A stretch of 64,000 bases of DNA from contig CBDEGZ010000003.1 of the NCBI GenBank assembly GCA_965238175.1, positions 1,696,001-1,760,000 of the forward strand, given 5' to 3'. This document shows, in pieces, positions 1-64,000 of the stretch. The notes under the pieces are model-generated. The model worked only from the letters and a program-made list of their open reading frames with translations. It ran no database searches and was not told where the DNA came from. A program made the position numbers and the translations under genes. Position 1 is the first letter of the stretch. Each line of letters starts with the position of its first letter. The DNA comes from Gammaproteobacteria bacterium. GTDB taxonomy: Bacteria; Pseudomonadota; Gammaproteobacteria; CAJXQU01.

Positions 1-1
1 T

Positions 2-916
2 GTTTTCTGCATTCTAGGCGAAGGGACAATCGCAGGCGCCATGTTTGCACTCGAAGGCAAAACCGGGCTTGTCGGCGGCTTTGCCTATGGTTTGTCTTTC
101 GCGACTGTCAATGTGCTATCTGGGATGGCGATTGGTTTTTTCACCTTACGATACTGGCTTGATTATTATAATCGGATAGGCACATACCGGCTGAGAAGAG
201 CCATCGCCTGTGCGTGTTTTTTTATTTTTACCGGTTTTCTTTGTGTGCTCATTTTTAGTGCTGCACGCGTCAGAGTAACTGGCTCCCATAGTAATATTTT
301 TGACTTCGAAACAGTCAGCTTTTTAAGCACCTTCAATGATGCTCTGACCTTGGTCATCATTGCGCTTGGTGTATTGGGCAGTGTCGTTGCCATCTATAAA
401 GGTTACAAAGGCCTGTCTGATCCAATTCCCGGTTTTTCAGAAAGTGACCTTTATCCAAAACGTACCGTCGATAGACCGGTGCAAGCCATGGTGGACAGTA
501 CATTAGATCGGCTTGACGAGATGTACGACAACGCTGTCGATGACATTGAGTCTGCGATTGATGAGGCCGAAGATTTTCATGAGGCACAACATCAAAAAGC
601 GACAACGCTGCAGAAAAAGCTCGTTTCACATAATGCGTTAATCACGCAACTCTCACTCAAAATAAAAAATCATACGAGTGCTGAAGGCTTTATCAATCAG
701 TCCAAAGACACCTTGAGCTTGGACATATCACACCTGCATATTCCCATTGCTGAGACGTTAGCCCCGCTGACACAACACAGTCGTGCCTCACCCGATTACA
801 ACACCTTACTGAGTCGATTACAGACGGCGTATGAAAGTGGCATTAACCACGTGCAAGCCGCACACGCCGCCTTTCTTAACAGTACCACTTTGTTTGAACA
901 GGAGAATAAATCATGA
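2..916 (+). CDS. Multi-pass membrane protein with coiled-coil C-terminus (5' partial)
   Basis: Frame is open from base 2 (VFCILGEGTIAGAM...); several hydrophobic segments; stop overlaps next ATG. Confidence 0.7.
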   Translation, partial: VFCILGEGTIAGAMFALEGKTGLVGGFAYGLSFATVNVLSGMAIGFFTLRYWLDYYNRIGTYRLRRAIACACFFIFTGFLCVLIFSAARVRVTGSHSNIFDFETVSFLSTFNDALTLVIIALGVLGSVVAIYKGYKGLSDPIPGFSESDLYPKRTVDRPVQAMVDSTLDRLDEMYDNAVDDIESAIDEAEDFHEAQHQKATTLQKKLVSHNALITQLSLKIKNHTSAEGFINQSKDTLSLDISHLHIPIAETLAPLTQHSRASPDYNTLLSRLQTAYESGINHVQAAHAAFLNSTTLFEQENKS

Positions 917-1812
917 ACAATATAAGACGACGAACGCGCTCAAATCGTCGACGCGCAAATCAATCTTCCAAGAATCGATACGGTCTCATTGCAGGTATTG
1001 TCCTTGTCCCAATCAGCGTACTGGGTCTTGGAAGCGTCTTATTAAAAAGTGAGCTTAAGAAAGAAAAAATAGACAGTGATACCTATTGTTATCAACAAGA
1101 GAGCCAGTATGAAGCGGCCTTCTTTATTGATTACAGTTTGACTAGATTTGCAAGTTCATCAACACAACGAAGTCTAACGAATTCTCTACTATCGGCTTAC
1201 CGATCTCTTCCCGCCAATGGCAAGCTATCGATTTTTAATACGGCAAAAAATAAAAATAGCGATATTGTCACGCCGGCATTCACCCTATGCAGGCCTGCAA
1301 AAAATGCCAAGGAACAAAAAGCGCTCAATGGGCTTGAAGACACAAACGAGTATGTCAAAAGTCGTTATCAGAAAGCCGAGTCTACCTTCACGGCGCATGT
1401 TGATACGTTAATTAAGGAAACCACCTCGAAAAAAGAGGCACTTAATTACGCGCCTTTACTCGAACGCTTTCAGGGGATCAGTCGTTTCTACAATGAAGGC
1501 TCACTGCAAAAATTATTCGTCTACTCACACGGTATTCAATACTCTGGATTTGCGGAATTTTGTTTCAAAAAAAATCACCTGCCACCATTTTCAATCTTTA
1601 AATCCAGTAACACTTACAACACGCTGAAACCAACACAAGCGTATGAGGGTGTCGAGGTTCATTTTCTGCTGGCAGAGTACGCTCGCCTTCCGATAAAGGA
1701 AGCGCCTTATTGTACCAACCACGAGATCCGTCAATTTTGGCCTGCCTATTTTGAACACAATGGCGCGAACGTCGAACTCTCCATTTTGAAGAGTTATCAA
1801 CGCGATGACTAA
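913..1812 (+). CDS. Membrane-anchored hypothetical protein, possibly degenerate vWA-like fold
   Basis: Arg-rich N-terminus plus one TM; FFIDYS, LCRP, APLLE and KLFVYSHG segments follow a vWA-like strand/helix order. Confidence 0.6.
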   Translation: MNNIRRRTRSNRRRANQSSKNRYGLIAGIVLVPISVLGLGSVLLKSELKKEKIDSDTYCYQQESQYEAAFFIDYSLTRFASSSTQRSLTNSLLSAYRSLPANGKLSIFNTAKNKNSDIVTPAFTLCRPAKNAKEQKALNGLEDTNEYVKSRYQKAESTFTAHVDTLIKETTSKKEALNYAPLLERFQGISRFYNEGSLQKLFVYSHGIQYSGFAEFCFKKNHLPPFSIFKSSNTYNTLKPTQAYEGVEVHFLLAEYARLPIKEAPYCTNHEIRQFWPAYFEHNGANVELSILKSYQRDD

Positions 1813-1838
1813 TTTAAATCAACACTTTGGAGGGTGAT

Positions 1839-2516
1839 ATGGATCTGCCATTTCGAATTCCTGACATCTTGCTGCCCATTCTTTTTGGGGCGCTCTTATG
1901 GTTTGGCTGTGTGTACTTTTTTATTACGCCGGCACTGACAGAAAGGGTGATCGATATTCATGTGAGAGAAGAATGTGAAGGTCATGCTGATCAGGTTTTT
2001 TGTGATTGCCTGTTTGAGCATTTTTGGGAGCGAGGCGCATCGATAAAAAGCACTTTATTTTTATCAACGTTTTCGCTCTCCGAGCCACGGATCAGTCTGT
2101 TTGATACTAAGCGTAATCCTTATGTGGAATATGTTTCCTATCAGATGAAAAAACCGAAACTAAGAACGGCATGCGACACCACAGGAAATGCTTCACTTCG
2201 TTTAGCCGAAAAACGCGCCACAGAAAAAATAGAAGAGAAACACAAAAAAGAACTGGCTGAGATTGAGAAACAACACAAAGAAAAAATGGCGCAAGAAAAA
2301 CTAAAAAACAGTGAGCATCAAAAAGTACTTGAAGTGGCAAACGCCGTAAAGAATTCCAAAGTAGGACAGTATTTACAAGAAGAAGCAGAGAGAGTGAAAA
2401 GAGCAAATGAGCTTCGTGAACGAACAACAGACGTTGGCCTGAATGTGTGGGAAAGCACCTTGGATTGGGTAGAAAAAAAGCGTCGTCATTATGAGAGGAG
2501 AAATAATTATGAGTAG
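1839..2516 (+). CDS. Membrane-anchored Cys-containing hypothetical protein
   Basis: GGAGG RBS before ATG 1839; N-terminal TM and CDC motif; positional and weak sequence homolog of 42384-42914. Confidence 0.65.
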   Translation: MDLPFRIPDILLPILFGALLWFGCVYFFITPALTERVIDIHVREECEGHADQVFCDCLFEHFWERGASIKSTLFLSTFSLSEPRISLFDTKRNPYVEYVSYQMKKPKLRTACDTTGNASLRLAEKRATEKIEEKHKKELAEIEKQHKEKMAQEKLKNSEHQKVLEVANAVKNSKVGQYLQEEAERVKRANELRERTTDVGLNVWESTLDWVEKKRRHYERRNNYE

Positions 2517-2928
2517 AGAACGCTTTTATTACAAAAGTGATTCGTACCTTGTCACATCAAGAATCTTTAAAACAAAGCGTCGTGGGTATCGAATGCCAGC
2601 TATTACGCAAGTGAGCTTACGCCGTACTCAGTTCTACCTGTTACTTCCCGTTCTTAGTGGCGTTATGAGTCTCGTTCTTTTTTTTGGAGATTTGCTCTAT
2701 CTGCATGAAATATTTTCAGGTGGGTTTGTGGCGTTAGTGCTGGGTGTTGCGTCATGGTCAGTGGGCACCATACATCTGAAGGGTTTTAACGTTGATGGCA
2801 TAGCAACAGTCGGACTGTATTGGAAAATGGCAGAACTTAACGAAGCTCTCAACCATGTTCTTTGGGAGTCGGAGATTCAACAGAAGGGCGTTGGCAACAG
2901 CGGAATGTCATCACGCTCAGATTATTAA
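2509..2928 (+). CDS. Small two-TM membrane protein
   Basis: GAGGAG RBS; homolog of 42916-43296 (VSLRR/VSVRR, DLLY). Confidence 0.7.
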   Translation: MSRERFYYKSDSYLVTSRIFKTKRRGYRMPAITQVSLRRTQFYLLLPVLSGVMSLVLFFGDLLYLHEIFSGGFVALVLGVASWSVGTIHLKGFNVDGIATVGLYWKMAELNEALNHVLWESEIQQKGVGNSGMSSRSDY

Positions 2929-2940
2929 CAGGAGAAGACG

Positions 2941-3255
2941 ATGGAAAACAATAATGACTTAATGAAAGTTACCAACGGCACGATTGTCAAAATCAATCTG
3001 CATTTTTTACAAGCGGTCGTATTCGGTTTGATTGCTTGGTGGTGCTACCCCGAGAGACCCTTTGATATTGGTTGGGGATTGGTGTCGTTCATTTCGGTCT
3101 TGGTGGTGTTAGCGGCTATCGCCAGTGCCATCAAAGACATGACGAGACTCCACCAACGCGAAAAGACCATCAAGGCGTATTTACAACAAGGGGCGCAGCC
3201 CAAAGCCTCCACATTGGCATCGGATGATGCGTTAAAAAAAGCGGGGATGCGGTAA
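2941..3255 (+). CDS. Two-TM protein resembling the detached N-terminal anchor of a VirD4/TraG coupling protein
   Basis: Two TMs followed by ASTLASDDALKKAGM; highly similar to 43286-43606. Confidence 0.7.
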   Translation: MENNNDLMKVTNGTIVKINLHFLQAVVFGLIAWWCYPERPFDIGWGLVSFISVLVVLAAIASAIKDMTRLHQREKTIKAYLQQGAQPKASTLASDDALKKAGMR

Positions 3256-3800
3256 TGACGACTAAAAATAAAAAAAACTCTGACGTGCGCTTTGATGCTG
3301 AACCTTTATCAGAACGTGATGACCATTTTGAAAATGCTGAGAGGGAAGACAGTGACATTGATTGTTTAAATGACGATCTCTCTTTTGTGACGGACGCGAT
3401 TTATTCTGCGTTATTAGATCCTCCATCGAATGCTCTACGCAATCAGTATTGGTGTATTGAACCCCGTACTCTTTTGGATTTCCAGTTATCACAGCATACG
3501 AAGGAGGAAAAACCGAGTCAGTCAACCAAACGACTCCTTGGACTAACCTCGAAAGGTGAACCACTCTTTGCATCAAAGCCTACTCAGCGTTTGTTACTCA
3601 GTGCGGCTGGTGGTGGCAAGACAACCTGTGGTGCATTGCCATCATTTGTGACTGACACCCTTCATCGAGAGTTGTTAACCCACCCGTTTCTTGAGAACGA
3701 TAAAGAACGTCCCCGGCGTATTGAGACTGTCTCTAGAACTGCCTGTTCACCACAGCTATCAGCAGATGATCTATCAAACAAAGGAGATGTTGATCCATGA
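3255..3800 (+). CDS. Hypothetical protein containing VirD4-derived segments, including a duplicated Walker A region
   Basis: Contains LLSAAGGGKTTCGA identical to the downstream VirD4; N-half homologous to 43606-43863. Confidence 0.55.
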   Translation: MTTKNKKNSDVRFDAEPLSERDDHFENAEREDSDIDCLNDDLSFVTDAIYSALLDPPSNALRNQYWCIEPRTLLDFQLSQHTKEEKPSQSTKRLLGLTSKGEPLFASKPTQRLLLSAAGGGKTTCGALPSFVTDTLHRELLTHPFLENDKERPRRIETVSRTACSPQLSADDLSNKGDVDP

Positions 3801-5191
3801 ATAATCCGACCAAACGAATCCTCGGACTGACCTTTGATGGTAAACCCATCTTCGCCCCCAAGCATGCTCATAGTCTGTTACTCAGTGCAGCCGGTGGCGG
3901 TAAGACCACCTGTGGCGCAATGCCCTGGTTGCAATCACTCATTGCCGATACGGATCGTACGATTCTCGTCACCGACAGCAAAGATTGTGAAATGGCGGCA
4001 CAGGCTATTGCGATGTGCCTTGAGGCGGGACGCAAAGTCGCCTACGTCGATAGTTTTGCCAGGCTAGGTAAAGACAATCCTTATCGCATTTCACCGAATC
4101 CGTTTGGTGGTGTGGTCAGTGCGTATCAAAAGAATAATGGCGAGTTGTTGTTTGCCACCGAGAATGCCTGTCATGCTCTGATCGAAGAACCCTCTGATGA
4201 TGCCAAAAATGAATATTGGCGTACTGAGCCTCGCGCCCTGATCGAATTTTGTTTGAACTCGTTGCTGGTGCGTAATATTCGGTTGGCCACACCGGGCGGT
4301 GTTTGGGCATTGCTGGCAAATCCTGAGATGCTACTTGAGGTTGCCGCTATCGAAGCGGAAGAAGGCGATGATGCCATGAAAGCACTCGCCAACCATGTGC
4401 TTGGTATGGCAAAAAACGAAGAGCACTACTCGCAACACCGTGCCGCTGCTACCAAAGCTTTACGTATCTATGCGTCAAATTCAGCCCTGCATCAATCCGG
4501 CGTCGGTGAAGTCATAACCCATGAGAAATTGATTGAGGAGAACTACGTCGTTTTCCTCGGTGGACCTGTTAAATACATGGAACGCCTTGGGGCTGATTAT
4601 GCATTGCAACTGCAAAGCTTTATGGAGGTAGTGTTATCGGGTGAAAGTGGTCCCGTCAGTTTTATTCTGGATGAATTTACCAATGCGCCTTTAAAGGCAT
4701 TGATCTCACAACTGACCACCATGCGCGGCTATGGTGGAACCTGCCACATGATAGCCCAATCCCGCTCAGAAATAGAACGCAAATACGGCAAAAAAGAAAC
4801 CCTGACCATTGATGAGAACTGTGTCATCAAGCAGTGGTTTGGTTTTTCATCGTTTGATGAAGCAGAAAAAGTCAGTCGTGCCATGGGTGAGACCTTGAGT
4901 GTCTCATCCAGCATTGGCGTGAACTCCGACAAGGTGGATTTTTCCGGGAACTACAGTACCGGAAAAGAGCGGCTTTACACGCCAGACATGTTGATGAGCC
5001 TGCCACCGGATGAACAAATTCTTTATGTGAAAGGTGTAGGGTTTATTCATTGTAAAGAAATCGTTCAGAACGAAATTGCACCGAGCTGTACTTACCTGAC
5101 GGATAACCCCATGGAAGGGGAACGCCTGCCACCTAATCCGAAAGTCACATTGCCATTTCCCCAAGAAAAAAATAAGGAGAGAAAATCATGA
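3797..5191 (+). CDS. VirD4/TraG-family type IV coupling ATPase lacking TM anchor
   Basis: ILG..HSLLLSAAGGGKT (Walker A), VTDSKD, FILDEF (Walker B), RGYG, AQS..IERKYG. Confidence 0.85.
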   Translation: MNNPTKRILGLTFDGKPIFAPKHAHSLLLSAAGGGKTTCGAMPWLQSLIADTDRTILVTDSKDCEMAAQAIAMCLEAGRKVAYVDSFARLGKDNPYRISPNPFGGVVSAYQKNNGELLFATENACHALIEEPSDDAKNEYWRTEPRALIEFCLNSLLVRNIRLATPGGVWALLANPEMLLEVAAIEAEEGDDAMKALANHVLGMAKNEEHYSQHRAAATKALRIYASNSALHQSGVGEVITHEKLIEENYVVFLGGPVKYMERLGADYALQLQSFMEVVLSGESGPVSFILDEFTNAPLKALISQLTTMRGYGGTCHMIAQSRSEIERKYGKKETLTIDENCVIKQWFGFSSFDEAEKVSRAMGETLSVSSSIGVNSDKVDFSGNYSTGKERLYTPDMLMSLPPDEQILYVKGVGFIHCKEIVQNEIAPSCTYLTDNPMEGERLPPNPKVTLPFPQEKNKERKS

Positions 5192-5454
5192 AACCCGTTC
5201 GATTTTTACGCGTTAGTTATTTTATCTGGATACTAATCTTATTGGGTCTGTGGTTGTTCACAGTGACCGCTGGTTTGCCCCATTTCCGTTGGTCTTATGA
5301 CTGGCGAGATGATGGACAAGGGTACGATCCACATGCGGAACGTCATTACACGCGCTGCACCTATTTAGGGCCTTATGGGCAGTTCACCCTTCACCCGATG
5401 AATGGGCACTGTGCGTTTATCCGCTTTCAAAAGAAAGCCGGCAGTCAAGACTAA
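5188..5454 (+). CDS. Small membrane-anchored protein with two Cys
   Basis: ATGA overlap with VirD4; near-identical to 45251-45517. Confidence 0.75.
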   Translation: MKPVRFLRVSYFIWILILLGLWLFTVTAGLPHFRWSYDWRDDGQGYDPHAERHYTRCTYLGPYGQFTLHPMNGHCAFIRFQKKAGSQD

Positions 5455-5708
5455 TGCGTCTCGACCAGTTTAAGCCACGGCGCGGGATCGCGATGCTTAA
5501 GTCCGAACTTTTGCACAAGCTCCATCCGGGCAAAGCCTTTGAGGACGTTGAGCATGGTGTCAAGTCGAACACCGTCTTTCAATTGTTGATCGCAGTCACT
5601 CCGTTCCTGAATGTCCAGACCATACGGCTCAATGGCATACCAGAAGCCGTGATAGTCCATCGGTTCCAACCATTCTTCAACGGCTTGTCTGTCTTTAAAT
5701 GTTTTCAT
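5451..5708 (-). CDS. Small conserved hypothetical protein, antisense to the cassette
   Basis: Homolog at 45514-45774 (WLEPMDYxGFWYA); GGAGG RBS. Confidence 0.75.
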   Translation of the reverse strand: MKTFKDRQAVEEWLEPMDYHGFWYAIEPYGLDIQERSDCDQQLKDGVRLDTMLNVLKGFARMELVQKFGLKHRDPAPWLKLVETH

Positions 5709-5770
5709 ACCTCCAAACTAGCATTTTTGGATTCGCCACTTCAAGAAAAATCGACAGGAGGGTTTTCGTC

Positions 5771-6262
5771 ATGGAAATCAACTTCTCAAAAGAACTAAAA
5801 CAAACCTTTAACCTAGCCACTCTGCGAAAAAAAACAAAAGGCCTGAGGTCGCCTAATGATTGGGAAAAGGGTAACAAAATTATGAACCAGTACGAACGTG
5901 AGACGAAAAAACAAACGAAAGCGTATTACGCCGAGTATGACAACCGTGTCAGTAACGTTGTTAAACAATTAATTGATAAGGCGGGTGCCAAAAATCGTGA
6001 TTTTAAACACCGCTGGTTTGGTAATGATAATTTTGACAAAGAGAAGTTGACCCGACAAGCCCATAAAGTCGTGCAGCATGATCATCATCGCCGGATGACA
6101 CGTTTAGAAGAAAACGAGGCCATTGATCTTGGCAAACTCGTTGAAACCATCGAGCAACGCGACAAGTTACGTGAAAAACCACGAAAGGACTTTGAGAAAG
6201 CGGCAGATAGACGCAAAACACAAGAACACCCTCAAACACAGACTCGGCATCGTCGCCGGTAA
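5771..6262 (+). CDS. Hypothetical protein with Arg-rich C-terminus (RHRRR)
   Basis: AGGAGG RBS before ATG 5771; homolog at 45837-46328. Confidence 0.75.
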   Translation: MEINFSKELKQTFNLATLRKKTKGLRSPNDWEKGNKIMNQYERETKKQTKAYYAEYDNRVSNVVKQLIDKAGAKNRDFKHRWFGNDNFDKEKLTRQAHKVVQHDHHRRMTRLEENEAIDLGKLVETIEQRDKLREKPRKDFEKAADRRKTQEHPQTQTRHRRR

Positions 6263-6292
6263 ATAGTTAATCAACATAGGAGAAGAAAGGTT

Positions 6293-6979
6293 ATGAATCA
6301 ACTCTACGATAATCAAGAACGAGAACGCGTTATTAAAGCCCGTGACAGTTATTCAGGAAGACTACTCACCAATAGTCAGTTTGATGAGGCGATGTCGATT
6401 ACCGGCATTATGGAGCGTGAGATCAAAAAAAACGGCACCTTCAAACAAAAGCTCGGTGATTACGCCCAAGCTTATGCCCGTACTGAAAAGTTTGATCACA
6501 TGAAAGCCGAAACCACCATTCGTGAGTTATTCACAGCTCGCACAGGGCAAACCATGAATCAGATGCGCGAAGCATTGATCAAACGCGAAGATACATTGCT
6601 AGGTCGAGAAGGCAAATCCTCACCTGATCAAAAAGCCGTTGAGCCTCAGATTTCAGATTCTGAAAAACAACGCGCTTACCATGCCGCCATGGATGTGGGA
6701 GGCATGATTGAGAAAGGCGACAAGATTGCTTTTTATCGTGCTTATACCCATCAATCATCAGAACTCGCACAAGAGTTAGGGATTACTGAAAACGGGGCAA
6801 AAGTGTTGATGAAAGACCAATTTGAGCAAATAGAAAAGAATGACATTTATAAATGGGGGAAGGAGTTGGAAGAAAAATACTATCGACCTCAAATCAAGGC
6901 AGAGCAGGAAGCGCGGGAAGCCAAGCGAGACAAAAACAATCCGCCTGAGATGAAACAGGCACCGTCTCGTGCAAGATAA
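6293..6979 (+). CDS. Conserved hypothetical protein ending APSRAR
   Basis: Clear homolog at 46357-47040; AGGAG RBS. Confidence 0.8.
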   Translation: MNQLYDNQERERVIKARDSYSGRLLTNSQFDEAMSITGIMEREIKKNGTFKQKLGDYAQAYARTEKFDHMKAETTIRELFTARTGQTMNQMREALIKREDTLLGREGKSSPDQKAVEPQISDSEKQRAYHAAMDVGGMIEKGDKIAFYRAYTHQSSELAQELGITENGAKVLMKDQFEQIEKNDIYKWGKELEEKYYRPQIKAEQEAREAKRDKNNPPEMKQAPSRAR

Positions 6980-7000
6980 GGAGAAAAAAGCCTACCGAAG

Positions 7001-7134
7001 ATAGCGCGAAGATATTAATTTCATCGTTAAAAACGCAATAATCTTACGCGCTATTTTCTTGCTGAAACTAGGAATATATGTCTATAGTGTTCTGCTTATG
7101 TTCTTGCATTGTGTGAGACAAAAAACGTAAGGAG
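7001..7134 (+). promoter_or_regulatory. Conserved hairpin plus putative sigma70 promoter for the recombinase module
   Basis: ATAGCGCGAAGAT...ATCTTACGCGCTAT stem; TTGCTG-N18-TATAGT; 7029-7134 identical to 47093-47198. Confidence 0.55.
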
Positions 7135-7158
7135 GATTTGAGCAAAAAGGAGACAAGA

Positions 7159-7497
7159 ATGAAAGACAATAAGCAGGGTGAAGATATAAAAACGAGTGAG
7201 CGACTTCTTGAGAATAACGCGCTTGGCAAGAGTGATTATTTGCCTTCACTTGTGTTTGATCCTGAACAGTATGTGGATGATTTTGATGAGCTAGATTTAA
7301 GCAATAAACAACATATTGAGTTTCTTCAATCGCTTTGGCACATCATGTCCACCTTTGTTGATATAGGTTGGGGAGTTGAATCTGTCCAGTTATTTTTACC
7401 GGAATTATTTGAAAAAGCTGGGCAGGATTCTGACAAACTGTTAAGACTAGAAGAAATACAAACAATTAAACCATCTGAAGGAGGATATGATGAGTAG
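7159..7497 (+). CDS. Small recombinase-associated protein (candidate directionality factor)
   Basis: Overlaps the recombinase start; homolog at 47224-47532 (LWxIMxxxVDIGxG). Confidence 0.65.
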   Translation: MKDNKQGEDIKTSERLLENNALGKSDYLPSLVFDPEQYVDDFDELDLSNKQHIEFLQSLWHIMSTFVDIGWGVESVQLFLPELFEKAGQDSDKLLRLEEIQTIKPSEGGYDE

Positions 7498-9049
7498 TCC
7501 GTCAAAAGCCCTTATTTATTGTAGAGTTTCAGACACGAAACAAAAGCTTGAAGGCTCGGGTCTTGAAAGCCAGGAATTTCGTTGTCGCCAATATGCTACC
7601 AGTCAATCTTATCAGGTTGAAAAAGTCTTTTTAGATGATATGTCTGGTGGTGGTGATTTTATGAAACGCCCCGGCATGGTGTCCTTGCTACATTATCTTA
7701 ATCAACACAATGAAACGAACTATTTTGTTATCTTTGATGATCTAAAAAGGTTAGCCAGAGATACCATGGCGCATTGGCAATTACGCCATGCCATGATGGA
7801 AGTTGGGGCGAAGGTAGAGTGTTTAAATTATAAGTTTGATGACACACCGGAAGGTGAGTTTGTGGAAACTTTATTTGCCGCGCAAGGCCAATTAGAGCGT
7901 AAGCAAATTGGTCGTCAAACCCGGCAAAAAACCAAAGCCAGGTTAGAAGCAGGCTTTCATGCCTTTATTGCACCGACTGGGTTTAAATATAACAAGACCA
8001 AAACGCAAGGTAAGCTATTGCAACGAGATGAACCGGTAGCTTCGGTGATCGCAGAAATGATGGAAGGTTTTGCTTCGGGTAGATTTCAAACCAAGATGGA
8101 AGCAAAGGTGTTTCTTGAAAATCACTCACTTTACCCGAAAACCGCTAGTTGCAAGATTGGTAATAATCAGATCAATAAAATCTTAATGAACCCACTTTAT
8201 GCAGGTTATATTCAATATAAGCCATGGGGCGTATCTTTGCGCAAAGGGCAACATGATGGCATGGTTAGTTATGAAACCTTTCTTAAAATCCAAGAGCGTT
8301 TAAAAGGTCGTGCGCATGCTCCGGCACGTAAAGATTTAAATGAAGAATTTCCCTTAAGAGGCAGTGTCATTTGCACGTGTGGAAATTGCTTAACTTCGGG
8401 TATGTCAAAAAGCCAGACTGGTAAATATTATCCTTATTATAATTGTCAGAAAAAAGGCTGTGACCATTACGGTAAATCCATTCGGCGTGATGTGATTGAG
8501 GGAGAATTTGAAACTTTACTTGAACAGCTTTCGCCAACTCAAAATGTGATAAAAACCGCGAATAAAATGTTTAAAGCCTTGTGGACTCATCGCGAAACTT
8601 CTCAACAAATTTATAAAAAAACATTAGAGAAACAAACCAAAGTCATTGAAAAGAAAATAAACGATTTACTGGATCGCATTGTTGAAGCTGAATCGTCCGT
8701 AGTGGTGAAAGCTTTTGAGAAAAAGATTCATGGGCTAGAAAATGACCAGCGTGTAATTGAAGAAAAAATGGGCCAATGTGGTCGTCCTTTACGACACTTT
8801 GATGACATGTATCGAACCTCGATGGTGTTTCTTGAGAACCCGCATAAAATATGGGCTTTTGGTGGGTTTGAAGACCGTCGAGCAGTGCTAAAATTGACCT
8901 TGGCAGAGCGATTGGTATATGAGCGAAATAAGGGGTATCGAACCCCTGATTTATCGTTACCTTTCAAGATGTTAGAGGGTGTTTCGGGGGGTAAAAATAA
9001 AATGGTGCCCAGAAGAGGACTTGAACCTCCACGACCCGAAGGTCACTAG
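7487..9049 (+). CDS. Large serine recombinase (resolvase + recombinase + Zn-ribbon/coiled coil)
   Basis: YCRVS catalytic motif, DDLKRLARD, NPLYAGY, C-x-C...YYNC zinc ribbon. Confidence 0.92.
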   Translation: MMSSPSKALIYCRVSDTKQKLEGSGLESQEFRCRQYATSQSYQVEKVFLDDMSGGGDFMKRPGMVSLLHYLNQHNETNYFVIFDDLKRLARDTMAHWQLRHAMMEVGAKVECLNYKFDDTPEGEFVETLFAAQGQLERKQIGRQTRQKTKARLEAGFHAFIAPTGFKYNKTKTQGKLLQRDEPVASVIAEMMEGFASGRFQTKMEAKVFLENHSLYPKTASCKIGNNQINKILMNPLYAGYIQYKPWGVSLRKGQHDGMVSYETFLKIQERLKGRAHAPARKDLNEEFPLRGSVICTCGNCLTSGMSKSQTGKYYPYYNCQKKGCDHYGKSIRRDVIEGEFETLLEQLSPTQNVIKTANKMFKALWTHRETSQQIYKKTLEKQTKVIEKKINDLLDRIVEAESSVVVKAFEKKIHGLENDQRVIEEKMGQCGRPLRHFDDMYRTSMVFLENPHKIWAFGGFEDRRAVLKLTLAERLVYERNKGYRTPDLSLPFKMLEGVSGGKNKMVPRRGLEPPRPEGH

Positions 9050-9089
9050 CACCTGAAGCTAGCGCGTCTACCAATTCCGCCACCTGGGC
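9003..9089 (-). tRNA. tRNA-Leu(CAG)
   Basis: GCCCAGGTGGCGGAATTGGTAGACGCGCTAGCTTCAGGTGCTAG...GGAGGTTCAAGTCCTC TTCTGGGCACCA; 87 nt, long variable arm, encoded CCA. Confidence 0.97.
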
Positions 9090-9246
9090 TTGAAATGTCT
9101 TATCATTTCTCACTGGGATGTGAGAATATGTCAGCTAACGTCTTTAAAGACATTTGCATGCACACTTGCATGTACCTAAAACGGCCTGGACAATATCAAG
9201 GCGCGAAATCTACCCGACCATATAAAGAGTGTCAATGAGCAAGTGA

Positions 9247-11442
9247 ATGAGTAAGAGTAAAGAGAAAAAAATCACCCAAAAAACTGATCCGCATTACCAG
9301 CGTGAAGCAGCAAAATATGAAAACCCAATCCCAAGCAGGGAGATGATCCTTGCCTATTTGAAAGACTGTGGTGGTCCGCGAAAATTTGATCATATTGCAA
9401 ATGATCTAAACCTCCGAGATGAAGAACAAACCGTTGCATTGAAGCGACGCTTGAGAGCGATGGAGCGTGATGCACAGTTAATTTATAACCGTCGTGGAGG
9501 TTATGTGCCGCTGGCCGAAGTTGATTTGATCTCTGGTCGCGTGATTGGTCATCCTGATGGTTTCGGGTTTCTTGTTCAAGATAAAGGTGGCGATGATATT
9601 TTTCTTTCTGGCCGTCAAATGCGTAGTGTTTTGCATGGCGATCGTGTTGTTGTCAGCATCACAGGAATTGATCGTCGAGGTCGTTCGGAAGGTTCGATAG
9701 TCGAAGTTCTTGAACGTGCAAATGAACAGGTTGTTGGTCGATATTATGAAGAAAGCGGTGTTGGTTTTGTTGCACCGGATAATAAACGCATTCACCAGGA
9801 TATTATGATCCCACAGGATGCATCCGGTGGCGCATCAAACGGACAAATTGTTGTAGCCGCAATTGTTAAACAACCGGATAAAAGAGCGCAACCAGTTGGC
9901 AAAATCGTTGAAGTAATGGGTGACCATATGGCTCCCGGAATGGAGATCGAAGTTTCGATCCGTGCCCATGAGTTGCCGACAATTTGGCCGAAGGAAGTAG
10001 AAGATGCGGTACAGAAATTGTCTTCAGAAGTCGATGAGAAAGATAAACAACCGAAAGACTTTCCAAGAGAAGATCTACGAGATACACCTTTGGTTACCAT
10101 CGATGGTGAAGATGCTCGGGATTTTGATGATGCAGTTTTTTGTGAGCGGCAAGGCAAGGGCTGGCGCTTATTAGTCGCGATTGCCGATGTTTCACATTAC
10201 ATTCAAGTAGGCTCTCCACTTGATCAAGAAGCACATAAACGCGGAACGTCGGTTTATTTTCCTGATCGTGTTATTCCTATGTTACCCGAGATCATTTCTA
10301 ATGGATTATGTTCTTTAAATCCGGACGTTGATCGACTTTGTATGGTTTGTGAGCTCTCTATTAATGCACAAGGACAAGTGCAACGACATCGCTTTTTTGA
10401 AGGTGTTATGCGATCAGCCGCGCGACTAACATATACAAAAATGGCCGCGATTGTCATTGATAAAGAAAAACAATTATGCACGGAATATAAAAATGTTCTT
10501 CCACATTTGGATGATCTTTATTCACTCTACGAACTTTTCAGAAAGAATAGAGAGAAGCGTGGCGCTATCGATTTTGATACCACCGAAACAAGAATCGTAT
10601 TTGGTGAAGAGAGAAAAATAGATCGGATCGAACCCTTAGTTAGAAACGATGCACATAAATTGATCGAAGAATTTATGGTGGCTGCGAATGTCGCGGCGGC
10701 AGAATTTTTGTTAGCAAATGAGATACCTGCTCTTTATCGAATCCACGAAGATCCTGATCCTGAAAAACTTGCAGATAGACGAAAGTTTTTAAATGAACTT
10801 GGTGTCACGCTTGGAGGAGGGGATAAGCCGACGGCAAAAGATTTCGCAAAATTATTGAAAAAGGTTGCAGGTCGTGAAGATGCGCATTTGATCCAGACGT
10901 TACTTTTGCGTTGTATGCGGCTCGCGGTTTATAACCCAGAAAACGTCGGTCATTTCGGTTTGGCTTTTGATGCGTATACACACTTCACTTCGCCGATAAG
11001 ACGTTATCCTGATCTGCTTGTACATAGAGCAATCCGACATCTAGTACGAACAAAAACATCGGATAATTATAATTACAGTTCTGGTGATATGCAGGTACTT
11101 GGTGAACATTGCTCGATGACCGAAAGAAGAGCTGATGAAGCCACCCGAGATGCCATAAGTTGGCTTAAATGTGAATACATGATGGATAAGGTTGGGGAAG
11201 AATTTGAAGGTGTTATTTCTGCCGTTACTTCATTTGGTTTGTTTGTAGAGTTAGATCAAATTTATGTAGAAGGTCTTGTACATGTTACCGCGCTGAAACA
11301 TGATTATTATCAATTTGATCCGGTAGGACAAAAACTGACCGGTGAACGTAGTGGCAAAACCTATCGCTTAGCAAACAAAATTCGAGTTCAAGTAGCGCGC
11401 GTTGATCTTGATGAAAAGAAAATAGATTTTGAGTTGGTGTAA
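9247..11442 (+). CDS. rnr: Ribonuclease R
   Basis: YENPIPSRE N-terminus, TIDGEDARDFDDA, HFTSPIRRYPDL, C-terminal S1 domain. Confidence 0.97.
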   Translation: MSKSKEKKITQKTDPHYQREAAKYENPIPSREMILAYLKDCGGPRKFDHIANDLNLRDEEQTVALKRRLRAMERDAQLIYNRRGGYVPLAEVDLISGRVIGHPDGFGFLVQDKGGDDIFLSGRQMRSVLHGDRVVVSITGIDRRGRSEGSIVEVLERANEQVVGRYYEESGVGFVAPDNKRIHQDIMIPQDASGGASNGQIVVAAIVKQPDKRAQPVGKIVEVMGDHMAPGMEIEVSIRAHELPTIWPKEVEDAVQKLSSEVDEKDKQPKDFPREDLRDTPLVTIDGEDARDFDDAVFCERQGKGWRLLVAIADVSHYIQVGSPLDQEAHKRGTSVYFPDRVIPMLPEIISNGLCSLNPDVDRLCMVCELSINAQGQVQRHRFFEGVMRSAARLTYTKMAAIVIDKEKQLCTEYKNVLPHLDDLYSLYELFRKNREKRGAIDFDTTETRIVFGEERKIDRIEPLVRNDAHKLIEEFMVAANVAAAEFLLANEIPALYRIHEDPDPEKLADRRKFLNELGVTLGGGDKPTAKDFAKLLKKVAGREDAHLIQTLLLRCMRLAVYNPENVGHFGLAFDAYTHFTSPIRRYPDLLVHRAIRHLVRTKTSDNYNYSSGDMQVLGEHCSMTERRADEATRDAISWLKCEYMMDKVGEEFEGVISAVTSFGLFVELDQIYVEGLVHVTALKHDYYQFDPVGQKLTGERSGKTYRLANKIRVQVARVDLDEKKIDFELV

Positions 11443-11548
11443 AAAATATTTCTTTGATTTGTTCAAAGTATTTTAAAACTAAAATGATTTGGCTGATTAA
11501 ATATAAATACTCTTTATTCCTTGTGGTGTAATTTGATCATTTATTGAT

Positions 11549-11902
11549 ATGGAAAATACTCCACAAAGACATCAAGCAATAACTACAGTCTCAACTATAG
11601 GAATATTACTATCTGCAGCACCAATTGCTTTAATTATTTGGAATTTTTTCTACAAAGGTTTTGTAATACATGGATCTGAAAGCTATATTTACATAAAAAT
11701 ATTCTTATCTTTAACTACTATAATTTCATTTCTTGGATTTATTTATTTACGCAAGTGGGCAATTTTCTTACTTTTTAGTGTATTTATAAGTTACATCATA
11801 GTACCAGTATTTCTTGAAACAACCGGTAGTTACTGGATGAATTTTATTATCCCTATATTTGGTTTGTTTACAGCATATCAAAATAAAGAAGTGTTTAGAT
11901 AG
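11549..11902 (+). CDS. Small AT-rich four-TM hypothetical membrane protein
   Basis: Four hydrophobic segments; fills the gap between rnr and a convergent operon. Confidence 0.55.
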   Translation: MENTPQRHQAITTVSTIGILLSAAPIALIIWNFFYKGFVIHGSESYIYIKIFLSLTTIISFLGFIYLRKWAIFLLFSVFISYIIVPVFLETTGSYWMNFIIPIFGLFTAYQNKEVFR

Positions 11903-12065
11903 TGTTATACCTAATGAATAATAGGGTTAACAATAAAATATCAAGGTTCGGCAAACTTAATTTGGTACAACAGATTATTTTTTTATAAAATAGCATCAAA
12001 TGTGATGTTATTTTAAACCTTCACAATTCTACTTCAGACTTGAACTTAATCTATCGCTTGAAATT

Positions 12066-12959
12066 TTATAACACTGCTTTGAGAGCAATCTTCAGTTCGG
12101 TATATTTAAACTTAAAATTGTTATCGATAAACCGTTTAGGAATGACTCGTTGACCGCCGAGTAATAACCTAGACATCTCGCCTAATCCTGTTTTTAAAAT
12201 AATTGATGGAATGTGCATAAAGGCGAAGCGATTGAGACTACTCGCAAGCGTTTTAGTAAATTCGTTATTAGTCACGGGTTGTGGAGCTGTACCGTTAAAC
12301 ACACCAGAGAGTTCTTGATTGTTGAGTAGGTGAATTATCATTTTGATCAGATCATCTCTGTGTATCCATGACATCCATTGTTGTCCGTTTCCTAATCGTC
12401 CACCTAAACCTAATTTGAATGGTAAAATCATACGACTAAGAAAGCCGCCATCTTTTCCTATCACCAGTCCAATTCTGAGTATGCAAACGCGTAGACCTAA
12501 CTTGTTTGCCTGGTTTGCGGTGTGTTCCCATTCCGCACAGAGTTGGTGGGCAAAGTCATCTTTAAACTCGGATGTCTCATTAAGAGTTTGATCAGCTTGA
12601 TTACCATAGAAGCCAATTGCAGAAGCACTAATTAGTGTTTTAGGTTTTATTTCTGCATTGGCTATGTAATCGATAATTTGTCTGGTTATTCCTATACGAC
12701 TACTCAATAAAATTTTCTTACGTTTCAGAGACCATCGTTTATCTGCAATGGGTTCACCTGCAAGATTAATAATTGCATCGAAATGATCTGTTGGTTTTAG
12801 TGACGTTATTGATTCAATAGAAGAAACATTCTTGCTGAATAAGGGTGGAATTTTTTTAGGTGTGCGACTAACGATCGTTAGCTGATGATTTTGTGACAAT
12901 AAATATTCACAGAGCGCTTTTCCAATGAATCCACTGCCACCCGTGATTAGTATTTTCAT
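12066..12959 (-). CDS. TIGR01777-type NAD-dependent epimerase family protein (YfcH-like)
   Basis: ITGGSGFIG, INLAGEPIADKRW, GQQWMSWIH. Confidence 0.9.
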   Translation of the reverse strand: MKILITGGSGFIGKALCEYLLSQNHQLTIVSRTPKKIPPLFSKNVSSIESITSLKPTDHFDAIINLAGEPIADKRWSLKRKKILLSSRIGITRQIIDYIANAEIKPKTLISASAIGFYGNQADQTLNETSEFKDDFAHQLCAEWEHTANQANKLGLRVCILRIGLVIGKDGGFLSRMILPFKLGLGGRLGNGQQWMSWIHRDDLIKMIIHLLNNQELSGVFNGTAPQPVTNNEFTKTLASSLNRFAFMHIPSIILKTGLGEMSRLLLGGQRVIPKRFIDNNFKFKYTELKIALKAVL

Positions 12960-12983
12960 TGCATGCTTTACACTTATAGAAAA

Positions 12984-13415
12984 CTATTGATCTGCAGAGC
13001 TAATAAATTTTGATCGAATTTCTTCGATTCTTGATCGGTTTTTTCCGAAGTCAGAGTGTCCTAATCTTGAAGCAGATCGAACATGACAAATACTATTATC
13101 GGGTTCACAGTAAAATTCTAGATCATCAACAAAGCCCATCATCGGTGTTTTACACTCTGCATGGATATAGTTTTTATTTGAGGTAATGATTGAGATGCCA
13201 GATTTATAAGTGAGAATGTTTTTTAGTCTTAACATATCACTTTCTGAATTATCACCGAAAATGAAAGGTGCAATTTTATGGTTATAGGAATTATTTGCAT
13301 TACTTAAGTTATCCGAATCTATTTGACTTGAAACACAGTTGGGCGAATCAGGGCAGGGAAGTAGCTTGCCATTTTTGACGCCAAGGTTTGTTGGTCTTTT
13401 TCCTGAAAAGAACAT
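12984..13415 (-). CDS. DUF1499 family protein
   Basis: LLPCPDSPNCVSSQ, FVDDLEF, VRSASRLGHSDFGKNR. Confidence 0.88.
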   Translation of the reverse strand: MFFSGKRPTNLGVKNGKLLPCPDSPNCVSSQIDSDNLSNANNSYNHKIAPFIFGDNSESDMLRLKNILTYKSGISIITSNKNYIHAECKTPMMGFVDDLEFYCEPDNSICHVRSASRLGHSDFGKNRSRIEEIRSKFISSADQ

Positions 13416-13417
13416 TT

Positions 13418-14518
13418 TTAATTATCCGCCAAGTGTTGTAAATGAGTGATGTTATAGTCATAACCAAAGCCAAAACGAAATCCATTTTCTTTAGTCGAAA
13501 ATAAAGTGTTTGGTAATACGGTGAGTTTGTGCTTTTTGATCAAATTTTCTGAAAAGTCTAAGGCTGAATTATTTCCATTGAGTAAGGGAAAGCAAACTGA
13601 ACCGGCTTCAGGTAAGACAAAATTAAGAGTTGAATCATTTTCAGACATGAAGGTTTTTAGTTGATCGAAATTATTTTTGATCAGTTTTCTATTTCGATCC
13701 CATATTTTTGTATGATTCTGGATAACACTAGTCGCTAACTTTTCATCTAATAAACTATTACAGATCGATAAAGATAATTTTATATTTATTGCGCGACCAA
13801 TGATGGATTGATCTTGACAATTGATCCAACCAATTCTGATTGCAGGTAACGCATAAGCTTTAGAGATAACACCAATACTGATCGCTTTGGGATAAAGATC
13901 CGCAACCGAAGGTAATTGATCTTCTTGATTATATTCAAGCCCGCGGAAAACTTCGTCAGATAATATCCAGCAATTATTTTTATCGCAAATTTCAATAATT
14001 TGTCGCAATTCATTTTCGCTGATCATCGCGCCGGTCGGGTTATTTGGAAAGTTGATGATCAATAATTCACAACCAGCACTGACTATTTCTTCTAATTTAT
14101 GTAGATCAATTTCCCAATGTTGATTCGCTATTAATGGAATGAATTTTATTTCACAACCTATGTCTTGTGCGGTATCAAATAAAGGTTCGAATATGGGTGT
14201 GATTGCAGCAACGGTATCGTTTGGTTCAAGTAAGGCTTGAATACTACAAAAGATCGCTTCTTGTGCACCAGCGAATGTGGCAATTCGGTTAATATCATTG
14301 TGATCATAAAGTGTTGTAATTGCTTCTCGGAGTCCTAAGTCTCCAAGTGTTGTTGCATGATCTAATTTTTGCTGGGGATCAAACCGATCTATTTTCCCGA
14401 TCAATTCTTCTAGTTCGGAGGTTGTAAATGGTTGGGGATTCGATTGGTGTATGGGCGTCGGAGAATAAGATGCCCATTGTCTGTTATATTCAGCTATGCT
14501 TTTTTGTTTGAATCGCAT
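13418..14518 (-). CDS. PLP-dependent class I/II aminotransferase-fold enzyme (candidate OvoB-type C-S lyase)
   Basis: NFPNNPTG, SDEVF, SKAYALPAIRIGW; overlaps the ovoA 3' end. Confidence 0.8.
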   Translation of the reverse strand: MRFKQKSIAEYNRQWASYSPTPIHQSNPQPFTTSELEELIGKIDRFDPQQKLDHATTLGDLGLREAITTLYDHNDINRIATFAGAQEAIFCSIQALLEPNDTVAAITPIFEPLFDTAQDIGCEIKFIPLIANQHWEIDLHKLEEIVSAGCELLIINFPNNPTGAMISENELRQIIEICDKNNCWILSDEVFRGLEYNQEDQLPSVADLYPKAISIGVISKAYALPAIRIGWINCQDQSIIGRAINIKLSLSICNSLLDEKLATSVIQNHTKIWDRNRKLIKNNFDQLKTFMSENDSTLNFVLPEAGSVCFPLLNGNNSALDFSENLIKKHKLTVLPNTLFSTKENGFRFGFGYDYNITHLQHLADN

Positions 14519-16614
14519 CTTTTCCAGATTGTCATTTGTGCAATGGTATGTTGATGCTTACGAGCTGTTTCTCGGATTACAAAAGGTACATCAATCGGTT
14601 CACAGAATGGCTCGAAATGATCTTTTAAGAAATGGTATAGACCATCCAGTGTCGTGACATTTTCACCATTGATTTTTCGACCACCAACCCAATGTTGCTT
14701 ATCGGTATATTCTTCTAACCAAGTGTAAGGAGATGTGAGAACAAGTAAGCCACCGACATTCATACGCTTATGAATTGATTTTAAAAATATAGCTGGTTCA
14801 TACAGACGATCGATTAAATTACCTGCAAAGATTAAATCATAATCTTTATAGTTGGGTTTTAAATTACAAGCATCTCCTTGACTGAAATCAATTTTATCCG
14901 CAAATTGATCAAGATTAAGATCTTCCAAACTGATTTGTTTGAGAGTGGTTAATTCACCCTCATCGGTAATCAAGTATCTCAATTGGCCGTGATCGCGCAA
15001 ACTAAGCGCATTACGTATAAATCGTGTGGAGAAATCGATCGCATCAACATGTGTTGCATGCTGTGCTATCTCAAAACTACTGCGACCAACGGCACAACCA
15101 ATATCGAAGGCGCGATCAAATTTTTTATCACCAGCAACTTCTATTATTTTAGCAATACATGCTTTCGGGAAATTAGGAACAGAAAAGTATTCAGCGCCAT
15201 AATGAAACTCCAGATACTGAGAAATAAATTCATCAGATTCATAACTATTAAAAGTCTGATCAACTTTTTCATTCGATTCAATATAACGAAAACCGGCATG
15301 CTGATAAAAGTGACGACGAAAAGCATAACGGCTGTCTCTTAAGGCTTCATTACCGGTGGAAACCCAACTGCCACCCTTGATCAGATTATGTCGACCATCA
15401 AAAGTAGGGACTGAAAAGTCATCATAGGCCGGATGAACTTTAAAACCATCAAATGCATCAATGGCGGTTTCAGTCCATTGCCAGACATTGCCAACAATGT
15501 CACCGAATTTAGCGTGCATAAATTGATCAACTGGCGACGAGGATGCCCAGTATTCAAGATTGATATTGCCCGGTGCTTTTATCCACTCGGTATGATCATT
15601 TTCGATATAGAGATCATAAAGTCGGTACCATTCAGCTTCGCTTGGTAATCTTATTTTTTTTCCGGTGCTCGCAGAGAGCCAATTACAGAAGGCTTTTGCT
15701 TCATGAAAGTTCACATCGACAGGCCAACTCCAGGGCATATCAATTTCTTCAAGCATTGTTCGATAGCGAAAGGAGTGATTATTTTTGATCCAAAATATTG
15801 GATAGCTGACTTTTTTAAATTGGTTCCACTCCCAACCTTCTTCGTTCCACCAACATTCGGATTGATAGCCACCGTCTTTGACGAATTTCAAAAACTCTTT
15901 GTTAGAAACAAGAAATTGACTTGCGTTAAAAGGTGAAACGTTAGACTTCAAAGAACCATATTCATTGTCCCAGCCAAAAGTTTCTGAGGGTTGCGAACGA
16001 CCTTGAATAACTTCACCAGAGGCTATTGGAATCAAATGATTTTCTGGAGCATGTTTTTTGCGTGTACAACATATTGGCCAGTCAGTACTTGGTGCGACAA
16101 GGTCAATCGGTAACTGTCGAATTAAAACGGAAGAGGTTTCAAGATGAATTCTTTCGTGTTCAATTCCCATTAAAATAATCCAGAAAGGATCATTCCACTG
16201 TATCGGTAAACTAATTGGAAGTGTGTCGATTAATTGATCGACTAATGCATGAACTTCTTTTCGATATTCACGAACTTGTTCTACGCCAGGCCAATTATAA
16301 TTTTTTTCATCGAGATCATCCCATGACATCTCATCAACACCGATTGCCATCATCGATTCCATATCAGGGTTTACGCGTTGTTCTATGTTTTTGGAGACGA
16401 TCAATTTATTAATATAAAAAGTCGCTGTATGTCCGTAGTAGAAAATTAGAGGGTGACGAAGTGGCTCTGGACGTTCGAAGTAAGCTGAATTATTTTTTAA
16501 AGTAGCAAAAAGGGATTCGTATTGTTTACAGGTCGCATGAAAGTATTCACGAATCTCTTCACGTTTTTTCTCAGCATCGCCTGAGTCGATAATGGGTGTT
16601 TTATATGTTTGCAT
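14494..16614 (-). CDS. ovoA: 5-histidylcysteine sulfoxide synthase (ovothiol biosynthesis)
   Basis: RHPLIFYYGHT, HERIHLETSSVLIRQ, FGE-like middle domain, RRHFYQHAGFRY, C-terminal SAM methyltransferase (DIGCAVGR). Confidence 0.95.
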   Translation of the reverse strand: MQTYKTPIIDSGDAEKKREEIREYFHATCKQYESLFATLKNNSAYFERPEPLRHPLIFYYGHTATFYINKLIVSKNIEQRVNPDMESMMAIGVDEMSWDDLDEKNYNWPGVEQVREYRKEVHALVDQLIDTLPISLPIQWNDPFWIILMGIEHERIHLETSSVLIRQLPIDLVAPSTDWPICCTRKKHAPENHLIPIASGEVIQGRSQPSETFGWDNEYGSLKSNVSPFNASQFLVSNKEFLKFVKDGGYQSECWWNEEGWEWNQFKKVSYPIFWIKNNHSFRYRTMLEEIDMPWSWPVDVNFHEAKAFCNWLSASTGKKIRLPSEAEWYRLYDLYIENDHTEWIKAPGNINLEYWASSSPVDQFMHAKFGDIVGNVWQWTETAIDAFDGFKVHPAYDDFSVPTFDGRHNLIKGGSWVSTGNEALRDSRYAFRRHFYQHAGFRYIESNEKVDQTFNSYESDEFISQYLEFHYGAEYFSVPNFPKACIAKIIEVAGDKKFDRAFDIGCAVGRSSFEIAQHATHVDAIDFSTRFIRNALSLRDHGQLRYLITDEGELTTLKQISLEDLNLDQFADKIDFSQGDACNLKPNYKDYDLIFAGNLIDRLYEPAIFLKSIHKRMNVGGLLVLTSPYTWLEEYTDKQHWVGGRKINGENVTTLDGLYHFLKDHFEPFCEPIDVPFVIRETARKHQHTIAQMTIWKRCDSNKKA

Positions 16615-16647
16615 GGATGACTATTTTATTGTTGTTTGGTTCTGAAT

Positions 16648-16881
16648 CTAGACCGTGGTTATACGTATTTGTTCCTCTCCAAATTGAATAATATCACCTG
16701 AGACTATCTTTTTCCTTTTACGTGTTTCAATAAGCCCGTTGACGAGTACTTCACCAGCAGCGATAACAGATTTAGCTTCGCCACCACTTGAAACCCAGCC
16801 TTCAAATTTCAGAATCTTATAAAGCTCCACGGGTGATGTTTTTATTTCTACAGATGGAATGTCTTTTTCTGATTTGCTCAT
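16648..16881 (-). CDS. S4-domain RNA-binding protein (YbcJ/YaaA-like)
   Basis: ELYKILK...SGGEAK...VNG..ETRKRKKI..GD. Confidence 0.9.
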   Translation of the reverse strand: MSKSEKDIPSVEIKTSPVELYKILKFEGWVSSGGEAKSVIAAGEVLVNGLIETRKRKKIVSGDIIQFGEEQIRITTV

Positions 16882-16885
16882 TTAA

Positions 16886-19800
16886 TTAACCGATCCATTT
16901 TCGCGCATTATGAAAAATCTGCATCCACGGACTTTCTTCTTCTTTCCAGTTCTCGGGTAACCACGAGAATTGTTTTTTCAGAAACACACGTTCTGGGTGC
17001 GGCATCATAATTGTGACACGACCATCTGTTGTTGTAAGTCCGGTTAATCCTAATTTTGATCCATTCGGGTTGGCCGGATATTTCTCAGTCGTATCACCAG
17101 AGTTTGTGATGTATTTAAGGCTGACAATGTTTTGATCGATTGCATTTTGAGATGCTTTTTGATCATAACTAGTGCGGCCTTCACCATGAGAAACAATAAC
17201 TGGCATTTTAGATCCAGCCATTCCTTTTAGAAGAATAGAAGGAGACTCTTGAACTTCGACCATGCAGAGTCGTGCCTCAAATTGTTCGGATTCATTGTCT
17301 AAAAATAGTGGCCAATGATCGGCACCTGGAATAATCTCTTTCAACTGTGCCAACATCTGACAGCCGTTACAAACGCCTAAAGTGAAAGTGTTTTTTCGAT
17401 TAAAAAACTGACTAAATTGTTTTTTCAATTGCGTATTGAATAAAATTGTTTTTGCCCAACCGCCACCAGCACCAAGAACATCGCCATAAGAAAAACCACC
17501 ACAAGCGACCAGACCAGAAAAATCTTTTAGGTTAATTCGACTTTCGATCAAATCGCTCATGTGGACATCAATTGCGGAAAAGCCAGCGCGATCAAAAGCG
17601 GCCGCCATTTCGAGATGTCCATTTACACCTTGCTCACGCAAAACCGCAATGCTGGGTTTGGTTTCTGTTTTAGATGATTTATTCAATGAGTAGCTGAGTG
17701 AGATGGATAAACCAGGATCACTAGCATCTTGTATCGCTTGATATTCCTGCTCGGCGCATGCTGGGTTATCGCGTAAGGATTGCATATGAAAAGAAGTGGA
17801 TGACCAAAGTCGTTGGATTTCCATCAGATCTTCAGAATAAACTTGATCGCCGTTTTGACTAATATCTATTATCTTTTGATCATTTGTGGTTCCGATAACC
17901 TTAACGTGATTTTTTAGCACACCATCAGAGTTCAAACATTTAAGGACTTGTTCAGTATTTTCGTGACTTATTTGTATCACTGCACCGAGCTCTTCGGAGA
18001 ATAAACTTTGCAAAGAAGCTTCAGCTAAATTAATATCGAGACCAGTTCTTCCAGCCAATGCCATCTCGGCCAGGGTTGTGAACAAACCACCATCGGATCG
18101 ATCGTGGTAAGCGAGTATTAAGTCAGCCTCGATTAATAACTGAATAGAGCGGAAAAAAGATTTAAGTAATGCTGGATCGTCAAGATCGGGCGCTTCGTTA
18201 CCAATTTGATTAAAGACTTGTGCTAAGGCGGATCCGCCGAGACGATTTTTTCCGGTACCCAGATCGATCAAAATTAAATCTGTTTCATCTTGATCCGTGC
18301 GTAGCTGTGGGGTGAGTGACATGCGTACATCGGCCACAGGTGCAAATGCAGTGATGATCAATGACAGTGGAGAAATAACAGCGTGATCTTGATGACTATT
18401 TTTTTCAGGTTCTTTCCATACGGTTTTCATCGACAAAGAATCTTTGCCGACAGGAATGCAAATTCCCAGTTTGGGACAAAGTTCCATACCAACCGTTTTT
18501 ACGGTATCAAATAGACGAGCATCTTCATCGCCATGGCCACAAGCAGCCATCCAGTTTGCTGAGAGAATAATGTCGGACATTTTTAGAATACGTGCAGCAG
18601 CAATATTAGTGATTGCCTCTCCAATTGCCATACGACCCGAGGCGGCAGCATTGATTAGCGCAATAGGTGCGCGTTCACCCATTGCCATTGCTTCACCTGT
18701 CGAGCCAAGAAAGGAATTGGATGTTACCGCACAATCGGCCACCGGAACTTGCCATGGGCCAACCATTTGATCGCGCGCAACCAGGCCGGTGACACTACGA
18801 TCGCCGATGGTGATCAGAAAACGTTTGTCCGCAACGGTAGGCAATTGTAAAACGCGTTCTACAGCTTGTTTGATTGTGATCGATTTTGGATCAAATGCTG
18901 GATGATCAATATTATGTCGTTGAGTTGTACGGCTCATTTTTGGTGGCTTGCCGAGTAAAACCTGCATTGGTAGATGGATGGGTCTATCAGCGAACAGACG
19001 ATCATTAAGAATTAATGTACGCTCATCAGTTGCCTCACCAAGTACGGCAAAAAGACAACGTTCGCGTGAACAGATCTTTTTGAAAAATGTCAGCGTCTCA
19101 GGAGCAATGGCAAGTACATAACGCTCCTGTGATTCATTGCACCAGATCTCGACCGGTGACATTCCGGGATCTGAACTCGGTACTTCACGTAGCTCAAAAA
19201 TAGCGCCGCGTTTTGCATCATTAACCAGTTCTGGTAATGCATTGGAAATTCCACCCGCACCGACGTCATGAATAGAAATGATCGGGTTGTTATTTCCTAA
19301 TGACCAACAGCTATCGATGACTTCCTGACAGCGACGTTCCATTTCTGGGTTATCGCGTTGTACAGAAGCGAAATCGAGATTCTCCTCACTTTGTCCTGAG
19401 GTAACGGAAGAGGCGGCGCCACCGCCGAGCCCGATTAACATAGCTGGGCCACCGAGGACGATAATTTTTGATCCAGCAGGAATTTGATCTTTATGTGTAT
19501 GTTGTGGGCGAATATTACCCAAACCACCGGCGATCATAATAGGTTTGTGATATCCGCGGACTTCTTCATTAATTTCTTGTTCATAGCTACGGAAATAACC
19601 GCATAGGGCAGGGCGACCAAATTCATTATTAAATGCAGCGCCACCAATGGGGCCTTCGATCATAATGTCCAGCGCAGATGAAATGCGCTCAGGTTTGCCG
19701 TGATCAATTTCCCACGGTTGCGGTAGATCAGGAATTTTTAAATTGGAGACTGAAAATCCGGTTAATCCAGCCTTAGGTTTTGAGCCACGACCTGTTGCGC

Positions 19801-20776
19801 CTTCATCGCGAATTTCTCCTCCAGAGCCTGTTGCGGCACCAGGGTATGGGGAGATCGCCGTTGGGTGGTTATGTGTTTCTACTTTAGTCAGGATATGGAT
19901 ATCTTCATTGGTATATTCATATTGTCCCGTTTCTGGATTGGCGAAAAAACGATCGCCAGCATATCCAGTTGTAACTGAGGAATTATCAGAATAAGCGGAT
20001 AAAACGCCACCAGGATTTGTTTCATGTGTATTTCTGATCATAGAAAACAAACTTCGATCTTGTTTTTCACTATCGATTGTCCAATCGGCATTGAAAATCT
20101 TATGACGACAATGCTCAGAGTTAGCTTGGGCAAACATCATCAACTCGACATCAGTTGGATTACGCCCAAGCTCAGTAAAATTCTCGAACAAATAATCTAT
20201 TTCATCTTCTGATAAAGCCAGGCCCATTTCTGTGTTTGCAACACTTAATGCGGAACGACCATTTTTGATCATGTCTACATGTACGATTAAACCAGGCTCG
20301 GTTTGATCAAAAAGGTGATGCGCCTGATCGGGATCGGTCAGTACGGTTTCGGTCATTTGATCATGAATGAGGGGGGCGATTTGTAATAAGGTTTGATCGT
20401 CTATTGGCTGATTATTTTCGGTTCTGAAATACCATTGAACTCCGCGTTCTAAACGTTTGATTTTTTTCAGACCGGCATTTTTAGCTATATCGGTCGATTT
20501 ACTCGACCATGGTGAAATGGTTCCGCTACGTGGAATAACTAATAAGGTTTGTCCTGCGTGATCTATTTCAGGATTTTCGCGATCAAAAGTTTTTTCATAA
20601 GACAAAATTTCTTCAAGCTGTTGATTTTCATGTTGATTAAGACTAGATGTACACTCCGAGAAATGGATGAAATGGCTACTGATTGAATTTATCTGAGGGC
20701 AGATTTTCTGAATGTTGCGTAAATATTTTTTAAGCCGAAAATCCGAAAAGGCTGGTGAGCCATAAAACGTCAGCAT
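16886..20776 (-). CDS. purL: Phosphoribosylformylglycinamidine synthase (large PurL)
   Basis: [38 protein letters not shown]; 1296 aa. Confidence 0.98.
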
Positions 20777-21396
20777 GTTTTTTTCTTACCCATCAATCAA
20801 ATGTAAATGATAACTTATTTATATGCTTAAAGTGACCGGTAACAGCTAAAACATAGGCAATAAAAGCGGCTCTATTATTAGAGACGCATAAATAATATGA
20901 CGTTGATAGGCTAATTATTTTCCAATAATGTTTTTAAGTGTCGCAAACCAGCTTGAGATATTGTCGTTACAGTACCAATGGAGAGTATTTCTTTAATTGA
21001 GTACTTACACTCCATTTATTATTGTTGTTGGTTATTCTACGCTCCAAAACGCGGCTTGGTGTTTTATAAGGAACTGCCCAAAAAAATGCACTATTGACCT
21101 AAGATAATTGTGAGATTTTAATATTTAAATTTGATCTATATTCAAGGGTGAGTGAACTGGTCGTTACGAAAGTAAAACGCTCAACGAATGGGAATGTTTT
21201 TTGCTTCACATGGGTTTGATCAAAATTTTAAAGCATTCTAATCCTTTACATATAAATTCTTATTTTATAACTATGTATTACAATTTTCTAATGTAAATAA
21301 TACGAAATGTTGGTTAAATGGCTGATTTATAAGTGGGATGTTCGTAATTATTCAAATCACCCTAAACATTACTCGTCTTAATTTAGGAGTAAACTA

Positions 21397-22506
21397 TTGA
21401 AACACTTGACTAAACTATCATTGGTTAAACAAATTTTAGAAAAAGCATCTTTAGTACAAGAACAATCAGGAAAATCCGTAGCATCTCAAGTAGTTGAAAT
21501 GATCGCTCTAAGACGAGGTAAAAGTAAAGTAAACCCTGAAGAGTATTATAACTACCGTCTATATGACGACAATTTTTCTTTGCAAGATAAGCAACAGTTT
21601 GGAGGTTGGCAGTTTAAGGAAAAAACAATGAGCTTTAAAGATGGCCGTTGGGATTGGCCCATGCGTGACAAGATATTGTCACAAATTTATCTTGAAGGCG
21701 TTGGCCTGCTGTGTCCTAAGATTTTAGCTTTTTGTGGAAATGAAAACCGTCATCTTGGTCTTATTCCTGCCTATAAGCCTGATCAAACGTTGGTTGAATT
21801 CTTACGCGACGAAATTGAATATCCCTTTTTTTGTAAACCGGTGGCAGCATCGTTGGGTCGTGATGGGACTGCTGTTTTAGGTTTTGATGAAAGTAATAAT
21901 AGTTTGATTTTAGCGAATGAAACAAGACTATCGGTTAATGATTTTTTGCAAAGGTTAAAAGAAGAAGATCGTGGTACGGTATTTCAGCATAGTGTTGCAC
22001 CTCACCCCGAAACCGTAGAAATTTTCGGCAATAGACTGTCTTCTCTGAGATTGGTTTCTTTAATGCACAAAGAAAAAACACGCGTTTTCAAAGCCGTGTT
22101 AAAGATACCATCAGGCAAGAATATGACCGATAATTTTGACCATGGTCAATCTGGAAATATTATCGCGAAAATAAACACCGAAACAGGAGAGATTGAAAAA
22201 GTCATCTCTGGCGTTGGTATTCATCAATGTGAGGTTGATAAGCATCCCGATACTGGCAAATCACTTCTTGGGTTTGTAATTCCAGAATGGGAGAAAACAA
22301 GAGATATCTGTTTGCTTGCAACAAAATCTTACCCGGGTCTATTTATGCAACACTGGGATATCGCTATAGGTGAGAATGGGCCTTCTATTCTTGAAATGAA
22401 TTTCCCTGGTGATATTGATCTTCTACAGCATGCCTACGGCGAAGGCATTATTAATGATGAGTTAAATGCGTTGATGAAGGAGAGGAGCTTGTCGAAAGAA
22501 TATTGA
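21397..22506 (+). CDS. Sugar-transfer-associated ATP-grasp family protein
   Basis: EYYNYRLY, FCKP, TDNF..G, HPDTG, WDIAI..GP.ILEMN; TTG start with AGGAG RBS. Confidence 0.75.
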   Translation: MKHLTKLSLVKQILEKASLVQEQSGKSVASQVVEMIALRRGKSKVNPEEYYNYRLYDDNFSLQDKQQFGGWQFKEKTMSFKDGRWDWPMRDKILSQIYLEGVGLLCPKILAFCGNENRHLGLIPAYKPDQTLVEFLRDEIEYPFFCKPVAASLGRDGTAVLGFDESNNSLILANETRLSVNDFLQRLKEEDRGTVFQHSVAPHPETVEIFGNRLSSLRLVSLMHKEKTRVFKAVLKIPSGKNMTDNFDHGQSGNIIAKINTETGEIEKVISGVGIHQCEVDKHPDTGKSLLGFVIPEWEKTRDICLLATKSYPGLFMQHWDIAIGENGPSILEMNFPGDIDLLQHAYGEGIINDELNALMKERSLSKEY

Positions 22507-22704
22507 AAGGATTTAACAGGTTAAGATTTTAGACTTCTGACGACTAAATTAACAGAGGGTTTGATACGACTGAAATGTAATTAATAAAAGCACATTTACA
22601 ATTAACATATTTGTTTGATTTGCGACGCTATTTTTCCTCTAATGTACTTAGCTGATAATGGTAATTCATGATAGTCTGTGCGACTTTAAAAATACCATTT
22701 TCTC

Positions 22705-24900
22705 ATGCAAGCAGCACCTGATCTTTTTTCCTATAAAAAATTCTGGGCTCACCGTTTTGGAACAGCGCCGGTTTTACCCATGTCCAGAGAAGAAATGGAC
22801 GAGCTTGGGTGGGATAGCTGTGATGTTATTTTAGTCACGGGCGACGCATACGTGGATCAGGCGAGTTTTGGGATGGCATTAGTTGGTCGTGTGCTTGAAG
22901 CCCAAGGTTTTCGAGTTGGGATCATCGCGCAACCAGACTGGCAGAGCACGAAAGACTTTGAGCGTTTAGGTAAACCGAACCTCTATTTTGGCGTGACCGG
23001 CGGCAATATGGATTCGATGGTGAATCGTTATACCTCTGAACGCAGAGTACGATCAAATGACGCGTATACACCTGATGGTGCTGGTGGCCAGCGTCCTGAT
23101 CGTTGTGTGATTGTTTATACGCAACGATGTCGCGAAGCATTCAAAGGTGTGCCTGTGATCATCGGCGGTATAGAGGCCAGCTTACGACGTATCGCACATT
23201 ATGATTACTGGTCAGAAAAAGTTCGTCGATCAGTATTACTCGATTCCAAAGCTGATATGTTGATGTATGGTAATGCGGAACGTCAGATCGTCGAAATTAC
23301 GCATCGCATGGCCAAAGGTGAAACACTGGCTCAAATTACGGATGTACGTGGTACTGCGTTCGTGTGTGATCAACGGCCAGATGATTGGTGGGAGATCAAT
23401 TCAACAGAACTCGATACACCTGGGGAAATAGAAGAACCGATTGATCCGTATCTGGATACGACCAAAAGTAAAACGGATAAAAGTTGCGACTCGCAAGAAA
23501 AGCAAGCGTTAGATTTGGATCAATCGAAAAAGAAAAATCTCAATGTAATTCAATTCGTACCCAACCCACGGAAAGCTGTTCGCGAACGTACCGTCATTCG
23601 TATTCCTGCCTATGAACAAGTGAAATCTGATCCGGTTCTTTATGCACATACATCACGTATTTTGCATTTAGAAACCAATCCCGGAAATGCACGCGCTTTA
23701 ATTCAGCAACATGGCCAGCAACAGTTATGGTTGAATCCGCCACCAATTCCTTTGACGACTAAAGAAATGGATGCGGTTTATGATCTGCATTACACGCGTC
23801 AGCCACACCCTGCTTACGGCGATGCAAAAATTCCTGCTTATGAAATGATCCGTTTTTCGGTACCGATCATGCGTGGTTGTTTTGGTGGTTGTACGTTTTG
23901 TTCGATTACAGAACATGAAGGACGGATCATTCAAAATCGATCAGAAGATTCTGTTATTCGAGAGATAGAAACTATTCGAGATACAGTGCCTGGTTTTACC
24001 GGTGTTATTTCTGATCTCGGCGGCCCGACAGCCAACATGTACCGCATTGCATGTAAGAGTCGTGAAATTGAGGCTGCATGTCGATTACCTTCATGTGTCT
24101 ATCCTGACGTGTGTAAAAATCTAAATACAAGTCATGATCCATTGATCAAAATCTATCGCCGCGCCAGAAAACTTTCTGGTATTAAAAAGATTTTGATCGC
24201 TTCAGGTTTACGCTATGACCTTGCCGTGAAATCGCCAGAATATGTGAAGGAGTTAGTCACACATCATGTCGGTGGTTATTTGAAAATCGCGCCGGAACAT
24301 ACCGAGACTGGACCATTAACGAAAATGATGAAGCCTGGCATGGGTTCCTATGATCGCTTTAAACAAATGTTTGATAAATATTCTAAAGAAGCGGGCAAAG
24401 AGCAATATTTGATCCCCTATTTTATTGCGGCACATCCAGGTACGACAGACGAAGATATGATGAATTTAGCTATCTGGTTGAAACAAAATGGTTTCCGCGC
24501 AGATCAAGTTCAAGCGTTCTTACCTTCCCCTATGGCGACGGCTTCTGCGATGTTTTATACGGGCAAAAACCCACTGAAAAAAGTCGCGCGTGACAGTGAT
24601 CCAGTTTTTATTCCAAAAGGAAAAAAACAACGACAATTACATAAAGCTTTTCTTCGTTATCATGATGCGAATAACTGGCCATTGTTAAGAGAAGCGTTGA
24701 AGAAAATGGGCCGTGCCGATTTGATCGGTAATGGTAAAAAGCATTTAGTTCCCAGGTGGCAACCAGCTGGAACCGGCGATCAAATTGAAGGGCGACGAAT
24801 TACGCCAAAGGCTAAACGAACTTTTGCAGCAAAACCCTTTAAAACTCAGCATACCGGCTTACCGAAAGTACCAACGTTTAAAAAGAAAAAACGAGTATAA
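22705..24900 (+). CDS. ygiQ: YgiQ-family radical SAM protein
   Basis: [29 protein letters not shown]. Confidence 0.93.
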
Positions 24901-24940
24901 AAATTAAAGGTAAGGCTTGATAACTTTTTGCAATTTAATT

Positions 24941-25507
24941 TTATTCGCGCGACATAAATTTTCCAGTACTGGTATTTACCTTAATCATTTCCCCAGCTTC
25001 CAAATATTCAGGGATTTGGACTTCGATACCGGTGGTTAATGTTGCTGTTTTAGTACGATTTGCTGCACTTGCGCCTTTAATTTTGGGTGTGGTTTCGATA
25101 ATTTCCATGGTGATTGAAGCGGGTAGTTCAATAGCAATAATGTTGCCATCCATTAACATCGCTGTAATGTCATCCATGCCGTCGGTGATGTAACCAATTT
25201 GATCTTCGATATCCTGTTTGTTGAGAATGTGCTGGCTGTAATCTTTATTATCCATAAAAATATAATCATCACCATCAATATAAGAAAACTGCACTTTTAT
25301 TCGTTGACTGTCGGCTTCTTTTAGCATGTCGTCTGATTTATAAGACTCGTCTCTTTTTTGACCCGTTTGCAGATTGTTATAACGAATTTTATACAATGTC
25401 GAAGCACCTCTTGAAGACGGACTTTTACTTTCGATAGTTTTAACTATGTGTCCGACACCATCAATGTCGATGATCATTCCACGTTTTAGATCGCCTGCTT
25501 TTGGCAT
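24941..25507 (-). CDS. yeiP: Elongation factor P-like protein EfpL/YeiP
   Basis: SPSSRGASTLYK loop, GASA..RTK.ATL.TG, IPEYL...F..R. Confidence 0.88.
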   Translation of the reverse strand: MPKAGDLKRGMIIDIDGVGHIVKTIESKSPSSRGASTLYKIRYNNLQTGQKRDESYKSDDMLKEADSQRIKVQFSYIDGDDYIFMDNKDYSQHILNKQDIEDQIGYITDGMDDITAMLMDGNIIAIELPASITMEIIETTPKIKGASAANRTKTATLTTGIEVQIPEYLEAGEMIKVNTSTGKFMSRE

Positions 25508-25555
25508 AATAATATCTCTTTAAATGTAGTAATTTTTTAAACTAATAAAAACTGA

Positions 25556-27061
25556 TTAAGGTTTTCCCCAGATGTGTTCATTTACTGCGGGTTTGTGTTC
25601 TTTCGATGGTTCTTTTAATTCTTCTTTCTCTGAAAGAGACTCAGTATCTTCTGATGATTGTTTATTTATATCCGGCGCATCAAATTGATCATTATCGGGT
25701 ATTTCCGAACTTAACTCTGTATTTGAATCCAGATCTAAACTTTGTATCACCTTAGATTTCTGAGTCTGTTGCTTCATGGTTCTTTTTTTCTTGTTTTTTG
25801 ATCGGGTTTTCTTTTTTGGACGTGCACGTTCCGGCATAAGTGGAGCTTCTTTATCAGCCGCAAATCCTTCTATTTGTTCTCGTTTTACCCGGACGTCATT
25901 TCGTTTTTCTATCACGCCAAAATGTTGATATTCGTGATGGGAGATTAATGAAATCGCGGTTCCAGTTTCTCCAGCACGACCAGTACGACCAATGCGATGA
26001 ATATAGTCATTCGGTGAACGAGGTAAATCATAATTTATCACGCAAGGAAGTTGTTCGATATCAATACCGCGAGCCGCGACATCGGTTGCGATTAGAATGC
26101 GTATTTTTCCCGCTTTAAAATCACGTAATGCAGCTGCTCTTTTAGGTTGTTCTTGATTGCCGTGCATGGCGTTTGCTTTCACACCACGTTTTTCAAGCTT
26201 AGTAACAAGATTATCGCAGGTGCGTTTTGCGCTGCAAAAAATCAAAGCCTGTTTCCAATCATTTTCTTTAAGCAAATACGCGAGCAGATCATTTTTCTTA
26301 TCATGATTGACGGTGATTGCTCGTTGATCAATTTTCACGTCTTCCAGCGTTTCGTCCACATTGATAATGGTTGGCTCATTCATTACTTCTCGAACCAGTC
26401 TTCGAATACTTTCAGGAAAGGTTGCAGTGAACATCAGGTTTTGACGTTTGTTAGGAAGCAGCTTCAGGATGCGGTTAATTTCATCCTCAAAATCGCCTTT
26501 CATTAAGCGATCAACTTCATCGATGACTAGGGTTTTGACTTGATTAAATTTGATCGCATTTTGATCTACCAGATCCAATAAGCGTCCTGGCGTTGAAACT
26601 AAAATATCTGTACCACCGCGTAGCGCCATCATTTGAGGATTAATTTTGACGCCACCATAAACACTAAGACAACGAAGAGGAGGATTTATATTTTCAGCAA
26701 TTTGTTCAAACACTTCGCGTACTTGAATGGCAAGTTCGCGTGTGGGAACTAAAACCAGGACTTGCACACAGTTGCTATTGGCTCTTTTTGTTCCATCGTA
26801 ACGGCTGTAAGTGTCTTTTTGACCGTAAACATTTAAGCTGCTCAGGTTTTCTAATAGCGGTAAGACAAAGGCCGCTGTTTTTCCAGAGCCTGTTTCAGCA
26901 CGAGCCAATACATCCTTTCCTTGAATCACGGCGGGAATGGCCTCAAGTTGAATATCAGTTGCCGATGTATACCCCGCTTTCTCAATTGCAGTCAGAATAA
27001 CAGAAGAAAATGAGAAGGTAGTGAAATTGGGTCTTATAGGATTGGGAGGATGTTTTTTCAT
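25556..27061 (-). CDS. DEAD-box RNA helicase (RhlE-like; motif II reads DEVD)
   Basis: AETGSGKT, PTRELA, DEVD, ARGID, HRIGRTGRAG; start uncertain (27061 or 27088). Confidence 0.9.
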   Translation of the reverse strand: MKKHPPNPIRPNFTTFSFSSVILTAIEKAGYTSATDIQLEAIPAVIQGKDVLARAETGSGKTAAFVLPLLENLSSLNVYGQKDTYSRYDGTKRANSNCVQVLVLVPTRELAIQVREVFEQIAENINPPLRCLSVYGGVKINPQMMALRGGTDILVSTPGRLLDLVDQNAIKFNQVKTLVIDEVDRLMKGDFEDEINRILKLLPNKRQNLMFTATFPESIRRLVREVMNEPTIINVDETLEDVKIDQRAITVNHDKKNDLLAYLLKENDWKQALIFCSAKRTCDNLVTKLEKRGVKANAMHGNQEQPKRAAALRDFKAGKIRILIATDVAARGIDIEQLPCVINYDLPRSPNDYIHRIGRTGRAGETGTAISLISHHEYQHFGVIEKRNDVRVKREQIEGFAADKEAPLMPERARPKKKTRSKNKKKRTMKQQTQKSKVIQSLDLDSNTELSSEIPDNDQFDAPDINKQSSEDTESLSEKEELKEPSKEHKPAVNEHIWGKP

Positions 27062-27166
27062 AGACGTATTAATGATAAATAAGGACATGGCATTCTAACT
27101 TAAATCTTTTTTTAAAGTAGAAATTTGATTTCGAGTTGATTTGAAAAATACATAACCATACAAAAT

Positions 27167-27193
27167 TAAAGGATTAGTTCAGGCTGCCGAATA
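27167..27193 (+). promoter_or_regulatory. Putative sigma28 (FliA) promoter
   Basis: TAAA-N15-GCCGAATA upstream of the chemotaxis PAS/MCP genes. Confidence 0.7.
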
Positions 27194-27221
27194 ATATTTA
27201 GAAGACGGAGGTGATTGTCCT

Positions 27222-27737
27222 GTGGAGACACAATTAGACCAAAAACAAAAGAATATAGAACCAGATGATTTAATCGTCTCAAAGACGGATCTCGAAGGGA
27301 AAATCACTTACTGCAATTCGGAATTTATGATCTATACCGGGCAAAATCTTGAGGATTTAATCGGTGAAAAGCATACCGTGATTACCCATTCAGACATGCC
27401 TCAGTCTATTTTTCGTTATATGTGGAAAGAGTTGGAAGCGTATAACGAAGTTTGTGTTGTAGTTAAAAATAGAAGTAAAGACGATGCGTATTTCTGGACC
27501 TTCATGACAGCAACCCCAACCTTTGGAACTGACAACCAACTGATTAGTCATTTCTTTGTGCAACGGAGTGTATCAATAGAAACAATTGCTTATTTTGAAG
27601 CACTATATCAACAGATGAGAGCGATCGAATTAGAATCCGAGTCTGATGAACAGGGAATGGATGCGTCTTTCGAAATTATGAATAATGTAGCGGTTAAGCA
27701 GGGACATAATGAATTTTTCTATTCCTATTACGCTTAA
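27222..27737 (+). CDS. Stand-alone Aer-type PAS sensor (CetB-like)
   Basis: [29 protein letters not shown]...FW. Confidence 0.85.
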
Positions 27738-29211
27738 AAATGTGCTACTGGTCAATATTATATTGCTGCTTTTTGTCAGTATTTTTGCCATTGGCCACTA
27801 TCAGGCCAGTACCTGGTTATTGTTAGCACCTCTAATTGCCTGCGGACTTCTTCTTATGGTAAGAGCAGAGTCTGTTAGTCGATCCGATGATACTATGGAC
27901 AAAATTCAGACATTACTGGATGAAGCCTGTAATGGTAATTTAGATCATCGAATCCTTGATGTTCCATGGGAACATCCACTAAACGGTGTTGTTACTGATC
28001 TTAATGAACTTCTCGATCAATTCGAGGTATACAACCTTGAAGTTGATAGTGTTTTTAGACTAGCGCGTTATGGAAAATTCTATCGACGAACTATGGCCAG
28101 AGGAATGCGTGGTAGATTCAAAATAGGCTTGGAGCGGATCGATAACTCATTAGAAATCATGAAACAAGGTCATTTGCAGCGTCAGCTGGATACGATGTTT
28201 GCGAGTCTTGGACAGCTTAAAACGAGTAATCTGTTACAAAATTTGAGTAATAATCAAAACGATCTGGACTCTATTATGTGTGAGATGAGTCAAATTGAAA
28301 AGAACTCTAAAGCTACTGCAGAGTCCTCTTTAAGCAATCAAGTTTTGGTACAGTCTGTTGTTGATCATTTAACAACGATGATTGATCATTCCTCCTCGAT
28401 GCGTAATGATTCAAAAGAACTTTCTACCAGTAGTCAGGGAATTTCTGAAATGGCGAACATGATTACCAGTGTTGCGGAACAAACGAATTTACTCGCACTG
28501 AACGCTGCGATAGAAGCGGCACGTGCGGGTGAGCATGGTCGAGGTTTTGCAGTCGTTGCAGATGAAGTTAAAAATCTTGCAGAAAGTACCAAGCAGGCGG
28601 CGAAGAAGATTGTAGAGACCACAAAGATATTTACTGAGGCTGGCGCTAGTATGATCAGCAGTACAGAGAACATGGCGACTGCAGGTGAACAATCGAAAGC
28701 GATTATTTCTGATTTTGAATCCAGTTTTGCTGAATCTGCAAAAACATCGCAGGAAACTTATGAGAATGTCGCTTCAGTCAAGATCATTTGTGATGCTGCT
28801 TTGATTAAAGTTGATCATATTATCTATATGCAAAAAGCTTATCGTGCTGTTGAAACTTGTAAAACTGAAAACTCGAGTGAAGTGACGGTTATGTCTGAGG
28901 CTTCCGAGTGTATGTTTGGACAATGGTACTACGGTGGTGAAGGTCAAGATGTTTATAGTCATTTACCAACTTTTTCAAGTATTGATGCTCCGCACCAGGG
29001 CATTCATGACAATATTCATAATGTAGTCAGCGCTATTAATAATTTAGATTGGCAGCAGTCCGATGATTCGCGCCAGTCAATCTTGACTAACTTTATACAA
29101 GCTGAAGAATATAGTGGTCAGCTAATGAATCTGATTGACCAACTCGCTCAAGAAAAGAATAAATTTGAATCATCCAATAATGATGAGTTAGGAGAAGTTG
29201 AGCTTTTTTAA
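27709..29211 (+). CDS. Methyl-accepting chemotaxis protein with C-terminal CZB-like domain (CetA-like)
   Basis: [30 protein letters not shown]; C.FGQWY...PH..IH; ends VELF. Confidence 0.92.
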
Positions 29212-29231
29212 GCAATCTTTCTGGTAGAGTT

Positions 29232-30521
29232 CTAGTCACCAGTATTTTGGATGGTAGATTGTAATTTGAGCTGATTCATTTTTACTGTTTTTACAGCTTG
29301 TTTTGAGGTTTGTAGAATCTCAATAGTGTAATTGCCAATACGTAGACTGGTACCTGTAGCGGGTATGTTTTCCAGCGTTTCAATAATCAAACCATTAAGT
29401 GTTTTGGGGCCGTCCAAACTTAAATCCCACTTCAGAGATTTGTTAATGTCCCGAATATTAGCACTTGCATCAATCATGTAGCTTCCATCATCTTGCTCAT
29501 GAATATCTTTGCTGTATCCAGGATCGGTAGTAAATTCCCCAACAATCTCTTCGAGGATATCTTCTAAAGTGACTAAGCCTTCTAAATCGCCATATTCATC
29601 AACAACAAGCCCTAAACGACACTTTTCGCGCTGAAAATTGCCGAGTTGGGTATGTAGTGGTGTACCGATGGGAACAAAGTAAGGGGCAAGGGCTGTATCT
29701 TGTATGACCTCTGCGGATAAGTTTTCTGAATCTTCGAGTAAATCGGGGATCTTACGAATGTGTATAATGCCGACAATCTGGTTTAGATTACCGAAATAAA
29801 TAGGAATACGGGTGTGGCGACAATTTCGTAATTGTTCTTCAAGTTCTGATACGTCGGTATCGAGATCAATGCCAGTCACTTCATTTCGAGGGATCATAAT
29901 GTCTTCAACGGTGACGTTTTCTAGATCAAGTATTCCAAACAACATTTGTTGATGGCGTTTGGGGATCATTGTTCCTGCTTCTTGTACAACAGTACGGAGT
30001 TCCTCACGGCTGAGAGCCATTTCACCACTATCAGTTTTGGGTGAAATGTGGAGTAATCCAAGCACACCATTTGCGATCAAATTAACCAACCAAACGAAAG
30101 GATACAAAATAACTAAAAGCGGTTTGAGGATGATCGAAACCGGAAAAGCAATAAGCTCTGGTTTTAGAGCAGCCATTGTTTTTGGAGTAACTTCCGCAAA
30201 GATCAAAACGATCAATGTTAATACTGCCGCTGCGATAGGAATGCCGACCTCTCCATATAGGCGAATTGCAATAATGGTTGCGATTGATGAAGCGAGAATA
30301 TTAACAAAGTTATTACCGAGCAAAATAAGGCCAATCAGTCGATCTGGTTTTTCGAGTAAAGAATTGGCCCGGATTGCACCTTTATGATTTTGTTCGCAAA
30401 GGTGTTTTAGCCGATAGCGATTCAAAGCCATCATGGCGGTTTCTGAGCTGGAGAAAAAAGCCGAAAGTAAGATGAGTAAAGCAAGGGCTATAAATAACAA
30501 CCCTATAGGAATATCGTCCAA
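29232..30521 (-). CDS. HlyC/CorC (CNNM/DUF21-CBS) family transporter, YfjD-like
   Basis: SAFFSSSETA, LLGNN.VN, FAEVTPK, VVDEYG...GLVTLEDILEEIVG. Confidence 0.92.
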   Translation of the reverse strand: MDDIPIGLLFIALALLILLSAFFSSSETAMMALNRYRLKHLCEQNHKGAIRANSLLEKPDRLIGLILLGNNFVNILASSIATIIAIRLYGEVGIPIAAAVLTLIVLIFAEVTPKTMAALKPELIAFPVSIILKPLLVILYPFVWLVNLIANGVLGLLHISPKTDSGEMALSREELRTVVQEAGTMIPKRHQQMLFGILDLENVTVEDIMIPRNEVTGIDLDTDVSELEEQLRNCRHTRIPIYFGNLNQIVGIIHIRKIPDLLEDSENLSAEVIQDTALAPYFVPIGTPLHTQLGNFQREKCRLGLVVDEYGDLEGLVTLEDILEEIVGEFTTDPGYSKDIHEQDDGSYMIDASANIRDINKSLKWDLSLDGPKTLNGLIIETLENIPATGTSLRIGNYTIEILQTSKQAVKTVKMNQLKLQSTIQNTGD

Positions 30522-30609
30522 TTATTATTGATCCTTGTGATTAATTAGAAGCTATTGTTGGGTGTGAATTACACCTAAGTCAAGTGACTTATGCACTCTA
30601 TATATTGTT

Positions 30610-31455
30610 TTATAATTTATGCAAAATTAGTTCCAATACGGCTTTGCTACCAAAGTAGGCGAGTATTAAGGCAATCATACCGGCAATGGTGAAGCGGATA
30701 GCCGTTCTACCTCGCCAACCGAAACGTGTTCTGCCCCAGAGTAAAATAGCAAAGGTAATCCAGGCACAGATCGACAGAACTGTTTTATGAATCAGGTGTT
30801 GGCCAAAAATATCTTCTACAAAAGGAAAGCCGGTGATAAATGAGATCGTTAGTAGTATGAAGCCCAGCCAAATGAATTGAAATAATAGCGATTCCATCGT
30901 TTGTAACGAAGGCAGAATACGCATGATGGGGATGGGGTGCCTATTCTTAAGGCGGGCATCAGCAACTGCCAACATTAATGCTTGTAATGCTGCAATACTC
31001 AACAGGCTATAGGCTAAGATCGAGAACAGAATATGTAACTGCAAACCTTTGGGTAATTCTGATGTGAATACATTTTGGGCAGGTAACAATTGATTCATAC
31101 CCAAGGAGATAGCTGCGATAGGAAAAAAGATGATCGCTAGACTCTCCATGGGTTGCTTAAGTGAGCCAATTAGTAATATTGCAGCTGTTAACCAAGCGAC
31201 AATGGATGACGCATTTGTAAAACTTAAGTTGATGCCTTTATCTGAGATCATCACATCGTGAAGTATAAAGGCATGCAAAATTAACCCAGCAAAGCCAAAT
31301 AACATCGCAACATTTCGATCACTCTTCTTGATAGTTATTTTACTAAACAACTTCCTGCCGATTAGTAGCGAAGAAGCCAGGTAAAATATGATCGCTGAAA
31401 AGGTCATTATTTGTATTCCTGTCATGTTAAAGATGATGACATAATCGAGAGACAA
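30610..31455 (-). CDS. Cytochrome c assembly family inner-membrane protein (YpjD-like)
   Basis: LPSLQTME, HKTVLS, GWRGR, LAYFGSK; adjacent to the yfjD-like gene; start uncertain. Confidence 0.85.
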   Translation of the reverse strand: MSLDYVIIFNMTGIQIMTFSAIIFYLASSLLIGRKLFSKITIKKSDRNVAMLFGFAGLILHAFILHDVMISDKGINLSFTNASSIVAWLTAAILLIGSLKQPMESLAIIFFPIAAISLGMNQLLPAQNVFTSELPKGLQLHILFSILAYSLLSIAALQALMLAVADARLKNRHPIPIMRILPSLQTMESLLFQFIWLGFILLTISFITGFPFVEDIFGQHLIHKTVLSICAWITFAILLWGRTRFGWRGRTAIRFTIAGMIALILAYFGSKAVLELILHKL

Positions 31456-31500
31456 TGAGAAACTGATTTTTCTTTTTGATTATAAGTATGGCTTAGTGTT

Positions 31501-31947
31501 TTGCCGACTATGAGAACTATTATTTCAGCTGTCATTTTATTCATTGTCTTATTGGTTTTAGCCGATTATCAAGGATGGTTGGGAGTGCGTAGTAGTACAG
31601 AACAGGATTATTTCGGTGTACGTTTTGCAGCAGAGGATGAGGAAAGCGGTAAGAAAATCATCGATTTTTTTATCAACTGTACACGTAAGGGGAGTCGCAA
31701 TGCGTGTTCTATTCAGCAAGGTCAAAACAAACCCACAAGAGAAGCTAAGTTTGGAGTTATAAAGTTGGTTAAAAAAACCTGGTTATTTAACAAAGGTGGA
31801 TCAGTAATCGGTGAAGATGAGGTGGATGTGCATTTGATGTTTATTCATCAGGATTATGATCGGCGAACCAATACCTATTCTATGAAGCAATTACTCTCCA
31901 TGCAGAGTGACGTTGTTACAGTGAAACTCACAAGGAGTTTAAAATGA
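31501..31947 (+). CDS. Hypothetical exported or membrane-anchored protein
   Basis: N-terminal TM; stop overlaps next ATG. Confidence 0.6.
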   Translation: MPTMRTIISAVILFIVLLVLADYQGWLGVRSSTEQDYFGVRFAAEDEESGKKIIDFFINCTRKGSRNACSIQQGQNKPTREAKFGVIKLVKKTWLFNKGGSVIGEDEVDVHLMFIHQDYDRRTNTYSMKQLLSMQSDVVTVKLTRSLK

Positions 31948-32573
31948 GTGATGCCCTAAATTATTTACTTGCGGCTCGTCCAGAAGCGATGAGTGCCTAC
32001 TTTAAATTTGTTAAACAGGCTGGAGAGCATTTAGATCCAAAAACACGTTCTCTAATCTCGGTGATAACAAAAGTTGCAGGTCAAACGGAAAAAGGTTTCC
32101 GGCAATATTTGACTCGAGCACTACGGGATGGTGCAACAGCAGATGAGATTTTAGATGCCTTATTAATGGCTTTTCCCATATTAGGATTAAGTAAAACCAT
32201 TTGGGCGATAGAGCAGCTTCAGGAAATGGATCTTCCAGAGTTTGATATTGAGGCGTTAGGCAACAAAGTGACGCCTAAGTGGCATGATGTTATTAAAATG
32301 ATTGAGATCCCAGAAGGTACAACACATCATTCTTGTGGTGATCGTGATTTATTTATTTATAAGGACAATGAGAAAATTAATGTCTATGATAGTCGCTGTC
32401 CTCATCAGGTTACAAACATTCCAGCAGAAGGAATCGATGGCAGAAAACTTGCTTGTCCTAAGCATGGGTGGTGTTTTGACTTAAGCAATGGCGAATGCAT
32501 AGAAAAGGGAAACCTTCCACTTAATAGTTTTGAGTGGCAGCAAGAAGATGAAATGTTACAAGTATGGTGGTAG
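31944..32573 (+). CDS. CMD/AhpD-like domain fused to a Rieske [2Fe-2S] ferredoxin
   Basis: LDPKTRSLI..GAT.DEI.DAL; CPH...CPKHGWCFD. Confidence 0.85.
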   Translation: MSDALNYLLAARPEAMSAYFKFVKQAGEHLDPKTRSLISVITKVAGQTEKGFRQYLTRALRDGATADEILDALLMAFPILGLSKTIWAIEQLQEMDLPEFDIEALGNKVTPKWHDVIKMIEIPEGTTHHSCGDRDLFIYKDNEKINVYDSRCPHQVTNIPAEGIDGRKLACPKHGWCFDLSNGECIEKGNLPLNSFEWQQEDEMLQVWW

Positions 32574-32785
32574 CTCATTAATCAGACGTCTCTAAATATT
32601 TGATGTACTGACAAGTATTCAAATAGGTTTTCATAAAAGGTCAGGTTTACCTTATAGGCAAACGATCCGGGTGCTATAAAGGTAAATGCTTTGATTTATA
32701 ATATGTTAATGCAAGATACTGCGATGGAGCAACTTAACGGGAATTCAACCATGTCACAGAATAATCAACGGCAATAAGAGGGTAC

Positions 32786-32812
32786 TAAAGTTTTTGATTG
32801 ACGAGTCGATGA
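32786..32812 (+). promoter_or_regulatory. Putative sigma28 (FliA) promoter
   Basis: TAAAGTTT-N11-GTCGATGA upstream of the flaG-like gene. Confidence 0.7.
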
Positions 32813-32873
32813 CTTGATCACTGCTAGTATTAAAATGGATTTAATACGAGTAAGAGAGGAGTATACTTTAGAC

Positions 32874-33239
32874 ATGGATGTCAAAAATAAATCAGAAATA
32901 GATGGTAACAATGCACATTTAAATGTAGTTTCATTTGATATTGATAGTATTACCGATAGTGAGCCACAGAAAGTTAAACTTAACAATGTAGTAAATAATT
33001 CTTCCGGAAATAATATTCCAGTTGATCTTGATCAGTTAATTATTGATAAAAATGGGTATGTACAGACAGTGAAAAGAGAATTACGCATCAGTGTTGATCA
33101 TAATAATGGTGATACGATCGTTTCAGTTATAGATGATCAAAACCCTCGTGTTGTCAGGCAAATACCACAGAACGAGATTTTTGCTGTAGAGCGTCTCATA
33201 ACTGCACCTGCAGGAATGTTATTTCGTGCGGAGACTTGA
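32874..33239 (+). CDS. flaG: FlaG-family flagellar protein
   Basis: RELRISVD...IVSVID....VVRQIP.NE..., GMLF; start 32874 or 32835. Confidence 0.75.
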   Translation: MDVKNKSEIDGNNAHLNVVSFDIDSITDSEPQKVKLNNVVNNSSGNNIPVDLDQLIIDKNGYVQTVKRELRISVDHNNGDTIVSVIDDQNPRVVRQIPQNEIFAVERLITAPAGMLFRAET

Positions 33240-33724
33240 GTTATAAAAATTTTGACTTAGGCAGAGCTTATTATAGTCGAGAATATGAATCGAAAGGTAC
33301 AACACGATATTATCAAGAAGACTAAAGGTATTAAATTACGCTAAAGAAAGTAGCAATATTGCAAAAACCTGACGTTATTTTGAAATTTGTTGAGAAACGT
33401 TTTATACATAGAAACAAGCATATAAAACGCACGAAGGAAAAGCATTAATTAACAATAAGCCCTGATCTTGAAATCATAAACTTTGATTGCCTAAAGCAAT
33501 CGCAATGTCAATACTTTCAGTTGAGCAGAAATTGGAATATGCCAAATTGATGATGAACGAAGGGTATAACAACCCAATTACTAAGGCTGATGCCTCTCGA
33601 TGATTTCAACACATAACAAGTAACTATGGTGTCAAATCCAAGTTAATTGGCAAAATCAGGGTTCCAAAACGCGCGCTGCTTAGAACACCTCCCTCAGGGT
33701 CAGATACTGTCTTAAAGATCAAGT

Positions 33725-34723
<999 letters not shown>

Positions 34724-34740
34724 TTATACTTGAGCTGGAT

Positions 34741-34812
34741 AAATAACGTCATCGCATTCTTGTACTATTCGTGCTATCGCAGTGAAGCCGATGCACAAGA
34801 TACTGTTCGCAT
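34741..34812 (-). ncRNA. Putative bridge RNA donor-binding loop (partial)
   Basis: Minus strand: ACAGTATCT, then hairpin GTGC-ATCG...CGAT-A-GCAC, then AGTACAAG; the left guide equals the element's own right end. Confidence 0.7.
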
Positions 34813-34961
34813 TTAAAGAAGTTATTAAAGAAGTTATTAAAGAAGTTATTAAAGAAGTTATTAAAGAAGTTATTAAAGAAGTTATTAAAGAAGTTATTAA
34901 AGAAGTTATTAAAGAAGTTATTAAAGAAGTTATTAAAGAAGTTATTAAAGAAGTTATTAAA
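34813..34961. repeat. Perfect 12-bp tandem repeat (TTAAAGAAGTTA)x12 plus TTAAA
   Basis: Directly counted; no spacers. Confidence 0.98.
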
Positions 34962-35024
34962 TGTAGAAATTCAGATTTGATCTGACAGTTACCCAATTAT
35001 CAGTAACCGACTGTCAGGTTAAGT

Positions 35025-36059
35025 TTAATTCACAAACTTTTCCTTCCAGATAGCTTGTCCGTCGATGAGTGTTTCCATCGGCGTCCTCCCGCAGCACATT
35101 TTGCCTTGGTGAGTTCGTTGAGTATTGTATTTGAGCAACCATTCGTCAAGGTCGAGTTGCAGTTCATCAATCGATTGGTAAATTTTCTTACGCAAAGCGA
35201 CTTGATAAAACTCATTGAGGATCGTCTTATGGAATCGCTCACAAATACCATTCGTCTGAGGTGATTTGACCTTGGTTTTGGTGTGTTCGATATTGTTCAA
35301 CGCCATATAAAGCTGATAATCATGCTGGTCAGCTCGCCCACAATACTCCGTCCCTCTATCTGTCAAAATGCGCAACATAGGCAAACGTTGTTCTTCGTAG
35401 AATGGGAGGACGCGGTCATTGAGCATGTCAGCTGCCGTAATCGGTGTTTTAGTCGGGTACAGTTTCGCGTGAGCGACCTTGCTGTAAGTATCAACAAACG
35501 TTTGTTGATAAACCCGACCAATGCCTTTGAAAGTACCGACATAGTAAGTATCTTGCGAGCCAAGATAACCAGGGTGTGCCGTCTCTATCTCGCCACAAGC
35601 CTCATCGTCGTCTTTTTTGCGTTCCATCGCCGCGACTTGAGACTCAGTGAGGATCAAGCCTTCACCAGCTACCTTATCAGACAATGCCTTCAGGCGATCT
35701 TTAAAGCAAGCAAGACCATGACGAAGCCAGATACAACGAACGCCACTGGGTGAGACAAATGTTCCCCGTTTGCGCAGCTCGTTACTGGTGCGCGTTTGAC
35801 CATGTGCGGGCTCTTCCAGTGCATACTCGAGCACAACGGTTTCAATAGCCGGGTCGATTCTGTTTTTAAGATTTGGGGTACGCCGATTACGATCAAACAA
35901 GGCTTCTACACCGCCTTCATCAGCCGCTTCTTTGTAGCGATAAAATGTATCTCTGGACAAACCCATCATCTTGCAGGCTTTTGAGACATTGCCGAGTTCT
36001 TCAGCGAGATTGAGTAGACCAACTTTATGTTTTATAACTTTGTCATTAGTATGAATCAT
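35025..36059 (-). CDS. IS481-family DDE transposase
   Basis: HTH (NVSKACKMMGLSRDTFYRYK), SQDT, LTDRGTEY, PQTNGICERF. Confidence 0.95.
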   Translation of the reverse strand: MIHTNDKVIKHKVGLLNLAEELGNVSKACKMMGLSRDTFYRYKEAADEGGVEALFDRNRRTPNLKNRIDPAIETVVLEYALEEPAHGQTRTSNELRKRGTFVSPSGVRCIWLRHGLACFKDRLKALSDKVAGEGLILTESQVAAMERKKDDDEACGEIETAHPGYLGSQDTYYVGTFKGIGRVYQQTFVDTYSKVAHAKLYPTKTPITAADMLNDRVLPFYEEQRLPMLRILTDRGTEYCGRADQHDYQLYMALNNIEHTKTKVKSPQTNGICERFHKTILNEFYQVALRKKIYQSIDELQLDLDEWLLKYNTQRTHQGKMCCGRTPMETLIDGQAIWKEKFVN

Positions 36060-36158
36060 GAGAGTTACCTCTTTGTGTTTTGATGTTTACGTTGCAGTTA
36101 CATCAAAGCGGGTAACTCTCACTAAATCAAGCGTCGCTACGCTCCGCTTGATTTAGTG
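36060..36158 (-). promoter_or_regulatory. Two leader hairpins of IS481, the first covering the RBS
   Basis: GAGAGTTACC...GGTAACTCTC and CACTAAATCAAGCG...CGCTTGATTTAGTG. Confidence 0.6.
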
Positions 36159-36182
36159 ATGTGTCAGATTGGGTCTAAACTT

Positions 36183-39100
36183 CTACAGATAAGGAGGGAT
36201 TTCAAGCGCCTCTTTTGCTTCAAGCATTTTGATAATTTCATGACGTCCTAATTTTCTTGCAATGCCAAGTGCTGTAAATGTAATTCCATCAGATTCAAAA
36301 ATATCGTTCATACTAACTTTTTTGTCTAATAAGCCCCTAACAACATTTTTCAAATTAAAGGTAACTGCGAACATTAAAATAGTTTGTCCGACTGTATTTT
36401 TACAATTGATGCCAACATTTTTTTCCACCAGCTTTAGTGCCACCGTTTCTTGATCATAACGGCAGGCATACATCAGTGTTGTTAAACCTTCCTTATCCTG
36501 AGCATTAAGGTTGGCTTCTTTTTCCACCAGCTTCAGCGCCACCGCTTTTTGATCACTAACGCAGGCCAACATCAATGATGTCCAGCCTTCCTTACTCTGC
36601 GCATTAAGGTTGGCTTCTTTTTCCACCAGCGTTAATGCCACCGTTTCTTGATCATAACCGCAGGCAAACATCAGTGCTGTCCAGCCATCCTTTTTCTGCG
36701 CATTAAGTTTGGCTTCTTTTTCCACCAGCCTCAGTGCTACCGTTTTTTGATCATAACGGCAGGCCAACATCAGTGCCGTCCAGCCATCCTTATCCTGTGC
36801 ACCAAGGTTGGCTTCTTTTTCCACCAGCTTCAGCGCTACCGTTTTTTGATCATAACGGCAGGCCAACATCAGTGCCGTCCAGCCATCCTTCTCCTGCGCA
36901 TCAAGGTTGGCTTCTTTTTCCACTAGCCTCAGTGCTACCGTTTCTTGAGCATGACGGCAGGCAAACATCAGTGCTGTCAAACCATCCTTATTCTGCGCAT
37001 CAAGTTTGGTTTCTTTTTCCACTAGTCTCAGTGCTACCGTTTCTTGATCATGACGGCAGGCAAACATCAGTGCTGTCCATTTATTATTATTTGAGACAGC
37101 ATGAAGATCAGCACCCAGATCTATTAAATAATTGGCTATTGTTGAATTCTTGGCCACTAGAGATAGCATTAGTGCTGTATAATCTCGGCCTTGAGCACTG
37201 TCCCACAGTTCCAACAGAGTAATTAATGATCTCAGAACGGCTTCCTTTTCTTTCCCCCGCAAACCAAAATACTGTATTGATAACCAAATATCTCGCGCTT
37301 CGATTTGCCCTTCTGGTGGGTGATATAAATCTTCTCCATCGAGCCTGTTCAAAAATTTATCTGCAAGCTCATTTTGTTCTTTGTTTTTTACTATCAGATA
37401 TAACTCAAAACAGGTAGTGGATGTGGCCCATTTGTATGCGCTACTTGTAGCAAACTTCTTCGGAGATAGAAACTGATTGAGTAGAGACCAATATTCCTTG
37501 ATGTCAGCATCTTCTTGATCATCATTGGAGAGATTACGGGCCAGACGGGTTGTGAAAGCGATAAACTGACTGTAACGCTTGTCTGTAAAATCGCTGGAGT
37601 TTGCTGCTATGAGCGCAGGCAACCTATCTTCAAAATCAGGAAGACCATTCTCAATTTCTTTCAGAAGTAATAAGAAGTGTGTTTCACCGAGAATGTCCGG
37701 TTCAAAGGCCTTAAGACTGTTTTTGTCATGGCCAGACACCACCGCATTACACAGGGACTTAAAATCTTTATACCCCTCTCTATCAATAACGCGTCTCTGT
37801 TTTTTGGGTACGGCCTCCCTGAGTGTTTTAAAATCAATGCCGCGCCGTGCAGTTGCGGCTGCGATGAAGCAGGCTGCCCACACGCCCCTGTCAGATCCTT
37901 TCATCAGCCATGTTAGCCGGGTCTTGCCTTGTAGATAGTGTTCTATCAAGGCGCGGCGGTTGAGCGTTAAATAAGCTTCTGAGTTTTCACCCTCTTTCCT
38001 ATCATGCCTTATTGCATCTCCAACCAACGCTGCAAAAAGGGGTTGCAGTGCACCTTTCGTTTCTTTGAGATAGTTAAGACCATTCTGTATAACTGGCTCG
38101 TCTATTTTTCCAAATGGATCATCGTCTTCCCTATAGGCGACAGCGCATATAATTTTTGCTAGAAATGTTGCGTCAGCTTCCTCTACCTGAAGTTTCAGGG
38201 GCGTATTTTTGAAGAAAATTCGCTCCTCCATGGAGGCAAAATCTTCAGCCTTTTTGCCTTCAAATCCCCAACGTGGATCTTTGAGAAGGTCGGCCATGCT
38301 ATCGGGTGTTGCATGGTCAAGCAGAAGCAGTCGAACCGGATAGTCAAAATTCGTATTCTCCGCTCTGGCAATAATGTCAGAAATGACCTTGTCATAGCCG
38401 TAGATATAATCAATCGAAATCAGTGTTGGACATTCCGGTGACCAGTTGGCCCAATTAATCGTTGTGTTTGAATTAATATCAATGGCGACCCAGTCATGAT
38501 AGATAGCACGGTTTGCCCAATGGGTTAGCAGGCGTGTTTTCCCTGCACCAGAAGGCCCAACCATGGCCCAGAGCTTAAAATCACCAGGATTATCCACATC
38601 ATAGTCGGCGAACGCATCTAGCTCTGTGATTTCGTCATCACGACCAACAAAGGGGATAAATGTTTCATTGCGAGGGCTGAGCCAATTGTCTTCTGAAGTG
38701 ACTGTTGTATATCGTTCGGTTTTAGTAGATAGTTTTTTAGGTTGAGGCTTCGTTGAACCGATATGAAATTGATTGTCGAGTGCCGGAGTTGCAACACCAT
38801 TTTCGAGAGGCTTTTCTACTATTTCTTCAGTGACATTCTGATCTTTCTTTACGTATTTTTTTAAATTCTTAATATACTTCTCAAGCGTTTCCCTTTCCTC
38901 AAACATACGTAGCGGTAAATGACGCTCGTAGCAAAACTCTAGAAATTGCAGCAAATAATGAGTAACGGAAATATTTTCTTGTACAGCTGCTAGAGCTTGA
39001 AAAATAAGTTTTGGAGAGTTGACTGATACAGATGTTGCCAGAGCAAAATCCTGTATGTACCTATATTTTTTAGGCTTGCGCCCTGGCTTCCCTAGTAGTT

Positions 39101-39410
39101 CAGATAATTTGGTTTCTAAATTACTTCTTGTTGGCATACCTGCGTTGCTATCCAATTCAGTACCGGGAGGCGCAATAAACGTAGCAAAATCTCGCAAATG
39201 AAACCCTTCGAACACTTTTACGATTTTGGTTTCTGATTTTTCAGGCATTTCGATGGTTACTTCTAGCTTCGCTAGAGTTAACCCCGCTGCCTCGACTGAC
39301 AATTCTTTGCAGTACTTCTCAATTATTAATTTTCGACCGCGATTATTCATCGCTTCAAATATTTCTTCCAGTAGTATTTCTGGAGCAGGTTTTAGGTGTG
39401 TTTCTAACAT
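36183..39410 (-). CDS. P-loop NTPase plus C-terminal ankyrin repeats (STAND/NLR-like architecture)
   Basis: FVGRDDEI, GPSGAGKT, LISIDY; about 9 ankyrin repeats (GWTALMxAC); stop codon lies in the IS481 TIR. Confidence 0.85.
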   Translation of the reverse strand: MLETHLKPAPEILLEEIFEAMNNRGRKLIIEKYCKELSVEAAGLTLAKLEVTIEMPEKSETKIVKVFEGFHLRDFATFIAPPGTELDSNAGMPTRSNLETKLSELLGKPGRKPKKYRYIQDFALATSVSVNSPKLIFQALAAVQENISVTHYLLQFLEFCYERHLPLRMFEERETLEKYIKNLKKYVKKDQNVTEEIVEKPLENGVATPALDNQFHIGSTKPQPKKLSTKTERYTTVTSEDNWLSPRNETFIPFVGRDDEITELDAFADYDVDNPGDFKLWAMVGPSGAGKTRLLTHWANRAIYHDWVAIDINSNTTINWANWSPECPTLISIDYIYGYDKVISDIIARAENTNFDYPVRLLLLDHATPDSMADLLKDPRWGFEGKKAEDFASMEERIFFKNTPLKLQVEEADATFLAKIICAVAYREDDDPFGKIDEPVIQNGLNYLKETKGALQPLFAALVGDAIRHDRKEGENSEAYLTLNRRALIEHYLQGKTRLTWLMKGSDRGVWAACFIAAATARRGIDFKTLREAVPKKQRRVIDREGYKDFKSLCNAVVSGHDKNSLKAFEPDILGETHFLLLLKEIENGLPDFEDRLPALIAANSSDFTDKRYSQFIAFTTRLARNLSNDDQEDADIKEYWSLLNQFLSPKKFATSSAYKWATSTTCFELYLIVKNKEQNELADKFLNRLDGEDLYHPPEGQIEARDIWLSIQYFGLRGKEKEAVLRSLITLLELWDSAQGRDYTALMLSLVAKNSTIANYLIDLGADLHAVSNNNKWTALMFACRHDQETVALRLVEKETKLDAQNKDGLTALMFACRHAQETVALRLVEKEANLDAQEKDGWTALMLACRYDQKTVALKLVEKEANLGAQDKDGWTALMLACRYDQKTVALRLVEKEAKLNAQKKDGWTALMFACGYDQETVALTLVEKEANLNAQSKEGWTSLMLACVSDQKAVALKLVEKEANLNAQDKEGLTTLMYACRYDQETVALKLVEKNVGINCKNTVGQTILMFAVTFNLKNVVRGLLDKKVSMNDIFESDGITFTALGIARKLGRHEIIKMLEAKEALEIPPYL
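36400..37090 (-). repeat. About seven near-identical 99-bp ankyrin-coding repeats
   Basis: CATCAGTGC motif recurs every 99 nt; boundaries approximate. Confidence 0.9.
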
Positions 39411-39566
39411 GCCTTATGAATATGAGAAATCTTTTACGTATGTAATTCTGGTGATAATAGCATGTCAAAGACACGATGCATTAGATAAGGAAGAATAGCA
39501 TTCTATGAAATCGCTATTGTCTCTGATAATTTTTAATTTCGGATAGTTGGGTAGACGTAGCTTTTA

Positions 39567-39824
39567 TCAGTAAGGTCCATTTAAGCGTTTGAACCTAGCC
39601 TCCAGTACCGCTTCTTGTTCTTGATATTTAGCAAGTAATTCCTCGGCAAATTCTTCACTATAATAATCAGCGACTGTGGACATTACCATATCATTGAAAA
39701 TCCCAGTCTTGGTTTTATCATCCATCACACTCATTAGTCGCTTGAACATTTCGGCATACGAATTTGGTACATCAGGAATTGTGATGTTTTTAGTAGTCTT
39801 GTAGGACTTTTCTTTTTTCGTCAT
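39567..39824 (-). CDS. Small protein, possible ribbon-helix-helix DNA binder
   Basis: NITIPDVPNSYAEMFKRL resembles an Arc/FitA-type strand-helix start. Confidence 0.5.
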   Translation of the reverse strand: MTKKEKSYKTTKNITIPDVPNSYAEMFKRLMSVMDDKTKTGIFNDMVMSTVADYYSEEFAEELLAKYQEQEAVLEARFKRLNGPY

Positions 39825-39930
39825 CCGTGACGCTCACTTTCATAAATCTTTATCTGACACTATTGCTGCTAAATATCCTTAGCAGTGTTGATATTTTTAT
39901 GTCAACAAAAAAATGGTTGTGTTTTCCGCT

Positions 39931-40070
39931 ATCCGAAAAAAATAGCCAATCCGAAAAAAATAGCCAATCCGAAAAATAAAAAGCCAATCCGAAAAATAAA
40001 AAGTCGATCCGAAAAATAAAAAGTCGATCCGAAACCTTTCCGAAAGCTAAGTAATGTCTTTCCGAAAAAC
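39931..40070. repeat. Iteron-like array of 18-20-bp ATCCGAAAAA-core repeats
   Basis: Units start at 39931, 39949, 39967, 39987, 40007 and 40027, plus two TCCGAAA remnants. Confidence 0.9.
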
Positions 40071-40290
40071 AGATAGGCATTGTTTAGTACATCGAAGTCA
40101 CACATGAATGTACTGAAAACAAAATGAAAAAATTTCTCATCATAATCAGCCTTTTGATCTCCCTTATCGGGATCGTCATCTCTTTTTTTCTGGGTGATCT
40201 TTTATTTTCGATCTCTTTCATCTGGGCTTTGAATAATAGCGTCATCAATTTCTTAGAACAACTGAATAAATAAAACTGAGGACAACGAAG

Positions 40291-40494
40291 ATGAATAAAC
40301 ATGATTTAAACCGTCAGCATTCCTTAAATGAAATAGTGGATGCAATTGAGTGTCACGATGTGAATTACACCGTGGAGCAGATTGACGATTATTTTCTTTG
40401 CTCTGCGGATTTTTGGGAGAGCTTAACCCCGGTAGCTAAGGCCGAGCTGATAGAGCGCTACCCCCACCTTCGTCATGATTTCCCCGAAGAATAA
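40291..40494 (+). CDS. Small acidic hypothetical protein
   Basis: GAGG RBS; 67 aa upstream of the E2 operon. Confidence 0.45.
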   Translation: MNKHDLNRQHSLNEIVDAIECHDVNYTVEQIDDYFLCSADFWESLTPVAKAELIERYPHLRHDFPEE

Positions 40495-40576
40495 TACGCC
40501 TGTTTTTTTAACTATCTATGGTGGTTTCAACAATGACTAAAGAGATAAAACAGTTACACAATAAAAGGAGTTCACA

Positions 40577-41776
40577 ATGAACAAAAGTACAAATCCGGGT
40601 TCATCACAGAACGAGCATTTTAAACTGCGACGGGACAAGAAAAAGAGCATGGGATTTGCGTATATTTTACTCACCATTTTAGGTGTGTTCTCTCCGCTTA
40701 TGTTGGGTATTTCGCTCAGTATTCTTAGCCCCGAAACCGGCCCGCTTGCCAACTTTAAAATCCTGCTTGTTACTTGCAGTGCGGGCCTTGTGACCTACGG
40801 CGTGAATCGTTTAGGCATTGAGCGTGGTGCGCCAGCGGCGGCAATTGGTTATCACTGGACAGGGATTATCAGTGTCATTGCCATCTTACTTGCGGGTAGT
40901 GGTATGTTCATCGGTGCCCATTCCGGCTTAATCTATAAATCCGTCGAAGAGCGCGTCTTGATAGACAATGGTGCCGCCCTCAATGCCTATATCCGCCAGA
41001 TTGATCAATCCACATTGATTATAAAACGGGCTGATCCGGCACTACGGCTAGTGGCCGATGATCTGGCAAGCTACACCCTGTGTGAACAAAGACGTTCTTG
41101 TCTTAGCCAGAATGGTCAAGGCGGTTTTGGCCCGGTGGCGCTTGAGACCAAAAAACGCTCCACCCGCGCAGACGGGATTGCCAATGCCTTTGAGAAAGGC
41201 GATGTTGAGTATAAGCGCCTCTTAAAAGACATTAATCGTCTCAATCGTCGCTATCAGGAAAAGCTGACGGAAACCGATAAAAGTCTGGCAGAAAGACGCG
41301 CGACGCTACAAGGTATCCATAACGAAATCACCCAAGCAACTATGGCCTTGTCGGAAGCGGTGCCGGTGTCTTTATTTCGCACCTACACGCAAGAGTTATT
41401 GGCCGGCGTCAACATTCCCCGTCAGCGAATTGGTACGGATAACCTTAATGCCATCCTGCGTCAACACGGCGAGACGCTTTCCAACATCTTAGATGAGATT
41501 GAGGAGAATACAGCCGTGGCACCGGCTTTCCCAACCCCACCAGGCATGTTGGATACCCTCTACTATATTACCGACTTCTTCGCCTTTGCAGCGGTGATAT
41601 TTATCGCAGAATTAATACTGCCCATCACCCTCTGGGCGCTGAGCTATCAAAGCAAAGAATGGGATGTTCAACAGCGCTTAGATGCACGGCGCCGGGAAGA
41701 AGAAGTGCGTCATTCCAACAAACGTGGCAGACGTTCCCGTCAACGCGCGCTTCCGCAGTCAAAGGGGCAAGCATAA
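40577..41776 (+). CDS. Multi-TM coiled-coil hypothetical protein
   Basis: AAGGAG RBS; three N-terminal TMs, coiled coil, C-terminal TM. Confidence 0.75.
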   Translation: MNKSTNPGSSQNEHFKLRRDKKKSMGFAYILLTILGVFSPLMLGISLSILSPETGPLANFKILLVTCSAGLVTYGVNRLGIERGAPAAAIGYHWTGIISVIAILLAGSGMFIGAHSGLIYKSVEERVLIDNGAALNAYIRQIDQSTLIIKRADPALRLVADDLASYTLCEQRRSCLSQNGQGGFGPVALETKKRSTRADGIANAFEKGDVEYKRLLKDINRLNRRYQEKLTETDKSLAERRATLQGIHNEITQATMALSEAVPVSLFRTYTQELLAGVNIPRQRIGTDNLNAILRQHGETLSNILDEIEENTAVAPAFPTPPGMLDTLYYITDFFAFAAVIFIAELILPITLWALSYQSKEWDVQQRLDARRREEEVRHSNKRGRRSRQRALPQSKGQA

Positions 41777-42381
41777 TGGCACCGCAACGACCCTCGCCAC
41801 AAGCGCCACCATCCCGTCAATGGTGGCCCGCCATCTTACGCGGGACAGCACTGACGCTGGGCACAGGCTTGGTCATCGTCTTCCTCGCCAGCCTCGTGTT
41901 CTGGGATGCGAACTTCTATGTTGCCCGAGACCGATGGGAGCACTTCAAGCTAGCCTTGTTGGGTGAATGGCACAACACTGGTTGGTGTCCTTCTGGTCAA
42001 AACATACCAGGCTGCATGCCCAAAGCAGATTTGGAAGCGGCGTTTTCCAAGGTCGACAACCTGCACTTTTTTAAATTGATGCCGGTTGAGGGCACGAGCT
42101 TAACCGTCACCACCGGAGCCAACTTTGCCTCCGCGCAAGATGTGCTGGCAGGCAAAGCCGCCTCGCAATGGTGCTATATCGCCTACGGTGACAGTGCGGT
42201 TAAAACCCATCTCGATTTGGCTGAGCAATCGGGTACTGCCCCACCGCGCTACGCCACTTTATCGGACGTGAAACAAAAGGCATTGAGCAATACCGGCCTT
42301 GATGTCGCCGCGCTGCGTGTCATCGCCAAAACCCACTGCCAGTTTGGCGTCTTCAATCAACCCACAAGTAAAGGAGCATAA
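41776..42381 (+). CDS. Membrane-anchored Cys-containing hypothetical protein
   Basis: TAATG coupling at 41774-41778; one TM; four Cys. Confidence 0.7.
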   Translation: MAPQRPSPQAPPSRQWWPAILRGTALTLGTGLVIVFLASLVFWDANFYVARDRWEHFKLALLGEWHNTGWCPSGQNIPGCMPKADLEAAFSKVDNLHFFKLMPVEGTSLTVTTGANFASAQDVLAGKAASQWCYIAYGDSAVKTHLDLAEQSGTAPPRYATLSDVKQKALSNTGLDVAALRVIAKTHCQFGVFNQPTSKGA

Positions 42382-42383
42382 CC

Positions 42384-42914
42384 ATGTCATTTGAGACTTC
42401 AGCCTTACCCATTAGCGGCGGCGTCCTTGTTGCCGGATTTATTTATGCCGGTGCCAGTTTATTTATTTTAGGCCCACTGGTTGCGGAGCGCACTATCGAG
42501 GCGTCCGATTGGAGCCAGCAATGTCAGGCAGGTTTACAAGCCGAGATAGAGGCAACACGCACCCCTGAAAAAATCATTCCACAGATGGATTGTCGTTCAA
42601 CCCTTGGCTCGTTTTTGCCCGAGTTGGCAAAAATCTGTGACCAATACGGTAATCCAGATTTTGGTGGTCCTGCAAGCAGCCTGTTACGGCAGCAAGAGAA
42701 AGTGAGACGAGCTGCTGAAGAAAAGCGCCTTGCACTTACCGCCTCGCAAAGTACGTCCCGTTGTGACTGTGCTGCGAATGTTGTTGCACAGGATAGAAAC
42801 TGGGCAATCCATGCAGGGAGTTTGCGACTTATCTCGCCACCGCAAGTGACCCGCCTTTCCTCTGAACTATCCCGTGCGTTGCAGTCATCCCATTGTACAA
42901 GCAGGAGTCAATAA
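42384..42914 (+). CDS. Membrane-anchored Cys-rich hypothetical protein
   Basis: AAGGAG RBS; TM; CDC motif; counterpart of 1839-2516. Confidence 0.7.
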   Translation: MSFETSALPISGGVLVAGFIYAGASLFILGPLVAERTIEASDWSQQCQAGLQAEIEATRTPEKIIPQMDCRSTLGSFLPELAKICDQYGNPDFGGPASSLLRQQEKVRRAAEEKRLALTASQSTSRCDCAANVVAQDRNWAIHAGSLRLISPPQVTRLSSELSRALQSSHCTSRSQ

Positions 42915-42915
42915 T

Positions 42916-43296
42916 ATGCATCTTGGACATTTATACATTCATAACGGCGCGGTGATCACACACCGCGATTCTTTCATGTTGGACAGCATTTCGGTGGTGA
43001 GTGTACGCCGCCCCTATCTCGGAGGTGCGTGGCTACTGAGCTTGTCTTTATTCGGATTTGGGATTGCCTTTTTCGATTTACTGTATGGCAGCGAAGTGTT
43101 TGTACTGACCGCGATCGGTTGTGCGTTGTTGTTGGTTGGCTCTTACATAGGACAGTTGAGTTTGTTATCACGGGACTTAAAAGGCACTGAGTTGTCCAGT
43201 GCGATTTGGGGTACACCATGGTCATTAGATCTCATGAGACGAAAGATAGTGAAAGCACGTCAAGAAGCCTTGGCAGGAGAAGATCATGAAAAATAA
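42916..43296 (+). CDS. Small two-TM membrane protein
   Basis: AGGAG RBS; homolog of 2509-2928. Confidence 0.7.
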   Translation: MHLGHLYIHNGAVITHRDSFMLDSISVVSVRRPYLGGAWLLSLSLFGFGIAFFDLLYGSEVFVLTAIGCALLLVGSYIGQLSLLSRDLKGTELSSAIWGTPWSLDLMRRKIVKARQEALAGEDHEK

Positions 43297-43606
43297 TCAT
43301 AGTAATGAATTAATAAAAAGTGCCACCGGCACGATTGTCAAAATCAATCTGCATTTTTTACAAGCGGTCGTATTCGGTTTGATTGCCTGGTGGTGCTACC
43401 CCGAGAGACCCTTTGATATTGGCTGGGGATTGGTGTCGTTCATTTGTGTCTTGGTGGTACTGGCAGCTATCGCGAGTGCCATCAGAGACATGAGCAAACT
43501 TTACCAACGTGACAATACCATCAAGGCGTATTTACAACAGGGTGCACAACCCAAAACCTCCACATTAGCCAATGATGATATTCAGAAAAAAGCGGGGATG
43601 CGGTAA
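43286..43606 (+). CDS. Two-TM protein resembling a detached coupling-protein anchor
   Basis: Highly similar to 2941-3255. Confidence 0.7.
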   Translation: MKNNHSNELIKSATGTIVKINLHFLQAVVFGLIAWWCYPERPFDIGWGLVSFICVLVVLAAIASAIRDMSKLYQRDNTIKAYLQQGAQPKTSTLANDDIQKKAGMR

Positions 43607-43863
43607 TGGATAAGTCAAACAAAAATCATTCTGAAGTGTGTGCTGATGATAAACCCCTATCAGAACACAAACTCCTTCTTGCTAACCCTGCATGGGAAGA
43701 CGGCGACAAGAGTTGTTTAAATGACGATCTCTCTTTTGTGACGGATGCGATTTATTCCGCGTTGCTAGACCCTTCGCCGTATGACGGCAATCAATATTGG
43801 CGTGGTGAGCCGCGTACTCTTTTGGCTTTCCAGTTATTACAGCTTACGGATGTGGACAAATGA
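43606..43863 (+). CDS. Small protein with a segment paralogous to an internal VirD4 region
   Basis: ALLDPSPYDGNQYWRGEPRTLL versus VirD4 ALIEEPSDDAKNEYWRTEPRALI. Confidence 0.55.
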   Translation: MDKSNKNHSEVCADDKPLSEHKLLLANPAWEDGDKSCLNDDLSFVTDAIYSALLDPSPYDGNQYWRGEPRTLLAFQLLQLTDVDK

Positions 43864-45254
43864 GCCCGTCAACCAAACGCATCCTTGGACTGACCTTTGA
43901 TGGTGAGCCCATCTTCGCACCTAAACACGCTCATAGCCTGTTACTCAGTGCAGCCGGTGGCGGTAAGACCACCTGTGGCGCAATGCCCTGGTTGCAATCA
44001 CTCATTGCCGATACGGATCGTACGATTCTCGTCACCGACAGCAAAGATTGTGAAATGGCGGCACAGGCTATTGCGATGTGCCTTGAGGCGGGACGCAAAG
44101 TCGCCTACGTCGATAGTTTTGCCAGGCTAGGTAAAGACAATCCTTATCGCATTTCACCGAATCCGTTTGGTGGTGTGGTCAGTGCGTATCAAAAGAATAA
44201 TGGCGAGTTGTTGTTTGCCACCGAGAATGCCTGTCATGCTCTGATCGAAGAACCCTCTGATGATGCCAAAAATGAATATTGGCGTACTGAGCCTCGCGCC
44301 CTGATCGAATTTTGTTTGAACTCGTTGCTGGTGCGTAATATTCGGTTGGCCACACCGGGCGGTGTTTGGGCATTGCTGGCAAATCCTGAGATGCTACTTG
44401 AGGTTGCCGCTATCGAAGCGGAAGAAGGCGATGATGCCATGAAAGCACTCGCCAACCATGTGCTTGGTATGGCAAAAAACGAAGAGCACTACTCGCAACA
44501 CCGTGCCGCTGCTACCAAAGCTTTACGTATCTATGCGTCAAATTCAGCCCTGCATCAATCCGGCGTCGGTGAAGTCATAACCCATGAGAAATTGATTGAG
44601 GAGAACTACGTCGTTTTCCTCGGTGGACCTGTTAAATACATGGAACGCCTTGGGGCTGATTATGCATTGCAACTGCAAAGCTTTATGGAGGTAGTGTTAT
44701 CGGGTGAAAGTGGTCCCGTCAGTTTTATTCTGGATGAATTTACCAATGCGCCTTTAAAGGCATTGATCTCACAACTGACCACCATGCGCGGCTATGGTGG
44801 CACCTGCCACATGATAGCCCAATCCCGCTCAGAAATAGAACGCAAATACGGCAAAAAAGAAACCCTGACCATTGATGAAAACAGTGTCATTAAACAGTGG
44901 TTTGGTTTTTCATCGTTTGATGAAGCAGAAAAAGTCAGTCGTGCCATGGGTGAGACCTTGAGTGTCTCATCCAGCATTGGCGTGAACTCCGACAAGGTGG
45001 ATTTTTCCGGGAACTACAGTACCGGAAAAGAGCGGCTTTACACGCCAGACATGTTGATGAGCCTGCCACCGGATGAACAAATTCTTTATGTGAAAGGTGT
45101 AGGGTTTATTCATTGTAAAGAAATCGTTCAGAACGAAATTGCACCGAGCTGTACTTACCTGACGGATAACCCCATGGAAGGGGAACGCTTGCTACCTAAT
45201 CCGAAAGTGAGATTGCCCTTTCCCCATGAAAAAGATAAGGAGGGAAAATCATGA
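43860..45254 (+). CDS. VirD4/TraG-family coupling ATPase lacking TM anchor (near-identical to 3797-5191)
   Basis: Same motifs; central ~1.25 kb almost identical at DNA level. Confidence 0.85.
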   Translation: MSPSTKRILGLTFDGEPIFAPKHAHSLLLSAAGGGKTTCGAMPWLQSLIADTDRTILVTDSKDCEMAAQAIAMCLEAGRKVAYVDSFARLGKDNPYRISPNPFGGVVSAYQKNNGELLFATENACHALIEEPSDDAKNEYWRTEPRALIEFCLNSLLVRNIRLATPGGVWALLANPEMLLEVAAIEAEEGDDAMKALANHVLGMAKNEEHYSQHRAAATKALRIYASNSALHQSGVGEVITHEKLIEENYVVFLGGPVKYMERLGADYALQLQSFMEVVLSGESGPVSFILDEFTNAPLKALISQLTTMRGYGGTCHMIAQSRSEIERKYGKKETLTIDENSVIKQWFGFSSFDEAEKVSRAMGETLSVSSSIGVNSDKVDFSGNYSTGKERLYTPDMLMSLPPDEQILYVKGVGFIHCKEIVQNEIAPSCTYLTDNPMEGERLLPNPKVRLPFPHEKDKEGKS

Positions 45255-45517
45255 AACAAGTTCGATTTTTACGACCCAGTTATTTTATCTGGATATTGAT
45301 CTTGTTGGGCTTATGGTTGTTCACAGTGACCGCAGGTTTACCCCATTTTCGCTGGTCTTATGACTGGCGCGATGATGGGCAAAGCTACGATCCACATGCG
45401 GAACGACATTACACGCGATGTACTTATCTCGGTCCTTATGGACAGTTCACCCTACATCCAATGAATGGGCACTGTGCGTTTATCCGCTTTGAAAAGAAAG
45501 CGGCTGGAGGTGCTTAA
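45251..45517 (+). CDS. Small membrane-anchored protein with two Cys
   Basis: Homolog of 5188-5454. Confidence 0.75.
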   Translation: MKQVRFLRPSYFIWILILLGLWLFTVTAGLPHFRWSYDWRDDGQSYDPHAERHYTRCTYLGPYGQFTLHPMNGHCAFIRFEKKAAGGA

Positions 45518-45774
45518 TGCCCAGCCACCAGCCTTACCCAAGGCGTCTGTTTACGGTGTTTGAGACGGTGCTTTTGTATCAGCTCTTTTCGTGCCAGTGC
45601 CTTCAACCCAAACAGCACGGTCTCCATCGGGACAATGCTTTCTGCCATTTGTTGCTCACAATGTGCGCGATCTTGAAGTGTGAGGTCAAACGGTTTTACA
45701 GCGTACCAGAAGCCCTGATAGTCCATTGGCTCAAGCCACTGTTCAACGTCTTCTATGTCGTTAAATTGTTGCAT
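45514..45774 (-). CDS. Small conserved hypothetical protein
   Basis: Homolog of 5451-5708. Confidence 0.75.
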   Translation of the reverse strand: MQQFNDIEDVEQWLEPMDYQGFWYAVKPFDLTLQDRAHCEQQMAESIVPMETVLFGLKALARKELIQKHRLKHRKQTPWVRLVAGH

Positions 45775-45836
45775 CTTTCCACGCTAGCATTTTTGGAAGC
45801 ATCACTTCAAGAAAAATCGTTATGGAGGGATTTAAG

Positions 45837-46328
45837 ATGGGATCCAGTATTACCGAAGCATTAGAACGCACCTTTAATCTTGCTGCTTTGCGTCGTGAAG
45901 CGACCGCGTTACACACGACAACAGACTGGCAAGAACTTAAAGAGATCCGTTCTCGCTATGAACAGTAGACAGGCGTGATGAAGCAACGTCATGAGGAAGA
46001 GTATGGCACACGCGTCAACAACGTCGTGCGCCAACTGATGGATAAAGCAGCGGGTAAAAACCGTGACTTTACACATCGAGAGTTTGGGGCTGACAAGTTC
46101 GATAAAACAGCATTAACCCGTGAAGCTCATCGTCATGTCCAGTTTCAGAATCTGAAAGAAATGGATCAATTGGCAGACAACGAAATTCAAGAATTGGATG
46201 CACTGATTAAAAAAGCCCAACAACGGGACAGTTTACTCAACAAACCTACGCAGGATTTTAATCAGGCAACGGATCGGCGTGATAGCCAAGAGCGTCGTCT
46301 CAACACACCTCGGCATCGTCGCCGATAA
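45837..46328 (+). pseudogene. Homolog of 5771-6262 with an in-frame TAG at 45966-45968
   Basis: MGSSITEALERTFNLAALRR...RYEQ*TGVMKQR; frame continues to RHRRR. Confidence 0.75.
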
Positions 46329-46356
46329 TTAGTTAATCAACATAGGAGAAAAGGTT

Positions 46357-47040
46357 ATGAATCAACTCTACGACAATCAAGAACGAGATCGCGTTCTTAA
46401 AGCCCGTGAAAGTTTTTCTGGAAGATTACTCACCGACAGTCAGTTTGATGAGGCCATTGCTATTACCGGCATTATGGAGCGGGAGATCAAAAAAAGCGGT
46501 ACCTTTAAGCTAAAGCTCGGTGATTATGCCCATGCCTACGCACGTACCGAAAAGTTTGATCACGTGAAAGCCGAAACCACTATTCGTGAGTTATTCACGG
46601 CACGTTGTGGGCAGACCATGAATCAGATGCGTGAAGGCATGATGGCGCGTGAAGCAAAACTGCTAGGGCGTGAAGGCAAATCGCCTGAACAGCAGCCCGT
46701 CAAACCTCAACTCTCTGATACAGAAAAGCAACGTGCTTCTCAAGCCGCTAAGGACGTCGGTCAAATGATCCAAGAAGGCAATAAGATGGCTTTTCACCGC
46801 GCTTATGCTCATCAAGCGATAACGTTAGCACAAGATTTTAAGATCACCGAAACGGGTGCGAAAACGCTAATGAAAGAGCAGTTCAAGCAAGTTGAAAACC
46901 GAGATCTCTATACGTGGGGTAAGGAGCAGGAAGAAAAATACTATCGTCCCCAAATCAAGGCAGAGCAGGAAGCGCGTGAAGCCAAACGAGATAAACATAA
47001 TCCGGCTGAAATGAAACAGGCTCCGTCTCGTGCAAGATAA
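46357..47040 (+). CDS. Conserved hypothetical protein ending APSRAR
   Basis: Homolog of 6293-6979. Confidence 0.8.
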   Translation: MNQLYDNQERDRVLKARESFSGRLLTDSQFDEAIAITGIMEREIKKSGTFKLKLGDYAHAYARTEKFDHVKAETTIRELFTARCGQTMNQMREGMMAREAKLLGREGKSPEQQPVKPQLSDTEKQRASQAAKDVGQMIQEGNKMAFHRAYAHQAITLAQDFKITETGAKTLMKEQFKQVENRDLYTWGKEQEEKYYRPQIKAEQEAREAKRDKHNPAEMKQAPSRAR

Positions 47041-47065
47041 GGAGTAAATAAAGTCAGGCTTGATG

Positions 47066-47198
47066 TAGCGCGAAGATAATAATTTCATGATCAAAAACGC
47101 AATAATCTTACGCGCTATTTTCTTGCTGAAACTAGGAATATATGTCTATAGTGTTCTGCTTATGTTCTTGCATTGTGTGAGACAAAAAACGTAAGGAG
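47066..47198 (+). promoter_or_regulatory. Conserved hairpin plus putative promoter (copy 2)
   Basis: 47093-47198 identical to 7029-7134. Confidence 0.55.
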
Positions 47199-47223
47199 AA
47201 ACGCGAACGAAACGGAGACAAGA

Positions 47224-47532
47224 ATGAAAGAACATGAGAGAGAAACACCCAACCCATCTCTGAGGCTTGATCCGGATAAATACCGCGCCCACCTGAAGGA
47301 GATGGAACTCAATACTGAGCAGGAAAATGAACTGTTACACATTCTCTGGAACATCATGACCGCGATGGTCGATATTGGTTTTGGTGACCATTCTGTCCAG
47401 ACGGTGATGGACTCTTTGGTAAAAGATGCTTCCTCTGAGTCACCCGATACGCTACAAAAGAAGTGTAATCCCATCAAAGCTAATCAGACCGCGTTTGATA
47501 ATATCGCAAATAAGGAGAGCCACTATGAATGA
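47224..47532 (+). CDS. Small recombinase-associated protein
   Basis: Same GGAGACAAGAATGAAAGA start context as 7159; homologous core. Confidence 0.65.
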   Translation: MKEHERETPNPSLRLDPDKYRAHLKEMELNTEQENELLHILWNIMTAMVDIGFGDHSVQTVMDSLVKDASSESPDTLQKKCNPIKANQTAFDNIANKESHYE

Positions 47533-49105
47533 TGAAGACAACCAACAACACGCCGTCATTTATTGCCGTGTTTCCAGTGCTCAGCAGAAAACGCGGGGCG
47601 ATGGATTAAACTCCCAGAAAACACGCTGCCGTGAATACGCCAAATATAAGGGTTATACGGTAGAAAAAGTCTTTACCGATGATATGTCGGGAAGCGTGAC
47701 CAAACGCCCAGGTATGCAAGCGATGTTGAGTCACTTGCGAAAATGCAAGCATCCGCGTGTGGTGCTCATTGATGATATTTCAAGGCTGGCACGGGGCATC
47801 GAAGCACATCTACAACTGCGAAGTGCCATTTCAAATACGGGTGCGACGCTAGAATCACCTTCGATTGAGTTTGGGGAAGACTCTGACTCTATCCTTGTTG
47901 AAAACATGCTCGCCAGTGTGTCACAACATCAACGACAAAAGAACTCAGAGCAGACGCTTAATCGTATGAAAGCACGATTGAGTAATGGTTACTGGGTTTT
48001 TCAAGCACCCATTGGTTACCGCTATGAAAAGGCAGGGCAGGGCAAAAAACTGGTACGGGATGAGCCTGTGGCCACCATCATACAAGAAGCTTTGGAAGGT
48101 TACGCCAATGGACGCTTTCAAATACAGGCAGAAGTGAAACGCTTTCTTGAAAGCTTTCCTGAATATCCCCGAGACAATCTGGGTGAAGTACGCAATCAAC
48201 GGGTTACACAGTTACTGACACGTGTGATGTATGCAGGCTATGTCGAGAATGAGGATTGGTCTATCAGTTTGCGTAAAGGGCAGCATGACCCTCTGATTAG
48301 TTTTGAGACCTATCAGAAAAACCAAACACGGTTAAACAGTGCGGCGAGAGTGCCAGCCCGTAAAAACCTGAATGTGGATTTTCCACTACGCGGCTTTGTG
48401 ACCTGCGGTGATTGCGATCACCCGCTGACCGCTTGCTGGTCAAAAGGAAAGAGCAAGAAATATCCTTATTATCTCTGTCATCACCGTGGCTGTGACAGCT
48501 ACCGTAAGTCTATTCCTCGTGATGAGGTTGAAGGGGAGTTTGATGAATTGGTTAAAAGTTTACGACCGACTGAAAGTCTATTTGGGGTGGCGAAAGTAAT
48601 CTTAAGTGATCTATGGGAGCACCGTCTTAAAAGCGTTGTTTCAAGAACACAGTCGATTAAAAAAGAACTCAAAAAAATTGAGAAACAAACAGAGCAGTTC
48701 CTTGACCGCATTGTGGATTCCAATAGCTCGACGGTAGTAACTGCCTATGAGGAACGCATTACTAGACTGGAGAAAAGAAAGATGGTTATCGAAGAAAAAC
48801 TACAACATAGTGGCAAATCCAAACATACCTTTGACGAAATGTTCGAACACGCCATGCAATTCCTCTCAAACCCTTGGAAACTATGGGCTTCTGACCGTCT
48901 AGAACTCAAACATACGGTGCTAAAACTCGCCTTTGCAGACCGATTGGCGTATTACCGAAATAAGGGTTTTCGAACACCCGAAAACACCTTACCTTTCAAG
49001 GCTTTAAGGGGTTTTTGTGGGAGTGAAAACAAAGTGGCGCGCCCTGAAGGATTCGAACCTCCGACCACCTGGTTCGAAGCTCGACCTTCTATTGTAACCT
49101 ATTGA
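47525..49105 (+). CDS. Large serine recombinase
   Basis: YCRVSS, DDISRLARG, CGDC...YYLC; AAGGAG RBS before ATG 47525. Confidence 0.92.
   Translation: MNDEDNQQHAVIYCRVSSAQQKTRGDGLNSQKTRCREYAKYKGYTVEKVFTDDMSGSVTKRPGMQAMLSHLRKCKHPRVVLIDDISRLARGIEAHLQLRSAISNTGATLESPSIEFGEDSDSILVENMLASVSQHQRQKNSEQTLNRMKARLSNGYWVFQAPIGYRYEKAGQGKKLVRDEPVATIIQEALEGYANGRFQIQAEVKRFLESFPEYPRDNLGEVRNQRVTQLLTRVMYAGYVENEDWSISLRKGQHDPLISFETYQKNQTRLNSAARVPARKNLNVDFPLRGFVTCGDCDHPLTACWSKGKSKKYPYYLCHHRGCDSYRKSIPRDEVEGEFDELVKSLRPTESLFGVAKVILSDLWEHRLKSVVSRTQSIKKELKKIEKQTEQFLDRIVDSNSSTVVTAYEERITRLEKRKMVIEEKLQHSGKSKHTFDEMFEHAMQFLSNPWKLWASDRLELKHTVLKLAFADRLAYYRNKGFRTPENTLPFKALRGFCGSENKVARPEGFEPPTTWFEARPSIVTY
49035..49080 (-). tRNA. 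3' half of tRNA-Arg(TCG) (att-site remnant, not a full tRNA)
   Basis: GCTTCGAACCAGGTGGTCGGAGGTTCGAATCCTTCAGGGCGCGCCA; 5' anticodon stem and D arm absent. Confidence 0.85.
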
Positions 49106-49269
49106 TATTATTAAACCTAAAAGACGGCGTTCGTTGCTGATTTTGTCGGACAAGGTACTACAAAGTTGTACTGTTGTTGGAAATCTGTCGGAAATAACTG
49201 TTTGTTTTTGTCACGTCTTATACCTATAGAAAAACTTTTAATTCCATGAAGGTTTTTAGTTTCATCTTC

Positions 49270-49613
49270 ACCAGGTCCTGAAAGCGGTTACTTTTCATTC
49301 TGACCAGGGGGCCAGTACACCAGCAAACGGTTTTTACTTCAGTTAGATACTTATCGAATGACACAAAGCATGAGCCGCCGCAGCAATTGCTGGGATAATG
49401 CACCGATGAAACGCTTCTTCAGGAGTTACAAATCGGAGTGGATGCCAGAGTACGGCTATATCAACTTTGACCACGCACAAAAATATATTGCTGATTATAT
49501 GAGTTACTACAACTAAGAACGAGGACACAGTTATAAGCAGTACTTGGCGCCTGCTTTAGCTGAGGTCGCATAAATCGGCGCAGCTTTGGGTACGGAAAAA
49601 CTTGACTACTACA
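49270..49613 (+). pseudogene. IS3-family transposase 3' remnant with right end
   Basis: Degenerate FHSDQG.QYTS, SRR.NCWDNAPM..FF..KSEW with stops and frameshifts; ends ...TTGACTACTACA. Confidence 0.8.
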
Positions 49614-49761
49614 AAGCTGAATCAACCTAGAACATATATTTCTTACATGTTACAGGAGAAAACTTATGTCAGGTTACCTCTTTCATTTTATTGCGAAAAA
49701 TAATTTCCAACTTCTCTTATACAAATTTTAGATTAAATACCCATTAGGAAAGAGCAATAGC

Positions 49762-64000: not shown

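Follow-up and report, generated by a model that had tools for sequence, protein, structure and literature searches.

Integrative mobilizable elements (IMEs) may carry their own coupling protein (T4CP) in addition to a relaxase, as stated in a section of PMC5704250. Likewise, virD4-like T4CP genes, as well as serine recombinases in five elements, are reported for Mesorhizobium IMEs in the relevant parts of PMC8627217. The concept of an element that combines an integrase, a relaxase and its own T4CP with a borrowed type IV secretion system (T4SS) is therefore not new, its definition having already been published (PMC5704250). The family presented here resembles the streptococcal (PMC5704250) and Mesorhizobium (PMC8627217) IMEs, as portrayed in those parts of both sources, in its terminal integrase, its own T4CP and its relaxase paired with an accessory protein, and also in the lack of VirB4/mating-pore genes, the tandem accretion at tRNA genes and the adaptive cargo. 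On the contrary, the IMEs in that section of PMC5704250 use tyrosine recombinases at tRNA 3' ends, those with serine recombinases disrupting dispensable genes, while a large serine recombinase is found at the tRNA 3' end in the family here. The latter further differs from known T4CP-encoding IMEs in that its T4CP, devoid of a membrane domain, is encoded within a conserved operon together with uncharacterized membrane proteins, and in that relaxase and T4CP are located at opposite ends of the element.

SGI1/MGI-type islands of Gammaproteobacteria are likewise mobilizable and need the T4SS of a helper, and SGI1 contributes pore subunits of its own (TraN, TraG and TraH), according to the passage on it in PMC5704250, which provides a precedent for membrane proteins encoded by IMEs. 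These islands differ, however, in integrating at trmE or yicC by means of a tyrosine integrase and in having no T4CP of their own. Moreover, their extra proteins can be recognised as T4SS subunits, whereas those of the family here have no match. Mobilizable plasmids with their own T4CP, such as CloDF13, also combine a relaxase and a coupling protein with a foreign mating pore, although they are not integrated and the T4CP clade studied here has no close relative among 72,556 plasmids, all 220 matches being below 30% identity. The type of the cognate T4SS cannot be named.

A Ten-Gene Cassette Present Twice

The window, the whole stretch of 64,000 nt that was analysed, had been described in a preliminary description as containing ten consecutive genes in the same order at two places. 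ORF lists confirm both occurrences, at 2491-9049 in an element termed E1 and at 42874-49105 in another termed E2. On the cassette side, E1 comprises:

1-916, + strand: 3' part of a 407-aa protein starting at contig position C3:1695693, 307 nt before the window; four predicted membrane helices
913-1812 (299 aa) and 1827-2516 (229 aa), + strand: two proteins with one membrane helix each (hydropathy)
2491-2928, + strand: p145, two membrane helices, remote member of the p140 family (hhalign)
2941-3255, + strand: p104, 104 aa, two membrane helices (hydropathy), shortly upstream of the T4CP gene
3255-3800, + strand: p181, N-terminal half resembling p85 and joined to an incomplete second copy of the T4CP N-terminus (tblastn)
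3797-5191, + strand: coupling protein (VirD4/TraG family), 464 aa (PF02534 88 bits, PF12696, PF10412)
5188-5454, + strand: p88, small, one membrane helix (hydropathy)
5451-5708, - strand: 85-aa protein (substitution pattern)
5699-6262, + strand: p187, small basic protein, start uncertain, last ~110 aa common with E2 p117
6293-6979, + strand: p228, conserved soluble protein, homologues in 66/80 loci
7138-7497, + strand: p119, small acidic protein whose gene overlaps the start of the recombinase gene (conserved position)
7487-9049, + strand: large serine recombinase, 520 aa (Resolvase 84 bits, Recombinase 26 bits)
9003-9089, - strand: intact tRNA-Leu(CAG) (ARAGORN, Rfam), with the E1 attR at its 3' end, about 9000-9008

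Segments 2929-3640, 3809-5766 and 6235-7166 of E1 align with E2 43274-47231 at 79-91% DNA identity, and the stretch of the E2 T4CP gene matching E1 3890-5089 is 97-100% identical. Protein identities amount to 98% for the T4CP, 94% for p88, 82% for p104/p106, 77% for p228/p227, 59% for p181 (residues 1-86)/p85, 52% for p187/p117 (over 109 aa), 51% for the minus-strand 85/86-aa ORF, 46% for the serine recombinase and 36% for p119. The first gene pair, p145 and p140 (42874-43296), gave no BLAST match, and comparison of p145 with the p140 family profile yielded an hhalign value of 96.9% (E 1.5e-10); a match of p145 to DUF6232 was weak and below cut-off. Chance is excluded as the origin of the cassette, since an identical gene order is found in 80 loci of other genomes.

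Each copy indeed encodes a VirD4-type ATPase, both 464-aa proteins passing the Pfam models T4SS-DNA_transf, TraG-D_C and TrwB_AAD_bind, and the shared block contains, as claimed, no relaxase or VirB4 domain in either copy. The E1 T4CP contains the motifs GGGKTT (residue 33) and ILDEF (residue 290), and its hydropathy profile shows no hydrophobic segment, so that it has no membrane helix. Homologues of p104 lie ~300 nt upstream of the T4CP gene in 42/80 loci, and p104 may act as a separately encoded membrane anchor of the T4CP. A match of its E2 copy to TrbD (E 0.039) was at chance level.

Regarding the remaining E1 proteins, the 407-aa one belongs to no Pfam family and is unrelated to the canonical u399 family (hhalign 0.2%). 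The 299-aa and 229-aa proteins occupy the positions of E2 u240 and u176, show no Pfam family and no tblastn match in the 80 related loci, and comparison of the 229-aa one with the u176 profile gave an hhalign value of 20%. E1 is off-type in this respect, three membrane-protein genes being swapped for apparently unrelated ones. Residues 1-86 of p181 resemble E2 p85, and residues 88-142 the start of T4CP genes (tblastn). For the minus-strand 85-aa gene, 459, 337 and 1325 substitutions were counted at first, second and third codon positions in 45 sequence pairs, a pattern that marks it, and not the overlapping plus-strand ORF 5454-5798, as the real gene. No family was found for p187, and p228 matched nothing in Pfam, NCBIfam, PHROG or PDB; complex prediction points weakly to p228 as a possible partner of the T4CP. 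Finally, the p119 cluster is represented in 46 related loci, directly before the recombinase gene, and p119 has paralogues upstream of four recombinase copies in the genome; it may be a factor that controls the directionality of the recombinase or otherwise assists it.

Both recombinases contain a Resolvase domain (Pfam) and the YCRVS motif, the Zn_ribbon_recom match of the E1 enzyme (21.4 bits) being below cut-off. The nearest solved structure is TP901-1 integrase (E 3e-6). The Resolvase domain with the YCRVS serine is shared with phage and transposon large serine recombinases (TP901-1 integrase; Tn4451 TnpX, as presented in a section of PMC5704250), as are the Recombinase domain, the zinc ribbon and a very short common core sufficing for crossover. 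The clade here differs from them in its target, the 3' end of at least 15 different tRNA genes, with the ORF entering the tRNA gene: the last ~13 codons of the E1 recombinase come from the tRNA gene, and homology to its paralogues stops at window position 9007.

Extent of E1, E2 and Neighbouring Islands

The caveat that the left end of E1 is outside the window and that of E2 possibly lost proved justified. In the closest genome of the same genus (G002, 86-88% DNA identity) the site is empty, the flanks of E1 being 54 nt apart, and alignment to it defines E1 as a 30.4-kb insertion with junctions at C3:1674561 and C3:1705003, which share an AAAA-GGTG core at the CCA end of tRNA-Leu(CAG). Its far left end, beyond the window, carries a NikA-like/MobC gene and an 825-aa protein with PF03432 Relaxase and AAA_30 domains. 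Between both ends lie ArdA, a methyltransferase, a small resolvase and a CBASS set (a Cap15 receptor domain, a DncV-like CD-NTase, an E1/E2-type protein and a JAB protein). An IS is present behind the relaxase gene, and a T4CP fragment is duplicated in p181; E1 itself may be immobile.

The E2 region, together with the island behind it, comprises:

33725-34711, - strand: IS110-family transposase (Pfam)
35025-36059, - strand: IS with rve-type transposase (Pfam), five identical copies in the genome
40577-41776, + strand: canonical membrane protein u399, found in 42/80 loci
41659-42381, + strand: canonical membrane protein u240, start uncertain, found in 11/80 loci
42384-42914, + strand: canonical membrane protein u176, found in 50/80 loci
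42874-43863, + strand: p140 and p106 (two membrane helices each) and p85
43860-45254, + strand: coupling protein, 464 aa (Pfam, tblastn)
45251-45517, + strand: p88
45514-45774, - strand: 86-aa gene
45975-46328, + strand: p117
46357-47040, + strand: p227
47173-47532, + strand: p119
47426-49105, + strand: large serine recombinase, ORF of 559 aa (Resolvase 94.7 bits, Zn_ribbon_recom 36.8 bits)
49035-49080, - strand: 46-nt 3' fragment of tRNA-Arg(TCG), formerly the target end of E2
49081-64000, no strand: left part of island X, which runs to window position 85868 and is a distinct island encoding a tyrosine integrase
56349-57899, - strand: island X relaxase (Pfam)
57896-58246, - strand: island X NikA-like gene (Pfam)
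60711-62243, + strand: island X T4CP (Pfam)

The E2 recombinase likely starts at the Met at 47525, the short overlap with p119 then being as in E1. AlphaFold predicts all-helical structures for u399 and u176 (pLDDT 90.9 and 85.2), neither of them with a PDB fold match at E <= 0.001. The two cassettes had been placed next to different tRNAs, which holds for E1, at the complete tRNA-Leu(CAG), the only complete tRNA in the window; E2, on the contrary, adjoins only the tRNA-Arg(TCG) fragment, because island X was inserted behind it. An intact tRNA-Arg(TCG) lies 36.8 kb beyond this fragment (C3, complement of 1781869-1781945), adjoined by the island X integrase (C3:1780670-1781824), and its 3' end matches the fragment at 100% identity. 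Synteny with G002 ends at 33241, and both ISs sit at the expected place of the left part of E2. E2, whose target was tRNA-Arg(TCG), is a decayed copy that lost its relaxase end next to IS copies and was pushed off the tRNA. A paralogous element at tRNA-Met, E3, has the same layout as E1, with MobC, a relaxase (PF03432), a resolvase, ArdA, a 100-aa protein with two membrane helices analogous to p104, a T4CP, a p119-like protein and the recombinase.

Related Loci

The 80 loci with the cassette belong chiefly to marine Alphaproteobacteria. Membrane proteins, a T4CP without membrane helices, small proteins and a large serine recombinase follow each other in this order, with positions constant relative to the T4CP gene, and content left of u399 differs between loci. 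Many loci being cut by contig ends, tblastn matched the T4CP in 80, p88 in 75, the recombinase in 68, p228 in 66, p187 in 64, the minus-strand gene in 62, p140 in 51, u176 in 50, and p104 and u399 in 42 each. A convergent tRNA begins, with its 3' end, where recombinase homology ends in 54 of the 64 loci containing the recombinase C-terminus, and 15 anticodons in all are found at recombinase-adjacent tRNAs.

Relaxase Present, Mating Pore Absent

The idea of elements devoid of a relaxase is not supported: the complete E1 and E3 have a MobC/NikA-like gene and a PF03432 relaxase at the end opposite to the cassette. The genome containing the window has four T4CP genes and three relaxases. PF03432 is present in 29/30 host genomes of relatives and, in 24/30 genomes, shares contig and strand with the T4CP, lying 3.9-41 kb upstream (tables read by eye), and the relaxase occurs in 14/14 elements retrieved in full.

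The absence of mating-pore genes beside a coupling protein and an integrase, noted for the window, is on the contrary true of complete relatives too, which carry a relaxase and in no case VirB4. No pore family is found among the 25 commonest Pfam families in 87 long ORFs of 14 elements, these families including relaxase, helicase, RM, ArdC and CBASS domains, and three VirB4 models gave no hit between relaxase and recombinase of any element in the 30 host genomes. Since complete relatives also lack mating-pore genes, the islands are not ICE fragments. That the cassettes are ordinary remains of decayed ICEs after deletion of a T4SS operon would agree with the clearly degraded E2, its relaxase gone and IS copies at its left, and with the IS and duplicated gene fragment inside E1; it is nonetheless very unlikely in view of these pore-free relatives, as parallel loss in many lineages with the rest conserved would be required.

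The T4SS supposed to be encoded elsewhere is not in this genome (97.7% complete, 3 contigs): searches for VirB4, TraC, TrbI and IcmL found none (no PF03135, PF11130, PF03743, TIGR03744 or PF11393), and PF12846 appeared below cut-off only. VirB4-type hits in host genomes are PF03135 in 8/30 and TIGR03744/PF11130 in 2 others, VirB4 being absent by three models from 20/30, many of which are MAGs, prone to losing plasmids. As a rule, then, no helper is available. This observation would also suit a self-transmissible element needing no helper, in which u399, u240, u176, p140, p104 and p88 would form, with a T4CP hexamer acting as an FtsK/HerA-like DNA pump, a VirB4-independent DNA conduit. The six small membrane proteins keep a fixed order beside the T4CP in 40-75/80 loci at 25-60% identity, analogous ones are kept in E1 and E3 despite lost sequence similarity, the T4CP clade is absent from plasmids, and the confident u399 and u176 models match no solved fold. 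However, the module has no outer-membrane-like or pilus-like component, its membrane proteins are unlike any T4SS part, plasmid-borne helpers would escape notice in many MAG hosts, extra pore-modifying or exclusion proteins exist on other IMEs, and we know of no Gram-negative ssDNA conjugation without a VirB4-family ATPase. AICEs, which transfer DNA via a single FtsK-like pump, are the only precedent without VirB4 and bear on this minority reading only; their TraB moves double-stranded DNA in Gram-positive mycelia with no relaxase, whereas relaxase and VirD4-type ATPase are present here. Self-transmission is consequently given a low probability.

Alternatively, the module might not serve DNA transfer, its ATPase and membrane proteins working in defence, exclusion or protein export and the island moving only via its recombinase and other means of transfer. 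Defence systems dominating the cargo, the membrane domain missing from the T4CP and the lack of a helper in most hosts are compatible with such a role, which is nevertheless highly improbable considering that (i) the module is linked to the MobC-relaxase pair in E1, E3 and 24/30 host genomes, (ii) the T4CP passes three Pfam models with intact Walker motifs, and (iii) the elements frequently encode ArdA and ArdC, whose genes are characteristic of the leading region of conjugative DNA.

Probable Integrative Mobilizable Elements with Their Own Coupling Protein

Altogether, the cassette is probably a conserved module forming the right-hand side of IMEs of one family, which would be mobilized by helpers. 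The proposal of satellite-like islands using a foreign T4SS stands as to their own coupling protein and lack of pore genes, and has to be amended as to the relaxase they do carry; nothing points to protein substrates delivered by them. A complete element consists of attL, a MobC/NikA-like relaxosome protein and a MobA/VirD2-type relaxase with or without RecD-like helicase at the left; 10-35 kb of variable cargo, mainly anti-phage and anti-restriction genes, in the middle; and, at the right, a VirD4-type ATPase lacking membrane helices, preceded by four to five small membrane proteins and followed by four small proteins, then the large serine recombinase and attR at the tRNA 3' end. E1 is an element of this kind, and both this architecture and the position beside a tRNA recur widely. 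The recombinase would excise the element as a circle and re-insert it at a tRNA end, possibly helped by p119, and the relaxase would nick a putative oriT near the MobC gene. Public runs containing the stretch are metagenome contigs only, in which rare joints would escape detection. The T4CP, anchored by the two-helix p104, would then hand the relaxase-DNA complex to the T4SS of a conjugative element that is either co-resident or incoming. It counts against this interpretation that the standard IME model assigns no role to the six conserved membrane proteins, that a helper is usually lacking, that the T4CP clade has no close plasmid relative and that E1 departs from the canonical layout.

On the best reading, what is new in these elements is tRNA targeting by a serine recombinase together with a conserved operon of uncharacterized membrane proteins, and the IME family to which they belong is a widespread and undescribed one that carries anti-phage defence genes.

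Two copies of the cassette in the window

The source genome comprises 3.35 Mb in three contigs with 40% G+C, and ORF maps of the window bear out that ten genes occur twice in the same order, at 2491-9049 in the element E1 and at 42874-49105 in the element E2. DNA identity between both copies is 79-91% in three stretches, while protein identity descends from 98% for the 464-aa VirD4-type coupling ATPase (T4CP) to 36-46% for the small protein p119 and the recombinase, the first gene of each set being matched at profile level only (hhalign 96.9%). A 1.2-kb tract of the ATPase gene (3890-5089 versus 43953-45152) is 97-100% identical, against 75-88% for its flanks and 45-65% for the remainder, which indicates that E1 and E2 recombined recently and points to gene conversion between the co-resident elements. 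The E1 protein p181 (3255-3800) is a fusion, its residues 1-86 matching E2 p85 and its second half duplicating the Walker A region of the T4CP N-terminus, and resembles a recombination scar.

The minus-strand gene at 5451-5708 proved genuine, as substitutions among its relatives concentrate at the third codon position (1325 versus 459 and 337, counted over 45 pairs that are not independent of one another); the same pattern rules out the plus-strand ORF 5454-5798 as the gene. The tRNA adjacency claimed for both copies in the preliminary description holds for E1, which abuts an intact tRNA-Leu(CAG) gene (9003-9089, minus strand), the one complete tRNA in the window, whereas E2 abuts just a 46-nt 3' fragment of tRNA-Arg(TCG).

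Extent and content of E1

The T4CP was not found in six other genomes of the genus. E1 is an insertion, since the sequences left of C3:1674527 and right of C3:1704999 (C3, contig CBDEGZ010000003.1) lie 54 nt apart in G002, the closest genome of the same genus. By alignment, its junctions fall at C3:1674561 and C3:1705003, and E1 measures 30,443 bp; the junctions share an AAAA-GGTG core, which overlaps the tRNA CCA end. The tRNA-Leu gene is kept intact, the last ~13 recombinase codons being read from it. E1 is, hence, integrated site-specifically with its own integrase at one end, G002 presenting the empty site. Its left 21 kb fall outside the window, and its features there are:

Left end, outside the window: NikA/MobC-like protein
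Left end, after the NikA/MobC-like protein: 825-aa relaxase (PF03432) fused to a RecD-like helicase
After the relaxase-helicase: IS
Left part: 8xMP membrane protein, methyltransferase and ArdA
Outside the window: small resolvase and CBASS set
C3:1688150-1694018, inside E1, outside the window: complete-looking CBASS operon

Consecutive genes of the CBASS operon encode a DncV-like NTase with its C-terminal domain, a Cap15 receptor domain, Prok-E2_B with ThiF, and Prok-JAB. Three E1-specific membrane proteins directly precede the shared block; these leftmost membrane proteins of E1 had no match in 80 related loci from other genomes. An inverted-repeat scan near the left junction returned two pairs of 8-9 nt. 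No oriT was located. Regarding public sequencing runs, the stretch is present in X1 and X2 as metagenome Logan contigs (one sample, one study) that break at the tRNA and gave no readable excision joint or empty site, X4 and X5 hold tRNA-like pieces only, and no RNA run appears among those listed as holding the stretch.

E2 and the adjacent island X

Synteny with G002 stops at window position 33241, after flaG, and an IS110-type transposase, an IS and a 1075-aa ankyrin-repeat NTPase lie between this point and the first canonical gene of E2 (40577). No relaxase was found in the E2 region. An intact tRNA-Arg(TCG) gene, adjoined by a tyrosine integrase gene, lies 36.8 kb rightward, and its 3' end recurs in direct orientation as the fragment next to the E2 recombinase. 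These repeats delimit a separate island:

Window 49081-85868 (to C3:1781868), 36.8 kb: island X, flanked by direct repeats of the 46-nt tRNA-Arg(TCG) 3' end

Island X has its own relaxase and NikA-like gene along with a T4CP of 510 aa; it also encodes an AAA_13 ATPase and a pilin-like, N-terminally methylated protein, and no VirB4 was found in it. It is the second mobilizable island of this tandem and is unrelated to E2. In the simplest scenario, E2 entered the tRNA-Arg gene first and island X later used the same tRNA, displacing the old end of E2, whose left end was lost as well.

Several further traits of the region deserve mention. The IS at 35025-36059 encodes a 344-aa transposase with an rve integrase-core domain, and its five copies in C3 (E1, the E2 region, two near E3, a paralogous element at tRNA-Met, and one near C3:2553491) are identical at the protein level, which suggests recent transposition. 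Eukaryote-like repeat proteins of the variable regions, encoded on the minus strand at 36183-39410, 49762-51453, 51446-52249 and 52758-54650, comprise the ankyrin-repeat NTPase and two WD40 proteins adjoining a formylglycine-generating-enzyme-like gene. Finally, E1 (C3:1682318-1684310) and island X (C3:1771328-1773185, window 75328-77185) share a ~2-kb segment that contains ArdA plus two genes of unknown kind and whose proteins are 96-100% identical; cargo has been exchanged between different island types.

Recombinase paralogues and transfer genes in the source genome

Six recombinase paralogues are encoded in the genome, each abutting a tRNA 3' end.

Table. Recombinase paralogues of the source genome and their tRNA genes
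tRNA-Leu(CAA): C3:184355-186292, full-length, with a p119-like gene
tRNA-Lys(TTT): C3:713342-714460, partial
tRNA-Met(CAT): belongs to E3
tRNA-Leu(CAG): E1
tRNA-Arg(TCG), tRNA fragment only: E2
tRNA-Arg(ACG): C3:2527010-2527957, partial

Near the tRNA-Leu(CAA) recombinase no T4CP or relaxase match was found, the integration module serving another kind of island there too. E3, of ~19 kb, begins with a MobC-like gene, followed by a relaxase, a small resolvase, ArdA, a 100-aa protein with two membrane helices and a diverged T4CP, and ends with two small proteins, a p119-like protein and the recombinase. Its relaxase is 46% identical to the N-terminal part of that of E1, and a recombinase C-terminal remnant directly left of its MobC gene identifies E3 as a further tandem array.

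Overall, the genome holds four T4CP genes and three PF03432 relaxases. Profile searches of it found no VirB4 (PF03135), F-type TraC (PF11130), TrbI/VirB10 (PF03743) or TIGR03744, the latter model being a working one, since it gave true matches in other genomes. AAA_10 matches stayed below cut-off, and IcmL was not found with PF11393, a model used without a positive control. Contig C1 (10,967 bp), which carries tRNA-Leu(GAG), differs from the chromosome in G+C (55.8% versus 40%), possibly as foreign or mis-binned DNA.

Recombinase, coupling protein and small proteins

Both recombinases are of the large serine type and contain the catalytic motif YCRVS; the E1 enzyme matches the Resolvase (84 bits), Recombinase (26 bits) and zinc ribbon (21.4 bits, below the cut-off of 25.3) profiles and the E2 enzyme the Resolvase (95 bits) and zinc ribbon (37 bits) ones. 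In every case, T4CP-less islands of the source genome included, the p119 gene lies ahead of the recombinase gene and extends over its start, which would fit a recombinase accessory or directionality factor.

The T4CP belongs to the VirD4 family by its PF02534 match (88-90 bits, cut-off 20.1), along with PF12696 and PF10412, and presents the Walker A and B motifs GGGKTT and ILDEF; its profile matches Cag5, the H. pylori VirD4 homologue, in the PDB (E 1.2e-8). It departs from the family in lacking an N-terminal transmembrane anchor: the 464 residues contain no hydrophobic segment, and the match begins at position 40 of the Pfam profile. A protein with two membrane helices is encoded directly upstream of the T4CP in E1, E2, E3 and 42 of the 80 related loci, and we infer that it is the separately encoded anchor. 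Complex prediction for the T4CP and p228 scored 0.37 (runs of 0.07, 0.50 and 0.37), the best of three controls reaching 0.01, with at least 78% of contacts agreeing among runs and a partner pLDDT of at least 80. Of 80 solved complexes, 58 attained the mark applied, as did 2 of 110 mismatched pairs, and at scores of 0.60 or lower it was attained by 7 of those 80 complexes plus both passing mismatches; the predicted T4CP-p228 partnership is, at this level, a weakly supported lead.

Among the remaining small proteins, between one and four helices are predicted in each of u399, u240, u176, p140 and p88; the soluble proteins p228, p187 and the minus-strand one gave no family match. Pfam, NCBIfam and PHROGs searches of the small proteins gave nothing above chance, their sole matches being DUF6232 (E 0.0011), DUF6674 (0.0025), TrbD (0.039) and phrog_10099 (0.0019), and PDB profile searches with p228 and u399 returned chance matches only (E >= 0.017). 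In the ESM Atlas, u399 falls in unnamed clusters of its own, the nearest named family being DUF4407 (0.77), and p228 weakly matches DUF3849 (0.85), both below the evidence level of the tool. The models of u399 and u176 are all-helical and confident (pLDDT 90.9 and 85.2), and Foldseek found no fold match for them in the PDB (best E 0.049 and 4.6); neither is VirB6- or VirB8-like. Neither p187/p117 nor p228 is a hidden relaxase: they are too small, no HUH-type motif is seen in them by eye, and the real relaxases lie at the far end of the elements.

The family in other genomes

A scan of genome contigs with the T4CP as a single protein gave 44 pattern matches and no relatives. T4CP relatives number hundreds (426-497 aa, 56-82% identity), mostly unnamed, those with names being from Alphaproteobacteria. 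The alignment-based scan collected 80 loci, mostly from marine Hyphomicrobiales and Rhodobacterales; two come from MAGs that bear the label Gammaproteobacteria or Pseudomonadota and reach 75-76% identity. As obtained by tblastn and clustering of these 80 loci, gene order is fixed relative to the T4CP start; the canonical version is that of E2, and the content left of u399 is variable.

Table. Gene positions relative to the T4CP start in the 80 loci
u399: -2500 nt
u240: -1800 nt
u176: -1200 nt
p140: -700 nt
p104: -330 nt
T4CP: 0
p88: +1400 nt
minus-strand gene: about +1900 nt (3' end of match)
p187: +1900 nt
p228: +2500 nt
p119: +3200 nt
recombinase: +3700 nt

In 54 of the 64 loci that include the recombinase C-terminus, a convergent tRNA gene begins at a constant offset where recombinase homology ends, with 15 anticodons targeted (of Thr, Arg, Leu, Ser and Ala); the other 10 divide into 3 at a contig end, 2 with a tRNA just beyond the distance limit and 5 without tRNA. 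Tandem elements are indicated at one locus (L067), where ~240 nt separate the recombinase from a MobC-relaxase pair that comes after it, a distance matching that from the left junction of E1 to its MobC gene.

A PF03432 relaxase is present in 29 of 30 host genomes. In 24 of the 30, as paired by eye from two tables, one shares both contig and strand with the T4CP and is located 3.9-41 kb upstream of it. The six unpaired hosts have little upstream contig or the relaxase on another contig, one being without any relaxase. For 14 elements completed upstream, 87 ORFs of at least 305 aa were scanned, out of 134 of at least 200 aa. The relaxase domain has 14 members among them, and other common families are RecD-like helicase domains, ArdC, AAA_13, DncV-like CD-NTase, and type I and MmeI-type restriction-modification; no mating-pore family appears among the 25 listed of 115 matching families.

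Element class and proposed mode of transfer

The preliminary description took these elements for mobilizable islands devoid of a mating pore, a view that is partly supported: they are not relaxase-less, as E1, E3 and relatives carry a PF03432 relaxase, in E1 and E3 accompanied by a NikA/MobC-like protein. Neither the source genome nor the elements of relatives provide T4SS mating-pore genes of their own, and the VirB4-family ATPase and mating-pore operon of an ICE are missing. Since they display all the testable features that define integrative mobilizable elements (IMEs), the elements are filed as such. They represent an unusual form of IME, the family being large, undescribed and distinguished by two unusual features, with an overall logic that is that of the known class; the concept of islands borrowing a T4SS is itself already known.

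According to gene content, (i) the recombinase would perform excision and integration at the tRNA end, (ii) MobC and relaxase would nick the DNA, (iii) the T4CP that the element itself encodes would bring the relaxase-DNA complex to a foreign type IV secretion system (T4SS), (iv) incoming DNA would be shielded by ArdA or ArdC, and (v) the defence cargo would confer a selective benefit on the host.

The expectation of a T4SS encoded elsewhere was not borne out in the source genome, where no helper was found. Among the 30 host genomes, PF03135 matches VirB4 in 8 and TIGR03744 in 2 others, on the same ORFs as PF11130, leaving 20 hosts without any VirB4; no match is inside an element, the nearest one on the same contig being 430 kb away. 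Besides, no close relative of the T4CP clade occurs on plasmids: a comparison with 72,556 of them gave 220 matches, every one below 30% identity. The absence of a helper from the source genome and from two thirds of the searched hosts, together with that of plasmid relatives, is the main weakness of the IME model and leaves room for reading the membrane-protein operon as a transfer device. The six small membrane proteins and the anchor-less VirD4-type ATPase would then form a complete, VirB4-independent DNA-transfer machine and the islands would be self-transmissible, a quite improbable proposal that, if true, would amount to a previously unknown, minimal conjugation in Gram-negative bacteria. 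As regards IME helpers, the hosts with the T4CPs closest to those of the window (75-76%), G041 (C22:98033-100702) and G042 (C52), each encode elsewhere an ICEclc/PFGI-1-type VirB4 (TIGR03744 above cut-off), a lead to the candidate helper type for this T4CP sub-clade.

Relation to described elements and significance

IMEs are a defined class, some with their own coupling proteins, in which tRNA 3' ends are targets of tyrosine-recombinase elements and site-specific serine-recombinase ones disrupt dispensable genes (PMC5704250), and tRNA targets are tied to tyrosine integrases elsewhere too (PMC10484663; Islander, PMC4383910). Mesorhizobium IMEs have virD4-like genes, five of them with serine recombinases, and the architecture of the present family is not described in the consulted portions of that source (PMC8627217). 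A search of a limited set of papers found neither a published description of this element family nor a report of serine recombinases systematically targeting tRNA 3' ends.

An apparent oddity has, thus, become a defined, widespread element family. The diversification of its serine recombinase clade has extended to at least 15 tRNA genes, which as targets are ascribed to tyrosine integrases in the literature cited; the clade bears on how serine recombinases choose their sites, and may be a source of natural recombinases with conserved tRNA-gene targets. The unknown membrane-protein operon tied to the T4CP would either adapt foreign T4SSs or have another new role. The source genome, with four T4CP genes and three relaxases without a T4SS, is a test case for persistence without a resident helper. 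In marine Alpha- and Gammaproteobacteria these islands carry CBASS, type I and MmeI-type restriction and anti-restriction genes, and the family adds a mobilizable, non-phage vehicle for defence systems.
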